DNA from: a virus
Lineage: Duplodnaviria > Heunggongvirae > Uroviricota > Caudoviricetes
Reading direction: 5' to 3' (one strand)
DNA length: 64,000 nt
Virus record (IMG/VR): IMGVR_UViG_3300031707_004017
The position numbers were made by a program, and so were the translations under genes. Under the pieces are notes generated by a model, which saw nothing but the letters and a program-made list of their open reading frames with translations, was not told where the DNA came from and made no database searches. Positions within the stretch are counted from its first letter, which is position 1, and each line of letters starts with the position of its first letter. Positions 1 through 64,000 of this stretch are shown here, in pieces.

Positions 1-408
1 CGACGTGTTGTTTAAACAAAAAACATTAACATATTGATCTGCAATAACTACTGACTTTACGCGCAATACATTTGTTTTAAGTTGTACGACATCTACAATT
101 ATTGGATCTGCATTAGAATGTGGTTCGATCTCCACTAAATTAAGGACATTTGCCGGAGTAATTTCCCATAACCAAAACCTATCTGGATTAACTGAATTAT
201 CAGAATTGAGAGCTATCGAGAGATTGAAGTGAGAAATATTAATACGGACTCGCCTAGTCAGACTGCCCTCATATTCTTTGAGGAATAGATTTCCAAAAGA
301 GGAAAACATGGTCCACAGAGTCGATCCCACAATAACGCTACTCGGGATAGACTCTAATCCTAAGCTACTAATAGGATATTCTGTTCGATCTACTACAGGA
401 ATACTCAT
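1..408 (-). CDS. hypothetical protein, partial (ORF open to window start; first ATG at 408..406)
   Basis: Hand translation of minus strand from 408 to 1 gives 136 codons with no stop (MSIPVVDRTEYPISSLGLESIPSS...); continues past window edge; overlaps and supersedes the + strand ORF 278..571. Confidence 0.5.
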   Translation of the reverse strand, partial: MSIPVVDRTEYPISSLGLESIPSSVIVGSTLWTMFSSFGNLFLKEYEGSLTRRVRINISHFNLSIALNSDNSVNPDRFWLWEITPANVLNLVEIEPHSNADPIIVDVVQLKTNVLRVKSVVIADQYVNVFCLNNTS

Positions 409-417
409 ATTTTTCTG

Positions 418-612
418 TTATCTAAAAACGAGTGGAATACCTGTTGGTGTTCCAAATAAATCACCGAGTATTTTAAAATTTGAATTGTTTATTTCTTCAA
501 TGTTCGCCTTGATAACTTCTCTGTCAGGACTGTCTTTTTTAATTTCTGTTTCTGACAGATCAATCCTGTAATTAATCTTGGCAAGTTCACCAATAATCAT
601 GGGCTTGTCCAT
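418..612 (-). CDS. small hypothetical protein (64 aa)
   Basis: ORF track; lies immediately downstream of the 1092-aa gene and in the same frame as the 1..408 ORF, separated only by a TAA. Confidence 0.35.
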   Translation of the reverse strand: MDKPMIIGELAKINYRIDLSETEIKKDSPDREVIKANIEEINNSNFKILGDLFGTPTGIPLVFR

Positions 613-623
613 AGTTATCTCCC

Positions 624-3600
624 TTAGTTAAAAAGTGTGTACGTATATGTCAATGTCAAATTCTTTCCCGCGTCAGCAGCAGCAAACACAAAAACACCGT
701 TTGTTCCTGCATAGTAAGTACCAGTGGTAGGAACGGGTTGCTGTAAATAACATGTTCCTGAACCATTGTCAACTATATCGATAGCAGTACCCAGCAACGC
801 ATCTGCATAGGTCAATGCCAATTTTATTCTTGTTGCATCTACACGAATAGCATAATAGATTGCCTGATCAACTAAAAATCTAGGGAGATAACCAGACGGC
901 GAATATACCATACAGGGTGTGCCTGTAGCGATATCAACACCAACGGTCAGAATATCCGTTGTATAATCTGAAGAGAAAGCAACTTGAGAAGGTATGACAT
1001 GCCTTGTATATCTTGTTGCGCCCTCGTATACCTCCGTCAGAAAATCAATGGTATCGAGCTCCCTGAAATCAGGATCTGATGTTGCAGGAATATGATATGT
1101 GTAGGCAGCAGCGCCAGGAACAGAGACCGCAGCAGAATCAACTAATCTTGCTGAGCAGGCGTATTGCCTTGCTTTCATATTAACAGTTTGCAAATTATCC
1201 TTGAACTTATAGGGTCCATAGCAATAAGTGAATCTTTCCGACACTACAAACTGTGTATCCCATGGTTTCAAGGTCGCATTATTAAAAGCTACGGAAGTCC
1301 CATCAAGCAAAGTGTGCGTTCCTGTTTTTGGAATGTATCTCTCTCCTGAATTATCTTTTACCCAAGCTGCTCCATTCCACCCAAATTTGAATTGTGTACC
1401 TAATCTACTACCGATAGAACTTATGATTGGACCAGTCATACCTATAAATACACCATTGCCATTAACATCGATAGGAATAGCTCCAGATGCAAAGAAATAT
1501 GATGGATATTGTGTGGGAGTATAAACTGTATCTCCTCTATTAATATCTACAACAGATGATCCTATGTAATAGAGCTCAATATAGAACTTATATCCTCCAA
1601 CATAAACATGGATATTAGGCATTAAATAGCAGGTATCAGAAAGCTGTTGCATCTGGCAGTTAAGTTTGTAACTATAGTAAGTAACCCCAGCAATAGTATG
1701 CAATTGTGTTTTTGATCCAGTCCCTTTACCTGTAACAGTAACTGAATATTGATACCAAGCAGATGGAGATCGTATCACAATATTGTCGGTTCCTTTTCTT
1801 ATGCGTCCCCCATATTGGGCATCAGCTGCCACGTTTATTATGAACCAACCTATACCATCATCCATAACCCATACTGCTAAATGGATATCACTACTAGCAT
1901 CATAATCAGTACCATTAAGACCTGCCCGCAAGACTCTTCCATTGTAAACATCAATCTGTCCTGCTTGAATGTTACAGTCATTGGCAGACATTCCTTCCAA
2001 CGCATTTCCTGTTCCGGAAATATACTGTGTTGCAGTAAGTGCTCCTGCATCTATTTTGGACAAGCCGGTAGTATGTCCTGACCACAATTTACCTGTTACC
2101 GGATCAAGTGCCAAATCTTGAATGTTGGTATCAATAATACCAGCAACAGTTATCAATGCAGGTGCTACTGTTGGATTCGTCGTATCATATTTATAAATCC
2201 CATCACTAGTTCCTATGTAGATGTCTGTTCCTATTGCGACCATTTTGCAAAATACTGTCGAAGAAGTACCGAATTTTTTAAAAGATTTAGATGTCTCAAT
2301 ACTCCAGAAATACCACCGGCATATATTCAAAACATTGTTTACCCTGCTCTTTTGAACTGTCCAGAGATAATTTCCTATCTTGATCCATCCCTCTACCAAG
2401 TCAGGATTCGATGCCGACCAAACTGAACCACCCTCTCCTGTATCATAACTGTCATCATAAACTGCAGGCTGTACTTTATTATCAGCATCAATTGCCATGA
2501 CCATCTGCCTGAGAGCTCCGTTCAAGTACCAAGGTTCCAACTCCAACTGATACTTTCCGGTATTCCACCGTATAATGGTGTGCGTTCCTGTTCCTGCATC
2601 ATTGAGAGTTATTGGTGTCCCACCTTGAGATGTGGCTACCTTCATGCTCGTTCCACTCTTGTATACAATGTAATAGCTAGTATCAGCAAGTAGTGGACTA
2701 GGTAATGTATTTGTCGTTGTGAATCTAACCAACTCATCGACCAAATGATCCTGGCTGGAATTTGTAGTTAATGTATCAGTTGGCGGCCCAGAAACTGTAA
2801 ATGTATCATCAATAACATCACTAGCATCACCTGTCTTTGTTATCTTGATACGTGTGACAATCGGATATTTGTTAGTTGGAGTACCTGATGGAGTGACTGT
2901 ACCAAAGGATTCCGGTGGATATGAAGGATCACTGAATATCTGCCCTATTCGACTTTCAGGATGAACGAAAACACGAGAAAATGATGGAAGATTATCTTTC
3001 ACTTTGTTGTATCCGAAAGTTACGTCAAAGAATGTTGTTGGTGGAGAAGTTCCACCTTCCTTATACGACATTGGACCTCTAGGAAAAGCAATACATCCTA
3101 ATGGACCAGGTATATCAGCAACTACAAAATCGTAAGTATAATTCGCCGCAAAAACCGCCCCATAGTTTGTTATTTCAGAAGGCACGCAATTCGCTATGAT
3201 ATAAACTGACCTTGCCAAATTATTTTTATCTTCTGGTTCAATGAATGGAGTAACAGAAAAATACCTCCATGTACTAGCAGGATATGCATCACTGTATTTG
3301 CCTATCAATATGTCTAACGTAGTATTGTTGTTATAGGGACCATATATCAAAGCACCTTTGTTGATATAGTAGTCAATATACCTATTTGATGGAGAATTTA
3401 AATCATTCGTATTTGATGTATATGAAACATAAATCGTGTACTTAACATAAAGATATTGATTTGTGTTCTGTGTGATAGGTGTTGATAACTGAATAAAAGA
3501 AATCCAATTTAACTGACCTACAAACTGACGATAGAAATCAATACCGATTAACTGAATTGTTCTTGGAGAACCAACAGGTGGAGAAAAATTATGTTCTGAT

Positions 3601-3902
3601 CTACGAAAATTTAACGTCGTATCAAGAACCTCAGTAGTAACACCACTAGCGAGAATATTGAAATACGAAGTAGCACCGGCTCTTCTGTAGTCTCCTGATG
3701 ATGGCACAGTGTCTGACAAAAGAATATGAAAATATGGACCATAACCACTATTTGGTGCCTGAAATGTAAAAGCACTAGATAATTGTAGGAGTGGAATAAG
3801 CATGTAATCGTTTACAGTATTCCATTGTGATCCCTCTTGATCAACGTTTCCTGTATCCTTGTTGATAAGCTGCCAGTCGTACCGACCTTTTAATTTTAGC
3901 AT
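624..3902 (-). CDS. large virion structural protein (1092 aa), tail-fibre/baseplate-like, beta-rich G/T/S/N/Y composition
   Basis: Long ORF; SD AAGGGAGA upstream of ATG at 3902; composition and size typical of phage fibre/baseplate proteins; no catalytic motifs recognised. Confidence 0.75.
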   Translation of the reverse strand: MLKLKGRYDWQLINKDTGNVDQEGSQWNTVNDYMLIPLLQLSSAFTFQAPNSGYGPYFHILLSDTVPSSGDYRRAGATSYFNILASGVTTEVLDTTLNFRRSEHNFSPPVGSPRTIQLIGIDFYRQFVGQLNWISFIQLSTPITQNTNQYLYVKYTIYVSYTSNTNDLNSPSNRYIDYYINKGALIYGPYNNNTTLDILIGKYSDAYPASTWRYFSVTPFIEPEDKNNLARSVYIIANCVPSEITNYGAVFAANYTYDFVVADIPGPLGCIAFPRGPMSYKEGGTSPPTTFFDVTFGYNKVKDNLPSFSRVFVHPESRIGQIFSDPSYPPESFGTVTPSGTPTNKYPIVTRIKITKTGDASDVIDDTFTVSGPPTDTLTTNSSQDHLVDELVRFTTTNTLPSPLLADTSYYIVYKSGTSMKVATSQGGTPITLNDAGTGTHTIIRWNTGKYQLELEPWYLNGALRQMVMAIDADNKVQPAVYDDSYDTGEGGSVWSASNPDLVEGWIKIGNYLWTVQKSRVNNVLNICRWYFWSIETSKSFKKFGTSSTVFCKMVAIGTDIYIGTSDGIYKYDTTNPTVAPALITVAGIIDTNIQDLALDPVTGKLWSGHTTGLSKIDAGALTATQYISGTGNALEGMSANDCNIQAGQIDVYNGRVLRAGLNGTDYDASSDIHLAVWVMDDGIGWFIINVAADAQYGGRIRKGTDNIVIRSPSAWYQYSVTVTGKGTGSKTQLHTIAGVTYYSYKLNCQMQQLSDTCYLMPNIHVYVGGYKFYIELYYIGSSVVDINRGDTVYTPTQYPSYFFASGAIPIDVNGNGVFIGMTGPIISSIGSRLGTQFKFGWNGAAWVKDNSGERYIPKTGTHTLLDGTSVAFNNATLKPWDTQFVVSERFTYCYGPYKFKDNLQTVNMKARQYACSARLVDSAAVSVPGAAAYTYHIPATSDPDFRELDTIDFLTEVYEGATRYTRHVIPSQVAFSSDYTTDILTVGVDIATGTPCMVYSPSGYLPRFLVDQAIYYAIRVDATRIKLALTYADALLGTAIDIVDNGSGTCYLQQPVPTTGTYYAGTNGVFVFAAADAGKNLTLTYTYTLFN

Positions 3903-3912
3903 ATATTCTCCC

Positions 3913-6900
3913 TTACGATGAAACTGTGATTATTCCAACATATCCTGTACTAAGACCGGTATCCTTGCTATCAGATTCATAGTCTCGAATTGTTTCAAAT
4001 TCAGATGTTTTTTCAATTATTCCTTGGTATCCTTGACTAAGACCAGTATCTTTGTTGTCTGTTTTATAGTCTCGGATAGTTTCATATTCAAAAGTTTTTG
4101 AAATAATTCCTTCGTGTCCTGATCCCAACCCAACACTTGTTGGTCGTTCAATGATCTCATCAGTAATATGAGTTGGATCAGGAAATGTTTGTAACTCAAA
4201 TGGATCAAAAACTTTTAATATTCCATAATTTGCTGGTAACGTAGTATATGGCGTATTAATCAACTTATTATTCACCCTGACACCTACATAAAATGTATCA
4301 GTTCCATACGTCCATTGAAACCATCTATTTAAACTACTCAAATCAGCAAGTAAATCATATACTGCAATTGAAGTCACTAATACATAACTTCCACCTGTGT
4401 ATCTAAAAAATTCTACATAATATGGATAGTTAATATAAGACAAATAACTTCCAGTTAAATATGGTAAATACATGAATGGCTGATAAACTCCCAGTACTTT
4501 TCTATAACCTACTCCATAATAAGCAAATGGATACAGATCGACTCCCTGCGGAGCAGTAACAACTCCCTCGTATCCACTTCCCAGAGACACAGGCAATGAA
4601 CTTTGCGGATAGGGATTCATATTTATCTGGAGCATATTCGCACTAACAATAGTATGAGGTAGGTAACTTAATGTCAAAGGATCAGAAAAATCAATAATTC
4701 TTACAAATACAGCACTGTCTTTTAAATAAGATAAATAAATCTTACCAGTAACATCAATAAACGCTTTTGGTTGTTCCCCTACATTGAGCGTATATTCTTT
4801 ACTATCCCATACTCCCGGAGAGGTTTGTGATTTAACAGAAATATAATTTCCAACTTTTTCCCATCTTTCAAGCAATGTTATTTCACTACTTCCAGAATAA
4901 ACAAAAGCTAAAATTATTACATCTTTAACTAAATCTGAGTCCCATACATCTGTAATAGTGACTGTACCTGTATTAGATACATACAATAATTGATACGTGT
5001 CGTGCGTAGCATAAACATCAACAGCAGACCATGAAACAGATATTGCATTTATAGAACCTGAACCAGCAGGAACGTGAATTGTAAATGGCATGTCCCATGT
5101 TAAAAAAGCAGTTATTGGCGAATAATTAGTTAGACCAGATTTTAATTGTTTTTCATAAAAAACAACGCGTTTTCCATCGGGTTCAACAATTACAGCAGTG
5201 TTATAATTTTGACGTTCTGAATCAGTGTCAGATGTTAATGTGTTTAATGTTCTCTGAAAAATACTAGTAGTAATATAATTGCTTTTAATTTCTGTGTCTG
5301 TCGTTCCTCTAGATGAAATTAAAGTAACAGTAAATGCACCGAGCGCAGTATAAATATGACTTGGATTTTGCATTGTTGAATGAAGAGTACTGTCACCAAA
5401 ATCCCAATCCCAACTTGTCGGATTACCTACAGACAAATCTGCGAAATTGACTGTTAACGGCGCAGGTCCTATAATGGGCGTTGCTGAAAAATCTGCGACC
5501 ATATTAATAGTGATATAATCGACTTTTGTTTCAATGTCAGTCGATGTTAAATTTGATGCAATTAATATTATAGTATATATGCCTGCATTTTGATAATCAT
5601 GTGATGGATTTTGTGTTGTAGAATGAGGCGATCCATCACCAAAGTCCCAATCCCAAGATATCGGCATTCCTGTAGAAAGATCTGTAAAATTAACAAGGAG
5701 ACTTGCATCACCGGTCAATGGCACTGCTGAAAAATCTGCAGCAATAGCAGCTATTTGTTCTACACCGCATACAGCAAATGTAACAGGACTATTTTGATTG
5801 TTATATTCTGTTTTAATCCAGTCAGCAGATAAAGCCGATGCAAAAACTCGTGCTTCGTCTATTTTTCCAGAAAAGAAATCCGTCCATGAGCCTGGATAAT
5901 CTGCCCCTATCCCAAAGGGTCCAGAATCAGCTATAGGAGTTCCTGTTACAGATTGAGACCCTCGTTCAATTCCGTTGATATATAGTTTTACAGTAGAGCC
6001 ATTGTAAATAGCAGTTACATAAGACCATAACCCAGTAGGAACAGTCACAGATGAAGTTAATGAACTTGGTGACAAACCATTGTTAAATAAGACAATATAC
6101 CCCGAAGGATCTACATCAAAAATGTAATTATGTGTTCCAGAACCGTTTTGCCTTTTTGCTATAATAGTAGCGTATCCATAGCTACTTAGATTTATCCAAG
6201 CCGATAAAGTAAATGAGCCTGTTATGTCTTGCTTATCATCTGTATCAGTTCTGTAAGCATAACTACTGCCATTAAAATTATACCCATTTTCAATCTGTCC
6301 TATAGTAGAAGAAGCTCCGGCATTAGTCAGGCTGACGTTCTGTGTAGAAGAATCAGATAAACTCTGTAAGTGATAAATGCCTTTCGGTACTAAACTGTCC
6401 CATAAATCATAATCATTAGCTTTAGTAGATCCACCATATAGGCAGTAAATAATTTTATTAATAGCAGTACCGAGTGACGGGATTTGCACCCATGCCTCTA
6501 CCTTACTCGTTCCTGGATTGTATAAGACTATCTCTCTTTTCAATTCAGTCACACTATCTGTATCGAAAAATCTTATATCAAGACCAGTTGTATCTATAAC
6601 ATGAGCCCAGAAACCGGCAGGGATAGATGAGCAGAATTCAGAAAACAAATACACAAAATTGGAATTTGTACCTTGAACTTTAGTCTTATCTATTGTAATA
6701 GGAAATTTGTATATTCTTGTAACATCTTCTTCTGCACTACATAATGAAAACGTAGCAGGATCATTTTGATTGTTGTATTCAGTTTTTATCCAATCAGATA
6801 AAAAAGAGGACTTAAATATCCGAACGTCATCAATAAATCCAGTAAAATATTCAGCTGGGAAAGGATTTCTACCAATATTTAGATTATTTGCAAAACTAGT

Positions 6901-8352
6901 AAAATTGTCTGTTGTAGTGTCTGATGATCCGCCACCAGAATCCTCGACTCCATCAACATATATAAAAAGTTTATCTGTTACAACATTTCGAACTCCTACC
7001 ACTAAATGCCAATTACCATCAACAATATTTGTTAGACCTAGAGCTTGAGAGGAATTTCCACTATTATCTTTAATTATAAATCTTGCTACATTAGTGTCTG
7101 TAACATCGAGTATATAATAAGGACCTGCTGATGCCCCTCTTCGCATTATTTCAGTATATCCAGTGCTACTTGTTTTTATCCAAGCAGAAAGAACAAAACT
7201 ATCCGATGACAAAAAAGAGATATTAGCGCCCATATCAACATAAGCCGACCCATTCAACGAAATGGCCCTATTGATCTTACCTAAGCCAAATGTAGTGCCG
7301 TAATTGGTACCATTCACTAAACCTAAAGCACCATTATAACTGTCCTGAAAATGCCAATTCTCCTTTGCTGATAAATCAGACCATACCGTTGTATCATTAG
7401 ATCTTGTGACTCCACCGTACTGGCAGTAAATGACTTTATTAGCAGCAGTACCTAGTGATAGGATTTGTACCCATGCCTCAACTTTACTCGTTCCAGGATT
7501 ATATAGAACTATCTCTCTCTTCAATTCAGTTACACCATCCGTATCAAAAAATCGAATATCCAGCCCTGTAGTTGTATCAACAACATGTGACCAGAATCCG
7601 GAAGGAATAGAAGAGCAGAGTTCATTGAACAAGTACGAAAAATTAGTAAGATCATCTCCAAAATGTAACAATATCTTTGTGTAAGAATCACTGGAATATT
7701 TAGATGTTGGAGGAATAAATCCTGATGTCCAACGAGCTATTCCTTTTGAAAATCTAAATTCATCAATATTACCATTAAAAGAACCTAGAGTACCAGTATT
7801 CATGTTCCCAATAGTTACAGGATAAGTAGAATCTAGAGCAAAATATCCTGTTAAGGTGACAGATGCTTGATAAATACCATCGACGTATAAAGTAAAGACA
7901 TCCCCATATCTTACACAGGCCACATGATGCCAAATATTATCATTAACATTGTTAATTGAACTAAGTGTGGTGTGTGAGGGATACGATTTATAATCTGGAA
8001 ACCAATACAATTTACTACTAGAAACATAAAGAAGATGAGCTATGTTACCTGGATTGCCATCATTATCTCCTTGATAAAACAACATGCCAAAACCAACTTG
8101 TGTTGTTTTAAACCACAAATCAATGGTATAATCGCCTGTACCCGTAGCAAAATCTGCATGATCTGGTGTTAATATATAAGTTCCAGAGACTCCATCAAAA
8201 ACACCAGAGGCAGGAGCAAATTCATAATCTCCTGTACTCAGCTTGGCATTACCAGCGGCAGTCCAAACTTTGCCTGATACGTCAATAAAGCTCGTGCTAT
8301 TATTAACGCTTTGTACTTTGGTTTTATCGATTGTAATAGGAAATCTGTACAT
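3913..8352 (-). CDS. giant structural protein (1479 aa) with three LamG/ConA-like lectin modules and two PKD domains
   Basis: PKD signatures WDWDFGDGSPHSTTQNPSHDYQNAGIYTI and WDWDFGDSTLHSTMQNPSHIYTALGAFTV; LamG-like modules ending DDVRIFKSSFLSDWIKTEYNNQNDP / DEARVFASALSADWIKTEYNNQNSP; internal duplication (see repeat feature). Confidence 0.85.
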   Translation of the reverse strand: MYRFPITIDKTKVQSVNNSTSFIDVSGKVWTAAGNAKLSTGDYEFAPASGVFDGVSGTYILTPDHADFATGTGDYTIDLWFKTTQVGFGMLFYQGDNDGNPGNIAHLLYVSSSKLYWFPDYKSYPSHTTLSSINNVNDNIWHHVACVRYGDVFTLYVDGIYQASVTLTGYFALDSTYPVTIGNMNTGTLGSFNGNIDEFRFSKGIARWTSGFIPPTSKYSSDSYTKILLHFGDDLTNFSYLFNELCSSIPSGFWSHVVDTTTGLDIRFFDTDGVTELKREIVLYNPGTSKVEAWVQILSLGTAANKVIYCQYGGVTRSNDTTVWSDLSAKENWHFQDSYNGALGLVNGTNYGTTFGLGKINRAISLNGSAYVDMGANISFLSSDSFVLSAWIKTSSTGYTEIMRRGASAGPYYILDVTDTNVARFIIKDNSGNSSQALGLTNIVDGNWHLVVGVRNVVTDKLFIYVDGVEDSGGGSSDTTTDNFTSFANNLNIGRNPFPAEYFTGFIDDVRIFKSSFLSDWIKTEYNNQNDPATFSLCSAEEDVTRIYKFPITIDKTKVQGTNSNFVYLFSEFCSSIPAGFWAHVIDTTGLDIRFFDTDSVTELKREIVLYNPGTSKVEAWVQIPSLGTAINKIIYCLYGGSTKANDYDLWDSLVPKGIYHLQSLSDSSTQNVSLTNAGASSTIGQIENGYNFNGSSYAYRTDTDDKQDITGSFTLSAWINLSSYGYATIIAKRQNGSGTHNYIFDVDPSGYIVLFNNGLSPSSLTSSVTVPTGLWSYVTAIYNGSTVKLYINGIERGSQSVTGTPIADSGPFGIGADYPGSWTDFFSGKIDEARVFASALSADWIKTEYNNQNSPVTFAVCGVEQIAAIAADFSAVPLTGDASLLVNFTDLSTGMPISWDWDFGDGSPHSTTQNPSHDYQNAGIYTIILIASNLTSTDIETKVDYITINMVADFSATPIIGPAPLTVNFADLSVGNPTSWDWDFGDSTLHSTMQNPSHIYTALGAFTVTLISSRGTTDTEIKSNYITTSIFQRTLNTLTSDTDSERQNYNTAVIVEPDGKRVVFYEKQLKSGLTNYSPITAFLTWDMPFTIHVPAGSGSINAISVSWSAVDVYATHDTYQLLYVSNTGTVTITDVWDSDLVKDVIILAFVYSGSSEITLLERWEKVGNYISVKSQTSPGVWDSKEYTLNVGEQPKAFIDVTGKIYLSYLKDSAVFVRIIDFSDPLTLSYLPHTIVSANMLQINMNPYPQSSLPVSLGSGYEGVVTAPQGVDLYPFAYYGVGYRKVLGVYQPFMYLPYLTGSYLSYINYPYYVEFFRYTGGSYVLVTSIAVYDLLADLSSLNRWFQWTYGTDTFYVGVRVNNKLINTPYTTLPANYGILKVFDPFELQTFPDPTHITDEIIERPTSVGLGSGHEGIISKTFEYETIRDYKTDNKDTGLSQGYQGIIEKTSEFETIRDYESDSKDTGLSTGYVGIITVSS
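5740..7660. repeat. intragenic tandem duplication (~1 kb unit x2) inside the 1479-aa gene
   Basis: DNA at ~7440-7630 and ~6480-6670 is near-identical (e.g. ...cccatgcctc.actttactcgttcc.ggatt.tata.gactatctctct.ttcaattcagt.aca...); protein repeats YLF.E.CSSIP.GFW.HV.DTTGLDIRFFDTD.VTELKREIVLYNPGTSKVEAWVQI at aa ~237 and ~572; FPITIDKTKVQ at aa 4 and 556. Confidence 0.8.
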
Positions 8353-8390
8353 ATTATTTTCAATGATTCGTTAGAAATCTTAACTAGAAT

Positions 8391-10178
8391 TCAATTTGTT
8401 ACAATGTCGCTAATATCATACGCATCGACATCAATACTGGTACCCGCATCAATGTATACATCTGTTACAAAATTTAAATTTACATCATATTTTGATATCT
8501 TTTTCCTATCTACATTATACGTTAACAAATCACCATTATAATCTTCTTTAAGCCATCTAACAACCTTTGATATTTTATTAGAAGCGCCAACACTTTCATA
8601 CGATGAATTAACTTTTATAATTCGTTGACCATTATTAAGATACAAATATCCGTTAGAATGATAAACCATTCCATAATATATTTGTGGTAATTCACCTATA
8701 ATTGATCTATTTATAAACATTGAAAAATTTGCTGACTCAGTGGTCTCATAAACATCTAAACCGGCACCCACAACTAATATTTTATTTACATCAAATCCTC
8801 TACAAATAGCAATCGGTTGTCCCTTTAAACCACCTATAGTGTGTAAATTATCACTTGTTATAATATTAACCAAATTGAAATCTAATTTCTGAATTCTAGT
8901 ATAATCGTTATTAAACACGCCAACAACATAAAGACAATCGCCTGCTCCAGAATCATGAATCATTATTCTATAAGGCCGACCAATTGTTGTAACAGTACTA
9001 TATTCAGACACGTATAGTAAACTCGAATTAACCAACTTAATAATACGACTATTCAACGAGTCACAAATATAAACATTATTTGAATTAACAGTAATACCTT
9101 GTGGAAATTTTAACATTGTATTATCCGAGCCTGCTTCGCCATACAATCCGAATTCAATACCCGTGTATATAGCGGGTATAACATTTGATTGCAACTGCTT
9201 TACGACGTGTCTCTTTGTTCGTTGTGCTACATATAGCATATTGACTGTTGTAGATCCCCAAACAGACAAAGTATCGCCACCCACCTCACCTGCCATTACA
9301 AAGGCAACACCATTATAACCCAATATTCTTGATATACCAAGAGCTTCAGGATAAGGTGCAGAACTAACAATAGCAAATGGATCCGTCGATGGGTCAAGAA
9401 GTGATATTGTCCAAGGTCCATACCTTGGGGAGGTTGCATACAATAAAGTGCCATCAAACCACATTTGATTCGAACTAATCGATCTATAATCAGTACCAGG
9501 AGCTTTATGCCCATTCGATCGATCTATAAGTCCTAAATTACCAGTTCCGGGATATCGTGAAATAAATAAATGGCCATAACCACCTCGTAATCCATTATTA
9601 GAAGAGGGATACGAACTTCCATTACTTCCTAAAGCTGGTGGAGGGCCATCTGATACCGATTGATAATATAAATATGATAAATTACCATAATAAAACGCAT
9701 TTATGGCATATGGCTGCGGTAAAAGATTGGGGGTGTTTCCTCTAACATCTATAGATCTACTTCCTCGGTAAGTAAAAGAAGATCCATCGAATGTTAGTAA
9801 ATATGCAGTTCCGGTTCCAGGTCCGCCACCACCAGAAACAGCGGATAGAAATAATATTCTGTCGCCAGGATTAGTAACTGCAAAATAGTTGGCACTACCA
9901 ACTACAGAGCGGGCAATCGACCCAACCTCTGCAAATAAAGACCCGTTGAATGTATACGCCTTGAAATATGATCCCTCAATACGGAAGAGGTAACTCCCAT
10001 TATAAAAAATTGTTGAACCACCCGGAACTAGATATTCTGCAACAAGATTCAGTGTAGAACCCGTCCACTGATAAGCATGCATACCTGTGCTATCATTAAT
10101 AATAAGATAACCTGAATTATCTATTGTTGCATTACCGAAAGGAATAGATGTTGTGCTATATAATTTTAAAAAGGCCAT
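8391..10178 (-). CDS. NHL-repeat beta-propeller protein (595 aa), receptor-binding/fibre paralog 1 with extra N-terminal domain
   Basis: NHL-like motif YICDSLNSRIIKL; internal YVAQRTKRHVVKQL matches N-termini of the two downstream paralogs; conserved C-terminal DVYIDAGTSIDVDAYDISDIV; SD GAGGA. Confidence 0.8.
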   Translation of the reverse strand: MAFLKLYSTTSIPFGNATIDNSGYLIINDSTGMHAYQWTGSTLNLVAEYLVPGGSTIFYNGSYLFRIEGSYFKAYTFNGSLFAEVGSIARSVVGSANYFAVTNPGDRILFLSAVSGGGGPGTGTAYLLTFDGSSFTYRGSRSIDVRGNTPNLLPQPYAINAFYYGNLSYLYYQSVSDGPPPALGSNGSSYPSSNNGLRGGYGHLFISRYPGTGNLGLIDRSNGHKAPGTDYRSISSNQMWFDGTLLYATSPRYGPWTISLLDPSTDPFAIVSSAPYPEALGISRILGYNGVAFVMAGEVGGDTLSVWGSTTVNMLYVAQRTKRHVVKQLQSNVIPAIYTGIEFGLYGEAGSDNTMLKFPQGITVNSNNVYICDSLNSRIIKLVNSSLLYVSEYSTVTTIGRPYRIMIHDSGAGDCLYVVGVFNNDYTRIQKLDFNLVNIITSDNLHTIGGLKGQPIAICRGFDVNKILVVGAGLDVYETTESANFSMFINRSIIGELPQIYYGMVYHSNGYLYLNNGQRIIKVNSSYESVGASNKISKVVRWLKEDYNGDLLTYNVDRKKISKYDVNLNFVTDVYIDAGTSIDVDAYDISDIVTN

Positions 10179-10180
10179 TT

Positions 10181-10723
10181 TTAATCCTCAAAGTGAAACT
10201 CTGGAACCTCGTATCTCTTTTCTTCAAATTTTATTGGATTACCTTCTGAATCATAGAGCCTTTTACTACTAAGCATATAATGCTCATAGCTATTAGGATC
10301 AAATACCTTTTGCAATCCCTGATCAAAACCAACTTCCAGTATTTTCTTTATGGTATCACAACAATTATTAGACCCTATCATACAATCCATGCAGGTTTCA
10401 GTAAAATATGGGAAACCAGACTCCATCTCTGGTATGTACTTTAGATACACATCTGTATCCAGGTACAGTAGATTAGGAATTGAAACTGCTTTATTAAATC
10501 GTATGGGATCTGTTATATTCATAAATGTCGATGGGCCAAAATCCAGATCCTCCACAGGTGTATCAAAATATTTCTGAACATCAGAATTGGTCATTAATGT
10601 AAATGTATGACCACCAGCAGCTGCTAGTTCACGAGCCCTGCTTATACACTCTACCCTTTTATCCCGTGCAGGATCAGGATATGCTTTGATAAAAAGATCT
10701 ATCATTAAAACATTTAGATTCAT
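10181..10723 (-). CDS. hypothetical protein (180 aa)
   Basis: ORF between NHL paralogs; contains YLDTDVY (DxD-like) but no confident family assignment. Confidence 0.55.
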   Translation of the reverse strand: MNLNVLMIDLFIKAYPDPARDKRVECISRARELAAAGGHTFTLMTNSDVQKYFDTPVEDLDFGPSTFMNITDPIRFNKAVSIPNLLYLDTDVYLKYIPEMESGFPYFTETCMDCMIGSNNCCDTIKKILEVGFDQGLQKVFDPNSYEHYMLSSKRLYDSEGNPIKFEEKRYEVPEFHFED

Positions 10724-10802
10724 TTACTTTTTTAACCTTTTGTTGGTTCCTGTTTCTATTATCATTCATTTTTACTTATTTTATCATTATGCATAGTATT
10801 AT

Positions 10803-11699
10803 TTATACATTTGCTTCAACGAAGTCCATTATCTCATACGCATCAGTCGCTATAACACTACCACTATCAATATAAACGTCTTCTACAAAATTCAAATTCT
10901 CATCAAATCTCATTATTTTCTGATCATCGGCATTATAAATCAACATTGTCGCACTTTTGCCCTCTTTAAGACCATAAATCGTCTTTGATATAAAATCCGA
11001 ATCACCAATATTTATTAATGATGCTGTAGCCTTAATGATTCGTTCACCATTATTTACATAAAAATGCCCGTTAGTTGAATGCTTTATCATACCATTATAT
11101 CTGTTATTTGCAAATAATTCAGGATATAACGAATACTCGCCATAAATTGTCCTTGTAACAAAACTAGAAAAACTAGTAGTCTCAGTCGTCTCAAAAATAT
11201 TTAAATCAGCTCCTCCAACAAAAAATGTATCCGACGGAGAAACGATGCCACGACAAATCGTCACGGGTTTAAATGCTAAATCTTTTACAACACCTAAATT
11301 GCCACTGACTCTAACACTAGTAAGAACTGTTGTTAGTCGTTCGATTCTAATAGCGACACCATAAATCAATTCGACACCGACAACATATAAATCTCCATTA
11401 GCATCCCAATGAATCGCATACGGCGTTCCCACAGTCGACGACGTGTCGTATGACGTAAGATAAGCTAAATTAGAATCTAATTTGACAATCCGTCTATTTT
11501 GAGAATCGCAAACGTAAATACTTCCACCAGAATCTCTAGTAATACCCCACGGAAAATTTAATGTAGTAACTGTTAAACCAGGTATTCCCCACGTACCAAA
11601 TTCAATACCGACATCATATGTAGCGGGAGCTGATACAGAACTTAATCTCTTGACCACGTGTCGATTAGTACGTTGCGTCAAATAAATTTTTTCAGCCAT
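10803..11699 (-). CDS. NHL-repeat protein paralog 2 (298 aa)
   Basis: N-term MAEKIYLTQRTNRHVVKRL; YVCDSQNRRIVKL NHL motif; C-term DVYIDSGSVIATDAYEIMDFV shared with paralogs. Confidence 0.8.
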   Translation of the reverse strand: MAEKIYLTQRTNRHVVKRLSSVSAPATYDVGIEFGTWGIPGLTVTTLNFPWGITRDSGGSIYVCDSQNRRIVKLDSNLAYLTSYDTSSTVGTPYAIHWDANGDLYVVGVELIYGVAIRIERLTTVLTSVRVSGNLGVVKDLAFKPVTICRGIVSPSDTFFVGGADLNIFETTETTSFSSFVTRTIYGEYSLYPELFANNRYNGMIKHSTNGHFYVNNGERIIKATASLINIGDSDFISKTIYGLKEGKSATMLIYNADDQKIMRFDENLNFVEDVYIDSGSVIATDAYEIMDFVEANV

Positions 11700-11711
11700 A
11701 AAACCTCTTTG

Positions 11712-12575
11712 TTAAACTTCAATGAAATCTGCTATATCATAAGCATCAAGTTGGACTGTCGCTCCAGTGGTCCAATAAATATCAGCAATAAAATATAGAT
11801 GCTCATCATACCTGACTAATTTTTGGTTATCGTTCAAATAGATAAGTAATGATCCATCAAGACTTTCTTTTAAACCTGTTATAGTTTTTGCAACAACATT
11901 TGAATCACCAATATTAACAAAATCAGAACCCTGTAAATTTATTCGTAATATTTGTTTTCCATTATTAACATACAAATCGCCGTTTGAATGCTTTATAATA
12001 GAATTATATGTCGTTGTCGTAAATAATTTCGGCCACGTCGTTGTCTCACCGACAACTGCTATTGTAGTAAATGCAGAGAATGACGATGTTTCAATAGTTT
12101 GAAATAAATTAAGTGCAGATCCTGAGACGATAAAACTGCCAGCAGCAAATCCTTTACATATACCTGTAGGCCTAAACCACAAACTGCCTGTGCTATTTAA
12201 ATTACCACTAACCCTAACACTAGCAAATGCCGTCGTCAATCGCTCAATTCTAACAAATGCGTTATTATAAACACCCACTATATATAAATCTGTATCAAAT
12301 AAAATTGCACACGGACTACCAATCGTTGATCTTGTGCTATATTCGCTAATGTATGCTAATCCTGAACTTAATTTTATTATTCTTTGATTACTAAAATCAC
12401 AAACGTAAATATTATTCGACGTATCTTTCACAACACCTCGAGGATTAGACAAATGTGTATTATCCGTACCTTTAGTTTTAAACACACCAAAATGACCTAT
12501 ATAAGTCGCAGGTGATGATGAAGCACTTAAACTTTTTACAATGTGTCTTTTAGTCCTTTGCGTAAGATAAATCAT
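11712..12575 (-). CDS. NHL-repeat protein paralog 3 (287 aa)
   Basis: N-term MIYLTQRTKRHIVKSL; YVCDFSNQRIIKL; C-term DIYWTTGATVQLDAYDIADFIEV. Confidence 0.8.
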   Translation of the reverse strand: MIYLTQRTKRHIVKSLSASSSPATYIGHFGVFKTKGTDNTHLSNPRGVVKDTSNNIYVCDFSNQRIIKLSSGLAYISEYSTRSTIGSPCAILFDTDLYIVGVYNNAFVRIERLTTAFASVRVSGNLNSTGSLWFRPTGICKGFAAGSFIVSGSALNLFQTIETSSFSAFTTIAVVGETTTWPKLFTTTTYNSIIKHSNGDLYVNNGKQILRINLQGSDFVNIGDSNVVAKTITGLKESLDGSLLIYLNDNQKLVRYDEHLYFIADIYWTTGATVQLDAYDIADFIEV

Positions 12576-12656
12576 AATTGTCCTTTATAAGAAAAAAGCT
12601 CGCACTATGCGGCGATAATGCAAGCTTTTCTAAAAACTAAAAATATCTGTAAACTG

Positions 12657-13169
12657 TTACAATAAACCTTCGTCCATTAGCCTGTTCATAAAAGCTTCTC
12701 TATTAGTATACGTTTGAATGTCACCATCTTTATCGACAGTGTACTCTTCAAGAACAGGTTCGCCATCTTTTTCATCATAATTTGTTTTAATAGTGATGTA
12801 ACCATCATCTGTCTTGACAGAATCTTCTGTCAAATATTTTTTTGTCGATTGAATAATTGGTACAATTTGAAGAGCTGGTCCCGTCATCACATCAATCACC
12901 TCATCGACGACTTGCGCAATTTTACATTCGTCATCATCAGATGATTTTTTCTTTTCTGGTTTATAATGAGGTTGCGGCGACTTTTTCAACTTACCGCCCG
13001 GTCCCCACTTTGCACCTGGTTTCTGCTTAGCTAGCCACCATGACAAGGCCCACGGGTTTGTAATATTCTTATGTTTTTTCATAGCACGTGTTGTCCCAGA
13101 CCAATTTTTGGGCGACACTGCTTCTTTTAATATCAAATCTGCAATTTTATTAATATTTGATCCTAACAT
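12657..13169 (-). CDS. hypothetical Lys-rich protein (170 aa)
   Basis: ORF track only. Confidence 0.55.
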   Translation of the reverse strand: MLGSNINKIADLILKEAVSPKNWSGTTRAMKKHKNITNPWALSWWLAKQKPGAKWGPGGKLKKSPQPHYKPEKKKSSDDDECKIAQVVDEVIDVMTGPALQIVPIIQSTKKYLTEDSVKTDDGYITIKTNYDEKDGEPVLEEYTVDKDGDIQTYTNREAFMNRLMDEGLL

Positions 13170-14017
13170 GTCACCTCCTCTTTATTCATTGTATGATGAG
13201 ATTTATGATAATTTCTAGCTTTTTCTATGTATTCACTTAAATCTTTTTCCGTGATTATTTTAAATGTTAAATTGTTTTGTCTACAATATTCTTGTGCAGC
13301 TAAAAATTTTGCTTGATTTTCTTTACTAGCTACTCTGCTTAATGGTTTAATTTCTTCTAAAACACTTCCTACTAAAATATCAGGATAATACCATCGATTT
13401 TGTTCATTTATTGTATATTTAATTCTAATGCTATGCCTTTTAGTATAACATTGCTTTAAATCATCTAATTGCATAAATCTAGCTAATTCGTAAGAACTAT
13501 CATAAAAATGTCCGTAATAACATCCTTGAAAAAATCCTGTATATGGTTTCCATGTGCCGTCAATAAAAGATTTGAATAACCCATCTGAAATGTGTTGTAT
13601 TCTTTCTTCGCTAAATTGTGGCTTTGCTTTTAAAGTCTCACTAATTTGTCTTTTTGTTTCTTCAGTGTGTTTTACACCAGGTCTTCCTGTTAACGTTTCA
13701 CTTATTCTTTGTCTATTTTTCTCGTCTGACATTCTTAATTTTGCAGCGCAAGACAAACTACAAGTTTTATCATCTCGTTTACTATAAGTTGAAAACCATT
13801 CTTTACACCATGGACATTGCTTTTTATGTAATATTCTTGTTCTTTGACTGTCACCTACTTTTTTATTTCGTTCTTCAGTATAAAGTTTCTTTTTATACTC
13901 TGGATCAGACATTCGTGAATTTGCACCGCAGGAATTGCTACAAAATTTACGTTTTCTATATCGCCACGTCAAAAATGGTTTATTGCACCATTGACAATTT
14001 ATTTGAATTTTACTCAT
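13163..14017 (-). CDS. triple zinc-ribbon protein with C-terminal PD-(D/E)XK nuclease-like motif
   Basis: Three repeats of CxWCxKxF...KFCSxSCxAxxRMSD; C-terminal YYPDILVGSVLEEIKP fits PD...(D/E)xK. Confidence 0.6.
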   Translation of the reverse strand: MSKIQINCQWCNKPFLTWRYRKRKFCSNSCGANSRMSDPEYKKKLYTEERNKKVGDSQRTRILHKKQCPWCKEWFSTYSKRDDKTCSLSCAAKLRMSDEKNRQRISETLTGRPGVKHTEETKRQISETLKAKPQFSEERIQHISDGLFKSFIDGTWKPYTGFFQGCYYGHFYDSSYELARFMQLDDLKQCYTKRHSIRIKYTINEQNRWYYPDILVGSVLEEIKPLSRVASKENQAKFLAAQEYCRQNNLTFKIITEKDLSEYIEKARNYHKSHHTMNKEEVTC

Positions 14018-14182
14018 AAGACGCTAACACTTCATTAATAATATCTTCATCTTTTATTCGATTTTTAAATTGGTCTTTAACTAACTGCCGGTCTTTCTTG
14101 GGTAAATGAACGAACTGATGTTCGAGTTGATCCATCACTCCATAATCAATTCGTTCTATTAATGGTCGTAAGACATTCATAA

Positions 14183-14905
14183 TTAATATACATTAAATTT
14201 AGGATCATATCCGCTTGTCAAACCTTCTACTGTACGATTATACATCGGTGATGAAACACCGACAGAATTTGTGATAAGTGAGCTCGGCATTCTTGCTTGT
14301 GTTGATGCTACCCATGCTGATCCACTCCACACGTAGTCTCTGTTTTGACTTTTTACCCAAACAATTTCACCTGTGACTGGTAATGATTCAACCCAAGCTG
14401 CAGCTTGCCATACATACTTACGATTTACCGTCCAACCATTAGCTGTTGCCGGCGCAATGTAGCTGTCACCATTTGCACCAAACTGTGATACGACCATCGT
14501 CATCGTTCCAGTAATCGCTGACAAATTTAGAAGTGAAACAACAACGAGTTTATTTGTGTTCGCAGTGATAGTTATTGTATGTGTGACATTTGAATACACG
14601 GCTGATGCAACATTTACTGCATCAGCAGCCGCAATAGCCGCAGCGAGATTTGTCAACGTCGTATCTTTATTTACGGCATACGCAGTAGTTGCAGCATTAC
14701 CATTAATCTTCAACGACACTGCACCTACAGTATATGTGCCTGCATTATCCGTAATCACTGTCACTGTAGAAACCGGTGCGACCATGCTTTTAATGACAGG
14801 TCCGATTATAGGATCGCCAGTTACAAATTTCGGATCGCTGAAATTCGGCGTCTCAATTTTTGACGAAGTACCAGAAACTGAAACAATTGTCGGTCCTGTT
14901 ACCAT
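14183..14905 (-). CDS. virion-associated protein paralog A (240 aa)
   Basis: Shares C-terminal module with next gene: NGWTVNRKYVWQAAAWVESLPVTGEIVWVKSQNRDYVWSGSAWVAS vs GNWTINNVERYHSAAWVSTAPVTGQTVWVENLGKNYVWSGTAWVAS; SD AGGAGGA. Confidence 0.7.
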   Translation of the reverse strand: MVTGPTIVSVSGTSSKIETPNFSDPKFVTGDPIIGPVIKSMVAPVSTVTVITDNAGTYTVGAVSLKINGNAATTAYAVNKDTTLTNLAAAIAAADAVNVASAVYSNVTHTITITANTNKLVVVSLLNLSAITGTMTMVVSQFGANGDSYIAPATANGWTVNRKYVWQAAAWVESLPVTGEIVWVKSQNRDYVWSGSAWVASTQARMPSSLITNSVGVSSPMYNRTVEGLTSGYDPKFNVY

Positions 14906-14935
14906 AATATCCTCCTATTAAGTTAATGTTAGCGA

Positions 14936-15391
14936 TTAATAAACACTGAAATGTTTATCATAACCACCAGTATTGTGACCCTCTCTAGAACGATTTGCAG
15001 CAGTTGACGAAACACCAGCAGTCATCAAAAACGTACTGCTTGCAATTTTCATTGATGCAGATGCGACCCATGCAGTTCCAGACCATACGTAATTTTTACC
15101 GAGATTTTCGACCCAAACAGTTTGACCTGTTACGGGTGCTGTGCTGACCCAAGCAGCTGAATGATACCGTTCGACGTTATTAATTGTCCAGTTACCTGCA
15201 GTCGCTGTTGCGATATATGTTACACCTTCATAACCACCTGTACCGTTCGCCCAAGGCTGAGCTGCGAGAAAACCTTTTGCCAACGACCCGACATTGATTT
15301 CGCTCATTGCGAACTTCGGATCATTATTTGTTATTCCGACTTTTGACGATACACCGGCAGAAAGAACTACTGTTTGACTAGATACTGACAT
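14936..15391 (-). CDS. virion-associated protein paralog B (151 aa)
   Basis: Paralogous C-terminal module (see above). Confidence 0.7.
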   Translation of the reverse strand: MSVSSQTVVLSAGVSSKVGITNNDPKFAMSEINVGSLAKGFLAAQPWANGTGGYEGVTYIATATAGNWTINNVERYHSAAWVSTAPVTGQTVWVENLGKNYVWSGTAWVASASMKIASSTFLMTAGVSSTAANRSREGHNTGGYDKHFSVY

Positions 15392-15478
15392 ATTAGCCTC
15401 CTGTGTTAACCATTATATAACAACTGTTATTTTGAATTTCTTGATTTATTTAATGTATATAAATTTTAAATTTATTGT

Positions 15479-16702
15479 TTAATTTTGCGTCATCATTTCA
15501 ACAACTTTTGTTTTATAAGATTCAGAATCTAGTTGTAATTGACCTTCATCTATTGATTTTTTCAAATCCAAAACTGTAGGCATTACTTTTTTAAGATCCA
15601 GGTCTTTTATAATGTCAATGGCATCATCAAAATTACCATTCAACAAATTTTTCCCAATTTCTCGAGATTTACTTTTAATCGCCATTTTATATTCTTCTGC
15701 AAATTGCTGTTTTATCTCATTAACTTTTTCAAAGAATTTATGAATTTTTTCTTTGCTATATTCGGGACGTTCAACAACAAATAGTTTATCATCAACACTT
15801 GGCAAATGATTCCATTTTACATAACCAACTGCTGAACTTAATGATCTAATCTTTGATTGTGCATTTTGAATCAGACTAAAAGCTTCAACAGTTGCACCTG
15901 ACGATACTTTATCATTAAGTACATCATTAAAAGTAGGAATAGAAAAATTCCTGACTTTATCAATATTTTCATTTATCATATCAGTATAATAGTCATAAAT
16001 AGGTTTTGCAGTTCTTGTAATTATTTTATTTTCAACTGCACGAACTTTATCACGTCGATCACTAGATGATCTTATTTGTCTAAGTTCTTGCCGTTTAGGA
16101 TCAACTTTTATCGCAAATACAGTGTATGGTTTATCTGGTAGCTTTTCAACAATTGTCGACATTCTTATATCAGGCTCTCTATCAGTATATGAACCTCGAC
16201 GGTGACTATATCGTTCTTTTATTTTGTACAAATACGTATCTTTCATTTTACCGTCTGGTTCAATAATCATTTTATTTTTATCATCAAGCACAGGCACTCT
16301 ACAATTAAATTTATCATCTCGATATGTGCGTCTTATGTAAAAAGCTGGCTTTTTACTTGTGATAGGGCCACCACTTTCAAATCCGACAATCAGTGCAACA
16401 TCAGCATCATCAAATGATTCTTTTAACATTCTAGGTCTTATCATGTCAGACAATTGTATTGCTTCAGAATTGCTACCTGCACCATCAAGAATACTTTGTT
16501 TTCTCCAATTCTTCGGTAAAGATCGTAAAATATACTTCATTTGATCAGAGACTTCACTTAGTGGCCTGACAGTCTGTCGCAATTTTGTTTTTCTATGAGT
16601 TTTGAGATAATCATTTTGTTGTTGTGGAGTGAGTTTTTTCCACCAATCTGGATCAATAGCAAATTTTAAGAACTCATTATGAATTAATGCTAAATACTTC
16701 AT
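15479..16702 (-). CDS. hypothetical protein (407 aa) sharing N-terminal domain with 34606..35790
   Basis: N-termini MKYLALIHNEFLKFAIDPDWWKKLTPQQQNDYLKTHRKTKL vs MKYIAQIQVEFLKIARKWSDLSDEEQRGYLKRHPKSKRKL. Confidence 0.65.
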   Translation of the reverse strand: MKYLALIHNEFLKFAIDPDWWKKLTPQQQNDYLKTHRKTKLRQTVRPLSEVSDQMKYILRSLPKNWRKQSILDGAGSNSEAIQLSDMIRPRMLKESFDDADVALIVGFESGGPITSKKPAFYIRRTYRDDKFNCRVPVLDDKNKMIIEPDGKMKDTYLYKIKERYSHRRGSYTDREPDIRMSTIVEKLPDKPYTVFAIKVDPKRQELRQIRSSSDRRDKVRAVENKIITRTAKPIYDYYTDMINENIDKVRNFSIPTFNDVLNDKVSSGATVEAFSLIQNAQSKIRSLSSAVGYVKWNHLPSVDDKLFVVERPEYSKEKIHKFFEKVNEIKQQFAEEYKMAIKSKSREIGKNLLNGNFDDAIDIIKDLDLKKVMPTVLDLKKSIDEGQLQLDSESYKTKVVEMMTQN

Positions 16703-16773
16703 GTTATCTCCTGCACATTATTTCGAACAATTATTGCAAACTTATCTATAAAGTATCATAATATCAACACAAA

Positions 16774-16808
16774 ATAAAAAAAGCTAGACGTTTCCGTCTA
16801 GCTTTTAC
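16774..16808 (-). terminator. rho-independent terminator hairpin (bidirectional-capable)
   Basis: aaaaaaAGCTAGACGtttcCGTCTAGCTtttt: perfect 9-bp stem, 4-nt loop, A/T runs on both sides, directly downstream of vWA gene stop. Confidence 0.6.
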
Positions 16809-16828
16809 AGTGTATAGTTCTTCTATAA

Positions 16829-17548
16829 TTACATCGAATATTGTACGATTCTTGATTTTGATAACGTGAGATCATCTCTATTAATATTAAGCATTTCACA
16901 AATTTTATCAACATCATATTTATTAGACAGCATATTCAATACTTTAGAATCGAGGTTAATGTTATCAAATTCAGTTTTCAATGTGCTTAATATAGCGTCC
17001 ATAGCATCATCATTCTCAATCAACATTCCGCCTGTAAAATTAGCAATAGTTTTAAAATTTAATCTAGCATTGTCGTCAGTACTTAATAGTATTGAATAAA
17101 CTACGACTTTCTTTTGTTGCATGACTGCTACTGCTTTTCCCCATGTTTGCCCACACGTGCAACAATTTTCGTCCGGTATCATTCCGTGAGCCGGTGCGTC
17201 TCCTATCAAAAATGCTATTTTTCTACTATCATCTCGCCACTTCATGCTAGCAGCACCATCAATTATGCCATCAATGACTGCTTCAGCATTATCACCACCG
17301 CCATCAACAGAGATCTCTTTTATTTTGTCCGTAATTTCATTAACATCCATCAAATCAAATGTTATAGTAACAAATGGATCTCCTTGTGATGGATGATCAC
17401 GATATAAACTTAAACCTACTTTTAAATCAACCTCAAATTTTTCAATTAAATCTGATAAAATTGATTGCATTTTATCTTTAGCGCTTTGTATAAAACCCGA
17501 CATTGAACCTGTTATATCTACAATAAATAATAAATCTACTTTACTCAT
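16829..17548 (-). CDS. von Willebrand factor A (vWA) domain protein
   Basis: MIDAS motif DITGSMS near N-terminus, FLIGDAPAHG; SD GGAGGTG 7 nt upstream. Confidence 0.8.
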   Translation of the reverse strand: MSKVDLLFIVDITGSMSGFIQSAKDKMQSILSDLIEKFEVDLKVGLSLYRDHPSQGDPFVTITFDLMDVNEITDKIKEISVDGGGDNAEAVIDGIIDGAASMKWRDDSRKIAFLIGDAPAHGMIPDENCCTCGQTWGKAVAVMQQKKVVVYSILLSTDDNARLNFKTIANFTGGMLIENDDAMDAILSTLKTEFDNINLDSKVLNMLSNKYDVDKICEMLNINRDDLTLSKSRIVQYSM

Positions 17549-18777
17549 TTTACACCTCCGATTGGTAGATTTTCAAGATATCCATTAGTCGCGCCTGATA
17601 AATCTCGTAAACCATCTTCAACATATCGTTCGAACTGCTCACGAAATACAAAATAAATTCTCATAATACTTGCCGGTTTGTTTTGCCATTCATCGATCGA
17701 ATGTCTGTCGCCAATTACATCTTGAGATATTTTAGCACCTGCACCTATTCCAACTTCAGCATTCATTAATCGCATTGAAACATGTGTAGCATTCGTCACT
17801 ACAGATTCATTCATTATAGAATCTTCATAAAACACGGGCGCAGGCGCGGCCAAACAAACATTAATCGCAAAATCATTTGAATCAGTTGATTTAGTAGTTG
17901 ATTTAGTGTATTCTTCAATCTTCAAACTAGATGTAAAACTTTCAGGTGAAACATATGAATGTCTTCTAACTACACCTCTAAATCCTGTACATCCCTGACA
18001 TCCAGTTATACCTCTATAATCAGACATTGATAAAGAGCTAGAATCAGACATTGAAGAGTCACTAAGTCTACCTCTAGAATCAGACATTGATAAAGAATCA
18101 CGAAGTGTTGTTTGTCTAAATATTTTTGGAAATTTATTTTTCAATCTATTACCATTCTCGTAATCTGTCTTACAATCTTTCAATTGATAAAAACAAAAAC
18201 CAAAAGCGGGAACTGTATCTTCTTTACCAATTACAAGTTCAGGTATTGATTTTGTCATATCTTCAGTAAAATAAAATTGTCGAACAGTTCCGTCAGCCGA
18301 CTTAAATCCATCCCAATAAAATGGCATCGGATCTGCTATATAATTTTGTTCCGGCCATTTAAAATTGCACTCTGGACATAATCGACCATGTAAAAATTTG
18401 ACATTATGTATTGGACAACGTTCTTTATATTGTTCAAGACATAAACCATTAATTCTAGCGCCCGTTATAGGATTCATTCCCTTTACTGATGGTAAAATTG
18501 AAATATTGTTATTATTCATCGTCCAGTTAAACCACAACGCCCAATCAGCCTCAATCGGACAGACATATGATCCTTGACCGCCAATCCAAAAATTAGGTCG
18601 ATTTTTCAAATAATCTACCGGTAAACACGGTATAGGAATGCCGGGCGGCAATGATGAATTGTCATCATCTTTCTTTTTATCAGACCGCATTATTGCCGCG
18701 TAAAATCCATTTGATTCCATAACACGATGCATATTACTAGTCATTGAAAATCCTAAAATATTTCTTGATGATAACAT
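17545..18777 (-). CDS. hypothetical protein (410 aa) with Ser-rich tandem repeat
   Basis: ORF; SLSMSDSRGRLSDSSMSDSSSLSMSDYRG encoded by tandem DNA repeats near 18040-18110; 4-bp overlap with vWA gene. Confidence 0.65.
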   Translation of the reverse strand: MLSSRNILGFSMTSNMHRVMESNGFYAAIMRSDKKKDDDNSSLPPGIPIPCLPVDYLKNRPNFWIGGQGSYVCPIEADWALWFNWTMNNNNISILPSVKGMNPITGARINGLCLEQYKERCPIHNVKFLHGRLCPECNFKWPEQNYIADPMPFYWDGFKSADGTVRQFYFTEDMTKSIPELVIGKEDTVPAFGFCFYQLKDCKTDYENGNRLKNKFPKIFRQTTLRDSLSMSDSRGRLSDSSMSDSSSLSMSDYRGITGCQGCTGFRGVVRRHSYVSPESFTSSLKIEEYTKSTTKSTDSNDFAINVCLAAPAPVFYEDSIMNESVVTNATHVSMRLMNAEVGIGAGAKISQDVIGDRHSIDEWQNKPASIMRIYFVFREQFERYVEDGLRDLSGATNGYLENLPIGGVK

Positions 18778-18820
18778 AGCAAGCCTCTTCTATTAAAGGG
18801 AGGCAACATCCTCCCTTTGA

Positions 18821-19789
18821 TTAATATTGCGTATGAACTACTCGGAAAGGATCACCGTTTTTTGTTTTTGATAGTCGGCGCTTTAAAGTTGGCAGTTTAT
18901 CTTCTTCTTTTAACTCCGTATATGTCAGATACAATTTTGGATAAAGCGCCACCAAATTATCAAATGACTGTTGCAAATAAGATCTTAAATTACTCGGCTC
19001 TATTTTGTGACTTTCAGAAATTAACCGTAAGAAAATATATTTATCCTTGTTTGTATCAAAGTCGAGCCATTTTAAACCACATTCTTCACAATATCCATCA
19101 ACTAAAAGAATGTTTGAATGAACTGGACATTCGTATAAAACATTCATTGGATAATCGCCGACCTTGTAAACGGGTTTAATAGAAGAGTCCACAGCATATG
19201 TATTCGGCATTTCACGGTGTCGAGCTTGCCGCAACAGAATAAGAGACATATCAATGTCAACAGTGTCATTATCTTTAAAAATGATAACTGGTCGTCCCTT
19301 AGATCTTTTAAGCAGTTCACATTCAACTTCTGAAGAACAATCTTTATTATATTTGGCAAGTAGTTCAAAATCTGACCATTGACCTATTGGTTTGTTTTGT
19401 TGAATACTTGACAATAGCATTTTAAGCGTCACTGCATCATTAGTCGTAGTATATGAATCAGACATATTAGTAATCTGTAAATCATCTATCGGTACCTCAG
19501 TTTGTTTGAATGGATCACGACCTTGTAATATTAATGTGGCAACTTTTACTCGCGGTCCCGGCACAGAATGACCCTTACTTTTTAACGCGACATCAAGCTC
19601 TGCAACATTGACATTTGACTCAAGAATTTTAATACTTAAATCAGAATCATCAATAACACCGACATCATGTAGTGCACTAGTGATTGTTGCCTCAGCGTCA
19701 ACAAGCTCATCTAAATTATTTTTTAAAAACGGTTGAATTACAATTGCGGCTTCTTTAATGCGAGATACAATCGTAGGTTTTGTAAACAT
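18821..19789 (-). CDS. hypothetical protein (322 aa)
   Basis: ORF track only. Confidence 0.65.
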   Translation of the reverse strand: MFTKPTIVSRIKEAAIVIQPFLKNNLDELVDAEATITSALHDVGVIDDSDLSIKILESNVNVAELDVALKSKGHSVPGPRVKVATLILQGRDPFKQTEVPIDDLQITNMSDSYTTTNDAVTLKMLLSSIQQNKPIGQWSDFELLAKYNKDCSSEVECELLKRSKGRPVIIFKDNDTVDIDMSLILLRQARHREMPNTYAVDSSIKPVYKVGDYPMNVLYECPVHSNILLVDGYCEECGLKWLDFDTNKDKYIFLRLISESHKIEPSNLRSYLQQSFDNLVALYPKLYLTYTELKEEDKLPTLKRRLSKTKNGDPFRVVHTQY

Positions 19790-20014
19790 GATCGACTCCC
19801 TTTTGTTTTGTGAACTTTAATTCAGTTCGTGCCATACTTATTTAGTATGACGTTTAATACTTTGTGACCTTTATTTTCGGTCACATTTCCCTAATTAAAT
19901 TTAATCTCGTTTATCTCCTTTCTTGTTTAATTTCTATCTCCAAATTATAATTTACGGATTTTATCAATCAATTTACAATTCACAATCTGAGCAATTTCAA
20001 AAACTGTTGATAAT

Positions 20015-20749
20015 TTAATTTGAAGAAGACTTTAATGAAGAAATAGACTTGACTTTCAAGCGCTTATCACTGACAATCGAGAAGTATGAGAACAAATCAC
20101 CGACAGTTAAATTGTATTGATCATTCTGCTGCGACTGTCTGATTTCATGCAATAACCATCGCCGTAATTCAGTCGCTACTTTATTTCCTATTTCAATATA
20201 GGCGTCAAATATTGGTACGTACCTGCTATGAACTTTTATTGGAAACGTCTTGCATTTGCTTAAATCTAATAATTTTAATTTAGTAATTATAATGCAAGCT
20301 TTAATAAACATGTCATCGTGTGTAAACTGACTAACATATTGTTTTCGTTTAGCATTGGTTATTTTAGCATTCGAAGATACTATTGTTTCAATCGAATTAA
20401 ATGATCGTACTTTTTCAAAAACCATTTTACCAAAAATGAAATAAACATCATCCATCGTTAATAGTTTAGAACCATTAATAACATAGTCTAATAATAACGC
20501 CGTGATATTTATTGCTAAGAGCTGCTTATCAATTTGAAATGATGGTAAGACTTTTTTAATGTAATGATTCAGTTCTACTGTTAAAAACTTAACAGCAATT
20601 TTCGGTTCTTCTACATTCATCGATCGTAATAATTGTGAATATTTAGCCATTCTATAAGCCAACAATATCTGCCGTAATGAATTTTTGTTTTTAATAAGCG
20701 ATGTAATCCACGAAATAAATGAATCGTTATTAAAAGTATATGATGACAT
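20015..20749 (-). CDS. hypothetical protein (244 aa)
   Basis: ORF track only. Confidence 0.6.
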   Translation of the reverse strand: MSSYTFNNDSFISWITSLIKNKNSLRQILLAYRMAKYSQLLRSMNVEEPKIAVKFLTVELNHYIKKVLPSFQIDKQLLAINITALLLDYVINGSKLLTMDDVYFIFGKMVFEKVRSFNSIETIVSSNAKITNAKRKQYVSQFTHDDMFIKACIIITKLKLLDLSKCKTFPIKVHSRYVPIFDAYIEIGNKVATELRRWLLHEIRQSQQNDQYNLTVGDLFSYFSIVSDKRLKVKSISSLKSSSN

Positions 20750-20751
20750 AA

Positions 20752-21153
20752 TTAGAAAAATTTAAACGGTTTTAAAATAGTATCTAAATTAATTTTTGTT
20801 TTTGGCTGTTTTACAACCTCGTGCGTGTCATTATTTAAATCATTATTCACGATGAAATCGTACTTATTAATCGTAATCGCAGTCGAGATAAAAGATTTCG
20901 TTTTGTCATTATATCTCACTATAAGCGAATCATTATCATCAAAAGTAAGAATGATTTCATCAAAACCTTTAACTGTGTGCAATGTTTCTAAATGTCCAGG
21001 ATCGCTATCATAATCATTCATAGTAAATATAATAGGTCGTAATTCAGTAACCGCACCTTTAAATAATAAGATTTGTTTGGGATTATTAATTAAATTACGT
21101 TCACATTCTTCTTTAGTTTTAAAGTTTATAGGTTTTAAAACAATCTTCTTCAT
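20752..21153 (-). CDS. hypothetical protein (133 aa)
   Basis: ORF track only. Confidence 0.55.
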   Translation of the reverse strand: MKKIVLKPINFKTKEECERNLINNPKQILLFKGAVTELRPIIFTMNDYDSDPGHLETLHTVKGFDEIILTFDDNDSLIVRYNDKTKSFISTAITINKYDFIVNNDLNNDTHEVVKQPKTKINLDTILKPFKFF

Positions 21154-21184
21154 TAAAATTCTCTCTTGAAATTCTACTCAAATG

Positions 21185-21694
21185 TTATTGCAAATCATAC
21201 ACATATACATCTATACCGCTATCGTGTGAATGTGTCTCAATTAATGGTTCAATTTTATTCCAATCACCGCCAGCTAAACCGCAACCAATTCGTGGCATAT
21301 GAATCGTCAAACCTTTTGCCGTTGCAAATTTAAATGACTTAATTAAAGCTATATTTAGCATGTCGTATTGCAAATAAGTTTTTGTATTTAAATGCTGTTT
21401 GCGATAACCTTGCTGGGCGATCATATTTGCCACCCATATTTCTTTACCTTGTATTAAAGATACAGGTATAAATTGAACATTACCTAAAGCAAATACTTTA
21501 TCATAATTCTCTTGAACTATTCTATCAATCCTACCTTTTCGCCAATCTCGATAAGCTATTTCAGGATTTGTCCACTTATCAGATAATGCCAGCACAAATC
21601 CCGCACCCCAGGCGCCTTTATCGTTGCAAACGTGACATATAAGTGATTTATCTTTGACAGGTGTCGTCGCATCACCGACTAAATAATGTATCAT
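21185..21694 (-). CDS. macro-domain (ADP-ribose binding/hydrolase) protein, tentative
   Basis: LICHVCNDKGAWGAGFVLAL resembles macro VNAAN..GGGV segment; TIHMPRIGCGLAGGDW resembles IAFPxIGTGxxGG. Confidence 0.5.
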   Translation of the reverse strand: MIHYLVGDATTPVKDKSLICHVCNDKGAWGAGFVLALSDKWTNPEIAYRDWRKGRIDRIVQENYDKVFALGNVQFIPVSLIQGKEIWVANMIAQQGYRKQHLNTKTYLQYDMLNIALIKSFKFATAKGLTIHMPRIGCGLAGGDWNKIEPLIETHSHDSGIDVYVYDLQ

Positions 21695-21751
21695 AATTAT
21701 TCCTTTACAAAGAAAAAGCAGACATTAAAACAATGCCTGCTTTCCTTTGAT

Positions 21752-22564
21752 TTACTGAAAGAATGAATTGCTGGGTCCGATTTGAGTTTGACTTTTCCGT
21801 ATAATTGATTGACTTACGAGACCCATAGCTTTTCGAACTTCACTTGGCGAATTCTTCGCAGTCAACACGTTCGGAAAACCAATTAAACTAGCAATGGCTT
21901 CAAACTTTGCTTTGCGCCGCTGATCGTCATTTTGGTCATTATCAAAACCAACGTAAACCAAATAAAACATTTCTGATGTATGACAATCATCAGCCAATTT
22001 TTTGACCAAATCAGGCGCTTTATAATTCTGTGAATCATTGTCTTCACCGTCAGAAAAGGCCGCTATGATACACTTCGTCTGAATGCCGCCGTCCTTCAAT
22101 GTTTTAGCATAAGCCCTGATGCCTATTATAGCATCAACGACTGCATCGTAAAACCGTGTCGAATCACCTCTAGCCACATATTGGCTCCCGATTTTACCAA
22201 CGTCTGCTACCTTTTTGAAATCATAAAGAATTTTTTGAGCTGTTGAAAACGTTCTTGCACTAACAAGCATTGACCCTGCTTGTTTTGTCGCCTTCATTGC
22301 GTTGATGACAAGTTCATCATACGCTTCACGAACAACCATTTCATTAGATTTCATTGAAAAAGAATCATCCAAAAGAATCGATGATAATGTCACGCTATCT
22401 GTTTCAAGATCATCGACAGCCACACCTGTACAACCTAAGATGTTCGTATCATTTAAACCATTAATCATGATATTAGCAGCATCTGCGTTTATATCTCCGT
22501 CCTGCACTGCATTAGCAAACAAACTCTTGATACTGCCAACATTAACGGGATTCGTTGAACTCAT
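21752..22564 (-). CDS. vWA domain protein, TerY-like
   Basis: LLDDSFSM MIDAS motif, AAFSDGEDNDS; followed downstream by kinase and PP2C. Confidence 0.75.
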   Translation of the reverse strand: MSSTNPVNVGSIKSLFANAVQDGDINADAANIMINGLNDTNILGCTGVAVDDLETDSVTLSSILLDDSFSMKSNEMVVREAYDELVINAMKATKQAGSMLVSARTFSTAQKILYDFKKVADVGKIGSQYVARGDSTRFYDAVVDAIIGIRAYAKTLKDGGIQTKCIIAAFSDGEDNDSQNYKAPDLVKKLADDCHTSEMFYLVYVGFDNDQNDDQRRKAKFEAIASLIGFPNVLTAKNSPSEVRKAMGLVSQSIIRKSQTQIGPSNSFFQ

Positions 22565-22577
22565 GTCTATCTCCTTG

Positions 22578-23537
22578 TTATAGTTTTAAATCAGTGCTTT
22601 TTACGATGTTAATGCCAGACGATCTAAATTTATCAAACTCCGCTAGAGTTATAGCTTCAAAATCAATTGCCGGATGTTTAACTGAACTCATGCAATCTTC
22701 AAGAACATAAATCTTCTTAAGAATTGCTTTGTCAGTGTTTATAAAGAAATTATGAATTTGTATAATTGATGCAAGAACACAGTGACTTTTTGCTTCGCCG
22801 GCAATTATAACTTTATCATACTTCATAAGCATATTTAAAAAGTCAGTATTAAACCCGCCTTGCTTATGCGTAGGTATCTTGACTTCCGGACTCAAGATAC
22901 CATACATTTCTGTTTGAGGAATTTGACCCTTTTGTAAAAAATTCAACTGCGACTTTCTTGCGAATGCATGAAATGCTAAAACTTCAAACAGCGCCGGATC
23001 CATAGCTTGCCCAAGAGTGCCAAGGAGCGTATGGTACGTCCATATACAAAGCGGCTTATTTGCTTGCTGTAATAATTTTTCTGTGTAATCAATGCTAGCT
23101 ATTGGATCGATCGTCGGTCGAATTTCACCATCGTTAATACTCTTCGTTAATGCATGTCTATTTTTCGGTGTGTCCTTATACACTTCTGTAAAATATGCCG
23201 GTTTTTCACCTGTCTGTAATTGCCACCATGACCGAAAGAAAATCTGGAACAATAAATGCGAATCCAAAGATCCAAAAATCGCAGTTATTTTTTCCAAATT
23301 ATTAAAGATGAAATCAACGACTCGTCGAATGTCGTCCAATGATCCAGGCACAGATAATGAACCATTTTCGTGACAAAAATCAATTTGCATATCAATAAGT
23401 AGCAATGCCACTCTTGACCCCGCCTTGTCATTCGCAGATGCCGGTATTTGTAGCCCATCAGCCTCTTTCTCGACATCAGCAAGCCTCGGCAAATACAATG
23501 TTCCGACCTTATTTGAATCATAAAACGATGGCTTCAT
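22578..23537 (-). CDS. isochorismatase-family cysteine hydrolase, nicotinamidase (PncA)-like
   Basis: RVALLLIDMQIDFC (cf. PncA ..D.QNDFC) and downstream GEAKSHCVLAS putative nucleophile Cys; N-terminal extension of ~40 aa. Confidence 0.6.
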   Translation of the reverse strand: MKPSFYDSNKVGTLYLPRLADVEKEADGLQIPASANDKAGSRVALLLIDMQIDFCHENGSLSVPGSLDDIRRVVDFIFNNLEKITAIFGSLDSHLLFQIFFRSWWQLQTGEKPAYFTEVYKDTPKNRHALTKSINDGEIRPTIDPIASIDYTEKLLQQANKPLCIWTYHTLLGTLGQAMDPALFEVLAFHAFARKSQLNFLQKGQIPQTEMYGILSPEVKIPTHKQGGFNTDFLNMLMKYDKVIIAGEAKSHCVLASIIQIHNFFINTDKAILKKIYVLEDCMSSVKHPAIDFEAITLAEFDKFRSSGINIVKSTDLKL

Positions 23538-23547
23538 CTCGACCTCC

Positions 23548-25425
23548 TTATTTTGATTGTGTAAGTGTTAAATAGCAAATTTTATTTGTAGAAATTGCTA
23601 ATAAGCCTTGCTTATAAATCTGCAAACTTTGATCGCTATTAACAAATTCAGCCGTCGATGACTTTAATGACAATGAACCATGCCGCTCAATAACAATACC
23701 TGCATCAGTGGGATGAATTATAGCCGATCCAACTAACTGTTTACCATGAATATTTTTTAACAAATCAGAATTGATAGATTCTTCAGTTTTTTTCTCAAGT
23801 ATTTTTGCTTTATCGTTAATTATATGCCAGTGTGAATAAGTACGACCATTATATAAACTTTTTCGTAAAAGTATTACGTTGTCAATTGACATGCACACAT
23901 CAATATCAATGATTTGACCTTTAAGTTCATCCATTTCAATTTCATACCGACCAATCGCAGAAAATACGAAATATTTATGTTGATTAAATATCTGGAACAT
24001 ACCTAAACCAAAATCATTTTTGCCGACCTGCAACCACGTTTGATTTTCCATCGCAGCCGTGACTTCTTCTTCAATGACTTGCCCATTAGTATATTGTCCC
24101 TTCATAATCATATTAGTTGTTAATCGATACAAATAATTACTACTACAAGAAAACACTGGTTCATTATGAAAACTCAACGTGGTCAACTTTGCTATTAAAA
24201 CAACATTGCTGTCTTTTACATCCATAATAAGTAAATCACTATCTTGATTGATCACTAAACAAGACGGTAAAAAATAATCGTACTTAAATTGTGGTTCAAT
24301 CCCTTTCCACAAAAGAAATGACTGCTTAAATTTTTCAGTAATTGAAACGAACCTTGTCTCGCCATCCTCATAACTTATTATGATAATTTTATCATTGATA
24401 ACTTTTGAAAATAAAATTACGCCTTTAGTTTCGTATATCATAATGATATCACATTTTTCTCTATCTATATGTTTTGGTGATATAATACTAGTTAAATCTA
24501 CGACTTGTTGTGGCGCAGTTTTTTGACACTGTGGACATTTCGATCTTGTCTTAGAGAAATAAGTATTACAAGAAGCACATTTATTAAATGTCCCTATTAG
24601 TTCTTGCAAAGACTGCACCGGTAAATTGCTTCTCTCACCCTTACAAAAAATGTTCGAAAAATAATGCAACAAATCGTCGCTTAACGTTTCAGGATGCAAT
24701 GCTATTTTTGGATATACGACTTCTTTTTCTAAAACCCAAACTTTTTTCTGAGCTCGTCGTATCATAGTATTGAACGTCTTATGAGTCCCACCATAAGGAT
24801 GCACAAACAACAAGCTTTTAAAAAGCATGACAGCAAAAGCGTACCAATCAGACTCTATCGTAAAAGACGGCTTTCTTGTTAAATCTACACCGTATAATGT
24901 CGGATCAATAAATGAATCTGTGCCTACAAAACACGGATACCGACCAAATTGAAACGAATCCACATCGATGTAATAAACTGATGAATCATTTTCGACAAAT
25001 AATTTATTGACATCGTTCAAATCGCCGACAATGACATTACTACTATTAATAGCGTCAAGCAGCAATTTAGAGTTAGAAAAGATTTGTATTACGTCATTAG
25101 TCGTAATTTGATGTTGATTTCGATATTTAATATTAGATAAATCGATAAACGACACAGTCCTTGGTGCTATAGCCATCGCAAAACCATTAATTTTACCCGC
25201 TGTATCGGTCACGACATCTATCGGCGCTAAAACATTCGGCGGTAAACTAAAGCCGCACTTTAAAAAAGCTTGCAACTTTTGCGCTCGCTCAAGAGTTGGA
25301 TCATGATAAATTTTAAATGCAATATTGTTATTATATTTAACAACATTAGCCTCGCCACCACTGCCAAGCACATGTTTCGTATCAATGTCAATTATTTTGT
25401 TCTGGTAAACTATTCGCATTTTCAA
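23548..25425 (-). CDS. protein kinase-like protein with Zn-ribbon (625 aa)
   Basis: Gly-rich loop LGSGGEANVV, AFKIY lysine, VIVGDLNDVNKL catalytic-loop-like, IDVDSFQFG DFG-like; CASCNTYFSKTRSKCPQCQK zinc ribbon. Confidence 0.6.
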   Translation of the reverse strand: MKMRIVYQNKIIDIDTKHVLGSGGEANVVKYNNNIAFKIYHDPTLERAQKLQAFLKCGFSLPPNVLAPIDVVTDTAGKINGFAMAIAPRTVSFIDLSNIKYRNQHQITTNDVIQIFSNSKLLLDAINSSNVIVGDLNDVNKLFVENDSSVYYIDVDSFQFGRYPCFVGTDSFIDPTLYGVDLTRKPSFTIESDWYAFAVMLFKSLLFVHPYGGTHKTFNTMIRRAQKKVWVLEKEVVYPKIALHPETLSDDLLHYFSNIFCKGERSNLPVQSLQELIGTFNKCASCNTYFSKTRSKCPQCQKTAPQQVVDLTSIISPKHIDREKCDIIMIYETKGVILFSKVINDKIIIISYEDGETRFVSITEKFKQSFLLWKGIEPQFKYDYFLPSCLVINQDSDLLIMDVKDSNVVLIAKLTTLSFHNEPVFSCSSNYLYRLTTNMIMKGQYTNGQVIEEEVTAAMENQTWLQVGKNDFGLGMFQIFNQHKYFVFSAIGRYEIEMDELKGQIIDIDVCMSIDNVILLRKSLYNGRTYSHWHIINDKAKILEKKTEESINSDLLKNIHGKQLVGSAIIHPTDAGIVIERHGSLSLKSSTAEFVNSDQSLQIYKQGLLAISTNKICYLTLTQSK

Positions 25426-26200
25426 TCACCTTTTCAAAAACGATGCAAGATGCATCATCATAAAATATTTTTCTGTCTGACCAAACGTTAAATTTCCTCT
25501 GCAATCCGCGTTTCTTAGTCCCGTAAAGTTCGCTCGTTAATTGTCGCTCGACTAAAGGTATTAAACCATCAGAACCAATGGCAATCTTATTTACAACTTT
25601 TATATCATACATTGATATTTGTAAGCCTTGTAACTTTGTCGGTTGATTTACTAACGCTTGTCTTGGAACATTGTCATACATTAAATAATGCGGGCCACCG
25701 TCTTGATGAATTATTGTCGCATTGTCATCAATAATTATCACGCCATCTCCGCAATGACCAATAATAATATAATCGCTCAAAACAATACCGAAAATAAACG
25801 TCGTCAATAAATATTCATCGATAAATTTAATTTGGTCTTGAATGTCGTCAATTCGCAGACCACGTAATAAATCATTAATAAATTTATAGCTTGTTGGTTC
25901 AATGATTCCTTTAACGACATTACTAATGATCTGTTGAGACGTATTAGCTGTGAACGCATCAACGTCTTCTTTAAACGGTGAATAATAATCGTCCAACGCC
26001 CCTAAAGATAAATTATTAAGAATAAGATTACCAAATAAACACGCACCAACCTCAGTAAATTGTCCACTGCCACAACCGTCACAAATTATACCATAAACAT
26101 GTTGTTTATCTATTAATGTCGCACAAAAATCTTGTTTATTTGTTTTAAACAATACATGATCGCGACCAATTATCATAGCCTTGTTAACGTTCCACATCAT
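25388..26200 (-). CDS. PP2C-family Ser/Thr protein phosphatase
   Basis: ICDGCGSG, IIIGHCGDGVIII, IAIGSDGL metal-binding Asp motifs; overlaps kinase gene by 38 nt (translational coupling). Confidence 0.65.
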   Translation of the reverse strand: MMWNVNKAMIIGRDHVLFKTNKQDFCATLIDKQHVYGIICDGCGSGQFTEVGACLFGNLILNNLSLGALDDYYSPFKEDVDAFTANTSQQIISNVVKGIIEPTSYKFINDLLRGLRIDDIQDQIKFIDEYLLTTFIFGIVLSDYIIIGHCGDGVIIIDDNATIIHQDGGPHYLMYDNVPRQALVNQPTKLQGLQISMYDIKVVNKIAIGSDGLIPLVERQLTSELYGTKKRGLQRKFNVWSDRKIFYDDASCIVFEKVIENANSLPEQNN

Positions 26201-26862
26201 TTAATTATTTCTCCCGTTTTATACGACCAAAATAATAAATCTAGCTCATCAAAATCTAATTCGTATCGTTTTGCAAAATCTTTCATAATGAGTTCAACTT
26301 TGCAATATTCTTTTTTATTACATGGTTTTTGCACGTTACAACCTAATAAATTAAGCATCGAAATTATGTGCTTATCAAGAATCGCAAAGCCCTTGAACCC
26401 GATGTTTCTAAGAAAATGACTACTTTCTTTGTAACCAATACCACATAAAAATTTAGCAAGAAATTCGCGTAAAGCAAGACCATCGTATTGATCAAATATT
26501 TTTCGTACATCAAGATCACAATAACCTTTTAAAAAATGTCGTGTTCTAACAATGTAATTAGCCCTTGACCTCGGAAATCTATACACGCCTTTTAAGCACG
26601 TCGATATATCTTTTTCATTGCCTAAAAACAACGTGTCGTCATCTATAACACTAACAGCTTTCATCGCCATTTTAGCGCTAGCGTTAGCTGTCAAAATACA
26701 AAAGATTAATTCTTGAAATAATTGTTTAGATGAACCTTTACCTATAACTTGAAATTCATTCAATCGTTTTTGAATCGCAGATTCTACACTAACATAATAC
26801 TGCCTCAAGTCATTAACTGTAGCAATTGTCACGGCATTATCGACTTTAATAATTTCAATCAT
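26197..26862 (-). CDS. ogg: 8-oxoguanine DNA glycosylase/AP lyase, archaeal Ogg2-type (HhH-GPD)
   Basis: LFQELIFCILTANASAKMAMKA and GIGYKESSHFLRNIGFKGFAILDKHI (HhH with catalytic Lys and Asp). Confidence 0.75.
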   Translation of the reverse strand: MIEIIKVDNAVTIATVNDLRQYYVSVESAIQKRLNEFQVIGKGSSKQLFQELIFCILTANASAKMAMKAVSVIDDDTLFLGNEKDISTCLKGVYRFPRSRANYIVRTRHFLKGYCDLDVRKIFDQYDGLALREFLAKFLCGIGYKESSHFLRNIGFKGFAILDKHIISMLNLLGCNVQKPCNKKEYCKVELIMKDFAKRYELDFDELDLLFWSYKTGEIIK

Positions 26863-27743
26863 TTACTTATCGGCCAATGTCGTTTAAAATTTATTTTTTT
26901 AAACAGCGCTGTCCGTGAAATACTTATCGGCCAATGTCGTTTAAAATTTGCCTTTAAATATCGTTGAACAACCGGATGATCTTTTAAGCGATCTCGTTGT
27001 TCAGTTATAGCATCAATATTTGTTAAGTAATTATTTTCCGTCATAATCCAGCATTTTAATATTTTATCAACATCATCATAAGTCGGAGCGCCTAATTGAT
27101 CTAAATCGCTATTGCTTACTCCTAATCCGTCAGTTGGAACAGCTTCAATACATAATTTAAGAGATTCAATTTGTTTCTCGTCTAGCAACATATTTTTTAA
27201 TATAAATTTAGAAATTTCATAAACTTCAGTTTTCCAAAGATGTTGAATCATACCATAATCGCCCCAATCACCCATGATTGTACTAAATCCTAGTAAAAAC
27301 TCCGTATAATTATCCGTGCTAAGAACCATACCTTTATTTTGAGCCGCAAGATCATACAATTTAATCATTCGCATTCGAGCTTTCAAATTACCTAATCGAA
27401 TCTTAAAAGCTACATCACTATGATCAGCTGTATCATAGTCATCTACTATTATAGGAGCAATTTGACGATAAGTATGTGATAAATCAATTTCTTTAAAATC
27501 ATGGCAAAAAGCTACTCCTGTCAAAGCTGCCCGCTGTATTTCGACTTCTGAATTTGTCGCAATAGGTATGCTACGACCTATAAGCGAAATATGTAAACAA
27601 TCGCAAACTGGTCGTGCTAATGCTGCGCAAAGCGTGCTATCAATTCCGCCAGAAATACCGATAATAAGACTTTGAAGTTTATGCTCAATTATATAGTCTT
27701 CAAGTTCTTGCCGAATATTCTTGACAACATCTTTGCAATTCAT
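26859..27743 (-). CDS. nadE: NH3-dependent NAD+ synthetase
   Basis: PP-loop IGISGGIDSTLCAAL ~35 aa from N-terminus; length 294 aa. Confidence 0.85.
   Translation of the reverse strand: MNCKDVVKNIRQELEDYIIEHKLQSLIIGISGGIDSTLCAALARPVCDCLHISLIGRSIPIATNSEVEIQRAALTGVAFCHDFKEIDLSHTYRQIAPIIVDDYDTADHSDVAFKIRLGNLKARMRMIKLYDLAAQNKGMVLSTDNYTEFLLGFSTIMGDWGDYGMIQHLWKTEVYEISKFILKNMLLDEKQIESLKLCIEAVPTDGLGVSNSDLDQLGAPTYDDVDKILKCWIMTENNYLTNIDAITEQRDRLKDHPVVQRYLKANFKRHWPISISRTALFKKINFKRHWPISK
26864..26977. repeat. imperfect 57-bp tandem duplication (2 copies) at nadE 3' end / ogg start
   Basis: acttatcggccaatgtcgtttaaaattt at 26864-26891 and 26921-26948; encodes FKKINFKRHWPIS twice at NadE C-terminus. Confidence 0.7.
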
Positions 27744-27866
27744 AAAATCCTCCTATAAAGATAATTAATTAATCAATATGTTTTACGATGATTTGATCGT
27801 AATCACAATGATTCACAAAGTAAATAATTGTCTTATTATTTCTTAAATAAGTAATAGGAGATTGAA

Positions 27867-28613
27867 ATGTCGTTATATAACAATGCTAATGAATTATTAC
27901 ATGACGCTGTTGAAAAAGGCTTAATCAATCTTTTACAACCACGTGTAAAAATCGGTAACATAGAAATACAATTAAATAATAGCGTCATAAATGTATTGAA
28001 CCTTAATAAATGGATGGAATTCCTCAACTATGTGATTCAAAATTCTGATAATGAAGATGAGATAAACTATGCAACTCAGATATTAGAATCATTCAAGCAA
28101 CAATGTAACATTCAAACAGTCGAAAATGATAAATCATTAATTTCGACCGACGATGTTATAAAACTATCAACTGAACTTAATAATTGCAATACAGTCGATG
28201 ATATTTTTAAATTAATAGGTATCCAACCTCTTGTTAATCGTGTTCCGGAAAAGCTCTACAAGCGCATCGATGCCACAACAATCGCCAAAAGCGCAGAACT
28301 CAATGCAGTTGTACAAGCGGCCGTCAATAATAAAATACCGCTACATGTTGATAAAATATCACCACCATCGCTGACTATTCCAAATACTATTAAGTGGAAA
28401 CGACCTATAAAAATCGACAACAAATGTCGCTATTATGCTCATAATACATCATGGTACATTGAACGTCAAGATGCGTATAACCAATATGGTGGATTAAATT
28501 ATTACTACTCTCTATTTTCGCCCACATCAAAAGAGCGTGCTCGCTTTGACACTCTTAAAGATGCGAAGAAAAATTCTTTAATCGTCATTAAAAGTTTAGT
28601 TGATAATCGATAA
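27867..28613 (+). CDS. hypothetical protein (248 aa) carrying a GC-rich patch shared with gene at 48.6 kb
   Basis: SD GGAGA; segment NRVPEKLYKRIDATTIAKSAELNAVVQAAVNN shared with 48530..48883 product. Confidence 0.65.
   Translation: MSLYNNANELLHDAVEKGLINLLQPRVKIGNIEIQLNNSVINVLNLNKWMEFLNYVIQNSDNEDEINYATQILESFKQQCNIQTVENDKSLISTDDVIKLSTELNNCNTVDDIFKLIGIQPLVNRVPEKLYKRIDATTIAKSAELNAVVQAAVNNKIPLHVDKISPPSLTIPNTIKWKRPIKIDNKCRYYAHNTSWYIERQDAYNQYGGLNYYYSLFSPTSKERARFDTLKDAKKNSLIVIKSLVDNR
28238..28330. repeat. ~90-bp segment near-identical (inverted) to 48590..48680
   Basis: cgtgttccggaaaagctctacaagcgcatcgatgcc...atcgccaaaagcgcagaactcaatg present here and as reverse complement at ~48.6 kb. Confidence 0.8.
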
Positions 28614-28621
28614 TCTAGCAT

Positions 28622-28921
28622 TTGGAGGTACGTGTGTTTGAAGTGCAGAATAATATTAATTATAAAGTCTTCATTAACGCACAGAAAAAAGCAATTGAAG
28701 TGTCAAAATGGATAGAAGGTGAACGTATTAAATCTGATCCCGGCACGCGCTATATACTATTTTGGATACATGCATACGCAAAAGATTTTAAACAAGCATG
28801 GAACAGATCAAGATGCAAAAAATGTAAAAATGAATATTGCAGATATAAAAATGTTTCTAAATGTAACGATTTTTCACCTGATCCAGAACTACAACATGTT
28901 AACAAAGAAACTAATAATTGA
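28622..28921 (+). CDS. small Cys-rich protein (99 aa)
   Basis: RCKKCKNEYCRYKNVSKC; overlaps HPr start. Confidence 0.4.
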   Translation: MEVRVFEVQNNINYKVFINAQKKAIEVSKWIEGERIKSDPGTRYILFWIHAYAKDFKQAWNRSRCKKCKNEYCRYKNVSKCNDFSPDPELQHVNKETNN

Positions 28922-29165
28922 AAATGATCGAGGACTGCATGCTAGACCGTCTGCACTAATTGTTGAAAAAATATTGCCATTTAAATGTAATGTCAAAATC
29001 ACTTGCAACAAAGTCGAAGCAGATGCAAAAAGCGTATTGTCTTTATTATCATTAATTGCTCAAAAAGGATTTGAAGTTGAAATTGTCATTGATGGAGAAA
29101 ATGAAATAGAAGCAATGAAAGTAATGATTGATTTATTTCATAGCAAATTTAAAGAAGCCTACTAG
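28896..29165 (+). CDS. ptsH: phosphocarrier protein HPr (PTS)
   Basis: MLTKKLIIENDRGLHARPSALIV...ADAKSVLSLLSL: His15 in GLHARP and Ser46 in KS(V/I)L both at canonical positions; 89 aa; start chosen inside ORF 28719..29165 at in-frame Met 60. Confidence 0.85.
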   Translation: MLTKKLIIENDRGLHARPSALIVEKILPFKCNVKITCNKVEADAKSVLSLLSLIAQKGFEVEIVIDGENEIEAMKVMIDLFHSKFKEAY

Positions 29166-29688
29166 ATTTAAGTCTAATAAATAAAACTGACACAAGCGGA
29201 TCTTTCACTGTGGGTATTATATCACTTTCAAACCACATACACTTAGCTTTCTTTTCTAATTCTGATCCATCACCGGTCGCATTTTGCATTTCGAAATCTG
29301 TCAAATTTATTGAATACAAATAATAAACAGTATCAGATGATTTTGTCGCAAAACAAGTGCCAAGACTTAATAAATATTTAGATTGGACTTCGTATCCTGC
29401 TTCTTCTTTCAATTCTAAAATAGCAGTGTCTCTTGGATCGCCACCTTCATAACCACCAGTTATAGAACTTATTACTGGTTTAAATCCCCAACAAGGTGTC
29501 ACTTCATTTCGCAATAAATATTCTATTTTGTAATTTGAAAATCTATATGGCAATATTGAAATTATTTTACCATCACATCGCGTCTCATGAGAAAAAACAT
29601 AACCCTCAACCCCTTCTTCGGGCGCTACTAAATTTTTAAGTGATAACCATTTATTAAAAAATAATGTTTGGACATTCATAATCAACAA
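29149..29688 (-). CDS. Nudix-like hydrolase (diverged Nudix box)
   Basis: GGYEGGDPRDTAILELKEEAGYEV approximates Gx5Ex7REUxEExGU (R replaced by L). Confidence 0.5.
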   Translation of the reverse strand: MLIMNVQTLFFNKWLSLKNLVAPEEGVEGYVFSHETRCDGKIISILPYRFSNYKIEYLLRNEVTPCWGFKPVISSITGGYEGGDPRDTAILELKEEAGYEVQSKYLLSLGTCFATKSSDTVYYLYSINLTDFEMQNATGDGSELEKKAKCMWFESDIIPTVKDPLVSVLFIRLKSSRLL

Positions 29689-30014
29689 AAAGCCTCATCT
29701 AAATTATTAAGAAAAGCCTGCTCGTCTTTATAAATGCTAAGTACGCTTGTCAATCCGGTTAATTTAAATGTGTTTAAGATGTCTTCTTTTAACCCATAGA
29801 TACATATGTTTAATTTTGAATCTGCTTCAACTAAATAGCTAATCGCTGTACTGTCGACTGTGCTCACTTCAGACATGTCGAGTGCAATATTTGACCAACC
29901 TTCACCCATTAATTTCTTTATTCGTATTAATAAATGACTGATATTTGTCGCAAGTAACATGCCACTAACTTCTAATAGTATATACGTACTATTGTTACTT
30001 TCACGAATATCCAT
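29682..30014 (-). CDS. STAS-domain anti-sigma factor antagonist (SpoIIAA/RsbV-like)
   Basis: LDMSEVSTVDSTAISYL (cf. DLSGVSFMDSSGLGVL) and GLKEDILNTFKLTGLTSVLSIY. Confidence 0.7.
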   Translation of the reverse strand: MDIRESNNSTYILLEVSGMLLATNISHLLIRIKKLMGEGWSNIALDMSEVSTVDSTAISYLVEADSKLNICIYGLKEDILNTFKLTGLTSVLSIYKDEQAFLNNLDEAFC

Positions 30015-30083
30015 ATTTAATCCCTAAAAAGATGGATTAAAATAATCCCATCCGGCATTAAAACCTGCGCCAAATTGTTGACC

Positions 30084-31724
30084 TCAAATATTAACGATTT
30101 TATTTCGTTTACTGATGATTAACGATGCTTGTTCACTACTTTCTGAGCCCAAAGCATTTGTAGCAACACATATGTAATAACCAACTAAATCATTGTTTAT
30201 ATTGCTCAATGTTAATGTTGTCGTCGTGACACCGCTCATCCTACTATTGTTCTGTAATGCTACTAAATTCGAACTATGACCGTGCGACTTGTACCATTGA
30301 TATGTCATCGCCGGATAACCTGCAAAAACGACATTAAATATCACAGTCTGTCCCTTTTCAGCAGCCTGATCTGCAGGTTGCGTGATTACGATTGGTCCTG
30401 AACTTACAATTAATGCTACAGTATCACTTGCGACAGTAGCAATACTATTGCTAACATCGACCCTATAAGATCCCATATCAGCAGCTGACGCTCTTGATAT
30501 TGCATATGTACTTGATGTTGCTCCACTAATAGGTGCACCGTTTTTAAACCATTGATAAGTCGGTATTGGATCACCGACAGCGACGACAATAAATGATACA
30601 TCTTCACCGGCATATACAGTCGCAGGTATCGGTTGGACTTCAATATGAGGAGCACTATTTATTATTAAAATAGCATCATCACTAGTTACAGATCCATAAT
30701 CATTTGATACAACTACAGTATATGTGGCTTGGTCACTTTTAACAGTATGTGCTATTTCGAACTCTGATGATGTTGCTCCACTGATATTGTGCCCGTTTTT
30801 CTTCCATTGATATAATAATGGTGGTGTACCATCAGCAGTAACACTAATTTCAGCAGGATCATCAATTTCAAGTGTTTGAAATGGTTCAGGCTGAACATCA
30901 ATGTTAGGAGCACGTGTTGGTGCAGCTGCTGACTGATAGGCACCTATATCAGTAGTAGTTCCCGAACGAGTCACACCGTTATAAGATGTTGTAGAGACAT
31001 AAGGATTAGCAGATGGACCTATACCTGCATCAAGACAAGGGCTACTTGCCTGTAAAGAAAAGTCCGTACCAAGTGTTGTAAAGAGAGGATCTGACAAAAC
31101 ATCATGTGCTCCACCAGAATATCCAGAATAATTGGTTGCTACATTATATACGCAATTGTAATCGAATGTCCCACCACGTTCAGGGTGCAATACATTGATG
31201 CCAACAGTTCCTGTTGCATTTGATCCATAAACGATATTATTAATAACAAAGTAGTCTCCCGGAGAATTTGGAGGACTTACTGAAATTCCAGTTGTTGAAC
31301 TTACTGTACCAACACTATGTATTATGTTATTTATCGCTTTAATTGCCGTTCCTACTTTAAAAAACATTCCATATTTTGGAGTATTTGTCAAGATACAATT
31401 TTCGACTTTTGAATTATTTCCAGTACAATAAACAACACCCAAATTAGTGTAATCAGTTCCAGGATACTCTATTTCACACCCTGAAATTACACCATTTTGT
31501 CCCAATAGTTGTAGCCCTTTATCTATGTTATTAATAACAATAAACATGATATTTTGTATTACTAATCCGGAAGCAGTAGCACCTAAACTTATTATAGTAG
31601 AAGTAATAGAATGGCTACATCTTATTGTCGGTTTGTTTGTGTTTCCTGCCCATGACCTTATCGTTATGTTAGAAATAAGTACGTTTAAGCTGAATTCCTC
31701 CATAACGATTCCATTATCCACCAC
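30084..31724 (-). CDS. beta-helix + triple Ig-like domain receptor-binding/fibre protein, main ORF (N-terminus lost to frameshift)
   Basis: Three I-set-like repeats (YQWKKNGHNISGATSSEFEI..., YQWFKNGAPISGATSSTYAI..., YQWYKSHGHSSNLVALQ...); beta-helix-like N-terminal part. Confidence 0.8.
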   Translation of the reverse strand: MVDNGIVMEEFSLNVLISNITIRSWAGNTNKPTIRCSHSITSTIISLGATASGLVIQNIMFIVINNIDKGLQLLGQNGVISGCEIEYPGTDYTNLGVVYCTGNNSKVENCILTNTPKYGMFFKVGTAIKAINNIIHSVGTVSSTTGISVSPPNSPGDYFVINNIVYGSNATGTVGINVLHPERGGTFDYNCVYNVATNYSGYSGGAHDVLSDPLFTTLGTDFSLQASSPCLDAGIGPSANPYVSTTSYNGVTRSGTTTDIGAYQSAAAPTRAPNIDVQPEPFQTLEIDDPAEISVTADGTPPLLYQWKKNGHNISGATSSEFEIAHTVKSDQATYTVVVSNDYGSVTSDDAILIINSAPHIEVQPIPATVYAGEDVSFIVVAVGDPIPTYQWFKNGAPISGATSSTYAISRASAADMGSYRVDVSNSIATVASDTVALIVSSGPIVITQPADQAAEKGQTVIFNVVFAGYPAMTYQWYKSHGHSSNLVALQNNSRMSGVTTTTLTLSNINNDLVGYYICVATNALGSESSEQASLIISKRNKIVNI

Positions 31725-31744
31725 ATCAATAAAATCTCCCGGAT

Positions 31745-31846
31745 TTAATGACGATAGATCATAGGCGTTTTTAAGAGTATGGTATCCGGTGTCGGTGTCA
31801 ATCCATCCTCAACACTTGATCCGGCATTAACATAAATTGTAGACAT
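31745..31846 (-). pseudogene. N-terminal fragment of the same fibre gene, separated by a frameshift at a T5/A5 run (31768-31772)
   Basis: ATG at 31846 with SD AAGGAG; MSTIYVNAGSSVEDGLTPTPDTILLKT then shifting frame gives NAYDLSSLNPGDFIDVVDNGIVMEEF continuous with the 546-aa ORF; typical beta-helix N-terminus. Confidence 0.6.
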
Positions 31847-31966
31847 TGTTCAAACTCCTTTGCTCCTATTCAGACAGTAAAATTAATTTAATGATTATAT
31901 TTATCTGAAAATTATTAAGCTATTAGAATCTAATAAATCATTGATTTTTAAATTGACTATATTAGT

Positions 31967-32461
31967 ATGAACGACGACCTATTACATCGTTTTTTAAGAG
32001 CGACTTATAGACTCCATCGACTTATCAAAATTGAAGCACCGCCTGCAATAATTGACAAAGAAAAAGAAATCATTAAGAATTACCATCTAAAGCTTTTATC
32101 AATCGGTATTAATTCTACAACGTACCTTGAATCAGTAAACGGACAAATTGAATATCTCATAACTTGTGCAGATGAAGATCAACTTAATAATATCTCTATT
32201 AGATGTGGTCAATGTACACATTATTGCTTATTCAATACTTATATTTGCGAAATTTATAAAGAAAATCGTCCTGTAATTTGTGAAAAATTTGACGATTCAA
32301 ACATGGACATCACTCAGCGTTTAGCTCAATTAGCTTGTGGTCGCTGTTGTAGTTGTGAATACGTAACACAAATAAATAATGAAATTTGCAGCGAATTTAA
32401 TTGTTCTAAAAAACTAAGTTTAATAGCTATACAATGTAATCAATTTAAAGGCCCTAAATGA
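31967..32461 (+). CDS. Cys-rich zinc-binding protein (164 aa)
   Basis: CGQCTHYC...CEIY, CGRCCSCEY motifs. Confidence 0.5.
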   Translation: MNDDLLHRFLRATYRLHRLIKIEAPPAIIDKEKEIIKNYHLKLLSIGINSTTYLESVNGQIEYLITCADEDQLNNISIRCGQCTHYCLFNTYICEIYKENRPVICEKFDDSNMDITQRLAQLACGRCCSCEYVTQINNEICSEFNCSKKLSLIAIQCNQFKGPK

Positions 32462-32712
32462 ATAATGAGCTTTGTTCAACAATTATATCACTTGAAAACG
32501 AAATTAGTGACCTTAAATCAATTGATGTCAGTGTCACTGAACAGCAAAAACAGCTTAAATTATTACATAAACAACTTAAGCGAGAAACTAAATGTAGCTG
32601 CGGTCAAAAACTCATAAAATTTATGCATAATTGTCCTTCATCAAATAACTACCCTGAAATTTTCGGCTGTCCTCGATGTGATGATAATTGTGCATTTTGT
32701 AAAGAAAGCTAA
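32458..32712 (+). CDS. small Cys-rich protein (84 aa)
   Basis: CSCGQK...CPRCDDNCAFC. Confidence 0.45.
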   Translation: MNNELCSTIISLENEISDLKSIDVSVTEQQKQLKLLHKQLKRETKCSCGQKLIKFMHNCPSSNNYPEIFGCPRCDDNCAFCKES

Positions 32713-32713
32713 C

Positions 32714-32932
32714 ATGAGTAATGGTCTAAATTATCTCAAAGCTCATCCCAAAAATTTTCATGAATTCCAAAAAAATTTAAGTAATAATATGTGTGTAACG
32801 TGTGGTAACATACCCTTAAAAGATTGCGATAAAACTTTTGGAATATGTAATAATTGTAAAAATCAAATAACGCTTACTCCTAAACAATGCGACGACTTAT
32901 GGTTTCTCATAGCAAATCATAAAAATAAATAA
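32714..32932 (+). CDS. small Cys-rich protein (start moved to MSNGLNY)
   Basis: CVTCGN...CNNCKNQ. Confidence 0.45.
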   Translation: MSNGLNYLKAHPKNFHEFQKNLSNNMCVTCGNIPLKDCDKTFGICNNCKNQITLTPKQCDDLWFLIANHKNK

Positions 32933-32939
32933 TAAACTT

Positions 32940-33149
32940 ATGAAAAAAAAATATACTTGTCAACATTGTAATAAATTTTATTCATCTATTATTTGGTGGT
33001 TTCGTCATATCAATAATTGTAAAGACTCATACACTTGCAATCGATGTAAGAAGCCATTCACGTCATTAAATCGATGGCTTCAACACTTGCACACCTGCAC
33101 ACTTAGAGTTAAACCTAAATTAACTACAATATCTGAAACCATACAATAA
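32940..33149 (+). CDS. tandem C2H2/C2HC-type zinc-finger protein (69 aa)
   Basis: YTCQHCNKFYSSIIWWFRHINNC and YTCNRCKKPFTSLNRWLQHLHTC. Confidence 0.5.
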   Translation: MKKKYTCQHCNKFYSSIIWWFRHINNCKDSYTCNRCKKPFTSLNRWLQHLHTCTLRVKPKLTTISETIQ

Positions 33150-33150
33150 C

Positions 33151-33663
33151 ATGATGATATCTAATTTATTACGTGTTAAAAAATCTAAAGATTCGCCAAT
33201 TGTAAAACAAACGAACCCAAGCTATCCTGTATTCTCAATTACCAAAAACGGTCAAATAATCTCTTATATTCGTGAACGCACTATCACTCCTGAAATTTAT
33301 TCAGGCGACCAAAATGAAATATTTTACAAACTTCTAAATACAGCATCATTGACAATACATGACTATTACGTCATTAAATCACTTGACGATTTATCTATTC
33401 CTGTCAAAGAATTAACACGATACGATCTCAAACCTGAACGACTGTTAGTCCCAGAAAATTTAACAATTGATGATACCATCGATGTCTCTTTCATATGTGA
33501 TACTAGTTTACCACTTAAAACAACGTTAACCGTAATAAAATGGTCAAAACTAACGACGACATTATATTTGTTCGCATCAAATTGCGGCACAATTCAACAA
33601 TTAACAAGCGGTTGCCGTATAACATTACGACCTGAAACAATTATAAAAATACACTTAAAATAG
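33151..33663 (+). CDS. hypothetical protein (170 aa)
   Basis: ORF track only. Confidence 0.55.
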   Translation: MMISNLLRVKKSKDSPIVKQTNPSYPVFSITKNGQIISYIRERTITPEIYSGDQNEIFYKLLNTASLTIHDYYVIKSLDDLSIPVKELTRYDLKPERLLVPENLTIDDTIDVSFICDTSLPLKTTLTVIKWSKLTTTLYLFASNCGTIQQLTSGCRITLRPETIIKIHLK

Positions 33664-33674
33664 AAAAAAATTCA

Positions 33675-33947
33675 ATGCGCGGAACAAAAGATTGCTGGAA
33701 CATAATATGTGCATGCTGGACCCGTGAACCAGAAACGTCTAATTGTATGGCAGAAGATCTTGAACCGCAAGATTGTAAACTAGCAGACATTGACCTCCGT
33801 ATTGCACTTACAATATCAAACACATCAAGCACCATAATAGCTATTAAAAGTATTTGTGAATCTATTGATCCTCATGAACTCGACATTGACACTTTACGTA
33901 AAGCTATCAATAAAATCTATGCAACATTATTTGAACATAATTTATAA
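33675..33947 (+). CDS. hypothetical protein (90 aa)
   Basis: ORF track only. Confidence 0.4.
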   Translation: MRGTKDCWNIICACWTREPETSNCMAEDLEPQDCKLADIDLRIALTISNTSSTIIAIKSICESIDPHELDIDTLRKAINKIYATLFEHNL

Positions 33948-34253
33948 CTGTAAGCACGATAGTTTATATTTTATCTGTGTGCTTACTATTGCTTGTTTAA
34001 TGATTATAATTGGTACAAAAATAATAGAAAAAATTAATGATAAAAAAAATAAAAAGACTCACTAACCGGCTAAACGAACTTTATAAACTATCGATTATGT
34101 AGCAGGAACACAGATCATGAACATCGTCTTTGCAATTCTACTTTTTCTCATATTTTGTGTGTTGCTTATTATTTCATATAATCTAGTAGCACTAAACAAC
34201 AATTTTGTTAAAATTACTCAACACATAATTCAAAAAATTATAAGGAGAAAGTT

Positions 34254-34523
34254 ATGAAATACAAAGTTATTACAAGAGATTGGAAAGGTACTTATGGAGA
34301 TAGTCCAAAGGGATGGGTGCTATTTGCAGGAGAAGATAAAATAAGCACAGGCAAAGATTGCTTTGTCACCATATTCTCAAAAGGTAAAAGCACGAAAAAG
34401 ATGTCTGGTCAAGAAATTTACGATATACATGAATGCTTACTACGCGGAGAAGATGTAGAAGGTTACGATCTAGATGCAAAAGAGGATAACATTTTAATAG
34501 AGACAGCGGCTGCGGGAAAATAA
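34254..34523 (+). CDS. hypothetical protein (89 aa)
   Basis: Strong SD AAGGAGAAAGTT before ATG. Confidence 0.6.
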   Translation: MKYKVITRDWKGTYGDSPKGWVLFAGEDKISTGKDCFVTIFSKGKSTKKMSGQEIYDIHECLLRGEDVEGYDLDAKEDNILIETAAAGK

Positions 34524-34605
34524 ACTGCACATCTTACAACAGTGTCATGCTAAAATAAAACACAAATGAGTCTAAGAAGTTATGAGTTAATGCCATTTCA
34601 TTCAG

Positions 34606-35790
34606 TTAAATAACTTTACTGTCTACAATCTCTCCGCGCCTCATCATCTCTCTCAATTCGTCCTTCGAATACTTCATCTTACCTTGCTCATCAAAATACT
34701 TTCTATATTCGCCCTCTAACTCTCTCATCCGCTCCCTTCCTCGCTCAATTCGATCCTTAAAAAACTTTCTTACTCCCGCAACACTCTTACTCATATTCTC
34801 GTCATCGTCTGCGACTACATGTGTCCTACCCCACTCGCTAGTCCGTATCCACTCACGTATACTATCATCACTCATACTCAAAAAAGGCTCATCATGCTCT
34901 AACAGCCTTTGAGCATTCTTATAATCACTACTGACTTGCCTCACTATACTAACTACTCTCTTAACTCTACGTTCGTCATCTCTCTTCTTTCGCTCATCTA
35001 ACCGCACATTCCTGCGTCGTTCTTTCTCAGCTCTAGCTTCATCAGACACTCTCTTCCTCACTTCTTCCCTTGGCACTTCTTGCGAACTCAAATTTATTAT
35101 ATATCGATAATGATACTCTTGTATATTATATCCACCTGCTCCAATTGCTCGAGCATGAAAGTCCCAGTCCCTCTTCTTATCATCTACTAACTTTCCCTCA
35201 AACTCAAAACCCTTTGACCCTTGCCTCACTCTACCAGACACATTAACAAAATCAGCTGTCACATATTTCGCTATCGCCTGCTTCAACTTCATCAAATTAT
35301 TCTCCCTGATCCCTTGCTTCACTCTCTCTACATACAAATCTCTCTTTTTCCTATTAATCCTAAACTCGCTCAATTTAACATTTTGAAACGGCCATACACT
35401 CGGTACGTCGTACACTCGAAATAACAACTCAGTCTCCATTGACTCTTTACCAAATATATTACTCACTCCATCATATAACGACCCTCGCACATTCAAATTT
35501 CGATCGTCGCTCTTACTGCCCTCAATCCTCTTCACACTTCCATTTATCTCTCTCTCGGCCTGATCACACAACCTCTCGATCATCGGCTCACATATGTCGA
35601 CAATCTTTTGCTGAACGCTTGTCATCTCTTTATCTTTACTACTTTCATCTCTATCGCTAATCGTACCAGTTAACTTCCTCTTTGACTTAGGATGCCGTTT
35701 CAAATATCCTCGTTGCTCCTCGTCAGATAAATCGCTCCACTTACGAGCTATCTTCAAAAACTCGACTTGTATTTGAGCTATATACTTCAT
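34606..35790 (-). CDS. hypothetical protein (394 aa), Arg/Glu-rich C-terminal half; paralogous N-terminus to 15479..16702
   Basis: Shared N-terminal domain (see 15479..16702). Confidence 0.65.
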   Translation of the reverse strand: MKYIAQIQVEFLKIARKWSDLSDEEQRGYLKRHPKSKRKLTGTISDRDESSKDKEMTSVQQKIVDICEPMIERLCDQAEREINGSVKRIEGSKSDDRNLNVRGSLYDGVSNIFGKESMETELLFRVYDVPSVWPFQNVKLSEFRINRKKRDLYVERVKQGIRENNLMKLKQAIAKYVTADFVNVSGRVRQGSKGFEFEGKLVDDKKRDWDFHARAIGAGGYNIQEYHYRYIINLSSQEVPREEVRKRVSDEARAEKERRRNVRLDERKKRDDERRVKRVVSIVRQVSSDYKNAQRLLEHDEPFLSMSDDSIREWIRTSEWGRTHVVADDDENMSKSVAGVRKFFKDRIERGRERMRELEGEYRKYFDEQGKMKYSKDELREMMRRGEIVDSKVI

Positions 35791-35926
35791 ATCACTCCTC
35801 GACTCTTAATTGTAAACAAAACCTATATAAAATACTTCAATTATCAAATATTAAGAACAATCATGAATGACACATTCAATGATTTTTAACTTGACTATAA
35901 TAATGCGTCATAACAAAGGAATCATT

Positions 35927-36631
35927 ATGTTTGAGAGAGACAATCGACATGATACTGCTATTTTGAAATGTCTTCACACTGCACTCAAAGCCCTAATACC
36001 TTATCAAAGAAATACTCTTGCTACTATTGAAGTAGCTGATATTGGATGCGGCTTTACTATGCCATATCTCAATATGGCTCTTAATAGTCTCAATGAGATA
36101 CCAAAACCTTTCAATTTTTATCTTGTTGATCCGGCTTTGAAAGATCATATAAAAGAAGCTCAAGAAGAAGTAAATAAAATACAAACACTCTATCCCGAAG
36201 TATGCAATTTGAAAATATGCCCCTACACATCACAAAAATTACTTGACGAACACTTATTCAAACAACTCGATATTGTAATCATGATTCAATCGGCATCTCT
36301 TTTCTCAGATAAAGACTTCGGCACACTCTTACAAGATCTTCGACACTCTAAACCCCTTTTATGCATCGTCGTCGAACTTAATGATAAAGTCACTTTACCA
36401 ATTTATAAAGACATCAAACTTCATAAAAGATCGGTTGAAAAATATATGTACATGGCTGCTAAAGAAGGTTTTGACCATGTTGTCACTGAGATTCAAAACG
36501 CTCATGGCGAACCCGACGGACAACTCATGGCAGGAATGGCATTTAAATGGTCCGATAGATACATGTCTCTCGACAATCTTTTTCCTATTGCCGGAGTAAA
36601 ACCAGAAATTTCTGAACAAACAGGATGCTAA
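35927..36631 (+). CDS. class I SAM-dependent methyltransferase-like protein
   Basis: Motif I-like VADIGCGFT; start moved to MFERD (SD AAAGGA) inside ORF 35867..36631. Confidence 0.5.
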   Translation: MFERDNRHDTAILKCLHTALKALIPYQRNTLATIEVADIGCGFTMPYLNMALNSLNEIPKPFNFYLVDPALKDHIKEAQEEVNKIQTLYPEVCNLKICPYTSQKLLDEHLFKQLDIVIMIQSASLFSDKDFGTLLQDLRHSKPLLCIVVELNDKVTLPIYKDIKLHKRSVEKYMYMAAKEGFDHVVTEIQNAHGEPDGQLMAGMAFKWSDRYMSLDNLFPIAGVKPEISEQTGC

Positions 36632-36683
36632 AAAATCACTTCAACTCTCGACTTGATTACAAATCTTAACAAAAGTAGACTCA

Positions 36684-37575
36684 ATGATTTCATTAATTAT
36701 CTGGTCATTTATCGGTCTATTCCTATTCATTACATTATGCAATAGCATTGTATTTGTGAAACAGCAATCACTAGTAGTATTAGAACGCCTTGGCAAATTT
36801 AAAAGGATCGCTACTGCCGGAATGTCGTTCAAAGCACCATTCATAGACAACAAAGCTGGAACAGTCGAACTGCGCATCCAACAACTCGATGTTAAAGTTG
36901 AAACAAAAACTCTTGATAATGTATTCGCAACAGTCTTAGTATCTGTACAATACTTCATTGATGAAAAGAGCGCCTACAATGCTTTTTACAAATTACGTGA
37001 ACCTCACAAACAAATTACTTCTTACGTCTTCGATGTAGTACGAGCAAAAGTACCATCTCTCAATTTAGATGATGTATTTGCTAAAAGATGAAATTGCAAA
37101 CGCTGTAAAAAGCGAATTAACAGAAACAATGGACGATTTTGGCTACGGCATTACAAAAGCACTCATCACAGACATTGACCCTGATTCAAAAGTCAAAGAC
37201 GCAATGAACGAAATCAACGCTGCTCAAAGGTTACGAATGGCCGCAACAGAAAAAGGTGAAGCAGAAAGAATCTTAAAAGTAAAACAAGCAGAAGCAGAAG
37301 CACAAAGCAAAGCACTACAAGGCAAAGGCATCGCAGACCAAAGAAAAGCTATAGACGGACTAAAATCATCTGTAAATGACTTCAAACTGGCCGTAGAAGG
37401 CAGCTCGTCCCAAGACGTAATGAACCTCGTCCTAATAACACAATACTTCGACATGCTCAAAGAAGTCGGAATCGGAAGCAAAGCGATCTTAATTCCCTAT
37501 TCAGCAGGCGGAGCTAAAACAACAGCTGACGAAATCAGAAACGCTCTTATGATTGCATCAGAAACAATAAAATAA
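36684..37575 (+). pseudogene. SPFH/band-7 (stomatin/HflK-like) gene split by frameshift at A4 run ~37084-37087
   Basis: ORF1 ...VVLERLGKF...LNLDDVFAKR* and ORF2 (+1 frame) DEIANAVKSELTETMDDFGYGITKALITDIDPDSKVKDAMNEINAAQRLRMAA together reconstruct one SPFH domain; N-terminal TM helix. Confidence 0.65.
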
Positions 37576-38589
37576 ACAATTACGTAACATCGACGACGAA
37601 CATTGCACTCTCACTCAACGACTTTCAACTTGATTTAAACAATGTCACAAATAATTGATGATAACACTCTAAAATGTCAATTTTCTTTTGAATCATAAGA
37701 AGATCTCAATGTTTCGTAAGTACACGTTTACATGGATGGTTACTACATTGGTTAGGTTTTATTGTTTGCCGAATAATGATCCTCCATAAAATATGGTAGA
37801 AAATTGTCACATCTTACAATCTACCGTTGCGCAACCGTTGTGCGAAAGAATTTTTTCTTTTTGGATCCTAAACGGTATAGGAGCGCTCAATGGATATCGT
37901 TGAATTTTTCAATCCCTACAGTGTAGAACATCTCAAAGCCTATGAACATTTATCTACATGGAAAATGGCCCACAGACTTCATACTGAAAAATTTGGAATA
38001 TTCGAGAGAATGTCTGGCAGGTCGGGATAGTAAATAAAATGGCAAATGCTTGGCTCGAACAAGCTAAAGCAGGACATATTTTTGGCATGCCTCATTTTGA
38101 TCAATAACTAGACTCACACACAAAAAAACTAATCTCTTCTCTACCCAAAAAATGAGAACTAAAGAACAACCCTTTCTTAATTGGACATACACTTGTGATA
38201 TTTGCAAAGACAATATCATTATAGTATCCACCAATGATAGGATCTGTTAGATTACCTGAAAAGGTTGGGAAGAACTCACGTTTTGTATCTATTTTAGCAC
38301 ATGTTTGTCCTAAACAAGAATGCAAAGAAAAAGCAAAAATTGCTTTTCCAGATTATTATTATGAAGAACAACAAATTATCGTTTCTAATTGATTCCAGAT
38401 CAAACACAAATTGAAAAAATGATAGACGCCCTGGATAGGACAGAGATAAATGAGAATATCTCTTTAGAGTATTTCTCAATGATCGTAGCAGGATGTCTGA
38501 TGACAAAAATGAAAAGATCGATTGGATAGATTTACAAGGACATAGCTCACAATTGGTTAGAGCGCTACGCTGTCACTAATCTCCCCACC

Positions 38590-38820
38590 ACACCCTATAA
38601 AACAAACTACACAAATACACTGCGCGTGCTCGCGAAGAAAAACTCTACATCGGCCCTAACTATACTGCGCGTGCTCGCTGAGACTCTATCGCGTACTTAT
38701 AACTGCGCGAGCTTGCGGGAAGAACATCAACCTGACTAAGAAAACCTCTACTATTTACTCTCTCTCTCTACCACTCTATAAAACAAAACACATGCATGTA
38801 CCGCGCGGGCTCGCGGGAAG
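38590..38820. promoter_or_regulatory. iteron-like array of GC boxes (A)CTGCGCG(T/A)GCT(C/T)GCG, four copies, two preceded by CTATAAAACAAA..ACACA
   Basis: tgcgcgtgctcgcg 38621-38634, ctgcgcgtgctcgctg 38665-38680, ctgcgcgagcttgcggg 38703-38719, accgcgcgggctcgcggg 38800-38817; no long ORF. Confidence 0.5.
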
Positions 38821-39450
38821 GGACCTCAAAACGATGTTAACTAGGCTCGAGCACCACCACACGGTACACCATACTTCTATAATTTGCAACAATCGCACGA
38901 TTTACGCGCGTATACTTTCTCATGGGTCGATTGCCGTTTGTGAAGGCTCACAAAGTCGCTCACTTTTTTTCGCACTTTACGAGACTGATGAAGACTGTTT
39001 TCGTGATTCGCGAATGAAGTCACACAAATTTTTACTCGTCTACGGAGCAAGTATCGGCCTGCAATTGCCGTCTGTAAATAGCGCATTCTGTGTCGTGGTA
39101 GACGCGATGGTGTGCTGTGCGACAGTGATTTCAGCGAGCCTTTTGTTGTCTAGTATTGGTCGAGAAAAAAATCAAGAACAGTCTGTGAGATTAGTGTGAC
39201 GGAGTAAAGTGTAGTGAGATAAAGCAGTCTAGAACAGTGGACGCGAGATAGTGAAGTAGAGATGTTTAGTTTCGAATTCGGCTCGATTTTAGTGCTATAA
39301 GAAAAGATTGCTAGTGTCATTTGTAAATTAAGTAAGGAGTGGCGAGTGATAGCGATTGTGATAATTCAGTTAGCGGACTGAGTATATAGCGTGAACAGCA
39401 GTTTATGGTCAGATACCATTTTGAGTCGTCGTTAGAAGATTTCTCGCTCT

Positions 39451-39483
39451 ATCGCGCATAAAGATCTTGACGAGTGAAATTTC
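39451..39483. repeat. degenerate copy of boundary repeat (atcgcgcataaagatcttgacgagtgaaattt)
   Basis: Aligns with 39981..40017. Confidence 0.5.
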
Positions 39484-39712
39484 TTTATTCTTCAAAGGGT
39501 TGAGTCGGTTTTGATGTCGCATTTGAAGATGAATGAAGATGATAGACAAAAAATAGCCACCTTTGTGGGGTGACTATTTTAGAATGAGTTAGTTGTTGAA
39601 TTGAGAATTATTCATCGTTCACAAAGTTTCTATTCTTGACTTCTCGATCCATGAAATAATTTCTGAATGTGTCCTTTTACATTTTCTTCAAAATTGCTTT
39701 TCTCATCATCAG

Positions 39713-39970
39713 TTATTGGTCTTCATCTTCTTCATCAGGATCATTAATTGATGCATCATAATCTACATTTGAAATTTCACCATTCGCATCCATTACAAGC
39801 ATTGCATCTCCGCCACCAAAACCAAACGAACCTTCTATCTCGCCATAACGATCCAGGTTGTGCATGGAGTAGTGAGCAAGTTTTCCTTGTAGGAGACTAA
39901 CAGCCACATTTTGGGAGTTCGCGACCTTTCCCCCTTCGCCCTCGATCACCTCGTTGGAAGTATTTCTCAC
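39713..39970 (-). CDS. small acidic protein (85 aa)
   Basis: ORF track; DPDEEDEDQ tail. Confidence 0.35.
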   Translation of the reverse strand: MRNTSNEVIEGEGGKVANSQNVAVSLLQGKLAHYSMHNLDRYGEIEGSFGFGGGDAMLVMDANGEISNVDYDASINDPDEEDEDQ

Positions 39971-40020
39971 TCTATAATATATCGCGCGCGTAAAGGATTT
40001 TGACGAACGAAATTGTTATC
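39970..40020. repeat. left boundary inverted repeat
   Basis: tataatatatcgcgcgcgtaaaggattttgacgaacgaaattgtt = reverse complement of 57834..57870 with 1-2 mismatches. Confidence 0.75.
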
Positions 40021-40171
40021 CCTTTGCTCGTTCTGTTAAGATCTCGCGGATGACGCCGATGAGGTCCGAGGGTAAGACTAAGTGATCGTTAGATAGCAGC
40101 GACGAGTAGATTTCGATATCGTTTTGTCCGTCGTCGATGTGTTTAATGATTTCTTCTCGTAGTGTCATTTT

Positions 40172-40582
40172 TTATCCTTTGTTTAAGATAGAATATTCGT
40201 GGTCTTCTATGACTCGCACATAGCCATGTTGTTCGACCATAGTAATGGAGCCTTCGTCCCACACATTTGTGATGCCTGTTGCTTTGAGCGACTCTGAGAC
40301 TCGGAGAGCGTGTTGTTCTTTACACTGTTCTCGATATCGTCGTTGTAATTCTTCGATTGTCAAGTCGCTCGTCGAGTTACAGGGTTGGCCAGGTAAGATT
40401 CCGAGGATCGATCGAGTATCGAGTTGTTTCGTGAGTGGTAATTGATTTTCAAAAATACCAGTAACCCTGCATTTCGGTTCATTTTTGTAATGCACACAAA
40501 CTACATGATCACCCTTTTTTACATGATCACTCTTTTTTAGCTTCATAACATATCTCCTAGATCGTGAACGTGTTCCAGACAT
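40172..40582 (-). CDS. hypothetical protein (136 aa)
   Basis: ORF track. Confidence 0.5.
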   Translation of the reverse strand: MSGTRSRSRRYVMKLKKSDHVKKGDHVVCVHYKNEPKCRVTGIFENQLPLTKQLDTRSILGILPGQPCNSTSDLTIEELQRRYREQCKEQHALRVSESLKATGITNVWDEGSITMVEQHGYVRVIEDHEYSILNKG

Positions 40583-40815
40583 TTTAGAGCGAAAGTTTCA
40601 GTTTCGTCTTTAGTGAGCGAATATTCAGTGCCTTTTTCGTCTTTCACTGACACGATGTCGACGTCTTCGGGTAAGTCAGGTTCCATTTGTAAGCCGAATT
40701 CCCTAGAACCGCGTTCAGCCGGGGTGTAATCAAATTCGATTTCGACATCGATTTCGTGTTCTTCGCCGTCGATATCACGGAGAATGTGACAATTTTTTAA
40801 GAATAATTTTGACAT
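40543..40815 (-). CDS. hypothetical protein (start at MSKLFLKN, SD AAGGAGAAAAC)
   Basis: Internal Met with strong SD inside ORF 40543..40872. Confidence 0.5.
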   Translation of the reverse strand: MSKLFLKNCHILRDIDGEEHEIDVEIEFDYTPAERGSREFGLQMEPDLPEDVDIVSVKDEKGTEYSLTKDETETFALKCLEHVHDLGDML

Positions 40816-40840
40816 GTTTTCTCCTTGATGACCGGTCCAG

Positions 40841-41062
40841 TTAAACTCCGTAGACGCTTTTGTTGTACACATGCGTGTCGCCGAAACTATCGATCGCGTT
40901 GAGATTCCAGACTTTCATTTCATTAAGGGTTTCTTCTTCGATGGGAGAGAGCACATTGTGTTTTTGGCAAGTCTCCAATGCGCGCTGAATAGCCATCAAT
41001 TTGCCGAGGGTCAAGTTCACTGCAAATGCGTTTTTACCTTTTTTCAACCTTGTTAATATCAT
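40841..41062 (-). CDS. hypothetical protein (start at MILTRLKK, SD AAGGAGGAT)
   Basis: Internal Met with strong SD inside ORF 40841..41122; preceded by conserved upstream element. Confidence 0.5.
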   Translation of the reverse strand: MILTRLKKGKNAFAVNLTLGKLMAIQRALETCQKHNVLSPIEEETLNEMKVWNLNAIDSFGDTHVYNKSVYGV

Positions 41063-41094
41063 ATCCTCCTTCTTAGTGATATAATCATGTAAAA

Positions 41095-41215
41095 TGTGCG
41101 TGCGGGCCCAAAATGTGGCCACAACATTTGGCGTAGTTTCTTGAAGTCATAGACTTCTCAGATTAGGGTAAAAAAAGGAAGGTATAAAACCATAGACCGA
41201 TGGGTTTTCTTTAAT
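41095..41215. promoter_or_regulatory. conserved upstream element copy 1 (GTGCG..CAAAATGTGGCC ... TAGACTTCTCAGATTAGG ... GGTATAAAACCAT)
   Basis: Shared blocks with 47797..47975 and 50974..51090; divergent intergenic region. Confidence 0.55.
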
Positions 41216-41346
41216 CTGAAGCCATTCTATAGGTTGACCTAAGCATTTTAATGTCTTTTAAAGTATTAGAAATCAACTACTTAGACGGTCATATTTTGGG
41301 ACGGTTTGTGCATACAGCATGATTATAATATTAACAAGGAGGACCC

Positions 41347-42192
41347 ATGGAGCAGAACCAGATCACATTAACAGTAACCGAATCCGAACGGCAACTTATT
41401 GAGGCCGAACGGAAACGCAAAGAAGCCGAAGCAGCTGAAATGGCTGCCCGGAAAAAAGTTAGTGATGCAAAGAAGATCGAAGCAATAGCCGTGCAAGCTC
41501 GCACCTTCACCGAGCAAAAAGGTCGCGAAAAAATCGCTTATCGGCAAATGTTCGACAATCTCAATTACGAAGCACCGAACTGCTACTCGCTGAAAGTCGA
41601 ACCAAAGACCCGTAAGTTCACCGCCGAGAATTATCGCTGCCAAGAGGATGGTGGTCCGGAAATCCTGGCATCACAGGATGTCGCTTACGAATCTTTCAAC
41701 ATCGTCCACATCGCACATCCCGAATTCGAAATCGTTGTTGAGTTCCACGATGGCGAATGGCGATATCGGATTCATTGCGGCCTCGGCTACCCGACTTCTG
41801 AGAAATTCTACAAGAAAGCTTCGACAGTCGCCGAGAAAATCCATGATCATTTCGAACAGAAGCGCCGGATATCTGACCTCCAAAAGCGGACGCTTTCTTT
41901 GCAAGATCAACTGGTCGAAGTCCTTAAAGCAAAATATCCGGATGCTGCGAAAATCGAAAAAGGTTCACATTGGGAAAGTGGCTATTCTTACCGTCGCGGT
42001 CGTCGATTTCCAGATGGCGGCCACGATGTGCAAGTCGTCATTGTAACTTTTCCCAATAGTTTCAAAGTCATTTACACGCCCGGCACAGATTCTAACGGCC
42101 AACTCAAGGCAAACTTCCGGTCGATGAATCTCGAAGCAATCGACGTAAACGCGATGATCGACTTTTGCAAGACGGCACCGAAAAAAGCATAA
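41347..42192 (+). CDS. hypothetical protein (281 aa)
   Basis: SD AGGAGGA; no family recognised. Confidence 0.65.
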   Translation: MEQNQITLTVTESERQLIEAERKRKEAEAAEMAARKKVSDAKKIEAIAVQARTFTEQKGREKIAYRQMFDNLNYEAPNCYSLKVEPKTRKFTAENYRCQEDGGPEILASQDVAYESFNIVHIAHPEFEIVVEFHDGEWRYRIHCGLGYPTSEKFYKKASTVAEKIHDHFEQKRRISDLQKRTLSLQDQLVEVLKAKYPDAAKIEKGSHWESGYSYRRGRRFPDGGHDVQVVIVTFPNSFKVIYTPGTDSNGQLKANFRSMNLEAIDVNAMIDFCKTAPKKA

Positions 42193-42223
42193 GCATTTTT
42201 TAACTCTCAAAAAGGAGCGAGTC

Positions 42224-42505
42224 ATGAGTAACTTACTGGCGAGGATCAAAGAAACTGCGGTCGAAGTCCTACCCGATTCGGACCGCTACAAAGTACGCTT
42301 CAAAGTCCGCTCACAGTCGTCGAACCAATTGTACTTGGTCTCTTACGACAATGCTCCCGGTGCGCAGTACTGGACGTGTTCGTGCCGCGGAAATATTCGT
42401 CACGGTCAGTGCAAGCATCTGAGTGCTTGCGGGCTCAAGGGTCGCGCTTACGGACGGCAAAGCCTTTCACAGTACATCAACGGAGGAGTTTTGTCACATG
42501 CGTAA
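42224..42505 (+). CDS. SWIM zinc-finger protein
   Basis: YWTCSCRGNIRHGQCKHLSACG = CxC..x..CxH SWIM signature. Confidence 0.6.
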   Translation: MSNLLARIKETAVEVLPDSDRYKVRFKVRSQSSNQLYLVSYDNAPGAQYWTCSCRGNIRHGQCKHLSACGLKGRAYGRQSLSQYINGGVLSHA

Positions 42506-42652
42506 AAACATTTGGACGTCACAATCGCAGTATGGAACTTATCCGGACGAAGCAAAACCCGTCAGTAAATCTACGGCCTACCGGTGGTTCAAAGAAGACA
42601 GGGTGAAAACGCGTCGGTCACAGTCGATGCAAAAAGTGGAGGTCGCAAATTC

Positions 42653-42904
42653 ATGAATGCGCGCCAGATCAAGAAACTCATGTTAAATGAACTGGACATT
42701 CCCAGACACAAGATCGAGTATGTAATCTCTCGTCCAGTCCTCGTCCAGGGTTTATGGGGTTGCTTGGCTGCATACGGCGTCGAACACGATCGAGAAAATC
42801 ATGAATTGCTGGTCGAAATCGTGCAAGACAAGTTAAATGAACCGGATATTGAAAGAGAGTGGAGTGAACTCGAATATGAAACGTTTGTAAAATGGGGGTC
42901 GTAA
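42653..42904 (+). CDS. hypothetical protein (start MNARQIKK, SD GGAGG)
   Basis: Internal Met with SD inside ORF 42584..42904. Confidence 0.45.
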   Translation: MNARQIKKLMLNELDIPRHKIEYVISRPVLVQGLWGCLAAYGVEHDRENHELLVEIVQDKLNEPDIEREWSELEYETFVKWGS

Positions 42905-44025
42905 AAATGCCTAAGAAAAGCTTTTGGACATCGCAATCGCGTTACGGCACTTACGAGGGCGAGAAGGGAAATCCTGGACAATGGTCATCATCATTCGGCT
43001 TCACCTTCGAAAACTCCAACTCGGTGAAATCGATCATGGGAATGACTGCTTATTCGATACTCGACCTCAAACCCTCAGCCAGCGACGATGCCGTGCGCAA
43101 TGCCTTTCGTAAACTAGCAAAACGCTATCATCCCGATAAGGGTGGCAATCGAAACAAGTTTGAAGAAATCACGACTGCTTACGAGACCATTAAAAACATG
43201 CGAGGCACGTCGAACCATACTCGCTCATCGAGGGCCCAAAATATGCACGGCCCGACAGTCCAATCGGAGCTTATTGTCCCACAACTGCTCACTGAGATCG
43301 AAGAGTCTGAATTAGCGACGTATTTATCCGATGATAATTTCGCATGCCAAGAGAAAAAAGACGGCAAGCATTTGACGTTACAGATACTCGACGGCCAATT
43401 TATCGTGCGAAATAAAAAAGGAATCGCATCGAGTTGTATGCCGGAATTTGAACCTGCAATACGGTCAGTCGGCCTTGATTTGCTCATCGATGGCGAACAA
43501 ATCGGTACCACATTTTGGGCGTGGGACGTGCTCGAATATGCAGGACAAGATCTTCGTAGTGAGTCGTATTATTCGAGGTATCTTAAATTGTCTGGAATAA
43601 ATTTCGGACCCGAGATTCAAGTGCTTAAGTTAGTGACAGGGACAGATGCAAAAACTCGATTCTACAACGAGCTAAAAAATGCGAACAAAGAAGGAATCGT
43701 ATTCAAGAAACTAGTGGGGATATTTAGTCCGGGAAAAGGTTTAGACCAATTGAAATTCAAATTTTATACAGAGTGTTCTGTGATAGTAGCTGCAGGTCGT
43801 CCGGGAAAAGCGAGCATCGGAATGGAATTGATTGGTCAAAACGGACGCGAATTCGTGGGATATTGTTCATGTAATCGTCACCCACCGATTGGAAGCGTCG
43901 TAGAAATCAAATATTTGTATGCATATCCGGGCGGTTGCCTTTATCAGTCTAGTTTCAAAGAACCGCGTGATGATGTCTCAGTCGATGAATGTACGATTTC
44001 GCAATTGAAATATAAACCGCTTTGA
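42892..44025 (+). CDS. DnaJ J-domain fused to minimal ATP-dependent ligase-type nucleotidyltransferase
   Basis: J domain YSILDLKPSASDDAVRNAFRKLAKRYHPDKGG (HPD); ligase motifs I KKDGKH, III LLIDGEQ, IIIa FWAWDVL, IV EGIVFKK, V LKFKF. Confidence 0.75.
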   Translation: MGVVKMPKKSFWTSQSRYGTYEGEKGNPGQWSSSFGFTFENSNSVKSIMGMTAYSILDLKPSASDDAVRNAFRKLAKRYHPDKGGNRNKFEEITTAYETIKNMRGTSNHTRSSRAQNMHGPTVQSELIVPQLLTEIEESELATYLSDDNFACQEKKDGKHLTLQILDGQFIVRNKKGIASSCMPEFEPAIRSVGLDLLIDGEQIGTTFWAWDVLEYAGQDLRSESYYSRYLKLSGINFGPEIQVLKLVTGTDAKTRFYNELKNANKEGIVFKKLVGIFSPGKGLDQLKFKFYTECSVIVAAGRPGKASIGMELIGQNGREFVGYCSCNRHPPIGSVVEIKYLYAYPGGCLYQSSFKEPRDDVSVDECTISQLKYKPL

Positions 44026-44056
44026 AAAGAGAATTCTATTATAGAGAAGGTGCAAC

Positions 44057-44272
44057 ATGACTATTGACGAAGCGATAAAGACCGCCAAACGAGAAGTCAA
44101 AGATTTGAATGCTCAAGCTTATTTGCATGGCATTCCCAAGTCGATAGAGTTGTTCGGATTAGAAGGTTTCAAAACTCAAATTTTATATACACTTAGTAAC
44201 ATGGCTTCGTGGCGAGGTGAAACTGCTCGCAAAGTCAAAACTACGATGCGAACTTGGATCAAATCGAATTAA
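44057..44272 (+). CDS. hypothetical protein (71 aa)
   Basis: ORF with SD-like GAGAAGGTG. Confidence 0.45.
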   Translation: MTIDEAIKTAKREVKDLNAQAYLHGIPKSIELFGLEGFKTQILYTLSNMASWRGETARKVKTTMRTWIKSN

Positions 44273-44726
44273 TCGGGAATTAGCTTTCCGTTCTCAGTCT
44301 CGTGGAAACATCCTTCATAATAAGCGTCTAGAAATCGACGCACTTTCCGAGCGACTTTATCGTAAAGCGAGTGTTGGTGTTCAGTCCGTAAAGCCGCAGG
44401 ATTTGAAGCATTGTTGTAAAGTCGAATTGCTTGAAAAAATTTCTTATCGCTCCGGCAAAGTAGATCGAACATAAGCCCTCCCCAAATGTGGCTGTTAATT
44501 CACACCGGAACTGGGTAAACAATTTTTAAGAGATTTCATACTTGGCACGACATTTGACACATATCACACAGTCGCAATAAACGATAAACTTGTGCTGGCA
44601 TGGCACCATAGCGCGGTAGGTGTCTGTTGAGCGAGTACTGCGGACTTCAGAGTTTCCCATGCTTCTTCACCACAATCACCATACACATACGGACATCCTT
44701 TGTTATCAATGTATTCAACTGCTTCT

Positions 44727-45098
44727 TTAATATTCATGGCAACCTCCTATCATAGATTTAATTTGTAGAGAATTCTTTAATGCTTGAATTTCTTGTTCGG
44801 GATTATATATTAATTTTGTTTTGTTACGTAACCATTTAATAATGAGATTATTGAGTTCTTTATCTTTTACAAAACCGTTTTTAGGAATTATGATAGTCGT
44901 GTAACCGACTTCATGTTTTTCAGCTCGACGCAATAGACAAATTAAATCAATCTCGTTAGCTTCACAAAGCTTGAACCATAAGTCGTCTTTTGGGCAACCG
45001 AATTCGTGTTTTAATTCGTGAATGAGACAACGAATAAATTCTTTGAGAAATTTTATCATAATGTTCTTTTGAAAAGAGTAAGAGTTAGAATATAGCAT
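44727..45098 (-). CDS. small HExxH-motif protein (putative Zn metallopeptidase-like)
   Basis: CLIHELKHEFG. Confidence 0.4.
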   Translation of the reverse strand: MLYSNSYSFQKNIMIKFLKEFIRCLIHELKHEFGCPKDDLWFKLCEANEIDLICLLRRAEKHEVGYTTIIIPKNGFVKDKELNNLIIKWLRNKTKLIYNPEQEIQALKNSLQIKSMIGGCHEY

Positions 45099-45157
45099 CT
45101 ACGAATAGGAGGCGTGGACATCTACATTCGCTCTTACTCTTAACTTTTGCACAGTAT

Positions 45158-45535
45158 TTACCGACCTGCCCGAAGTTTACACCAACAATCGTGACACTGT
45201 AACTTACCAGATACTATATCTACATGCTCAATAAAGCCAACAGGTTTGTGACAATCGGTGCAAATTTCGGAATGTGATTGTTGTACAAGCGCTCGAACTG
45301 TTTCCCTCAGTTGCTGCATTTCGTACACTATGGCACCATTGTGTGCCTCCCTTTCAGTGTGAGCGAAGTATTCCGGAAATACTTGGTTTAGTTCATAGTC
45401 TTCGCCAGCAAGGTGATGAATTATAGCCGCGCGGAACTGACCAATCTCATTCCTCTCTTTAGCGTTCTGATCTTTATCCTTTTCTTTACCAAGAAGACTC
45501 AATAATCGTTTTTGCAATTTTCTATTCTCCATCAC
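45158..45535 (-). CDS. hypothetical protein (125 aa)
   Basis: ORF track. Confidence 0.5.
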   Translation of the reverse strand: MMENRKLQKRLLSLLGKEKDKDQNAKERNEIGQFRAAIIHHLAGEDYELNQVFPEYFAHTEREAHNGAIVYEMQQLRETVRALVQQSHSEICTDCHKPVGFIEHVDIVSGKLQCHDCWCKLRAGR

Positions 45536-45579
45536 TTCTTCCTTTGGTGGTCACGATTTGATCAAATACCTTGTCAAGT

Positions 45580-46503
45580 TCATGAATTCATGTCAAAAAG
45601 TGACCGTTGTGCCGGTATTATATTATGTGACAAGTGCGTTTCGGGTTCCGATCCGTCATACTGACTATATGGATTGTTCGCAGAAATGCGAACGACTTTT
45701 CCAGTGGGATTTACTGTACATCCGCGTTGCAATGATGTCACTTTCGTCGATACGACTTTCGTCGGTGCTGCTGCCCAATCAACGTCGTCTTCTTTGGGTT
45801 TGATTTCGCCTTTCCGAATAAATTTGTTTTTTGCTAAATCGAATTCAAGCAGCTCGAATTCATAAATTGTACCGAAGCTCACTTGAGGGAAAAGTCCAAA
45901 ATCGCTTTTGATGTCTAGTGCTTTCTTAAGCAAGCTTTTCGTCGATGCGAAGAATATCATATTGTGGCAATAACCTATTGCTAACGGTCGATTGTCGTCG
46001 GTCCAAAAATAAATCTTCTTTATCGTCTTATTGTAAAGAACTATTGTCGCGCTACCATTCATATTTTTGATGGCATTCTTAATGCCCTGTCGTTGGATAT
46101 ACGAAAGGATAACTTCTGAGTCGACATCTTCGCTCGTATATTTATAATTAGCGATTTTCGGCATGCGGACTGTTCCGTTATGGATTATGATCCAATCTTT
46201 GGATTCAAATGGGTGAGCATTGATGTCTTTTGTTCGACTCTCGGGAGTGGTGTTAGACGAAGCTGCACGATCATGACCTAGCACAAATCGTTCATTAGCG
46301 AGTTCAGCGATGACTCGACCTCGCTTGACGAATTCTGTTGCCGTAATTGCTTCTTTTACGATACCGAGATTGGGTGCGTAATAACCTGTAGCATCGGTCC
46401 CACGAATCTGAGTCTCTATGAGACCTTTTTCGAAGATTTTAACGAGATCAAGATTGGTTTCTGTCTTAATGGTCGGTTTTATCCAACCAAATATTCCACA
46501 CAT
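45580..46503 (-). CDS. class II glutamine amidotransferase (Ntn hydrolase) domain protein, stand-alone
   Basis: MCGIFGW N-terminal Cys nucleophile, RGTDATGY, GHDRAASSNT...NAHPF, IIHNGTV: full GATase-2 motif set; no fused synthetase domain. Confidence 0.8.
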   Translation of the reverse strand: MCGIFGWIKPTIKTETNLDLVKIFEKGLIETQIRGTDATGYYAPNLGIVKEAITATEFVKRGRVIAELANERFVLGHDRAASSNTTPESRTKDINAHPFESKDWIIIHNGTVRMPKIANYKYTSEDVDSEVILSYIQRQGIKNAIKNMNGSATIVLYNKTIKKIYFWTDDNRPLAIGYCHNMIFFASTKSLLKKALDIKSDFGLFPQVSFGTIYEFELLEFDLAKNKFIRKGEIKPKEDDVDWAAAPTKVVSTKVTSLQRGCTVNPTGKVVRISANNPYSQYDGSEPETHLSHNIIPAQRSLFDMNS

Positions 46504-46560
46504 CCGCGCCTCCTATATATTTAATCAAACTATTTTGCATAGATGGACCATTCTCATTGC

Positions 46561-47229
46561 TTATTCTTCAGAGTCACAACGAACTGTTGCAGTCCCGTCC
46601 AACCGTAATTTCATCTGCTTCACAGGATTCGCTGCTCGAATTAGTTTGAGCATTTTCTTTTTATCTGAATTTTCCCAGACTTGTTTCCAATACTTAGGCA
46701 TTGACTTCTTCAACACGTTCATCATCTTTTCCGTTATCGGCTTACCGGTCAAAAACCATTTGGCAAAGCTGCACAAAATGTGACCGTCGTGGCCAGTAAA
46801 ACCGACATTGTTTCGAATCGTCGTCATTTCGGTCTGTTGTTCAGCAATTGTTTGGTGGTTGAAAATAAGCACAAGCGCTTTCGTAATCCACCGGGGATCA
46901 GTGCGGAGCTTTTTCTTAATGAACTCCTTGATTTCATCTTGTTTGATCGTGTGGAAGAGGTCCCAATATTCTTCCCAATCTTTCATGAAATTGAACGCGT
47001 CATCGATATTATCTTGCCATGATGACTGCTCTGATAAAGCGATAAAGTCAGCACCAACACCGTGCTTTTCTTGATATTTCGTCAACGGCATGTTGACCGT
47101 TATACGCGGTTGGTCGAAGACTAATTCCGCCCTTAAAAAGGCCGCATACTGTCTGAGTTCATCGATAGTTTTCATGATAACCAGGTTTCTATGCATTAAG
47201 TACAGATCTCGCGTTTGCATGCCGCTCAA
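46561..47229 (-). CDS. hypothetical protein (222 aa)
   Basis: ORF track. Confidence 0.55.
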   Translation of the reverse strand: MSGMQTRDLYLMHRNLVIMKTIDELRQYAAFLRAELVFDQPRITVNMPLTKYQEKHGVGADFIALSEQSSWQDNIDDAFNFMKDWEEYWDLFHTIKQDEIKEFIKKKLRTDPRWITKALVLIFNHQTIAEQQTEMTTIRNNVGFTGHDGHILCSFAKWFLTGKPITEKMMNVLKKSMPKYWKQVWENSDKKKMLKLIRAANPVKQMKLRLDGTATVRCDSEE

Positions 47230-47554
47230 TATATGACTGTTGACAATTCATTTCTTCGGCGACTTTTTTGTCGTATTCAATCTTGAGAGAAGCCAGTCGG
47301 TTTGGATGGTTCGCGATTTTCTGTGTGCATTCTTCGACTTCTCGCAGCGCTGAATATCTTGAGTCAGCGTAGACCGAGTAGCCGCCGGATGATTGTCCCC
47401 GACTGAGCGGGTCCGGAGGTTCTCTCACCAGCGTAAAATGTGCGCTGGAATATTTGATCCGAATCTCTGCTAGTTGCCGTTTAACAGCTTCTTTGTCCCA
47501 GCTGTAGATGCCGGTGAAGCTGAGTCCTTGTTCGTGTGCCTTTTGTTTTGTCAT
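47189..47554 (-). CDS. hypothetical protein (121 aa)
   Basis: ORF track. Confidence 0.5.
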   Translation of the reverse strand: MTKQKAHEQGLSFTGIYSWDKEAVKRQLAEIRIKYSSAHFTLVREPPDPLSRGQSSGGYSVYADSRYSALREVEECTQKIANHPNRLASLKIEYDKKVAEEMNCQQSYIERHANARSVLNA

Positions 47555-47754
47555 AAGTCACCACTTTCCAAGCAACCGCGCTCGTACAATGACATCGTCT
47601 CTTCAATTTGGGCCTGTTCGTCCAGATTTACATCGGCCAATCGCTGCTCCATCAAGTCCTTTGCCGTATCAAGGACATCGATCTGCTCTGGAGTATAGCA
47701 ATGGTCAAACGACGTTGAACCCTTCCTCGCAAAATCATCGGCTAAATGCATCAT
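47551..47754 (-). CDS. hypothetical protein (67 aa)
   Basis: SD AAGAAGGAGGATAAG before ATG; downstream of conserved element. Confidence 0.45.
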   Translation of the reverse strand: MMHLADDFARKGSTSFDHCYTPEQIDVLDTAKDLMEQRLADVNLDEQAQIEETMSLYERGCLESGDL

Positions 47755-47796
47755 TTTCTTATCCTCCTTCTTAATAATATAATCAAGTAATCTGCA

Positions 47797-47975
47797 TGTG
47801 CGAGCTCAAAATATGACCGTTTAAGTAGTTGATTTCTATAGACTTATAAAACTTACTATTCAAACACATAGAATATCGTCAAACGACAACGGACATATTT
47901 TGAGCAGTCAATGATTTCAGAGCCTTATGAGATTATCTCAGATTAGGTTTATGACAAGAGGTATAAAACCATTAC
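47797..47975. promoter_or_regulatory. conserved upstream element copy 2 (includes AAGTAGTTGATTTCTATAGACTTATA at 47823..47848)
   Basis: 26-nt block identical to 50999..51024; shares GGTATAAAACCAT and TCAGATTAGG with copy 1. Confidence 0.6.
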
Positions 47976-48029
47976 TAAAGATTTTAAACTAATCGGAGTG
48001 CTTTAGATACGTTTTAAATTCGATGGGGG

Positions 48030-48479
48030 TTAAACGGTCTTATTTTGAACTTGCAAGTCAGTACGCTCTTTACGTGCCTTACACCAGTCGCCGCTCACAA
48101 TTCGTTCGTAATGTCCGTTTTGGAAATGTTTTCCACCAATATAAACCCAAACTCGTTTTCCAGATTTCGTCGTCGCTTTCTTCCTTAAAAACAAATCGTT
48201 CGTATGATCGTATCTCAAATGATATCCTTCAAAATGGTCGAGAGTGCCAATGACATGACTGTAAGTAGTCTCATAAACTTCACCAACAACCCGGTCTTTA
48301 TTCGATTGAGAAAAACTGATATAAGGATAAGCCCAGTTAGCACTAAAAAGCTTGCCTCGAATTGAATCATAGCAGATGAATGTTGCGCCGCTTAAAAGAT
48401 TAGAACGACTGTCAGCTTTCCTAAGAGTACCATAAACGAAGATTAAGACTTTGTCATTTTTTTTCATCGAGGACCTCAT
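48030..48479 (-). CDS. gamma-glutamyl cyclotransferase-like (AIG2/GGCT fold) protein
   Basis: VLIFVYGTLRK N-terminal YGTL motif and downstream GEVYE catalytic-Glu context. Confidence 0.65.
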   Translation of the reverse strand: MRSSMKKNDKVLIFVYGTLRKADSRSNLLSGATFICYDSIRGKLFSANWAYPYISFSQSNKDRVVGEVYETTYSHVIGTLDHFEGYHLRYDHTNDLFLRKKATTKSGKRVWVYIGGKHFQNGHYERIVSGDWCKARKERTDLQVQNKTV

Positions 48480-48480
48480 A

Positions 48481-48511
48481 AAAAAGGGCTAAAATATATA
48501 GCCCCTTTTTG
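48481..48511. terminator. hairpin terminator between convergent-orientation minus genes
   Basis: aaaaAGGGCTaaaatatatAGCCCCttttt. Confidence 0.45.
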
Positions 48512-48529
48512 AACACCTTTTCTGGAGAA

Positions 48530-48883
48530 TTAAGCTGCCGCAACTTCTGTCTTGCGAGTCCGCTTTGCCTTGGAAATGTCGCCCATAACATTATTGATGG
48601 CCGCTGTAACAGCAGCCTGCACAGCTACATTGAGTTCTGCGCTTTTGGCGATTGCGGCATCGATGCGCTTGTAGAGCTTTTCCGGAACACGATTGATCTT
48701 TAGGCCTTTGACGGCGAGCTTGACTGCTTTCTTCGTCATCGACCGAGCGCGTTTGAGAGTGCGATTGAGTTTTGCGACTTTGATGACCAGCCGTTTTTTG
48801 GCTTTTTTCGCTTTGGAATGCCGCTTTTTCTTGCGATCGATTTTCAGAGATTTCGGCTTCCGTTCACGTTTTCCTGTTGCCAT
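48530..48883 (-). CDS. highly basic Lys/Arg-rich small protein (117 aa), possible nucleic-acid-binding
   Basis: KRERKPKSLKIDRKKKRHSKAKKAKKR...; contains the segment shared with 27867..28613. Confidence 0.5.
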   Translation of the reverse strand: MATGKRERKPKSLKIDRKKKRHSKAKKAKKRLVIKVAKLNRTLKRARSMTKKAVKLAVKGLKINRVPEKLYKRIDAAIAKSAELNVAVQAAVTAAINNVMGDISKAKRTRKTEVAAA

Positions 48884-48949
48884 TCATACACCTCCTTGAG
48901 TTATAGATTAAAGACAGATTTAAATAGCAGTGAAAGCTCTGTCGTGTGA

Positions 48950-49372
48950 TCAATCACCGCTGGATGCTTCGTCCTGTCGCTGATGAGCCTCTTCACGAGC
49001 GACATCGAGAATACTGAATTTCACCGATGAAGCGCCGATGGCCTTGAAAAACTTCGTCAATTGTTCTTGCACCTTTTTGGTCCCGTTCTTGCCGTGGCGA
49101 ACCGCATGGGACAGAAGGATGTTTGATTGCGCCTTGATGCCGATCCAATTCATACCGATCTTCGACAAGAACTTCGACTTTTCGACCAACTTGAGAGCGG
49201 CAATCGATGGTTCGCTGACATGTATGATGTTGGACGGCGCATGGCGCCACTCGGCCAATCCACGAATCGACAACGTCGAAACATCGACGCGTTTCGTGTC
49301 CGGGAAATTTACGGTACCGGTGAGGTTGAGACCCTCATCATCCGTATTGAATTGAAGCGTTACTTCCTGCAT
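48950..49372 (-). CDS. hypothetical protein (140 aa)
   Basis: ORF track. Confidence 0.5.
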   Translation of the reverse strand: MQEVTLQFNTDDEGLNLTGTVNFPDTKRVDVSTLSIRGLAEWRHAPSNIIHVSEPSIAALKLVEKSKFLSKIGMNWIGIKAQSNILLSHAVRHGKNGTKKVQEQLTKFFKAIGASSVKFSILDVAREEAHQRQDEASSGD

Positions 49373-49435
49373 GTTTGCCTCCTATTGGTTATGTATGTGT
49401 AATCAGTTAATCTGTGATTTTTGGTCCATTTTTTC

Positions 49436-50695
49436 TTAAGCTTCTACTTCTCTACGCATTTTTTTACGCACGCACGTTTCGAAGATTCTCGCGATATCTT
49501 CTGACATATTGGGATTCGACGCTCTCGAGTTGTAAAACACTGAATTGTTTAATGGATTCGATTGCACGCGTGAATCTTGGCTTGTAGTCGACACCAAATT
49601 CCTACGATGGATTTCGATGAAGCGCGCCCGGTATTGACTGCTTCGAGGAATTTTCAAAAATGGCCGCAATTCTTTACTGAAATAAATCGTGTTCGGTCTT
49701 AATCGGATATCCCGTGAAAGCTGTAATTGCCACGGTGTGTAATCGCCAAGGGGATAGATTCGAACTTCTGATACTGCAAACCGGCAGACTTTGAAAACTG
49801 TCTCCTGTTCGAATTCGTTCTCCCGATGAATTATCTTTAACTGGCAAATCTGTAATTGAATCCTCTCCGATCCCCGACGACTGCGACGGCTAGTTGCAGT
49901 CACATCCGATTGGATTAAATTGGGATTAGGATTAGTCCACAATTCTATACAATTAGGATTGTCCAATCGGTATGTTTTCGAAAATACGATTCGCTTGAAA
50001 TTCGCGATCTGAGTCGCATAATAGGATTGTTCCGGTCCTGATTCCGGTACGAGCATCGCATATTCGCGCTTCCTCGCGACTCGTTTCGCAGTAATGAGGT
50101 GATCGAACGCAGTCGGTTTTACTTGCCACATCTTAGCGATCTGGTATGCGATTGCCAGCACCGATTCTGCTAAGACGGGATCAGTGATCCACGACGGCGG
50201 CGTCCGATATTCGAAACCATGAGGTTGCATTCGCACATCGCCCGGTTTTCCATAAGATTGTCCGCTCCTTTTCGCACCGGGCACTTTTTTCAATCGTAAA
50301 CCTAGAAAATAATCGAGAGTCGTGATTAGTCGGCCTTGATGATTGTTACCAAAATTTGTTTGCCGACGGCGTCGACCATGATCATGGCTACTCCAAAAAG
50401 AATCCCAAGACATTCCAAAATGGATGTGCCCACCAGTAGCCTCGTGATATTGTTCACCGCCGCCGCATACAATCTTTATCTGGGGATGATGAGTTTTTAC
50501 ATGATGGAAAAGGTGCCTGAGGTTTTCGACCACTTGAGTAGGCGTTCCCGGCGCTGGCCGCATCTCACCGACACGGTTACCGTGATCCGACCCAACTTCA
50601 CCATACCGACTCTGATAACTGATATTACATAAAATACTTCGATTTTCTGGACCGACCACCATAAATTCAGGATCACATCCCAATGTCAATGGCAT
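49436..50695 (-). CDS. glutamine synthetase-fold amidoligase (GCS2/Amidoligase_2-like)
   Basis: N-terminal strand TLGCDPEFMVV (metal-binding acidic pair), GEMRPAP, and TGGHIHFGMS (GS-like HxH motif). Confidence 0.6.
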   Translation of the reverse strand: MPLTLGCDPEFMVVGPENRSILCNISYQSRYGEVGSDHGNRVGEMRPAPGTPTQVVENLRHLFHHVKTHHPQIKIVCGGGEQYHEATGGHIHFGMSWDSFWSSHDHGRRRRQTNFGNNHQGRLITTLDYFLGLRLKKVPGAKRSGQSYGKPGDVRMQPHGFEYRTPPSWITDPVLAESVLAIAYQIAKMWQVKPTAFDHLITAKRVARKREYAMLVPESGPEQSYYATQIANFKRIVFSKTYRLDNPNCIELWTNPNPNLIQSDVTATSRRSRRGSERIQLQICQLKIIHRENEFEQETVFKVCRFAVSEVRIYPLGDYTPWQLQLSRDIRLRPNTIYFSKELRPFLKIPRSSQYRARFIEIHRRNLVSTTSQDSRVQSNPLNNSVFYNSRASNPNMSEDIARIFETCVRKKMRREVEA

Positions 50696-50762
50696 ATATC
50701 CTCCATGAGCGGTATAAGTGCCTATACAATAATCATGTCACTGATGAAAAACGAACCTAAAA

Positions 50763-50924
50763 TTCAATTGCCTTGTATTTACCGTGACCGGGATACTGCC
50801 TTTTTGCTTCTTGAATTGCTTCGGATTTCGTTCCTACTACCCAATAACCGACTGTAAAATCTCCCTGGTCCTTATCTGAAATACGAACGTTATAAGCCTT
50901 TTCTGTCTTCTTACGGTTCATTTT
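50763..50924 (-). CDS. small protein (54 aa, MNRKKTEKAYNVRISDKDQGDF...), below ORF-track cutoff
   Basis: Perfect SD AAGGAGGATAAAAAAATG; immediately downstream of conserved element copy 3. Confidence 0.45.
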
Positions 50925-50973
50925 TTTATCCTCCTTCTTACCTTCTTATTACTATAATCACTATTGTAGAGCA

Positions 50974-51090
50974 ATGTGCGCCCAAAATGTGGTCATCTAA
51001 GTAGTTGATTTCTATAGACTTATAGAGACCTATGATCGATTGTACCAACGTATCAGATTAATTCAGATAATGAATTTAGCCTAAGTTAAT
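50974..51090. promoter_or_regulatory. conserved upstream element copy 3 (GTGCGCCCAAAATGTGGTC...AAGTAGTTGATTTCTATAGACTTATA...TCAGATTAAT)
   Basis: See copies 1 and 2; inverted partial copy CATATTTTGAGCTCGCAC at ~51172. Confidence 0.6.
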
Positions 51091-51299
51091 GGTAATATAC
51101 CTTCTTAAAATTTACCTCTATCGCTATTTCAAAATTGACGTAGATAAAAGCGATGTCTCATTAATTGACTGCCATATTTTGAGCTCGCACGCACATTCTA
51201 CTTGATTATTATACTAACATGAAAATCTTTCTTAATGCATAGAACAATGGACCAAGATTCAAAGATAATGTGATTATAATCTTAACTTAGAGGTATCTA

Positions 51300-51497
51300 A
51301 TGCCTAAGCTGGTTGACAAAACTGTAAAATTAGAGTTAGTCGGGCTAGATGGAAACGCTTTCTCTCTTATGGGGGCATTTCAGAAAGAAGCTCACAAACA
51401 AGGATGGACAAAAACAGAAATTGATGTCGTCCTTGATGAATGCATGAAAAATGACTATGATCATTTGCTCTGTATCTTGAGTGATCATTGTGAATAA
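51300..51497 (+). CDS. hypothetical protein (65 aa)
   Basis: ORF track. Confidence 0.4.
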   Translation: MPKLVDKTVKLELVGLDGNAFSLMGAFQKEAHKQGWTKTEIDVVLDECMKNDYDHLLCILSDHCE

Positions 51498-51520
51498 CAA
51501 CTTCAACAAAGGGGCCTTTT

Positions 51521-52126
51521 ATGGCAAAAAAAGCAGCAACTGTCGTCGTTGATCTCGACATCAAACTGGCTTCTGGAAAATCCAAAGCAGCGAAACCCGA
51601 CCAACTTTTGATCGATGACACGAAACACCAAGCAATTGTCGACAAATGCATCGAGCTTGATCACGCAATCGAAAATCTCAAAGCTGAGCTCGGGACCCAC
51701 GAAAGCCAAATCATCCACATCGCAGCTTGCGGTCGTGAAAATGAATTCAACGCCGGTAATTTCGTTAAAACCGTCAATGTCGCTGGTTCCACCCATAAGC
51801 TTCAGATCCAGTTCAAAGATTCTTATTCGAAAATGGAATCTTCCATGGAAGAGCCGCTCAAGACCGTTTTTGGTTCCAATTATCCGGTCATGTTCCGGCA
51901 CAACGTCATCGATTCTCTCCGGGACGAAAAGAAAGCCGATCTCAAATCGATACTCGGCACTCGCTGGGCAGAATTCTTCGCGACTGAAGAGAATATCCAG
52001 CCGTCGAAAGATTTCCAGCAGACGTATTTCATGCTGCGGAAGAATTTGAAGCAGCAGCAGACAGATTCGATCCAGAAGATTTTGGACGCTTGTCAGGCAA
52101 AACCGTCAGTCAAGTATCCTAAATAA
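51521..52126 (+). CDS. hypothetical protein (201 aa)
   Basis: SD AAAGGGG; no family recognised. Confidence 0.6.
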   Translation: MAKKAATVVVDLDIKLASGKSKAAKPDQLLIDDTKHQAIVDKCIELDHAIENLKAELGTHESQIIHIAACGRENEFNAGNFVKTVNVAGSTHKLQIQFKDSYSKMESSMEEPLKTVFGSNYPVMFRHNVIDSLRDEKKADLKSILGTRWAEFFATEENIQPSKDFQQTYFMLRKNLKQQQTDSIQKILDACQAKPSVKYPK

Positions 52127-52185
52127 ATGCACCTGGCTTTCGGTTGAGAGCACAAACAGTTTATAAACGTAAACTAGGAGGCAAT

Positions 52186-52566
52186 ATGCCGAAGACTCTC
52201 GTGAAAAAAGATGACATCAAGAATGACCCAAAACTGGCAATTATCAAAGCTTTTCGACTGGCAAACAAACGAGCTGGTGAAGCTAAACAGGCGGGCGAAG
52301 AAGCACTGCCACAATATGAGCTCGCATGCGGCAAGCTCAAAGAGCTGGCTGAGCTGGCAGAAGCGAACGGCTTTCATATTTGGGTCAACACGGACGGTCG
52401 TACCGGCCACACCTATGAAAAAGATTACAAACCGACCGACGAGACCCTGAACGATTGGGAAGAGCACCAGCGAGAACTAGCATCGATGGAATCAACAATG
52501 CACGACATCTTATCAGATGCTCTGGCTCATCATGTGCTGACTACGCCACCAAACAGGAACAATTAA
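52186..52566 (+). CDS. hypothetical protein (start MPKTLVKK, SD AGGAGG)
   Basis: Internal Met with strong SD inside ORF 52144..52566. Confidence 0.55.
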   Translation: MPKTLVKKDDIKNDPKLAIIKAFRLANKRAGEAKQAGEEALPQYELACGKLKELAELAEANGFHIWVNTDGRTGHTYEKDYKPTDETLNDWEEHQRELASMESTMHDILSDALAHHVLTTPPNRNN

Positions 52567-52581
52567 AAATGCCGTCGAAAA

Positions 52582-52821
52582 GTGGTACAAATGACAGCTA
52601 AAGATTTACAATTAATACTTAGTCTTGTAAACGCAAATGGTGGTTCGACTTTTAAACGAGCATGGAAAAATATTTGCATTTACATCAAAAAAGTTCAAAA
52701 ACCTTCACGTTACAAACCAATTATACCATTATCATGTGTTGGATGTGTTGGTGGCGGGTCTCGTTGCTATACATGTGTTCGTAATGTAAAAGAAGATAGA
52801 TATTATAAACATGACGACTAA
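52582..52821 (+). CDS. small Cys-rich protein (79 aa)
   Basis: CVGCVGGGSRCYTCVRN. Confidence 0.4.
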   Translation: MVQMTAKDLQLILSLVNANGGSTFKRAWKNICIYIKKVQKPSRYKPIIPLSCVGCVGGGSRCYTCVRNVKEDRYYKHDD

Positions 52822-53428
52822 CCAGATACAATACTTTTATCCACCCAAACCGACTCGAATCTGGCCCGATTCACCGCTCGTCGTGAGCTTTGCCGACTCT
52901 TTAGACTGGATTGCTGAAATCAAACTCAACGGCTGGCGCATCTTGCTTTTCATACTCGCCGATTCGATTCAAATCTACAACAGCAATGGCTCCGTCATCG
53001 ACATCGACCACGAAATTTTTCGGCCACATTTTGAGCGCTTTCCTGCCAACACAGTCTTCGACGGCGAGCTCCTCGATAAACGGACGAAGACACTCAAAAA
53101 TGTCATGGTATTCTGGGACACGTGCTTTTATAACGGCCTCGATGTCCGTCGAAAACCACTCAAAGAACGCAAGCAGTATTTAAAGTTCCCTATTGCACCT
53201 TTAACATTTGTCCAAAAACCAACAGCCCAAATCTTTAAAAGTCAACAATTCAACGACGATTTCCTCAACCTATATAACCAAACTATCACTCGTAACGATC
53301 CCCTCGAAGAAGGCATCGTCATCAAAAATCTATCGTCAACTTACAAACACAATCCAAAACGAAGTATTGACATTCTAGACTGGTTCAAAATCAAAAAAAT
53401 CGACGACCATGCGCTTGTTAACCGGTAA
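52811..53428 (+). CDS. minimal ligase/nucleotidyltransferase-like protein with atypical motif I (KLNGWR), paralog of 42892..44025 C-terminal domain
   Basis: I EIKLNGWR (N in place of D), III VFDGELL, IIIa VMVFWDTCFY, IV EGIVIKN, V DWFKIKK; FWDTCFYNGLDVRRK aligns with FWAWDVLEYAGQDLRSE. Confidence 0.6.
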   Translation: MTTNQIQYFYPPKPTRIWPDSPLVVSFADSLDWIAEIKLNGWRILLFILADSIQIYNSNGSVIDIDHEIFRPHFERFPANTVFDGELLDKRTKTLKNVMVFWDTCFYNGLDVRRKPLKERKQYLKFPIAPLTFVQKPTAQIFKSQQFNDDFLNLYNQTITRNDPLEEGIVIKNLSSTYKHNPKRSIDILDWFKIKKIDDHALVNR

Positions 53429-53538
53429 AACTTCGATTATCAAAGAAAAATGGTAAATCTATGACTGCGAACATGATTATAATATAAATAAACGAAGGGA
53501 GGATTGCGGAAAAAGATATCATTAACGAGGAAACTATT

Positions 53539-53985
53539 ATGAACAAACACATAACAACAGATGTTTTAAATAAAATTAGCGAATTAGAAGCTAAAATAGA
53601 TGAGCTCGAATCTGCCAACGATAATATATCGCAACAGACTGCCATCTTATCTGAACTGCTCAAGATCATGATAGAGATTCCAAACGGCAAACAGATTTAT
53701 AACCGAGCCATTAACCGGTGCAAACTAAATTATCTCAAAAACAGTGTCTTACCCAGGAGAGAACAACAACTCTTAGAATTCGAACGAGAACAAATGCCCA
53801 ATCCACTTCGAAAATTCTTCGTAAAAAAAGAAGTCAAACTATTACGATCTGTAGCACGTGCAATTAAACATAGAGAATACTTTGAACACCGGGCCAAAGG
53901 CAAGATCAATACTCTACTAAATAACATTTTTTCAATGACTCTACGCCATTCAACACGATTAAAAGCTATAACAAACCAATCTTAA
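53539..53985 (+). CDS. hypothetical coiled-coil protein (148 aa)
   Basis: SD GAGGAAACTATTATG. Confidence 0.55.
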   Translation: MNKHITTDVLNKISELEAKIDELESANDNISQQTAILSELLKIMIEIPNGKQIYNRAINRCKLNYLKNSVLPRREQQLLEFEREQMPNPLRKFFVKKEVKLLRSVARAIKHREYFEHRAKGKINTLLNNIFSMTLRHSTRLKAITNQS

Positions 53986-54002
53986 TAGGAGGTTATAATC
54001 TA

Positions 54003-54758
54003 ATGCCTGAACTCAATGATGTCATCACCAAACCGACTGACGACACTCCAAAAGTCGTCGATGCAACTGTCGTAGAACCAAATGAGGCTCCAGAGTCGAC
54101 ACTCGCACCGGCAGAAACAGCATCGACTTCGCCAGCAGAAACACCTCTTCCCAAGAAAGAGAAGAAAGCGAAGAAATCCAAAGAGAAAGTCGAAAAATCC
54201 GAAGCCAATGTCGAGCAAAAACTTCGCCGGCCACCTTTGGAACAAGTTGTAACCGATTTCGAAAATTACTTGACGACACTCTCTATCGAAAACAACAAGA
54301 TCATCAAACTCGGCTACAAATGCGGCAAAATCATCTTCGGCCTTGCCAATCCCGAAGGCAAAGACTTCCGCGTCGTAGCTTACAAGGCGCGTAAGAAATC
54401 CAAATCAGTAGCCGGAAAATCTCGATGTATCTTCTACTTCGGCCTCTCCAAGGAAACCAGCAAAACTATCAAAGACCTCAAAGGCGTCAAAGTATCGAAA
54501 TTCGGAAAATGCTCAGTCCAATCCGACAAGCCCTTGGAGCTCATCCTGGACAAAGTCACCTTCACAGAAATCTTTAACCAGGACGTCGACAAAGTCTTAG
54601 CAACTCTCAAACAACTCGCCGATACAGCCATCGAACACAAAACGGAACAATACGCAGAAAAACAGGCCAAACTCAAAGAGAAAGAAGTGGCCAAGTCAAA
54701 AGAAAACAAAGAAAGTAAGGAGGACAAAAACAAAAAAGCTAAAAAGACTAAAGAGTAA
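54003..54758 (+). CDS. Lys-rich protein (251 aa) with KKEKKAKKSKEK / KEDKNKKAKKTKE tails
   Basis: SD AGGAGG; charged low-complexity termini. Confidence 0.6.
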   Translation: MPELNDVITKPTDDTPKVVDATVVEPNEAPESTLAPAETASTSPAETPLPKKEKKAKKSKEKVEKSEANVEQKLRRPPLEQVVTDFENYLTTLSIENNKIIKLGYKCGKIIFGLANPEGKDFRVVAYKARKKSKSVAGKSRCIFYFGLSKETSKTIKDLKGVKVSKFGKCSVQSDKPLELILDKVTFTEIFNQDVDKVLATLKQLADTAIEHKTEQYAEKQAKLKEKEVAKSKENKESKEDKNKKAKKTKE

Positions 54759-54906
54759 AAAGACTTAAGAGCGATGAATTAAAAAGACTTAAGAGTAGGA
54801 CGCCTTCGAGGCCTTGTAATTATACCTCATTTAAAACGGCGTTAAGGGATTTAGGGAAAACCTATCCGATTTAAAAATTTAGATTACATAATCTAAAAAG
54901 TTAATC

Positions 54907-54945
54907 GAAAAGCCGTAGTAACTGATCATTACTTAACGGCTTTTC
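54907..54945. terminator. imperfect hairpin terminator between convergent genes
   Basis: gAAAAGCCGtagtaactgatcattacttaaCGGCTTTTc. Confidence 0.35.
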
Positions 54946-54947
54946 TC

Positions 54948-55199
54948 TTATTCAGTCGGCTTTGTTATTGACTCTGAAACATGTTGCCCCACTTTCGCTC
55001 CCAACACTATCAACAACACCATCACGCTATTTGACGGGAAATCTACATAACCTGCATTATGCAACATACTAATCACATTCTGAGCTACATATATCCCTAA
55101 TATTACAACAACTGTAGTAATTGTTGCTACTCTGATTGTTGATATCCCGCCATCTTTTCCCTCGACCATTTCTTTCAATGCGTTTATCATATTTACCAC
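54948..55199 (-). CDS. small two-TM membrane protein (holin-like, speculative)
   Basis: Hydrophobic stretches VATITTVVVILGIYVAQNVI and SVMVLLIVLGAKVG; SD AAGGAGGTGG. Confidence 0.5.
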   Translation of the reverse strand: MVNMINALKEMVEGKDGGISTIRVATITTVVVILGIYVAQNVISMLHNAGYVDFPSNSVMVLLIVLGAKVGQHVSESITKPTE

Positions 55200-55229
55200 C
55201 TCCTTTAATTTAACCGTTTAATAAATGCA

Positions 55230-55330
55230 GTATTCAAAATGTGGCTGTCTTCATTCTATCAACCAAAATACATGCTTACGCGCGCGGCCGTTAAATCTCT
55301 TGTAATTAGACTCTATAGACTCTTTAAATG
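55230..55330. promoter_or_regulatory. partial fourth copy of upstream element (CAAAATGTGGCTG ... TAGACTCTATAGACTC)
   Basis: Motif blocks shared with copies 1-3; upstream of 54948..55199. Confidence 0.45.
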
Positions 55331-55601
55331 GCTTCGCTATTTCTCTATGTTTTCTATTCTTAACAAGCAATAGAGAACGCGCGCTCGCACGCGTTAAACT
55401 CATAAGTCATCTATTCTAAACGAAATTCATTCTTAAATCTTCTCAATATAAAATCCTTCTATTTACCTTTTACTTTATCTTCCTTAAACTCTCGACACCC
55501 TTCCTATATTCTCTTAACTTTTACCAACTTTTTATATACTAAATTATCAATGTCTACGTGTTTCAATATGATTATTATTAATGAGTGGTAAAGGAGTTTT
55601 T

Positions 55602-56522
55602 ATGACTACGATATTGACATTGCCTGAACATGAACAAAATACAGTCCTCTACTATTTGTGTAAGATCGATAAGGATGTTACATGCAACGAAAAATATTAT
55701 GACTGGTTCTTAAACCGCACGTCTCCCACTGAAGTTCCCTGGGATCACAATTATCGTGGTGAGATTTCGGCCACTGACCATGAATTTTTCAACAACCACA
55801 AATCAGTCATCCAGAGCTTGCATAGCACGCTCTCATTCGTGAACAATAACAATCCGGTCTATTACCTCTTACAGAAAATCAATCCCACACCAAAAGAACT
55901 AAAAGACCTCTCACTCTTAGCTTGCTCGACTAATCGCATACTCAATGCTATCTTAGACTATGTGCATGACCACTATTACCAACATTACTATTTTGGTCTC
56001 TTTCCCGTCCAACTCAAAACGATCGAATACTTTAAAAAAACGTTCAACATCACACTAACAAAATCGTTCAAAGACATCATCTTCTTCTCTAACTTTTTAA
56101 CACACAATGCCCGACAACAATCGACCCAAAAAAATCGTCGAATCTCTAGATTCGATATTTACAATTTCATACTCATAGAAATAGAAGAAAGCAGCGACGA
56201 CGTTCTACCAGACGTCTATAAATTAAATATTGAAATAGACGCTCTCATCAAAAATCCACTACACCAAGTACAATACTCGACAGCTGCTCAACTCTACTAC
56301 CTCAAACAAATAGCTACTAAACTCAACTTCTTCGATGCTATCCAAATTATTCCTCCAAACGACATACAAGAATACGAAAGAGATACGGTCATTGAAAATA
56401 TTATCGATAACTTACCGACTGATTTACCTGTCTTACCACCACCAACTATCCGTTACCTCCACCAATTAGCTATCAAATTTGGCCTCTACGACGGTGCTGA
56501 CTTTATCAAAACTCACATCTGA
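55602..56522 (+). CDS. hypothetical protein (start MTTILTL, SD AAAGGAG)
   Basis: Internal Met with SD inside ORF 55581..56522. Confidence 0.55.
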   Translation: MTTILTLPEHEQNTVLYYLCKIDKDVTCNEKYYDWFLNRTSPTEVPWDHNYRGEISATDHEFFNNHKSVIQSLHSTLSFVNNNNPVYYLLQKINPTPKELKDLSLLACSTNRILNAILDYVHDHYYQHYYFGLFPVQLKTIEYFKKTFNITLTKSFKDIIFFSNFLTHNARQQSTQKNRRISRFDIYNFILIEIEESSDDVLPDVYKLNIEIDALIKNPLHQVQYSTAAQLYYLKQIATKLNFFDAIQIIPPNDIQEYERDTVIENIIDNLPTDLPVLPPPTIRYLHQLAIKFGLYDGADFIKTHI

Positions 56523-57803
56523 AAAGAAAAAACATGCTATTCGACATCAATAGAGCACGAATTACCAGCCATTGCGTCGGCAATGTAGCTTCACCCGGTT
56601 GCGTAGACGTTGCACGCAATAAGCCGATTGAAAGGATTTTATATGTCGCTTGCCAATGAGTTCAATGAGTGGTATCGTAAAAGTGTTTTTACTACATCTA
56701 AGGGCGGGAATACTCGGTTTAATAAGTTGGTCAAGCGACTGGAATCTTTGGAGTCGCGGCCTACAGTTCGCCCGCAGCGGGCCGCACAGGCAAAGGGTAA
56801 AATTACATTGCCTGCTTGTTAAGCCGAAACGGGCAATGATGCTATGTATCGAATGAATAGTTCCGATTACCATACTTTAGTGTATGTTAAATGGCTCGAA
56901 ACTAAAGTAGAAAAATTTACTAACAGCGCCATGCCAAAATGCTCGTGTGGCAAAGAGGGCTATGCTGCGCTTTGTAAGTCCTGTTATGGTGATTGGCTTC
57001 AGTGTAGTGCATAGCAGCACTTCGGCATTGCTCAACCGTGGATTTATTCACGGAGGTTGTAAATCGCCATTAATTTTTGTGAGATACTCACATCTGAAAA
57101 AACAATACTAATTCGACATCAATGGAACAAACTACGATTTTAGGAGCTTAAAATGAAGCCATATCTTATTCAGCGCGGTACTTTTAGAACGATTCCAGAT
57201 CAGGAAATTGCTGGTCTGGATTCCCATTTATATCCAGGTGCTGCCGTGTACCAAAAGAGATTACCTAATGAGGATCCTGCGAGAGCAGATTGACCTTAAT
57301 ACTCGACAATAAACCTCTCTCAATTTCACATTTTTACCTCTCTACTCTCTTATAACATTCTCACAAAGTAAACTAAACTCCTTCTCTCTCAACGCTTTAC
57401 ATTTTTACCTCTCTACTCAATCTATCGGTCATCGCAGTTCTATCACTCACTCAAACACCTATTACTACTCGTAAACACCGACTATCTTTTGTACTCATCT
57501 TATCGTGACTTCTAAAACACGAAAACATTATCGGCCACACTAGCGCGAGATAGCCTCTAAATTTATATTACCCTCTGCTCGAGTTTTACTCGTGCTAATG
57601 GTAATCTTACCCAAGCCACCTCTAATTACACATTTGTAAACTGCTCGCAGAATCTAACCTTAAAAACAATATTGCCCTCTCACAACTATCTCAAAATGTG
57701 GCTGTATCTAACACTCACTCAAATCTCATAATCACGCTTAACATCTTAACGGCCCTCACTTGTCTCTAATAAATTATCACAAGTAAACCACTCGTATCAA
57801 GTT

Positions 57804-57870
57804 CCTTTACGCGCGCGATATAATGGGGACATGAACAATTTCGTTCGTCAAGATCCTTTACGCGCGCGAT
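57804..57870. repeat. right boundary inverted repeat (two direct copies of CCTTTACGCGCGCGAT plus GAACAATTTCGTTCGTCAAGATCC)
   Basis: Reverse complement matches 39970..40020. Confidence 0.75.
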
Positions 57871-58013
57871 TTTAAAAGCCGTCAAGTTTTTACAAGCAGA
57901 CGAGTGAAAGTTACCAAGAAGCACCAGCCGCGGGTCGTGAGCGCGTGTGCCTCGGGCCGTGAGAAATTTGTCGAGGGCCTACATCTCGAATACCTACCAC
58001 ATTGCTGATTAAT

Positions 58014-58040
58014 TTCGGCAGTAGCGCGGACGTTGGCCAG
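58014..58040. repeat. left flanking direct repeat of the 11-bp array (ttcggcagtagcgcggacgttggccag)
   Basis: Matches 58478..58505 (ttcggcagtaacgcagacattgggccgg). Confidence 0.6.
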
Positions 58041-58370
58041 ATATTGGCCAGATATTGGCCAGATATTGGCCAGATATTGGCCAGATATTAGCCAGATATT
58101 GGCCAGATATTGGCCAGATATTAGCCAGATATTAGCCAGATATTAGCCAGATATTAGCCAGATATTGGCCAGATATTGGCCAGATATTAGCCAGATATTA
58201 GCCAGATATTAGCCAGATATTGGCCAGATATTAGCCAGATATTAGCCAGATATTAGCCAGATATTAGCCAGATATTGGCCAGATATTAGCCGGATATTGG
58301 CCAGACATTAGCCAGATATTAGCCAGATATTGGCTGGACGTTAGCTGGATATTGGCCGGATATTGGGCGG
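58037..58370. repeat. 11-bp tandem repeat array CCAGATATT(G/A)G, ~24 exact-length copies plus ~6 degenerate
   Basis: Read directly: ccagatattgg ccagatattgg ... ccagatattag ...; unit length equals one helical turn; no spacers. Confidence 0.9.
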
Positions 58371-58477
58371 CCTTTACTTCATCATGCCACCTTAAGGAGC
58401 TGCTCGGTTACCTTGTACTGTTTCTGTATCCAGAAGGCTTTGAGCCGAGATTTGGCAATAATGCGCATGCCGATCAA

Positions 58478-58505
58478 CTTCGGCAGTAACGCAGACATTG
58501 GGCCG
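58478..58505. repeat. right flanking direct repeat of the array
   Basis: See 58014..58040; followed by degenerate units gagcggacgttagcc. Confidence 0.6.
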
Positions 58506-58897
58506 GACATTGAGCGGACGTTAGCCAAAACTCCATGGAAGTCTTTTTTGGTCATTTACATCGTTCATGTCGTTAGTGTGTAGTTTAAATTGGTTATAAA
58601 TTTGATCTTTGATGAGTTATAATGAGTTATGATCAAAATGATGTTTATATGAGTTAGTGAGTTTAGTATAGGGTTTGTTAAGTGAGTAGTGTAGTTTGGG
58701 AGAGTGGTAGGTGGGAGTGTGTGATAGAGAGATTATAGTGATATTTATACTAGTATTTGTTTGTTAAGAATGAATTTTTTAAAGATCTTTTTTGGTAATG
58801 CTATGTTTGAATTTTAGTAGTGAGATTAAAGAGTAGGAAAAAAATAGCTACTTTGTTAGAGAGTAGCTATTTTGTTATTGTGTTTTGAGTGATATTA

Positions 58898-59347
58898 TTA
58901 TTCGTCGCTGAGTTCTTCTTTGTAGTCGTCGTATTCGTTTAGTATTTGTTGTGCGTGTGGTCTTTGATTGTTTTTGTCCAGAATTTTTGGAATTTTGGGT
59001 GGTTGATGAGTGCTTTTGTTTCGTCTGTTGAGATTGTTTTCTGCTAGAGTTTGTAAATTTTGTTGTTCAGAGACTTCAAGTGCATCGTTGAAAGTTTTGT
59101 ATAGTTGTAGTTGTTTTTGTTAGCGAGGTATGAGATTTTTGAATGTTGATTTGGGTACGGGTTTTGCGTCGCCGACTTCGTAGAAGAAGTTGTCTATACC
59201 AGAAGCGCCGGGTTCGCCTTCAATGCCTGATGTTTCGTCTTCAATGTATTGATCGACTTTAGATTCAAAGTCAGTTGGAGTAGGTTTTTTGGGTGTTGGT
59301 GTTGATTTTTCACCAGTGATGTCTTCAATTAGTTTTTCAATTTGCAT
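58898..59347 (-). pseudogene. 149-codon reading frame interrupted by a single in-frame TAA at 59120..59122
   Basis: ORF 59120..59347 (75 aa) followed in the same frame by 73 further sense codons (QKQLQLYKTFNDALEVSEQQNLQTLAENNLNRRNKSTHQPPKIPKILDKNNQRPHAQQILNEYDDYKEELSDE) with no Met at all, ending at TAA 58898..58900. Confidence 0.5.
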
Positions 59348-59370
59348 GCTAGAGTCATAGATGTCATTGT

Positions 59371-59655
59371 TTAATTTCTTGTATTGCGGGGGTTATCACT
59401 GTTCATGTTATCACGTTTGATGATGTTTTTTGCATGAGATTGAGTTGTGTTGATTAATTCGTCGATTTGTTTTGATTTGTTAGGGTATTGTTTTTTGAGG
59501 TGTTTGGATTGTTCGTTAGCGTAGTTTGAGTTCCAGTTTCCATACAGTATACGTATAGATAAAGTAATAATCAATTTGCGGGTATGTGAGAGAGCGTGTT
59601 TTAGTATGCCGCAACCGATGTCTACCCTGACAACGTTGGGTATGACATGTTTCAT
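59371..59655 (-). CDS. hypothetical protein (94 aa)
   Basis: ORF track. Confidence 0.3.
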   Translation of the reverse strand: MKHVIPNVVRVDIGCGILKHALSHTRKLIITLSIRILYGNWNSNYANEQSKHLKKQYPNKSKQIDELINTTQSHAKNIIKRDNMNSDNPRNTRN

Positions 59656-59729
59656 CGTACAATAACCCTACTGGTGAGTAGGTCGTTGTCTATTAGAAGA
59701 TTTTAGAATATGTATTGATTGTATTTTCA

Positions 59730-59822
59730 CCTCATACATGGAGTGGGTTTTAACAGGCAATTTATGTTGACAGATTGCTTTACAAGTAGACATACGTAAT
59801 TTCTCTATAAGTTTTCATTAGA
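59730..59822. repeat. rearranged partial duplicate of the 5' end of gene 62830..63186
   Basis: ggcaatttatgttgacagattgctttacaagtagacatacgtaatttctctataagttttcatta (59757..59820) ~95% identical to 63047..63120; adjacent 24-nt piece inverted relative to 62970..62994; encodes MKTYREITY then frameshift. Confidence 0.7.
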
Positions 59823-59877
59823 TTTGTATGGTTCGTAGCGTTTGACCTATCGCACTTGATTGTCTGCTATGTTGAAC

Positions 59878-60105
59878 TTATGCTGTGCCTGTTCCGTGAC
59901 ACGCCGTGCATGTGTTAGGTAGATCATCGCTATTATGTGAACCAATGCCTGACCCGCGACAGATAGGGCATGGCATAATTAGCTTGTTGTGCGTAGTGCC
60001 CAATACAGCTGTATTTAGAGTTTGCCACGCCTCTTGACATTCGAAAAGTCGGTATCCATCATACACCAATTTTCGCAACACCTCTAAAGCATCGTCGTTC
60101 GTCAT
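59878..60105 (-). CDS. small Cys-rich protein, EAWQTL family
   Basis: ECQEAWQTLNTAVLGTTHNKLIMPCPICRGSG. Confidence 0.5.
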   Translation of the reverse strand: MTNDDALEVLRKLVYDGYRLFECQEAWQTLNTAVLGTTHNKLIMPCPICRGSGIGSHNSDDLPNTCTACHGTGTA

Positions 60106-60474
60106 GGCAAACTCCTATTATAAAGGATCTTTTCAAAATCTTTTTTGCTATTTTAACATTTTTTTTACTAAATATTCATTGTCAGATGATAAATTGTGTT
60201 TGACGCCGTTAATCTTTTTGCAATATGCTTTAAATCGATTTTCTGATAAATTGCAAAGTTCTTTAATTGATAGTATTTTCATGTTTTTTGCCCTTTCTGT
60301 TTTTGTTGCCACTCTATTTTTTTCATTTAAAGTTGGCAGATGTCTTACATAGTTAGACGACCGATGGAACGTTGCGGAAAGTTTCCTTTTACCCACAAGT
60401 GGACTGATCGCCCACTGTCTCCCGCCAATTCAAAGAGCGAAAACTTGCACACAACGTCCAACAAACGTGCGCCG

Positions 60475-60960
60475 CTACATTAAAACGATACCGCTACGAT
60501 GCTTAGACTGACAACCGTTAGGACACTCCATGTCACGACCGCAAGCAGGGCATGGCGTACTTTGTTTGTTGGTTGTCTGTTGAGCGAGTGCGGCAGTTTT
60601 CAGAGTTTGCCAAGCCTCATCACCTATCGGGCCTAATATTCTTAACATAGCAGACTTTTCAATAAAATCAATAGCTTCTTGTGGTGTCATGGCAAACTCC
60701 TTGCCATTGCACTTAGGGTAAATGTCAACCTTGCGTTGTTGCGCGGCCCGCTGCGGGCGAACAGTGCGGCCCGTTTCCTTAATGTTAAGGCAGCAGCGCA
60801 TCAACCGCCGCGTTAAATAACCTAATTCCCGCGTATCCATACTATCCACAAAATCATCACCACATTGCAAATTCATATATGACATGTTATTTGGCCGTTG
60901 ACCAATAACAACCAGACGATAATTAGAACAATCAAACCGATATTGTCTTTGCGCTGCCAT
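60475..60960 (-). CDS. small Cys-rich protein, EAWQTL family paralog (161 aa)
   Basis: GDEAWQTLKTAALAQQTTNKQSTPCPACGRDMECPNGC. Confidence 0.5.
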   Translation of the reverse strand: MAAQRQYRFDCSNYRLVVIGQRPNNMSYMNLQCGDDFVDSMDTRELGYLTRRLMRCCLNIKETGRTVRPQRAAQQRKVDIYPKCNGKEFAMTPQEAIDFIEKSAMLRILGPIGDEAWQTLKTAALAQQTTNKQSTPCPACGRDMECPNGCQSKHRSGIVLM

Positions 60961-61055
60961 GTAATAATATCCTTTCTTTAGGGCCGCATTGCGTGCAACG
61001 TCCGTGCTATGCTGAAGTAAAAACCTATAATAAATATAATCCTACCGTGCTGTTT

Positions 61056-61238
61056 TTATTTTAGCATAGCACTGTTGGTTGCTGTTGACTGTCGCCTCTT
61101 TAGTGTTTGTGGGCGTTGCTTGTCCACGTAGAAATGATTACACACTTTAATAGGCTCAACTTGTTCTGATAGCCACCTACCTTTTGAGGCTGCACGACAT
61201 TTATTAGAAGATTGACAATGATTGCACTGACAAACCAT
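61056..61238 (-). CDS. small Cys-rich protein (60 aa)
   Basis: SD AAGGAGA; MVCQCNHCQSSNKC. Confidence 0.45.
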   Translation of the reverse strand: MVCQCNHCQSSNKCRAASKGRWLSEQVEPIKVCNHFYVDKQRPQTLKRRQSTATNSAMLK

Positions 61239-61607
61239 AATTTCTCCTTGTTTTAGCGCCCACCTCTTAACTTTATTTCTCCTTATTTTATGTTGTAAAG
61301 TCTTCCGTTTATCTCAATCTTCACATCCTTTACTGATAAATCTCTCATCGCTTTCTCGTAGTTTGAAACATATTTTTGTAGTAGTGGCCCTGTTGAGAGT
61401 ATAAGGCCAAGAAAAATACCTATGGTTACATATTATTCCTCCGTCGCTATTTTTATCATCGGGGAATAGTGTCTTTAAATACCTATACAATAAGTCTCCC
61501 GCATTACCGAATCTATTACTATTAGTCGTTTCATTTGTTTTTTGTCTATTTCTTCTATTGGTCTGTATTAATTTTTTTCATGAATTTCACGTAATGTGTT
61601 TCTCCGA

Positions 61608-61901
61608 TCATGGGGATGCAGTTTTTATCCATCCCAGTTCGATATGCCATGGATTCGTCGTACATTTTTTAGGTAATAGTTTATTAGCTATCTCTTGGCA
61701 GCATTCCAGGCAAACTGATACGCTATCGTGACCGCCTTGATTGTAGCCGCTTAAAAATTTCGTATGACCGTGATGTTCACAGGATCCTTCTATGATCATT
61801 CCTGTCCCTTCTCCCATGTCTAAAGGTTTGTTTTCTATGAAAATTTCTTCATAGATCTCATCCCTGATTGAGTGTTTTCGTGGTCTGATTTCTATTATCA
61901 T
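61608..61901 (-). CDS. hypothetical His/Cys-rich protein (97 aa)
   Basis: GSCEHHGH...VCLECCQEIA possible metal site. Confidence 0.4.
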   Translation of the reverse strand: MIIEIRPRKHSIRDEIYEEIFIENKPLDMGEGTGMIIEGSCEHHGHTKFLSGYNQGGHDSVSVCLECCQEIANKLLPKKCTTNPWHIELGWIKTASP

Positions 61902-61913
61902 GAAGATCCTTTG

Positions 61914-62477
61914 TTAAGAAAGGCTTTTTGTATCGATTGATTTCCATACGAAAGCGTCTTGACTATATGATCTTGCTATATTCCTATTAGACATGACGTT
62001 TAGGACTATGCCGAGATTGAACTGTATCTTTATTTCTTTTCTATCAATAGAGATAAATTGTAAGTCCCCGTAGCTCACGATAAGATACCCGGATTTATTT
62101 AGTCTTTTTACTAATGTAGAAGCCATATCTTTGGCACGCTCATGGATTCTATTATACACGACTGCCCATAAGATATCACGTGTATTTTTATGCGCTTGTA
62201 ATCCAGGTAACACCATAGACACTGTGTAGCGTGGTATTTTCATTATGCCGTAATCTCCGCCTATATAGAATCCTTGTTTTTTTGAGTTTCTGTATTTTGG
62301 GTGAATTTCGACCCACACTCCTTTATCTGATTCAGGGAAAATAGTAGACCTTTTGTTTTTAGGTCTGTAGTAGAAAAGTACAGGTCCGGGAGTGTCATAG
62401 TAACAACCATCGGAGTTCACAAGATCTGTGTGATATGCTACTATTTTGTGAGTTGCTCTTTTTTTAAGATTCATCAT
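61914..62477 (-). CDS. hypothetical protein (187 aa)
   Basis: ORF track. Confidence 0.5.
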   Translation of the reverse strand: MMNLKKRATHKIVAYHTDLVNSDGCYYDTPGPVLFYYRPKNKRSTIFPESDKGVWVEIHPKYRNSKKQGFYIGGDYGIMKIPRYTVSMVLPGLQAHKNTRDILWAVVYNRIHERAKDMASTLVKRLNKSGYLIVSYGDLQFISIDRKEIKIQFNLGIVLNVMSNRNIARSYSQDAFVWKSIDTKSLS

Positions 62478-62521
62478 AAAGTTACTCCTAAAAGTTTCCT
62501 GAAATAAAGTACTGGTAATTA

Positions 62522-62806
62522 TCAGTCTATATCGAGTACTTCTTTAATGAAGCTCTGTCCCACTGGCGACCCCAGCCATTGGACCACCGTAGCCGCGACC
62601 ATACGGTCTCGCGGCCTCACCTCACCCTTTGGACAGTTGGAATCCACCGCCAGCATATAATCTAGAGTACCACGACCATCTAATTTTTTAGTAGAAGCAC
62701 TCACGTTCTGACGCTCCCATGCTTGCGCAAACTTCTTCTCCATGGGATTTTGCTTGAAACGATATTGATGCAGACCTTTGTTAAACATGGTGTATATAGC
62801 CTCCAC
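62522..62806 (-). CDS. hypothetical protein (94 aa)
   Basis: ORF track. Confidence 0.4.
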   Translation of the reverse strand: MEAIYTMFNKGLHQYRFKQNPMEKKFAQAWERQNVSASTKKLDGRGTLDYMLAVDSNCPKGEVRPRDRMVAATVVQWLGSPVGQSFIKEVLDID

Positions 62807-62829
62807 ACGTTGTTGCCTCTTTTATTTAT

Positions 62830-63186
62830 TTACGGAGAAACAAGTATATATGACGCTGTTTTTTCGTCCCATCGCAACGATAACCCTGCTGGTGGATTAG
62901 GATTACTACAGCATTTTTTATTAGGATAATATATTCTTTTGCAATTTCTACACCTTGGTTTATTAGATGTCAAAACCCACTCCATGCATGAGGTGAAAGT
63001 GCAATCAACGCATATTCCAAAATCTTTGCCTAATGGACAACGATCTACTGGCAATTTATGTTGACAGACTGCTTTACAAGTAGACATTGCATACGTAATT
63101 TCTCTATAAGTTTTCATTATTAGATTTTCCAAAAAATATGGATGTTCCCTCTGTATCTTCATCCCTACCAGAAAAGTGCATATCAT
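62830..63186 (-). CDS. Cys-rich zinc-binding protein (118 aa)
   Basis: CKAVCQHKLPVDRCPLGKDFGICVDCTFTSC...CRNCKRIYYPNKKCC. Confidence 0.5.
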   Translation of the reverse strand: MICTFLVGMKIQREHPYFLENLIMKTYREITYAMSTCKAVCQHKLPVDRCPLGKDFGICVDCTFTSCMEWVLTSNKPRCRNCKRIYYPNKKCCSNPNPPAGLSLRWDEKTASYILVSP

Positions 63187-63380
63187 ATTTTTTCTTTGCT
63201 GTTTTTATTCCTTTTCATAATAGTCACTATTTGAGGTAATAACCTTTCATGCATTCAGAGGCGATGTCAAATTTTGGATGCCTGCTTAGTGCAGCATCAT
63301 TAAATACTCGTGTGCCGGTCATGCTGCCAGCCTGTATATATTATTAATAGCGTTATGCATTGATTTCCTTTCAATATCAT

Positions 63381-64000
63381 TTACAATTGATAGTTTGAAA
63401 TTGTATTGGTCGCATACTTGTCACATACTTTTATGCATAATTCTTTAATTTTTTTGATATCAGGTGATTTTTTAAGTGTGCTAGTTTTATATAATTCTTC
63501 AGCTTTTTTGTCCATTTTGTCTGAATATTCTTTAATCTGTTCATAAGACCAGGCTCCATCTCGAATAGCTTTTAATTCATCAGCATCTATCTCAGTCCTG
63601 TCTACGTTGACTTTACCGGTTTCTAATATCTCTTGACACATACGAATGAGACGGACCAAATGCATCGCATGCTTGCAGTCATACCCAAATTTAGCCTCAA
63701 TTTCTGCTCTAGCTTTATTGCGTGTCTTTTTCCATTGAGCATATCTGTCCCATTCATGCTGAGCATGATAGTACTGTAACTCTTTGGTTGCTTCTTCAAT
63801 ATATTCGTCTTTAATATAGGACGGTCCTAAAGCTTTTAAAGTATTAGCTTGTGATTTTATACCGACCTGGAGATACTCTAGGGCTAACGCTCTACGGTCA
63901 TCTTTAACATATTGACTAAATAGAGGCATGATATAATTAGAGTATATGTCATCGAGTGAATCAAGAAAATTTTCTTTTTCTTCTTCGATGATGAAATCCC
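63381..64000 (-). CDS. partial CDS (open past window end); C-terminal region resembles KNTase-type predicted nucleotidyltransferase helical domain
   Basis: Reading frame continues upstream of listed Met with no stop to position 64000 (DFIIEEEKENFLDSLDDIYSNYIMPLF...); CKHAMHLVRLIRMCQEILETGKV motif. Confidence 0.45.
   Translation of the reverse strand, partial: DFIIEEEKENFLDSLDDIYSNYIMPLFSQYVKDDRRALALEYLQVGIKSQANTLKALGPSYIKDEYIEEATKELQYYHAQHEWDRYAQWKKTRNKARAEIEAKFGYDCKHAMHLVRLIRMCQEILETGKVNVDRTEIDADELKAIRDGAWSYEQIKEYSDKMDKKAEELYKTSTLKKSPDIKKIKELCIKVCDKYATNTISNYQL

Follow-up and report, generated by a model that had tools for sequence, protein, structure and literature searches.

A nicotinamidase-kinase-phosphatase-vWA cassette in an NAD+ and ADP-ribose gene neighborhood of a probable huge phage

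Four genes lying close together, for a PncA-like hydrolase, NadE, a macrodomain protein and a Nudix hydrolase, raise the question of whether they form a set for NAD+ salvage and ADP-ribose processing, and what such a set would do for a phage. The window analyzed here, meaning the whole stretch of 64,000 nt, comes from a probable huge (giant) phage. No hallmark virion gene was identified in it, and its status as a phage therefore stands on its IMG/VR relatives and on matches to huge phages. The sequence-only reading had placed the four genes within 8 kb; their ORF positions were exact, and the span was 8.5 kb. Five genes between them had been overlooked, and the products encoded in this interval include an Ogg-type glycosylase, a PP2C phosphatase, a Ser/Thr kinase and a vWA protein (Table 1).

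Table 1. Features of the NAD+/ADP-ribose interval (positions in the window)
Feature	Position	Strand	Basis
Macrodomain protein, 169 aa, PDB 5e3b type	21185..21694	-	Solved structures, PHROG 335
vWA protein; cassette member	21752..22564	-	MIDAS motif; L002 orthologue
Predicted long-form nicotinamidase (PncA-like cysteine hydrolase), 319 aa; cassette member	22578..23537	-	Family motifs, Foldseek
Ser/Thr protein kinase with zinc ribbon; cassette member	23548..25425	-	Conserved kinase motifs; Pfam Pkinase weak
PP2C-family Ser/Thr phosphatase; cassette member	25388..26200	-	Pfam PP2C_2 44.9 bits (cut-off 24)
Ogg-type 8-oxoguanine DNA glycosylase/lyase	26197..26862	-	Pfam Ogg-HhH 8.5e-50; NCBIfam PRK01229
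Perfect 29-nt direct repeat	26864..26949 (copies 26864-26892, 26921-26949)		NadE 3' end/Ogg start junction
NH3-dependent NAD+ synthetase (NadE), 294 aa	26859..27743	-	Pfam, TIGR00552, PHROG 11189, solved structures
Intergenic region, 123 nt, between leftward NadE and rightward 248-aa gene	27744..27866		Gene layout and sequence
ADPRase-like Nudix hydrolase	29149..29688	-	Pfam NUDIX, family conservation, Foldseek

On the minus strand, the gene order is NadE, Ogg, PP2C, kinase, nicotinamidase, vWA and macro. From NadE to macro the genes are packed tightly as a leftward operon, with 4-nt overlaps or gaps of 10 to 57 nt, while the Nudix gene lies 1.4 kb upstream of this operon on the same strand, past a divergently transcribed block. 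We infer that the intergenic region in front of NadE likely holds divergent promoters; a consensus scan there found no enrichment over shuffled sequences. The co-location of the called genes goes beyond chance because the same neighbors are kept in relatives, and we take the interval to be a real functional neighborhood.

Identity of the NAD+ and ADP-ribose enzymes

The NadE call proved solid. NadE, encoded by the first gene of the operon, consists of the synthetase domain only and scored far above the cut-offs of Pfam NAD_synthase (122.7 bits against 21, with the full model covered) and TIGR00552 (112.8 bits against 63.65). It also matched PHROG 11189 and solved NH3-dependent NadE structures (down to E 7e-16), and the PP-loop SGGIDS is present at residues 31 to 36.

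The PncA-like protein scored 25.8 bits against the Pfam Isochorismatase cut-off of 27, so that the plain Pfam test of this call formally failed; it was below the NCBIfam cut-offs as well. Its identity was nevertheless recovered by other means. Within a family of about 1,500 proteins, the triad D49, K203 and C253 and the metal site D92, H94 and H169 were invariant in 100 of 100 complete sequences. The best solved match to the family profile was yeast Pnc1 (5e-7), with the catalytic and metal residues aligned, and the AlphaFold model (pLDDT 94.5) retrieved solved nicotinamidases as its top 13 Foldseek matches. These family alignments and structural comparisons show a predicted nicotinamidase with an intact active site. 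With the canonical enzymes (yeast Pnc1 and the PncA proteins of M. tuberculosis and A. baumannii) it shares the fold, the Asp-Lys-Cys triad and the Asp/His/His metal site, and the motifs align residue by residue, yet the identity is only 15 to 19%. Unlike them, the phage protein has about 100 extra residues, with about 40 aa added at the N terminus and about 70 aa inserted between the DxH and WxxH motifs, and its gene has an obligate-looking vWA neighbor.

For the macrodomain protein, the Pfam scan gave no match, whereas solved macrodomains matched strongly, and the call stands on these. The closest was 5e3b, a "Macrodomain protein" entry, followed by 2afc, 2fg1 and ALC1 macro domains; PHROG 335 matched at 7.6e-28, and the DarG match was weak. 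The alignment to 5e3b and to BT1257 (PDB 2fg1) was full length (E 6e-35 and 3.5e-32) and included GDAT and PRIGCGLAGG. In contrast to these two proteins, the window copy is phage encoded and lies next to the nicotinamidase cassette, which a macro gene also adjoins in L001, L002, L146 and L157. We take 5e3b to be Streptomyces coelicolor SCO6735 and "ALC1-like" to be the class label for this macrodomain. SCO6735 has been reported to be a protein ADP-ribosyl hydrolase linked to DNA damage. Alignments across the family, matches to solved structures and AlphaFold/Foldseek comparisons show a predicted macrodomain of the SCO6735 type.

The Nudix protein, whose likely start is the ATG at 29679 (176 aa), scored 21.1 bits with Pfam NUDIX, exactly the cut-off. 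In its family of 134 proteins, mostly confined to phage or prophage contexts, the Nudix-box residues E92, E95, E96 and G98 were invariant, and the arginine of the box was variable. The model (pLDDT 95) has an ADP-ribose-pyrophosphatase-like fold, with NUDT5 and bacterial ADP-ribose or NDP-sugar pyrophosphatases as the best Foldseek matches, and the Nudix call holds. NUDT5, the E. coli and Mtb ADPRases and NudK share with it the two-part fold, the N-terminal beta-sheet extension and the Nudix-box glutamates. It differs from them in its low identity (12 to 18%) and in a box that is one residue shorter, with Leu in place of the arginine. This gene is the weakest link to the set: the divergent block separates it from the operon, and a single relative, L002, keeps an orthologue near the cluster (65% identical, same block).

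A four-gene cassette around the nicotinamidase

Catalytic motifs were conserved in the nicotinamidase and in its three partners alike. In the phosphatase, the metal-binding Asp pairs (D41, D152, D211 and D248/D249) were invariant among 37 homologues. The kinase matched Pfam Pkinase under the cut-off (E 6.7e-4); its G-loop, K38, D135, N140 and D154 were conserved in 42 homologues, 18 of which also have the zinc ribbon (CASC-x10-CPQC, residues 283 to 300), and its C-terminal region of about 320 aa has no recognized fold. The window copy of the vWA protein had no Pfam match, whereas its L002 orthologue matched VWA at the cut-off. Its MIDAS is intact (D66-x-S68-x-S70, T136 and D172), as judged with 51 homologues, and its conserved, Ser-rich C-terminal tail ends in FF.

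We then surveyed 32 viral and 68 bacterial loci, 100 in all after redundancy had been removed at 90% identity. The nicotinamidase, vWA, PP2C and kinase genes occurred together in 25 of the 32 viral and 11 of the 68 bacterial clusters (23 and 9, respectively, within a view of seven genes on either side), in three different gene orders and with conservation down to about 30% identity. Where present, the vWA gene is usually immediately downstream of the nicotinamidase gene, in bacteria as in viruses. On this comparative evidence, the predicted nicotinamidase is an integral member of a conserved four-gene cassette.

The composition recalls the TerY-P triad, consisting of the vWA protein TerY, a PP2C phosphatase and a zinc-ribbon Ser/Thr kinase (Anantharaman et al. 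2012, summarized in PMC11090510). The cassette likewise has a MIDAS-intact vWA protein, a PP2C and a kinase with a downstream CxxC...CxxC ribbon, in three tightly linked genes that are mobile between genomes. It differs from TerY-P as outlined there in having the nicotinamidase as a conserved fourth member, usually between kinase and vWA or ahead of vWA, and in that about half of its kinases are without the ribbon.

It is conceivable, though we consider it unlikely, that the cassette is a self-contained conflict or signaling system of TerY-P type, with NadE, Nudix and macro as independent accessory neighbors. The nicotinamidase would then be an effector, for example one destroying nicotinamide on infection so that competitors could not rebuild NAD+ by nicotinamide-dependent routes, which in a phage would amount to superinfection exclusion. 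In its favor, stand-alone anti-phage TerY-P-like modules have been reported (a defense variant from Gao et al. 2020, cited in PMC11090510), and nicotinamide is required by both NARP1 and NARP2 according to the abstract of PMC13464706. The cassette or the nicotinamidase-vWA pair is also found on bacterial chromosomes away from any NAD genes, among them those of Chloroflexota, Polyangiaceae, Desulfobacterales and Spirochaetales, and NAD genes are likewise missing from many cassette-bearing viral contigs of 45 to 85 kb (a 45-locus cluster with L090 as its representative). No NAD genes lay beside any of the 11 bacterial cassettes, and in bacteria the cassette is often reduced to nicotinamidase and vWA; this argues for a self-contained function. 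However, PADLOC defense models neither matched any cassette protein nor identified a triad, and no obvious defense genes were found with Pfam in two bacterial neighborhoods, L005 and L006, which are not among the 11 full-cassette loci.

The neighbors of the viral cassettes also speak against independence. PncB (5), NadE (7), macro (5) or PARP (4) lay within 10 kb in 12 of the 25 cassette-bearing viral clusters, in viral contigs only, and for huge-phage cassettes abutting these genes repeatedly and in varied arrangements chance is hard to invoke. The order in L148 is contiguous (nicotinamidase, vWA, PP2C, kinase, PncB, NadE), that in L002, with PncB directly upstream of NadE, is PncB, NadE, PP2C, kinase, a 94-aa ORF, nicotinamidase, vWA and macro, and that in L146 is PARP, an intervening gene, macro, nicotinamidase and vWA, followed by PP2C, kinase, PncB and NadE. 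The NAD+/ADP-ribose theme is strengthened by these relatives.

A variable slot and the extent of the NAD+ set

The Ogg protein exceeded the NCBIfam PRK01229 cut-off (189.6 bits against 183), and its gene shares 4 nt with the end of NadE. Ogg precedes PP2C in two further loci as well: in L001 the two genes are neighbors, as in the window, and in L003 a 268-aa ORF separates them. The closest relative, L001, is without NadE and L002 is without Ogg, which is also missing from most other cassette loci. The two genes are occupants of a variable slot and not a fixed pathway operon. Because of the 29-nt repeat at their junction, FKRHWPIS occurs twice in the tail of NadE, beyond the NAD_synthase domain (residues 7 to 272 in Pfam); the repeat may be a recombination scar in this slot upstream of PP2C.

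Another reading, which we regard as quite improbable, is a phage-run ADP-ribosylation/DNA-damage circuit and not immune evasion. Ogg would make base-excision intermediates, proteins or DNA would be marked by a PARP-like enzyme or another ADP-ribosyltransferase whose gene lies elsewhere, and the macrodomain would erase the mark; the nicotinamidase would clear nicotinamide, NadE would restore NAD+, and the kinase, phosphatase and vWA protein would act as a damage-signaling switch. Nicotinamide is a product inhibitor of ADP-ribosyltransferases in eukaryotic and yeast systems, and the idea is drawn from these. The circuit is consistent with the position of Ogg, with 5e3b as the closest solved macrodomain, and with the PARP of L146, which carries WGR and regulatory domains, lies two genes from macro and has homologues in L145, L130 and L132. 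A vWA, kinase, FHA and PP2C operon in Deinococcus has likewise been linked to DNA-damage signaling (bioRxiv 10.64898/2026.01.23.701218). However, the window yielded neither a PARP nor any other ADP-ribosyltransferase, and the patchy occurrence of Ogg weighs against the circuit.

The NAD+ set had been described as incomplete, without PncB or NadD. We compared 81 non-overlapping ORFs of at least 70 aa and one overlapping 148-aa ORF with Pfam, and searched for PncB by tblastn as well; this turned up neither PncB nor NadD nor any other NAD-synthesis family in the window. In a contig 99.7 to 99.9% identical (the same phage population), however, PncB is located about 9.4 kb past the window end and about 45 kb from NadE. 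For NadD, neither the window nor about 16 kb of flanking sequence gave a match, and only this half of the description held.

A proposed NAD+ route under triad control

The explanation we favor as a whole, to which we give about an even chance, is an NAD+ recycling and ADP-ribose neighborhood with the nicotinamidase under the control of the triad. The gene identities, the conserved active sites and the recurrent linkage are observed; the direction of metabolic flux and the roles below follow from what is known of the enzyme families. NAD+-consuming reactions, by host NADase defenses or by ADP-ribosyltransferases such as the PARPs of related phages, would liberate nicotinamide, which the long-form nicotinamidase would deamidate to nicotinate. 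NaMN would be made by the phage's own PncB and NaAD by host NadD, and phage NadE would complete NAD+. The macrodomain may remove or degrade ADP-ribose adducts, and the Nudix enzyme may hydrolyze free ADP-ribose or a nucleoside-diphosphate sugar related to it. The triad would gate the activity of the nicotinamidase or its partners, likely by phosphorylation, with invariant serines of the vWA tail as candidate acceptors, and by metal-dependent vWA binding. Several results weigh against this explanation: the negative searches for NadD and the distance of PncB, the variable slot of NadE and Ogg, the bacterial cassettes lying apart from NAD genes, the loose tie of the Nudix gene, the Pfam outcomes for the PncA-like and macro proteins, and the negative PADLOC comparison.

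That jumbo phages carry NAD+ salvage genes has been published before. In a 2024 Microbiome survey (PMC11662467), 174 of 668 jumbo phages encode complete salvage or Preiss-Handler sets. These large uncultured genomes likewise carry pncB, nadE and pncA, frequently in clusters and alongside enzymes that consume NAD+, such as PARP. Their clusters are pncB-nadD-nadE or nadR-nadM, and term searches of that paper brought up no kinase, PP2C or vWA partners; here, by contrast, the searches gave no NadD, 45 kb separate PncB from NadE, and the nicotinamidase sits inside a signaling cassette. The authors read such sets as metabolic support. Applied to this locus, that would mean ordinary auxiliary metabolic genes that serve a large burst by supplying NAD+ and are unconnected with immunity or ADP-ribosylation, and we hold this to be very unlikely. 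The recurrent macro and PARP neighbors point beyond mere bulk supply, to ADP-ribose chemistry, and the kinase, PP2C and vWA genes, which would be unrelated passengers, are ruled out as such by their linkage with the nicotinamidase, kept across three gene orders and at low identity.

The phage NARP1 (Adps and Namat), NARP2 (Nampt and Nmnat) and NARP3 (PnuC and NadR) enzymes also rebuild NAD+ from breakdown products or precursors. They have been shown to defeat NAD+-depleting defenses, whereas the present set is known from its genes; no member of their component families turned up in the window, and the route proposed here would differ in passing through nicotinate (deamidated, Preiss-Handler) and in needing host NadD. 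A nicotinamidase coupled to a TerY-P-like triad was not found described in the literature and appears to be new. NAD+ rebuilding counters NAD+-depleting defenses (bioRxiv 10.1101/2024.02.11.579819; PMC13464706). For this phage, an ADP-ribosylation/DNA-damage circuit or a plain metabolic boost fits the data equally well, and an anti-defense role against NAD+-depleting immunity is plausible.

Identities of the NAD+ and ADP-ribose genes

The sequence-only reading had placed NadE, PncA-like, macro and Nudix genes at 21185-29688, and its four ORFs proved exact. Its NadE call was unambiguous. The protein covered the whole Pfam NAD_synthase model at 122.7 bits (cut-off, 21), scored 112.8 bits against TIGR00552 (cut-off, 63.65), matched the PHROG "NAD synthetase" families and several NH3-dependent NAD+ synthetases of solved structure (best E, 7e-16), and carried the SGGIDS PP-loop. 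It consists of the synthetase domain only, without a glutaminase (CN-hydrolase) domain; the class II glutamine amidotransferase found elsewhere in the window is part of another module. A perfect 29-nt direct repeat, with copies 57 nt apart, spans the 3' end of nadE and the start of the adjoining Ogg gene, and doubles the peptide FKRHWPIS within the C-terminal tail of NadE. This repeat may be the scar of recombination or shuffling in a variable gene slot.

The PncA-like call did not hold in a plain Pfam search, where the protein reached 25.8 bits against Isochorismatase, under the cut-off of 27; against the NCBIfam equivalog PRK11609 it scored 17.5 bits (cut-off, 174). The call was upheld by its active site, profile and fold. 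The family of this protein has about 1,500 members of about 310 aa each and is named "nicotinamidase-related amidase" by several sources. D49, D92, H94, H169, K203 and C253 were invariant in a 32-member alignment and again in 100-101 representatives of the loci described below. The best solved match of the family profile was yeast Pnc1 (E, 5.4e-7), to which these residues aligned as D8, D51, H53, the His of WPvH, the Lys of KG and the Cys of CV, respectively. D49, K203 and C253 thus make up the Asp-Lys-Cys catalytic triad of the cysteine-hydrolase fold, and D92 and H94 (DxH) with H169 (WxxH) the metal site for the pyridine nitrogen. An AlphaFold model (pLDDT, 94.5) retrieved solved nicotinamidases from six organisms at Foldseek ranks 1 to 13 (best E, 6.8e-13), and other isochorismatase-like hydrolases fell below them. 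Compared with canonical PncA, the protein is extended by about 40 aa at its N terminus and carries about 70 additional residues between DxH and WxxH; its subfamily is long-form and divergent. Since the metal site of known nicotinamidases (PncA and Pnc1) binds the unsubstituted ring nitrogen, we infer that its substrate is free nicotinamide rather than NMN or NAD+. RutB, YcaC, CSHase and biuret hydrolase, which are not known to have an Asp/His/His metal site, were ruled out as identities by the invariance of this site and by their ranking below all nicotinamidases in the fold search.

The macro protein matched no Pfam family at an E value of ≤0.01, but similarity to solved macrodomains extended over its whole domain and sustained the call. 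It aligned over its full length to 5e3b, which we take to be SCO6735 of Streptomyces coelicolor (E, 6e-35), and to two structural-genomics homologues (2afc; E, 2.6e-32). Weaker alignments were found to the ALC1 macrodomain (E, 6e-8) and TARG1/OARD1, and PHROG 335 was matched at 7.6e-28. The Nudix protein scored 21.1 bits against Pfam NUDIX, exactly the cut-off. Its Nudix box reads ...LELKEEAGY against the consensus Gx5Ex7REUxEExGU, with a loop one residue shorter. Within its family (134 members, about 180 aa each; one of two contexts examined was a prophage-like region, the other a 678-kb contig), E92, E95, E96 and G98 were invariant and the box arginine was variable, being Leu in the window copy. 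The top 50 Foldseek matches of its model (pLDDT, 95) were NUDT5, ADPRases and NDP-sugar hydrolases (TM, ≤0.78), the best being human NUDT5, bacterial and mycobacterial ADP-ribose pyrophosphatases, and NDP-sugar hydrolases. The model has an ADPRase-type fold with an N-terminal extension, which places the protein in an ADPRase-like branch; such a fold does not fix the substrate. The sequence-only reading had offered to give way if the PncA-like, macro or Nudix calls failed profile searches. Taken literally, this happened in part, but the more sensitive evidence rescued all three.

Features of the window
Feature	Position	Strand	Length	Placement or evidence
TnsA-like/NUMOD3 protein	13163-14017	-	284 aa	TnsA-like endonuclease N-terminal domain; weak NUMOD3 motif
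Macro	21185-21694	-		
vWA protein	21752-22564	-	270 aa	Nicotinamidase to macro
Nicotinamidase	22578-23537	-	319 aa	
Ser/Thr kinase	23548-25425	-	625 aa	After PP2C
PP2C phosphatase	25388-26200	-		After Ogg; Pfam 1.3e-11; PP2C_2 44.9 bits
Ogg-type 8-oxoguanine glycosylase	26197-26862	-		Between NadE and PP2C; Pfam 8.5e-50
NadE	26859-27743	-	294 aa	
Direct repeat	26864-26892, 26921-26949		29 nt	Perfect
HPr-family phosphocarrier domain	28719-29165	+		Pfam 1.5e-21
Nudix	29149-29688	-		
STAS-domain protein	29682-30014	-		Pfam 4e-11
DnaJ/DNA-ligase-like protein	42892-44025	+	377 aa	J domain, Pfam 1.7e-13; ligase-like region, Pfam 1.6e-5, PHROG 114 1.4e-11
Class II glutamine amidotransferase	45580-46503			
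phiEco32-like COOH-NH2 ligase	49436-50695			
Interval without ORF > 57 aa	57000-59100		~2 kb	
Direct repeat	58003-58036, 58468-58501		34 nt	82% identity
Tandem array	58036-58364		~30 copies of 11 nt	GCCAGATATT(A/G); TRF score 504

Operon layout and a TerY-P-like triad

The sequence-only reading was right that its four genes are present, but it overlooked the Ogg, PP2C, kinase and vWA genes between them. The minus-strand order is NadE, Ogg, PP2C, kinase, nicotinamidase, vWA and macro. Neighbours from NadE to macro are joined by 4-nt overlaps or 10- to 57-nt gaps, apart from the 38-nt PP2C/kinase overlap that follows from the listed TTG start of the kinase. Consensus promoter and terminator scans performed no better than on shuffled sequences, so the operon structure is deduced from gene spacing. 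A divergently transcribed block of two unknown genes and an HPr-like protein separates the operon from the Nudix gene. Conserved neighbours of 322, 244 and 248 aa gave no sequence match in the PDB.

We then looked at the functional residues of the three proteins encoded around the nicotinamidase. The MIDAS of the vWA protein (D66-x-S68-x-S70, T136 and D172) is intact and conserved, as are the metal-binding aspartates of PP2C and the G-loop, K38, D135, N140 and D154 of the kinase among their homologues. Directly after the kinase domain, residues 283 to 300 form a zinc ribbon (CASC-x10-CPQC), and a CxxC-x10-CxxC ribbon was also found in 18 of 42 homologues. The vWA tail carries an invariant Ser-rich motif, LVSxS..xxS....FF, whose serines are candidate phospho-acceptors. 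A vWA protein, a PP2C and a kinase with a zinc ribbon make up the TerY-P triad (PMC11090510), and here an intact-MIDAS vWA protein, a PP2C and a kinase with a C-terminal zinc ribbon are encoded together. PADLOC 2.0.0 (E, ≤0.01) gave no match for the vWA protein, PP2C or nicotinamidase, and its set perhaps does not include TerY-P models. The kinase showed a sub-threshold similarity to PD-T4-6 (E, 0.0032), with no stretch passing, and besides it a weak DarG-like similarity of the macro protein was the sole defence-type match. Because no PADLOC model identified the triad, we call it TerY-P-like by its architecture and do not assign it by sequence to the characterised TerY-P families.

Two other signalling domains lie close by. 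The HPr-family domain has a GLHARPS motif (His15 type) and, by eye, a KS motif (Ser46 type), and the STAS-domain gene adjoins the Nudix gene. Together they are further phospho-signalling parts beside the kinase and PP2C within the same 9 kb. Two of the closest relatives, L001 and L002, keep HPr and not STAS.

Related loci, PncB and the kind of genome

NadE alone, used as bait, found no viral relative; the loci were obtained with the nicotinamidase alignment as bait. The 80 bacterial and 79 viral loci, whose ORFs were annotated with iterated HMMs built from the window proteins, were dereplicated at 90% identity into 100 clusters, 32 viral and 68 bacterial. Homologues of vWA, kinase and PP2C all lay within 10 kb of the nicotinamidase in 25 of the 32 viral clusters (23 within ±7 genes) and in 11 of the 68 bacterial ones (9 within ±7 genes). 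A vWA gene, mostly directly downstream of the nicotinamidase, was found in 25 bacterial clusters. The bacterial loci came chiefly from Chloroflexota and also from Polyangiaceae, Desulfobacterales and Spirochaetales. Three gene orders were seen: PP2C, kinase, nicotinamidase, vWA as in the window; nicotinamidase, vWA, PP2C, kinase; and vWA, PP2C, kinase, nicotinamidase. The linkage of this four-gene cassette held down to about 30% nicotinamidase identity and across the family tree. Four Ardenticatenaceae/Chloroflexota loci (L030, L040, L059 and L077) also have an ORF of 1,460 to 1,680 aa about 5 kb upstream of the cassette and a small opposite-strand ORF of 164 to 223 aa before PP2C, kinase, nicotinamidase and vWA. 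These ORFs could be an extra conserved partner or mere synteny among relatives.

NAD+ and ADP-ribose genes accompanied the cassette only in viral contigs. They were found within 10 kb in 12 of the 25 viral cassette clusters (PncB in 5, NadE in 7, a macro homologue in 5 and a PARP homologue in 4), and PncB, NadE, macro and PARP genes occurred at this distance in none of the 11 bacterial cassettes. That bacterial cassettes occur without any NAD genes favours a rival but less probable explanation, in which the cassette would act as a conflict system in its own right, with only incidental neighbours in phages. Four viral loci show the link most clearly. In L148, the nicotinamidase, vWA, PP2C, kinase, PncB and NadE genes are contiguous, with a Nudix gene upstream. 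The 330-kb contig L002 has PncB (NAPRTase; E, 1e-46), NadE, PP2C, kinase, a 94-aa ORF, nicotinamidase, vWA and macro, and in L143 PncB is directly upstream of the nicotinamidase. L146 encodes a PARP, one further gene, macro, nicotinamidase and vWA, then PP2C, kinase, PncB and a 572-aa NadE with a few short ORFs between. This PARP (7108-8511; E, 7.5e-35), two genes upstream of macro, contains WGR, PARP regulatory and PARP catalytic domains; PARP-like genes within 10 kb of the cassette were also found at L145 411-1814, L130 1099-2307 and L132 301-1146. The slot upstream of PP2C varies among the closest relatives, holding NadE and Ogg in the window, Ogg only in L001, PncB and NadE in L002, and in L003 Ogg followed by a 268-aa ORF directly before PP2C, with PncB about 10 kb off. 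The recurrence of Ogg, PARP and an SCO6735-type macro protein speaks for a second and still less probable rival, in which the cluster would serve a circuit for DNA damage and ADP-ribosylation.

The gene set had been described as incomplete, with neither PncB nor NadD. This was correct within the window, where Pfam searches of 81 non-overlapping ORFs of at least 70 aa found no PncB, NadD or other NAD-synthesis family, but a PncB lies just outside. A second assembly (L166), 99.7 to 99.9% identical to the last 10.6 kb of the window, extends 9.9 kb beyond it, and its positions 1-4357 (about 5.6 to 9.9 kb past the right end of the window, window minus strand) contain a 388-aa NAPRTase (PncB), about 9.4 kb past the window end and on the same strand as the operon. 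Beside it are an IS605 OrfB transposase-like gene and a cpYpsA gene of the SLOG family, which is linked to NAD+/ADP-ribose systems. Over its readable C-terminal half, this PncB shared 43% identity with the PncB of L002 and 58 to 67% with PncB proteins of bacteria, including several proteobacterial ones, a likeness that may hint at the host. Given the near-identity of the two contigs, this phage population encodes nicotinamidase, PncB and NadE, and of the set only NadD was not seen in the window or its flanks. The left flank, about 6 kb beyond the window, has structural-looking genes and a radical-SAM gene.

The window probably comes from a huge phage. Virion hallmarks were not found in it, nor among the PHROG matches of ten of its large proteins, and the 9-kb interval had no megablast match among 50,697 phage records. 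Among GenBank phage proteins, the nicotinamidase matched four unannotated records, three from "uncultured phage" genomes of 462 to 595 kb and one from a 6.5-kb human-faecal phage fragment (43% identity); the nearest relatives were IMG/VR contigs of 73 to 416 kb. The window ORFs are dense and mostly of no assigned family, and include homing-endonuclease genes and a phiEco32-type amidoligase module.

Several other features were noted. The glutamine amidotransferase, the COOH-NH2 ligase and a GGACT (gamma-glutamyl cyclotransferase-like) protein resemble an amidoligase/peptide-modification module, unrelated to NadE. The 377-aa protein is an unusual fusion of an N-terminal DnaJ (J) domain and a C-terminal ATP-dependent DNA-ligase-like nucleotidyltransferase region. 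The gene of the TnsA-like/NUMOD3 protein, probably a homing-endonuclease insertion, sits among NHL-repeat and LamG/PKD (tail-fibre-like) genes. Scans of the whole window for tRNAs and for Rfam families at gathering thresholds gave no hits. The ORF-poor interval near the right end holds the tandem array, which is flanked by the 34-nt direct repeat and has a local GC skew of +0.28. At the array, the alignment to L166 splits into overlapping pieces, a sign that the copy number may differ in that contig; the array could be an origin/iteron array or a DNA-bending array.

Proposed NAD+ recycling and its significance

Starting from the observed gene identities and linkage, we propose a flux, a regulation and a purpose for the locus. 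The best-supported reading, to which we give about even chances, is phage-encoded NAD+ recycling via the deamidated branch with the triad gating the nicotinamidase. The nicotinamidase would convert nicotinamide to nicotinate, the phage PncB nicotinate to NaMN, the host NadD NaMN to NaAD, and the phage NadE NaAD to NAD+. The ADP-ribose side would fall to the macro and ADPRase-like Nudix proteins, and the gating of the nicotinamidase to the TerY-P-like triad.

Jumbo phages with pncB, nadD, nadE and pncA have already been described (PMC11662467), and NAD+ salvage as found here is an already-known kind of phage gene set. A plain metabolic boost would be a third and the least probable rival to gated recycling. 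Of the complete Preiss-Handler set (PncB, NadD and NadE), NadE lies in the window and PncB just outside, and NadD was found neither in the window nor in about 16 kb of its flanks. NARP1 to NARP3 are experimentally shown anti-defence routes that use other enzymes (bioRxiv 10.1101/2024.02.11.579819; PMC13464706). Their pairs, Adps with Namat, Nampt with Nmnat, and PnuC with NadR, do not occur in the window, whose 81 ORFs of at least 70 aa gave no Pfam match to NAPRTase/NAMPT-type, PRPP-synthetase, nucleotidyltransferase or PnuC families. A large survey of NAD+-ADPr systems in viruses deals with NadV, NadM and NadR, and the terms nicotinamidase, PncA, NadE and PP2C are absent from it (PMC9503650). 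Full-text literature searches returned no description of a nicotinamidase with PP2C, vWA or TerY. In huge phages, the cassette with its links to PncB, NadE, macro and PARP looks like a variant not described before and merits experiments.

A broader reading, which we hold tentatively and consider rather unlikely, is that the nicotinamidase, vWA protein, PP2C and kinase form an undescribed, phosphorylation-gated nicotinamide-clearing module common to bacteria and huge phages. The phage module would be connected to PARP, macro, PncB and NadE, and the set as a whole would either cycle ADP-ribosylation and NAD+ resynthesis by itself or overcome NAD+-depleting immunity. Its bacterial counterpart could serve as a TerY-P-type defence by depriving phage NAD+ reconstitution of nicotinamide.

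In the contest of phages with bacterial immunity, NAD+ is a central battleground, and none of the three demonstrated phage routes for rebuilding it uses the deamidated (nicotinate) branch. The locus places this branch in a probable huge phage, with its entry enzyme, the nicotinamidase, genetically locked to a putative kinase/phosphatase/vWA switch. Through this link, TerY-P-like triads gain a concrete enzymatic partner that is simple to assay, and nicotinamide itself is perhaps a regulated metabolite in phage-host conflict. Should the cassette prove regulatory, it would offer a rare case of a phage auxiliary metabolic enzyme under post-translational control.

Follow-up and report, generated by a model that had tools for sequence, protein, structure and literature searches.

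PMC11090510, following Anantharaman et al. 2012, defines TerY-P modules by three components: a vWA protein, a PP2C phosphatase, and a Ser/Thr kinase with a zinc ribbon joined to its C-terminal side. Elsewhere these modules are tied to defence and DNA-processing systems, and the Zn ribbon of their kinase is suggested to bind nucleic acid. The same source cites Gao et al. 2020, where TerY-P-like modules are reported to act against phages on their own. The E. coli yegL-pphC-yegI genes, whose products YegI and PphC have been characterised (bioRxiv 10.1101/819920 and 10.1101/303594), are taken here as a TerY-P-type trio. Phage NAD genes form a separate subject: jumbo phages carry NAD+ clusters that include pncB-nadD-nadE and pncA (PMC11662467), and two further sources describe the pathways NARP1-3, which use Adps/Namat, Nampt/Nmnat or PnuC/NadR and of which NARP1 and NARP2 require nicotinamide (bioRxiv 10.1101/2024.02.11.579819; PMC13464706). 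Term searches of PMC11662467 and PMC13464706 found neither protein kinases nor PP2C or vWA proteins mentioned, and the terms protein kinase, phosphatase and von Willebrand were not found in the text of PMC2330246, on NrtR-regulated pncA-pncB-nadD-nadE operons of bacteria. TerY-P triads and jumbo-phage NAD clusters are described separately, with no account of their coupling in the literature searched.

The locus and its operon

The window (the whole 64,000-nucleotide stretch analysed here) carries a cassette of four genes, all of whose ORFs were confirmed (Table 1). They belong to a tight operon ordered NadE-Ogg-PP2C-kinase-PncA-vWA-macro, in which the first three junctions overlap by 4, 4 and 32 nt and the other three leave gaps of 10, 13 and 57 nt, the last lying between the vWA and macro genes; upstream of NadE the sequence shows an AGGAGG ribosome-binding site. 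The Ogg gene, which overlaps each neighbour by 4 nt, is probably a passenger, as it occupies this position at only 4 viral loci and is missing from the relatives L004-L006. The macro protein matches phrog_335, and in 5 viral lineages a macro gene comes next after the cassette. An overlap of 38 nt had been reported for the kinase and PP2C genes; this figure holds only from the TTG start of the kinase, whereas from the ATG used in public gene calls (P0001) it is 32 nt, and among relatives the overlap ranges from 4 to 32 nt. The second vWA gene that the initial annotation had pointed out is real, but it belongs to another family than the cassette vWA and lies in a block of its own that is particular to this phage lineage; nothing was found to link it to the triad.

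Table 1. Coordinates of the features discussed, counted from the first nucleotide of the window.
Feature	Position	Strand	Basis or detail
Four-gene cassette	21752-26200	minus	PP2C, kinase, PncA-like isochorismatase-fold protein, vWA
NAD synthase (NadE)	26859..27743	minus	first gene of operon; Pfam NAD_synthase, 122.7 bits
Ogg-type 8-oxoguanine DNA glycosylase	26197..26862	minus	Pfam Ogg-HhH, 169 bits
PP2C-type Ser/Thr phosphatase, PphC-like	25388..26200	minus	Pfam PP2C_2
YegI-family Ser/Thr kinase, 623 aa	23548..25419	minus	ATG start at 25419; alternative TTG at 25425
Kinase catalytic domain, residues 1-275	24595..25419	minus	invariant residues
Four-Cys Zn ribbon (CASC...CPQC)	24526..24579	minus	CASCNTYFSKTRSKCPQC, translated from 24526-24579
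C-terminal all-beta domain of kinase, residues ~320-620	23560..24462	minus	AlphaFold model
Putative long-form PncA-like nicotinamidase, isochorismatase fold	22578..23537	minus	Pnc1/PncA profile matches; 319 aa
vWA (adhesion-type) protein, complete MIDAS	21752..22564	minus	DxSxS at 22355-22369, plus T136 and D172
Macro domain protein, ADP-ribose-binding or hydrolase type	21185..21694	minus	PDB 5e3b macrodomain, E 6e-35
Second vWA gene	16829-17548		Pfam VWA_4, 43 bits

The window is likely (giant) phage DNA, an assignment based on relatives and tail-like proteins rather than on hallmark genes: contigs closely related to it by synteny are viral entries of IMG/VR, 73-424 kb long, and baseplate-wedge and Hoc-like proteins are among its PHROG matches; the window yielded no capsid, portal or terminase gene.

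The cassette proteins and their described relatives

When the window proteins were searched alone, the families proposed for the triad were recovered only in part, since the phosphatase exceeded the gathering score of PP2C_2 (44.9 against 24 bits) whereas the kinase stayed under the Pkinase cut-off (19.6 against 31.7 bits) and the vWA protein had no Pfam match. Family profiles were more telling. The kinase profile matched E. coli YegI (probability 99.3%, E 9e-21) and the PP2C profile matched E. coli PphC (hhalign; probability 96%, E 4e-9); the two proteins are homologues of YegI and PphC. Bacterial PP2Cs were the PDB matches of the phosphatase, whose D24, D41-G42, G151-D152-G153, D211 and D248-D249 are invariant. 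The AlphaFold model of the kinase (pLDDT 90.4) matched protein kinases and LRRK2 in structure searches. The eukaryote-like kinase and the phosphatase of the initial annotation were therefore upheld.

In the kinase, G21-G22-E23, K36, D133, N135, N138, D152 and D154 are invariant, V-G-D133 and D152-V-D154-S155 invariant or nearly so, and the catalytic segment GDLNDVN...IDVDSFQF was checked by translation of 24943-25026. K36, D133 and S155 align with K39, D141 and S162 of YegI, which are experimentally essential for autophosphorylation (bioRxiv 10.1101/819920). Like YegI, the protein has an unusual catalytic loop (VGDxx..), replaces DFG by DxDS and continues into a Cys-rich ribbon; the four ribbon cysteines (C281, C284, C295 and C298) stand directly after the kinase domain and are invariant across 22 homologues. 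The alignment with YegI stops after this ribbon. Beyond it, the two-pass membrane segment of the E. coli YegI type is absent, and the confident model of the C-terminal half (pLDDT near 90) shows a soluble, all-beta domain predicted to be a beta-propeller, its Foldseek matches being DDB1, clathrin propellers and LRRK2 (kinase plus WD40 propeller). The domain order is thus kinase, Zn ribbon, beta-propeller.

The MIDAS motif earlier read in the vWA protein translates as DDSFS at the position given in Table 1, and both fold and complete MIDAS were borne out by translation, homologues and model: PF00092 was matched by 13 of 21 homologues, and the AlphaFold model (pLDDT 90.5) matched integrin I, vWF-A and Rea1-MIDAS domains with probability 1.0. 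Its C-terminal tail is Ser-rich and invariant. Several homologues are named 'YegL' by JGI, but the profile did not match the E. coli YegL sequence significantly (probability 4%), and no specific relationship of the cassette vWA to YegL could be established. An ArnAB structure ranked 18 among the fold matches of the model. In the archaeal Arn system, according to PMC7472852 and PMC5300886, the phosphorylation state set by the dedicated kinases ArnC/ArnD and the phosphatase PP2A governs how stable the ArnA/ArnB complex is and how motility is regulated; the kinase and phosphatase families differ from those here, the output is motility regulation and no enzyme partner is involved. The resemblance is by analogy only.

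The isochorismatase-fold protein fell just under the Pfam cut-off (25.8 against 27 bits), yet the best PDB matches of its family profile are nicotinamidases, namely Pnc1 2h0r (E 1e-15) and PncA 1ilw, 2wt9 and 3pl1. The catalytic triad D49, K203 and C253, invariant in 24 sequences, lines up with the corresponding Pnc1 motifs; D92, H94 and H169, likewise invariant in the alignment of homologues, line up with the Pnc1 DxH and WPxH motifs, which supply the metal ligands in the nicotinamidase family. Members of the isochorismatase superfamily act on several different amides. The intact active site nevertheless points to nicotinamide as the probable substrate and to a putative nicotinamidase. It is a long form (family length ~310 aa), unlike the NrtR-operon PncA of PMC2330246.

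The cassette therefore resembles yegL-pphC-yegI in having a vWA, PP2C and Ser/Thr kinase trio with overlapping PP2C and kinase genes, and it shares with TerY-P a kinase with C-terminal Zn ribbon (here with an extra propeller after it) and a PP2C gene beside the kinase gene. It differs from the E. coli trio in the nicotinamidase gene, a fixed fourth member. As described in PMC11090510, the modules of Gao et al. 2020 follow the same vWA/PP2C/kinase three-gene logic, but their kinase carries an OB fold in place of Zn ribbon and propeller, and they have no nicotinamidase. PADLOC models, TerY-P included, gave no match to window proteins; the control proteins E. coli YegI, PphC and YegL were not significant either (YegL against TerY, E 0.03).

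Gene linkage and NAD-gene context

A kinase-seeded census comprised 171 loci in 95 kinase lineages. The genes lie on one strand in the order PP2C-KIN-ISO-VWA or its circular permutation ISO-VWA-PP2C-KIN, where ISO is the PncA-like gene. In almost every cassette ISO and the vWA gene are neighbours, and the permutation moves them as a pair. Where 4 kb or more of flank was available, all three partners accompanied the kinase in 20/20 viral and 29/37 bacterial cases, and contigs of related huge phages retain the trio. Conversely, the kinase was present at 72 of 77 viral loci seeded on the PncA-like enzyme, and 3 of the 5 exceptions end at a contig edge. Of 50,697 GenBank phage records, the same 4 were matched by the kinase and by the PncA-like protein, and 3 of these by the vWA protein, a co-occurrence far beyond chance. 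Comparing the distance matrices of the four proteins gave correlations of r = 0.79-0.91, partly due to shared phylogeny, with ISO-VWA the top pair. The PncA-like gene is thus a conserved fourth member of the cassette and not, as first proposed, an unrelated gene embedded in a triad. Its family also occurs without the cassette at 14 of 25 metagenome loci, consistent with an enzyme that can work by itself and to which regulation was added.

NAD-related genes surround the cassette in bacteria and phages alike. The commonest extra neighbours were NrtR, NadE, NAPRTase, NadD-like, NAD kinase, NADAR and macro; at least one such gene lay within 10 kb in 44 of the 95 lineages, about half of the lineages having no extra NAD gene within that distance. 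NadE was near the cassette in 14 kinase lineages and NrtR directly upstream of PP2C in 15. Some loci have complete operons (e.g., L090, NrtR-PP2C-KIN-VWA-ISO-NadD-NadK-NAPRT), and many bacterial loci place beside the cassette the same genes and regulator as the NrtR-regulated operons of PMC2330246. No ter or restriction genes were among the recurrent neighbour families; the context is one of NAD salvage rather than of ter genes or restriction systems. The TerY-P-like label earlier given to the locus is justified by the homology of its kinase and phosphatase to YegI and PphC.

Like jumbo-phage NAD clusters and NARPs, the locus comprises clustered phage NAD genes, and the benefit proposed is likewise NAD+ kept up during infection. 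It would take the deamidating PncA route rather than those of NARP1-3. Neither pncB (NAPRTase) nor nadD turned up in the 64 kb of the window, which therefore encodes only part of the salvage route; with only the PncA-like enzyme and NadE it falls short of the NARP-type sufficiency to rebuild NAD+ from NADase products, whereas the relatives L170 and L158 have the whole NAD-rebuilding gene set. For the cassette, unlike for the NARP pathways, NAD+ restoration is a predicted function.

Proposed role and alternatives

On balance, and with modest confidence, we favour the reading that the cassette is a phosphorylation-gated nicotinamide-salvage module, which the phage likely took over from bacteria and which would keep NAD+ up, or restore it, in the course of infection. 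Nicotinamide is a product of NAD-consuming enzymes, NADase defence effectors included. The nicotinamidase would convert it to nicotinic acid, which would enter the Preiss-Handler route through PncB, then NadD, then NadE; of these three this phage supplies NadE only, and some relatives have PncB and NadD as well. Kinase and phosphatase would form a reversible switch, probably acting on the vWA protein and/or the nicotinamidase, with the vWA protein probably a Mg2+-dependent adaptor bound to the nicotinamidase and the propeller probably a sensor or docking domain. Any counter-defence role would be a possible one, putatively exerted only via NAD+ replenishment.

The initial annotation had instead proposed that a self-contained TerY-P switch rewires host phospho-signalling or serves generic counter-defence, with the isochorismatase an unrelated insertion. 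The trio does fit the published definition, its kinase and phosphatase are homologous to YegI and PphC, and at 17 loci, that of E. coli included, a PP2C-kinase pair occurs without either the PncA-like enzyme or the cassette vWA family. Within this kinase subfamily, however, the enzyme is found at nearly all loci with enough flank, moves with the vWA gene and keeps an invariant active site, and the placing of the cassette in NAD-salvage operons argues for control of NAD or nicotinamide rather than generic rewiring, so that we regard a free-standing switch as very unlikely. The same trio could act on the expression of the NAD operon and not on the enzyme as such, either by way of a Zn ribbon that binds nucleic acid (as suggested for TerY-P in PMC11090510) or by phosphorylating a regulator such as NrtR, the nicotinamidase being one co-regulated cargo gene among several. 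The position of NrtR directly upstream of PP2C would suit such a role, but only the nicotinamidase and vWA are near-universal partners, NrtR, NadE and PncB each occur in only ~15% of lineages, and the window and its close relatives are without NrtR; we give this explanation little credence.

The cassette might also be a conflict module, in defence or superinfection exclusion, whose kinase switch senses infection and unleashes the nicotinamidase, destroying nicotinamide so that rivals cannot rebuild NAD+ via NARP1 or NARP2 while the owner still uses nicotinic acid. The nicotinamide requirement of these two pathways and the stand-alone antiphage modules, both as given in the sources cited above, are consistent with this, as are the NADAR and macro neighbours, typical of ADP-ribose conflicts. 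We consider it improbable all the same, because the cassette sits in NrtR-regulated housekeeping-style operons (NadD, NadE, NadK, PncB) rather than in defence islands and is widespread in phages themselves; no PADLOC model matches it either, a test that lacks power by the E. coli control. Under the salvage reading that we prefer, the linkage to a nicotinamidase suggests that a signalling trio of long-unknown purpose may control NAD recycling.

The four-gene cassette and its operon

From 27743 to 21185, ORF calls on the window placed seven closely spaced minus-strand genes (see table), joined by overlaps of 4, 4, and 32–38 nt and gaps of 10, 13, and 57 nt, with an AGGAGG ribosome-binding site 5′ of NadE in a 123-nt divergent intergenic region. 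The 38-nt overlap of kinase and phosphatase given in the initial annotation holds for a TTG start, whereas with the ATG two codons downstream (public gene calls) it is 32 nt; the quoted vWA motif DDSFS and kinase Cys motif CASCNTYFSKTRSKCPQC were both located. A scan for promoters and terminators gave no sites above shuffled-sequence level, and an Rfam search of the whole window returned zero matches, hence no sign of an NAD riboswitch. Exactly at the NadE/Ogg junction is a perfect 29-nt direct repeat (spacing 57 nt), which places a second copy of the final ten NadE codons just upstream; because three relatives (loci L004–L006) have NadE and PP2C without an intervening Ogg gene, the repeat may be a scar left by Ogg insertion.

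Coordinates of features in the window
Feature	Coordinates	Strand	Remark
NadE NAD synthase	26859-27743	-	Pfam 122.7 bits
Ogg-type DNA glycosylase	26197-26862	-	
PP2C phosphatase	25388-26200	-	
Kinase	23548-25419/25425	-	623/625 aa
Isochorismatase-fold protein	22578-23537	-	319 aa
vWA protein	21752-22564	-	270 aa
Macro domain protein	21185-21694	-	PDB 5e3b match, E 6e-35
vWA motif DDSFS	22355-22369		
Kinase Cys motif	24526-24579		
29-nt direct repeat	26864-26892, 26921-26949		
HPr phosphocarrier	28719-29165	+	
Nudix protein	29149-29688	-	
STAS-domain protein	29682-30014	-	
Structural-region ORF	8391-10178		595 aa
TnsA-like/HNH ORF	13163-14017		
Second vWA block	16829-19789		
Second vWA gene (VWA_4)	16829-17548		
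Ribbon-motif ORFs	17545-18777, 18821-19789		first, 410 aa
ORF tried as NAPRTase	34606-35790		394 aa
SPFH/Band-7 ORFs	36684-37091, 37069-37575		profile 3-115, 115-175
Ligase-matching ORFs	42892-44025, 52811-53428		

When the cassette proteins of the window were scanned alone, only PP2C passed its curated Pfam threshold; the kinase and the isochorismatase-fold protein scored 19.6 and 25.8 bits against thresholds of 31.7 and 27 bits, respectively. Homologues of the kinase (n = 245) were mostly full-length, at ∼620 aa, and in an alignment of 22 the invariant positions comprised the Gly-rich loop (G21-G22-E23) and K36, the GDxNDxN catalytic loop (D133, N135, N138), IDVDSFQF (D152 and D154), and four cysteines (C281, C284, C295, C298). 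Across 309 columns that include the Cys-rich segment, the family profile matched E. coli YegI (probability 99.3%, E 9e-21). YegI is a Ser/Thr kinase with experimentally shown activity, for which K39, D141, and S162 are essential, and the unusual VGD catalytic loop and a DSD replacing DFG are common to it and the window kinase (bioRxiv 10.1101/819920); window K36, D133, and S155 align to the three essential residues. The AlphaFold model (pLDDT 90.4, pTM 0.88) predicts a kinase domain (1–275), a ribbon (278–300), and an all-beta C-terminal region (∼320–620), and its Foldseek matches were LRRK2 (kinase plus WD40), the CK2, DAPK, and Aurora kinases, and the DDB1 and clathrin propellers. By profile, model, and structural matches alike, the kinase-like ORF of the initial annotation was thus recognized as having a kinase fold.

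Both the Asp-Lys-Cys triad (D49, K203, C253) and the Asp-His-His set (D92, H94, H169) of the isochorismatase-fold protein were invariant across 24 diverse homologues. The top PDB matches of its profile were nicotinamidases (yeast Pnc1, 2h0r, E 1e-15, then 1ilw, 2wt9, and 3pl1), and its motifs aligned in register with those of Pnc1; judged from these sequences, the gene is a predicted nicotinamidase. An apparent long PncA fusion at one locus (L097) is probably an artefact of longest-ORF calling. In the phosphatase, D24, D41-G42, G151-D152-G153, D211, and D248-D249 were invariant, and the profile matched E. coli PphC (96%, E 4e-9) as well as bacterial PP2C structures. Direct Pfam, NCBIfam, and PADLOC scans found no match for the vWA protein, which could be assigned only through profiles of its homologues and a structure model. 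The MIDAS residues (D66-x-S68-x-S70, T136, D172) were invariant among homologues, 13 of 21 of which matched PF00092, and structure searches with the model (pLDDT 90.5) gave probability 1.0 for Rea1-MIDAS, integrin I, and vWF-A domains. The family profile had no more than a marginal match among PDB sequences, and its comparison with E. coli YegL, a single sequence, was insignificant and showed no specific tie to YegL. The C-terminal tail is Ser-rich, with S251, S253, and S258 invariant.

Linkage and NAD-gene neighbourhood

We gathered 171 loci around kinase homologues from species-representative bacterial genomes (best 80 of 502 kinase matches), IMG/VR (80 of 96), and encoding contigs, called their ORFs, and searched these with iteratively built HMMs. 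The dominant orders, on one strand, were PP2C-KIN-ISO-VWA (KIN, kinase; ISO, PncA-like enzyme) and its circular permutation ISO-VWA-PP2C-KIN; the PP2C and kinase genes were always adjacent and often overlapping, and the enzyme and vWA genes always adjoined. With kinases collapsed at 80% identity (95 lineages) and at least 4 kb of flank required on both sides, PP2C, enzyme, and vWA were all present in 20 of 20 viral and 29 of 37 bacterial loci, and six bacterial loci carried PP2C as sole partner. The trio therefore does co-occur in related genomes, and the isochorismatase gene, which had been described as embedded in it, is a fixed partner. Viral loci seeded on the enzyme (n = 77) contained the kinase in all except five, three of which end at a contig edge, and in GenBank (50,697 phage records) the kinase and enzyme searches hit an identical set of four (three uncultured phages of 462–595 kb and one gut phage fragment). 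Pairwise-distance matrices of the four proteins from 72 cassettes correlated at r = 0.79–0.91, highest for enzyme and vWA, which fits inheritance as a unit, with shared phylogeny contributing. Since the kinase was present in 502 scanned bacterial species genomes and dozens of viral contigs, huge phages included, the cassette is not rare. The permuted order was also seen on dozens of 40–165-kb viral contigs (IMG/VR loci L109–L170 and L177–L246, many from sample 3300045988), with shorter kinases (563–576 aa) to which tblastn alignments were confined to query residues ∼20–302, and on a human faecal phage fragment (GenBank MT837596).

A scan of general metagenome contigs using a narrow enzyme alignment found the long (∼310-aa) PncA-like family without kinase, PP2C, or vWA in 14 of 25 well-flanked loci, so the enzyme is autonomous, with the trio apparently added onto it; these stand-alone loci (L266, L270, L274, L279, and others) had no conserved neighbourhood in common.

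The remaining ORFs near the cassette were clustered, representatives were scanned with Pfam, and neighbours were counted in kinase lineages. NAD-metabolism genes were the commonest: NrtR (Nudix plus NrtR_WHD; 15 lineages), NadE (14), NAPRTase (14), a 484-aa NAPRTase-like phosphoribosyltransferase (14), a NadD-like nucleotidyltransferase (8), NAD kinase (6), NADAR (5), and macro (5). At least one of these lay within 10 kb in 44 of 95 lineages overall and in 17 of 26 viral lineages. Some loci are complete salvage operons containing the cassette, for example in a gammaproteobacterial MAG (L090; NrtR-PP2C-KIN-VWA-ISO-NadD-NadK-NAPRT...NadE) and on a 203-kb viral contig (L170; NADAR, NadD, ISO, VWA, PP2C, KIN, NAPRT, NadE), and a 326-kb relative of the window reads NAPRTase-x-NadE-PP2C-KIN-RRM-ISO-VWA-macro. 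NAPRTase and NadD HMMs had zero matches within the 64-kb window; a 394-aa ORF equals a relative's NAPRTase in length but lacks Pfam and PHROG matches and was rejected. In the window, a Nudix protein weakly similar to ADP-ribose pyrophosphatase is found 3 kb upstream. HPr, Nudix, and STAS-domain genes are grouped directly upstream of the operon, and an HPr gene is close to the cassette in L004–L006 as well. The STAS domain is the fold of anti-sigma-factor antagonists, and because STAS and HPr proteins are classic Ser-phosphorylation targets, those of the window could be additional clients of the kinase and PP2C.

Phage source and other window features

The window probably derives from a huge phage. 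Its closest syntenic relatives were IMG/VR contigs of 73–424 kb (43–66% identity in the kinase, up to 77% in the enzyme), and the window encodes an Ig-rich Hoc-like protein as well as a 1479-aa laminin-G/PKD protein with matches to baseplate-wedge PHROGs. Among the genes of the 64 kb, none was recognized as capsid, portal, or terminase, tblastn of the 595-aa structural-region ORF against GenBank phages gave zero matches, and a nucleotide search found no near-identical relative of the region among them.

The second vWA gene overlaps the 410-aa ORF by 4 nt; this ORF and the next carry CPxH...CxxC ribbon-like motifs and had no Pfam or PHROG matches. The block is kept only in 7–8 contigs of closely related phages and may be a separate vWA-based system. 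Among the tail-like genes is an ORF that combines a TnsA-like endonuclease domain at its N terminus with PHROG matches to HNH/endonuclease families; it probably encodes a homing or mobile endonuclease. Two overlapping ORFs each hold part of an SPFH/Band-7 domain, for which possible causes are an error in sequencing, a frameshift, or programmed frameshifting. G+C climbs from ∼0.32–0.37 to 0.40–0.46 at about 38000–52000. In this G+C-richer part, two ORFs each match a portion of the ATP-dependent DNA ligase PHROG, and there are glutamine amidotransferase-like and COOH-NH2 ligase-like ORFs as well.

A proposed phosphorylation switch on nicotinamide salvage

In PMC11090510, the defining components of TerY-P are a TerY-like vWA protein, a PP2C, and a Ser/Thr kinase that bears a fused zinc ribbon; the triad is associated there with tellurite resistance as well as with systems of DNA processing and restriction, is hypothesized to be a metal-sensing phospho-switch, and has an OB-fold-kinase variant that acts as a stand-alone antiphage system. 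The window trio fits this composition, its vWA protein at the level of fold and MIDAS motif, but differs in its obligate fourth gene, the propeller behind the ribbon, and its NAD context. PADLOC TerY-P models matched neither the window proteins nor the E. coli trio, and because the latter was unmatched too, the test had no power and was dropped as uninformative about membership. The vWA/PP2C/Zn-ribbon-kinase trio of the initial annotation thus stands, and its interpretation is upheld in part; a more apt description is a conserved cassette of four genes (predicted nicotinamidase, vWA, PP2C, and YegI-type kinase) within the NAD-salvage operons of both bacteria and huge phages.

From this anatomy and context, we consider it somewhat probable, and the best supported of the readings, that the cassette is a phosphorylation-gated nicotinamide-salvage module that upholds or rebuilds NAD+ during infection. 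The enzyme would deamidate nicotinamide to nicotinic acid, feeding the Preiss-Handler route in which NadE acts last, with the PP2C-kinase pair as the switch, the vWA protein as a likely adaptor and/or phospho-acceptor, and the propeller as a likely sensor or docking surface. This reading leans on analogy with the phosphorylation-controlled archaeal ArnA/ArnB vWA complex, which was among the fold matches of the vWA model. The phage would thereby keep up or rebuild NAD+ while infecting, possibly against NAD-depleting defences.

A more specific reading, which we judge rather unlikely, makes the cassette a signal-gated fourth phage route of NAD+ reconstitution that starts with PncA-dependent deamidation, continues through PncB and NadD, and ends with NadE: the propeller or vWA protein would detect NAD+ breakdown, and the TerY-P-type kinase/phosphatase/vWA switch would activate nicotinamide recycling. 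The predicted deamidation could also serve conflict, destroying nicotinamide and so starving competitors' nicotinamide-dependent NAD+ reconstitution, which seems to us improbable, and we give equally little credence to a trio that regulates transcription with the enzyme simply co-regulated. That the trio is a self-contained TerY-P switch and the enzyme gene an unrelated insertion is contradicted by the four-gene linkage and is very improbable.

Jumbo phages carry NAD+ synthesis clusters including pncB-nadD-nadE, with pncA mentioned (PMC11662467), and counter-defence through NARP1-3 is established. Targeted searches of two NAD+ papers (PMC11662467, PMC13464706), a viral NAD+-ADP-ribose survey (PMC9503650), and an NrtR regulon paper (PMC2330246) found no protein kinase, PP2C, or vWA module coupled to a nicotinamidase. 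Within the literature searchable, this coupling appears undescribed.

NAD+ depletion and reconstitution form a central front of phage-host conflict. TerY-P and YegI-PphC-YegL modules are widespread, yet we know of no physiological output for them, and to our knowledge the characterization of E. coli YegI is biochemical only. A subfamily of them hard-wired to a predicted nicotinamidase in NAD-salvage operons offers a concrete, assayable output in nicotinamidase activity and NAD+ level, and the main value of the finding is this testable biochemical output for a widespread, functionally opaque signalling module. Were the fourth-route reading true, it would provide the first physiological output for YegI/PphC/YegL-class bacterial Ser/Thr signalling modules. 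Phage-borne regulated deamidating salvage would contribute not only a new pathway but also a further level of post-translational control, and would suggest Ser/Thr phosphorylation of NAD salvage as a mode of regulation in some bacteria.

Follow-up and report, generated by a model that had tools for sequence, protein, structure and literature searches.

HPr in a phage-like genome and its pairing with a small four-cysteine protein

A 64,000-nucleotide stretch of viral DNA (IMG/VR record IMGVR_UViG_3300031707_004017; hereafter the window) encodes an HPr homologue with a STAS-domain protein and a PP2C phosphatase close by, raising the question of whether these three act as one system or whether the HPr has another partner. 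The HPr ORF (28896..29165, + strand, 89 aa) matches Pfam PTS-HPr (PF00381; E=4e-22, 78.5 bits against a cut-off of 23) and TIGR01003 (E=7e-23), and its product can be aligned over its full length with HPrs of known structure, with 3le1 of Thermoanaerobacter tengcongensis as the top match (E=2.8e-13). In these alignments, His15 of the GLHARP motif and Ser46 of the AKS motif lie at the canonical columns and Arg17 is aligned too, in agreement with the original prediction. Judged by its sequence, the ORF is confirmed as a genuine full-length HPr with both phospho-sites. Its 89-aa length agrees with that of bacterial HPr (PtsH), Firmicutes HPr included, and, as there, Lys45-Ser46 is followed by the hydrophobic face of helix 2. 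The window HPr differs from its bacterial counterparts in residing in a phage-like genome, in its clade-specific C-terminal F-x-E-A-Y motif, in being preceded by an overlapping four-cysteine gene, and in its surroundings, with no EI (ptsI), EII or HprK (hprK) gene in the window or any flank examined.

The window HPr is also distant from cellular HPrs. Among 1.84 billion representative proteins the closest match is 47% identical and likewise lies on a phage-like contig, and the nearest species genomes in a pattern-restricted scan, from Verrucomicrobia and Spirochaetes, reach at most 39% identity. The original prediction had taken Ser46 as the HPrK/P site used for catabolite control in Firmicutes. 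Ser46 is, however, at least 90% conserved across HPr-family proteins generally, E. coli HPr and NPr among them, and is therefore not evidence for HPrK/CcpA or a Firmicutes host; no Firmicutes affinity was found. NPr (PtsO) and Crh are, like the window protein, small stand-alone proteins of the HPr fold, and serve regulation, not sugar transport. His15 is lost and Ser46 retained in some of the other viral HPr homologues (L011-L015), as in Crh, whereas the window HPr keeps both. Scored as NPr, it reaches 56.8 bits, far under the equivalog cut-off of 119, and it is a member of neither group. Phage HPr looks essentially undescribed, in line with the earlier remark that it is rarely reported: PHROGs hold no HPr family, literature searches found no paper on phage HPr, and the HPr matches in a set of 50,697 phage records are either unannotated fragments and assembly contigs or, where annotated, Salmonella and Acinetobacter records with ordinary HPr/ptsO genes.

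Immediately upstream of HPr lies a gene for a 95-aa protein (28634..28921, + strand), with a GTG start 5 nt past a GGAGG, and this arrangement recurs in 10 phage-like lineages (the window, L008, L035/L046, L048, L002, L049/L050, L047, L039, L042 and L038). HPr starts within the upstream gene, with 26 nt of overlap, and inspection of the upstream sequence showed that HPr has no Shine-Dalgarno sequence of its own. The two genes overlap by 4-26 nt in seven lineages and are separated by 2 nt in L039; the overlap at the HPr start implies that the two are translationally coupled. Invariant in the small protein are a KW-EGE...DPG loop and four cysteines (C-x2-C-x4-C-x7-C). It has no match in Pfam, NCBIfam, PHROG or PADLOC, and shows a weak, zinc-ribbon-like match to eL42 (E=0.0075); it is probably zinc-binding. 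An AlphaFold model (pLDDT 48) is unusable, leaving the fold and the complex with HPr without structural support. The small protein is absent from all cellular-HPr loci examined and from beside the other viral-contig HPr types (L004-L015), and in one lineage (L051) it is present with no HPr downstream. This four-cysteine protein, overlooked in the original prediction, is, as far as gene order can tell, the sole invariant partner of HPr.

Across the 10 lineages the paired HPrs share 35-54% identity, and His15, Arg17 and Ser46 are invariant, as are G13, A16, P18, L21, L48, L53 and A55. The two interface helices hold 12 of the 20 invariant columns in the first five lineages compared. In a rough neighbour-joining tree of 113 sequences, the paired HPrs form a 12-leaf clade. 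HPr has diverged to much the same degree (47-54%) as its syntenic neighbours (40-77%), a pattern best explained, we suggest, by an ancient residence of HPr in the phage lineage.

What might such a pair do? We think it on balance probable that the phage HPr and its small partner plug into the PEP-EI-HPr relay of the host, the conserved unit being a two-gene cassette. This cassette would comprise the four-cysteine protein and HPr, to which several lineages add a 200-250 aa protein before and a NUDIX hydrolase after. Host Enzyme I would likely charge the phage HPr on His15 during infection, because the canonical interaction face is complete in the phage protein, over both helix 1 (HARPS-L) and helix 2 (S46-x-L...L-x-A); Ser46 may also be phosphorylated where the host has HprK/P. 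Beyond this phosphorylation by host enzymes, we infer a complex of HPr with the small protein and a possible effect on host regulation, in which the pair would redirect or read out the PEP-dependent phosphorelay. The phage HPr could divert host PTS signalling as a decoy or sink, or it could be a phospho-dependent adaptor whose target is specified by the small protein. The cassette looks like a candidate new route for phages into host carbon signalling.

The genes around the cassette provide a metabolic setting. The plus-strand operon begins with a gene for a 248-aa protein (27867..28613), which has a conserved domain on either side of a variable linker and gave no match in PDB or Pfam; in six of the eight lineages with that side visible, a homologue precedes the small-protein/HPr pair. 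The divergent gap upstream of this operon contains the best sigma-70-like promoter match of the region (27721..27748, + strand; TTGACA-16-TAAAAT, 11/12), a consensus match only, and the total of such sites is not above that of shuffled controls. Downstream, a NUDIX hydrolase-like gene (29149..29679, - strand; Pfam NUDIX E=3.3e-4, right at the cut-off) is convergent with HPr, their 3′ ends overlapping by 17 nt, and its homologues in L035 (77% identity by BLASTP) and L038 (60%) follow HPr on the same strand. Divergent from the operon is an NAD+ synthetase gene (NadE; 26859..27743, - strand; Pfam NAD_synthase E=1.8e-35, TIGR00552 above cut-off, PHROG NAD synthetase), which shares a minus-strand operon with an 8-oxoguanine DNA glycosylase (Ogg-HhH; 26197..26862, - strand; Pfam E=8.5e-50, NF002305 above cut-off), the PP2C and a kinase. 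The HPr operon lies consistently within an NAD-salvage gene island, which could suggest a metabolic role instead.

Such a role would make HPr~P, charged from PEP through host EI, a phosphoryl donor or regulator of an NAD/ADP-ribose enzyme in an NAD+-salvage, counter-defence island, with the co-operonic NUDIX, the 248-aa protein and NAPRTase as candidate targets. NAPRTase uses a phosphohistidine intermediate. Phages are known to carry NAD+ salvage or reconstitution genes, for example NadV/NatV of vibriophage KVP40 and the NARP pathways. The HPr operon is comparably placed, among NadE, NUDIX, macrodomain-like and nicotinamidase-like genes, with NAPRTase further along the contig, past the right end of the window; in L038 and L048 the operon is itself divergent from NAPRTase. 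The enzyme set of the window resembles the Preiss-Handler route, not NARP1 or NARP2. We nevertheless hold a metabolic role to be unlikely. To our knowledge, HPr has no precedent in NAD metabolism and no role in phage NAD+ salvage pathways; the pair occurs without NAD neighbours in L002 and in L039, where it sits in a different setting, a nucleotide-metabolism module with RNR, dUTPase and dCTP deaminase adjoining; and adjacency may just reflect a general island of accessory genes.

The original prediction had instead joined HPr, the STAS antagonist and the PP2C, three genes within 4.6 kb, into one toolkit hijacking PTS/CcpA signalling and partner-switching sigma-factor control in a Firmicutes host, a reading that we consider improbable. 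The STAS gene itself was correctly recognised (29682..30014, - strand; 110 aa; Pfam STAS E=4e-11). In an alignment of its product with the anti-sigma antagonist TM1442, Ser55 falls on the column of the phospho-serine, so that, as in RsbV, a single STAS domain keeps a phospho-acceptor serine (D-S55-T), and L038 also has a STAS gene ~0.5 kb from HPr. In Mycoplasma and Bacillus, PP2C phosphatases (PrpC) are able to remove the phosphate from HPr(Ser-P). Against these points, the three genes fall into three transcription units on both strands, and STAS lies near HPr in only two of the five lineages with that side visible, the window and L038, being absent from beside HPr in L002, L035 and L048. Furthermore, BLASTP detects no similarity between the two STAS proteins, and in the L038 copy the phospho-serine is replaced by Asn. 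Compared with the RsbV/RsbW/RsbU and SpoIIAA/AB/E modules, the window has neither an RsbW/SpoIIAB-type GHKL anti-sigma kinase nor a sigma factor, its STAS scores 32 bits against TIGR00377 (cut-off 53), and its PP2C is of a different Pfam family and part of a different module. The proposal of partner-switching sigma control finds no kinase or sigma factor in the window to act through, and that of a PTS/CcpA hijack has neither EI nor HprK there. If the STAS protein were partner-switching, it would need host kinases. The STAS stop lies 2 nt from the NUDIX start, and a word-indexed search of 5.8 billion proteins returned no relatives; we take the STAS protein as best explained as a lineage-specific accessory.

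The phosphatase had been identified correctly as a PP2C and incorrectly as of the SpoIIE/RsbU type. The protein (25388..26200, - strand; 270 aa) matches PF13672 PP2C_2 (E=1.3e-11), the Pfam search reporting no SpoIIE/RsbU family for it, and D24, D41-G42, D211-G212 and D248-D249 of the PP2C motifs are invariant over five homologues. Its 3′ end overlaps the start of a Hanks-type Ser/Thr kinase gene (23548..25425, - strand; start probably the ATG at 25419), whose product comprises a kinase domain (residues 1 to ~265), a Cys4 zinc ribbon (C283-x2-C286...C297-x2-C300), whose cysteines are shared by the window and L008 proteins, and a C-terminal domain of ~320 aa. The window kinase alone falls below the Pfam Pkinase cut-off (E=6.7e-4), and a profile of six homologues gave 43 PDB matches, nearly all serine/threonine protein kinases (best E=1.2e-4). 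Invariant in the kinase family are the G-loop, Lys38, D135/N140, D154, D193 and R224. Two genes away lies a vWA-domain protein (21752..22564, - strand) with an invariant MIDAS (D66-x-S68-x-S70, T136, D172-G-x-D-N); three of six family members match Pfam VWA (best E=1.2e-5), the window copy not among them.

Together, these three genes resemble TerY-P, a triad of a TerY-like vWA protein, a PP2C and a Ser/Thr kinase with a zinc ribbon fused at its C-terminus (Anantharaman et al., 2012, Gao et al., 2020, both summarised in PMC10542128). The window triad differs from the described ones, which are in cellular defence or tellurite-resistance loci, in being phage-encoded, in the extra C-terminal domain of its kinase and in an isochorismatase/nicotinamidase-like gene inserted between vWA and kinase (22578..23537, - strand; Pfam Isochorismatase E=1.3e-5, just below cut-off), which is the best conserved of the module (72-77% identity in the close relatives L008, L035 and L048). 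None of the three window proteins matches the PADLOC TerY-P model. vWA, kinase and PP2C are co-conserved in at least seven contigs; the triad is also found without HPr in huge phages of 220-595 kb, and HPr without the triad in L002, L038, L039 and L049. On this pattern, the PP2C is assigned to a TerY-P-like triad, a unit separate from HPr, and the single toolkit divides in related contigs into two independent units.

Could the HPr be cellular after all, either because chimeric assembly or mis-binning brought in a host gene or because the contig is an island of cellular or plasmid origin? Neither the 64 kb window nor the 10 kb past its right end yielded a gene for capsid, portal or terminase, so the phage assignment rests on relatives and typical accessory genes; moreover, one relative was deposited in a 'Nitrosarchaeum' MAG, and at 38 kb the GC content rises abruptly, from about 0.33 on one side to about 0.43 on the other. 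We nonetheless regard a cellular origin as very unlikely. Independent assemblies and samples agree on the gene order, the identical HPr protein being present on a JGI contig of 107 kb and a Logan contig of 20 kb and other window genes on a 100 kb ENA contig, and synteny extends over 10 lineages with proportional divergence. Relatives that are syntenic or share the module include viral contigs from IMG/VR (73 kb and 416 kb), and curated GenBank huge-phage genomes of 462-595 kb carry module homologues, those of the kinase and nicotinamidase-like genes in LR756511.1 (595 kb), LR745208.1 and LR756500.1. PHROG matches in the window include baseplate-wedge-like, Hoc/tail Ig, HNH, COOH-NH2 ligase and NAD synthetase families; no ribosomal RNA, tRNA, other Rfam family or housekeeping gene was found there, and no cellular HPr was found above 39-47% identity. 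The window is best explained as part of a large tailed-phage-like genome, AT-rich and uncultured, with published huge phages among its relatives, and Shine-Dalgarno-like motifs before 31 of its 60 genes count toward a bacterial host. Finally, the idea that the HPr gene is decaying, or is a neutral passenger that contributes nothing to infection, as its missing Shine-Dalgarno sequence might hint, is hardly credible given a reading frame intact in 10 of 10 lineages, catalytic and interface residues that stay invariant despite the overall divergence, and the conserved, coupling overlap with the upstream gene.

The ORF at 28896..29165 (+ strand, 89 aa) encodes a genuine HPr, and it resides in a phage lineage. 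Residues 3-82 of its 89 match PF00381 at 78.5 bits (cut-off 23; E = 4e-22), and the protein scores 80.4 bits against TIGR01003 (cut-off 47.9; E = 7e-23). The GLHARP motif occupies residues 13-18, in columns matching His15 and Arg17 of solved HPrs, and A-K-S46-V-L aligns with K-S46-I-M of Gram-positive HPrs. With His15 and Ser46 both on canonical columns in a residue-for-residue alignment to solved HPrs, the original prediction of an HPr carrying both phosphorylation sites is borne out. Across ten phage lineages, whose HPrs are 35-54% identical to the window copy, G-x-H-A-R-P (with His15 and Arg17) and Ser46 are invariant, and the full set of invariant residues (L6, G13, H15, A16, R17, P18, L21, S46, L48, L53, A55, G67, E70, F81 and F85) covers both phospho-sites as well as the helix-1/helix-2 face. 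This face is the HPr surface used by all known partners, as in the EI-HPr (EI, Enzyme I), HPr-EIIA, HprK-HPr and CcpA-HPr complexes.

The same prediction had placed Ser46 in the setting of Firmicutes catabolite control through CcpA. This framing is unsupported, because Ser46 is near-universal in HPr and the nearest cellular HPrs found in a genome scan belong to Verrucomicrobia and Spirochaetes, at no more than 39% identity. Ser46 is kept even in the HPrs of organisms that lack HprK, and its conservation here is therefore no demonstration of HprK regulation. Among PDB entries the strongest match is to a Firmicutes HPr (E = 2.8e-13), though identity across the aligned residues is limited, and the Firmicutes equivalogs NF010352 and NF010354 give 48 bits (cut-offs 110-123). 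Membership in NPr (PtsO) is ruled out by a score of 56.8 bits against the equivalog NF008146, below its cut-off of 119. Neither the window nor the related flanks yielded an EI or EII gene, and a phage-encoded HprK or EI was rejected, nothing of the kind having turned up in the window or any flank.

Directly upstream of the HPr gene lies a gene for a 76-99 aa protein with four invariant cysteines, C-x2-C-x4-C-x7-C (28634..28921, +, 95 aa in the window). The pair is found in ten distinct lineages, namely the window and the related contigs L008, L035/L046, L048, L002, L049/L050, L047, L039, L042 and L038, and the small protein is an obligate-looking partner of HPr. Wherever gene coordinates are available, the end of the small gene and the beginning of HPr share 4-26 nt, except in L039, where 2 nt separate them. 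The small gene of the window starts with GTG behind a GGAGG Shine-Dalgarno motif, and HPr lacks a Shine-Dalgarno of its own, a pattern that, with the overlap, fits translational coupling as read from the sequence. The L039 pair sits in a different neighbourhood, adjoined by an intein-containing RNR, dUTPase and dCTP deaminase; the two genes therefore move as a unit. Further invariant positions of the small protein follow F-I-x-A...A-I...K-W-x-E-G-E...D-P-G. It has no match among Pfam, NCBIfam, PHROG or PADLOC models, its profile gave a borderline zinc-ribbon-like match in the PDB to ribosomal protein eL42 alone, and an AlphaFold model from a 5-sequence alignment was unusable (pLDDT 48). None of the cellular HPr loci examined has it, nor do the other viral-contig HPr types examined, and this phage-specific pairing is, as far as we found, an undescribed feature. 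The small protein was found only once without a downstream HPr, on the related contig L051 (9983..11183), where it is flanked by an adenylosuccinate synthetase-like gene on one side and a patatin-like phospholipase gene on the other.

When 1.84 billion representative proteins were searched exhaustively with HMMER, 3549 matched the HPr, none above 47% identity. The best full-length match, protein P0004, is on the 102.8 kb contig L002 (GenBank JAUSEY010000306.1, 102,850 bp; assembly GCA_030650065.1), which is deposited in a 'Nitrosarchaeum' MAG. L002 is syntenic with the window, with NHL-repeat proteins, a VWA protein and several unknowns in common at 32-59% identity, and is therefore probably a related phage contig mis-binned as Nitrosarchaeum; it also encodes TnpB, T4 endonuclease V-like, Fapy glycosylase and radical-SAM genes. 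Single-protein queries with HPr, the kinase and STAS found no relative in IMG/VR, the scan requiring exact 8-mers; IMG/VR scans with narrower alignments as query did yield relatives, and the L008 HPr, from an IMG/VR scan, is 53% identical to the window copy. Further relatives came from searching with the small upstream protein (P0157-P0161), from look-ups of the related proteins P0015 and P0005, and from a metagenome scan (L046-L051). In a rough NJ tree of 113 sequences, all HPrs paired with the small protein fall within one 12-leaf clade.

HPr homologues also occur on other viral-contig lineages not related to that of the window (L004-L007, L009, L010 and L011-L015), the L010 copy lying on a 466 kb contig. 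The L004-L007 type, seen on 21 contigs, has an HPr of 102 aa that carries both His15 and Ser46 and ends in a Lys-rich tail (10001..10309 of L004); these phages encode DnaB, DnaG, PolA, ThyX and an intein-containing UvrD, and their HPr loci lack the small four-cysteine partner. In L011-L015 (IMG/VR contigs of 59-146 kb; match at ~9995..10243), His15 is lost, with I-T-G-R-K replacing L-H-A-R-P, and the A-K-S46-I-L helix is retained; by these motifs they would be Crh-like, serine-only phage HPrs. That phage-encoded HPr is rarely reported, as had been stated, agrees with what we found: PHROGs have no family matching HPr, we found no literature report of a phage HPr, and matches in the phage collection searched were unannotated fragments and assembly contigs only, the annotated ones being ordinary HPr/ptsO in Salmonella and Acinetobacter records.

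Genes between 21.7 and 31.7 kb of the window are arranged in three transcription units. HPr is the last gene of a plus-strand unit, preceded by the small gene and by a gene for a 248-aa protein with no assigned function (27867..28613), whose family profile gave nothing informative against the PDB. A minus-strand unit, in which each gene abuts or overlaps the next, runs from NadE (26859..27743) through an Ogg glycosylase (26197..26862), PP2C (25388..26200), a 625-aa kinase-like protein (23548..25425), an isochorismatase/nicotinamidase-like protein (22578..23537) and a 270-aa vWA-type protein (21752..22564) to a macrodomain-like protein (21185..21694; phrog_335, with a weak DarG macro match). 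The third unit, also on the minus strand and convergent on HPr, consists of an Ig/beta-helix protein (30084..31724), STAS (29682..30014) and NUDIX (29149..29679).

HPr is the hub of bacterial carbon-status signalling, and a viral HPr in which both phospho-sites and the complete partner-binding face survive deep divergence suggests that phages manipulate or exploit the PEP-dependent phosphorelay. In the reading we favour, host EI would charge the viral HPr, which HprK might possibly also phosphorylate, and together with its small partner the HPr would divert or read the host PEP phosphorelay. Going further, we propose, tentatively and at a probability we put rather low, that the small four-cysteine protein and HPr form a new phage-specific host-takeover cassette, charged by host PEP/Enzyme I, in which the zinc-binding partner delivers a phospho-signal or phosphoryl group to a target chosen by the phage. 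The target could be transcription or the neighbouring NAD+-salvage enzymes, and a clade of large and huge phages would have retained the cassette. If true, phages would tap the PTS phosphorelay directly, a form of host takeover missing from current phage protein catalogues and one on which we found no paper. The invariant small partner offers a concrete handle for experiments.

As an alternative, the constant placement of the HPr operon in an NAD-salvage island suggests a metabolic or phosphoryl-donor role for the operon. Around HPr, between 21185 and 29688, the window carries an NAD+/ADP-ribose gene set comprising the macrodomain-like, nicotinamidase/isochorismatase-like, NadE and NUDIX genes; a NAPRTase gene lies past the right end of the window (1..595 of L044), and in L038 and L048 it is directly beside the HPr operon. 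In gene content the set resembles a Preiss-Handler-type route of NAD+ salvage, which possibly serves counter-defence.

The proposed takeover cassette of HPr and its small partner differs from the arrangement originally predicted, in which HPr, STAS and PP2C jointly formed a toolkit for hijacking PTS and CcpA signalling and partner-switching sigma-factor control. The separate domains are real. STAS is confirmed by Pfam (E = 4e-11), and its Ser55 is at the phospho-serine position, on the serine column of the 'DS' motif in TM1442, RsbV and SpoIIAA (with manually entered RsbV and SpoIIAA reference sequences). PF13672 (E = 1.3e-11) likewise confirms the phosphatase family of the PP2C near HPr, but PF13672 PP2C_2 was the only match, and the assignment to the SpoIIE/RsbU type does not stand. 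The window STAS has no relative in a word-indexed search of 5.8 billion proteins; L038 also has a STAS 0.5 kb from HPr (Pfam E = 9.4e-7), with Asn at the phospho-site and no BLASTP similarity to the window STAS, and no STAS lies beside HPr in L002, L035 or L048. PP2C is present in L035 and L048, both lacking STAS, and the genes conserved alongside it are those for the kinase and the vWA protein rather than STAS. Pfam scans of the ~66 window ORFs found no GHKL anti-sigma kinase (HATPase_c), sigma factor, EI or HprK. Against a partner-switching module, these scans showed no RsbW/SpoIIAB-type kinase or sigma factor at the locus, and the PP2C is neither of SpoIIE/RsbU type nor linked to STAS. The integrated toolkit is thus largely rejected, HPr being independent both of STAS and of the triad to which PP2C belongs.

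Indeed, the PP2C, kinase and vWA genes together with the nicotinamidase-like gene accompany HPr in the window, L008, L035 and L048, and occur with no HPr nearby in the related loci L032, L033 and L034. Three huge phages from GenBank, LR756511.1 (595 kb), LR745208.1 (485 kb) and LR756500.1 (462 kb), also carry homologues of the kinase and the nicotinamidase-like protein, and none of the three gave an HPr match. Conversely, L002, L038, L039 and L049 have HPr and no triad. Separating the triad from HPr guards against misannotating STAS, PP2C and HPr as one system.

By definition, the TerY-P triad combines a PP2C with a vWA protein and with a Ser/Thr kinase that has a zinc ribbon fused to it (PMC10542128). 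In the window the 3' end of the PP2C gene overlaps the start of the 625-aa kinase gene, and this adjacency is kept in L031, L032, L033, L035 and L048. In the N-terminal 265 residues of the kinase, the Gly-rich loop, Lys38, D135...N140, D154, D193 and R224 are invariant in six homologues, and a profile of these six matched 43 PDB sequences, nearly all of them serine/threonine protein kinases (best E = 1.2e-4). A Cys4 zinc ribbon, C283-x2-C286...C297-x2-C300, kept in the window/L008 pair, follows directly after the kinase domain; unlike in the published definition (PMC10542128), the window ribbon is then followed by an extra domain of ~320 aa. Two genes past the kinase, the 270-aa protein has an invariant MIDAS motif (D-x-S-x-S...T...D). 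The vWA status of its family was decided by a Pfam scan of each member: 3 of 6 match Pfam VWA (best E = 1.2e-5), and the window copy by itself has no Pfam match. In hhalign, the MIDAS motif alone aligned with the window's Pfam-confirmed VWA family (0.8% probability), and a single-sequence AlphaFold model of the window vWA protein was unusable (pLDDT 42). Nothing informative came of PDB profile searches with the vWA family, PP2C and two structural-region proteins. The vWA and PP2C proteins had no PADLOC match, no TerY-P model was matched, and the kinase gave only a weak PD-T4-6 match (E = 0.0032). We therefore label the triad TerY-P-like, which by sequence it is in architecture, and not a demonstrated TerY-P member. 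Whereas this architecture has otherwise been described from bacterial defence and tellurite-resistance loci, here it is on huge phages of 220-595 kb, with the kinase module on L032, an IMG/VR contig of 416 kb, and on contigs 231 and 223 kb long. Huge phages thus carry a module familiar from bacterial defence loci.

The evidence that the window belongs to a phage is strong but indirect, since neither the window nor the 10 kb past its right end yielded capsid, portal or terminase genes. The majority of the window ORFs are orphans, and the annotated remainder is what is typically seen in large phages: a LamG/PKD protein of 1479 aa matches baseplate-wedge PHROGs, and other ORFs encode Hoc/tail-like Ig domains, an HNH endonuclease, a phiEco32-type COOH-NH2 ligase accompanied by GATase and GGACT, DUF2793 and NAD synthetase. 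Syntenic relatives include 73 kb IMG/VR viral contigs (L008/L031). Shine-Dalgarno-like motifs precede 31 of the 60 window genes, a usage that points to a bacterial host. The window has no tRNA and no Rfam match, and 20 kb of it had no megablast match among 50,697 phage records. A 1092-aa protein whose exact sequence was looked up, with the aim of reaching beyond the window's left end, is not on record, and the literature gave no match to the sample accessions.

At ~38000, GC content steps from ~0.32-0.37 (1-38 kb) to ~0.40-0.46 (38-52 kb), which may mark a boundary between genome modules of different origin. A tandem array of ~30 copies of an 11-nt unit, GCCAGATATTA, 92% matching, occupies 58036..58364 (context 57100..59100) within an ORF-poor stretch of ~2 kb. 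On the plus strand its left flank is almost G-free and its right flank almost C-free, and GC skew changes sign there; the array could be a replication origin, terminus or packaging region. ORFs 12657..13169 and 14010..14180, which flank an HNH endonuclease ORF (13163..14017), both match one uninterrupted gene in the related loci L002/L003 (3769..4470). This comparison suggests that an insertion of the homing-endonuclease or intron-like kind has split the gene at 12657..14180. A class-II glutamine amidotransferase (GATase; 45580..46503), a phiEco32-type COOH-NH2 ligase (49436..50695) and, among small ORFs of the region 45580..50695, a GGACT-family protein resemble a module for ligating peptides or amino groups that is known from phages. 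ORFs 42892..44025 and 52811..53428 each match only part of the adenylation domain of ATP-dependent DNA ligase, and one carries a fused DnaJ (J) domain at its N-terminus.
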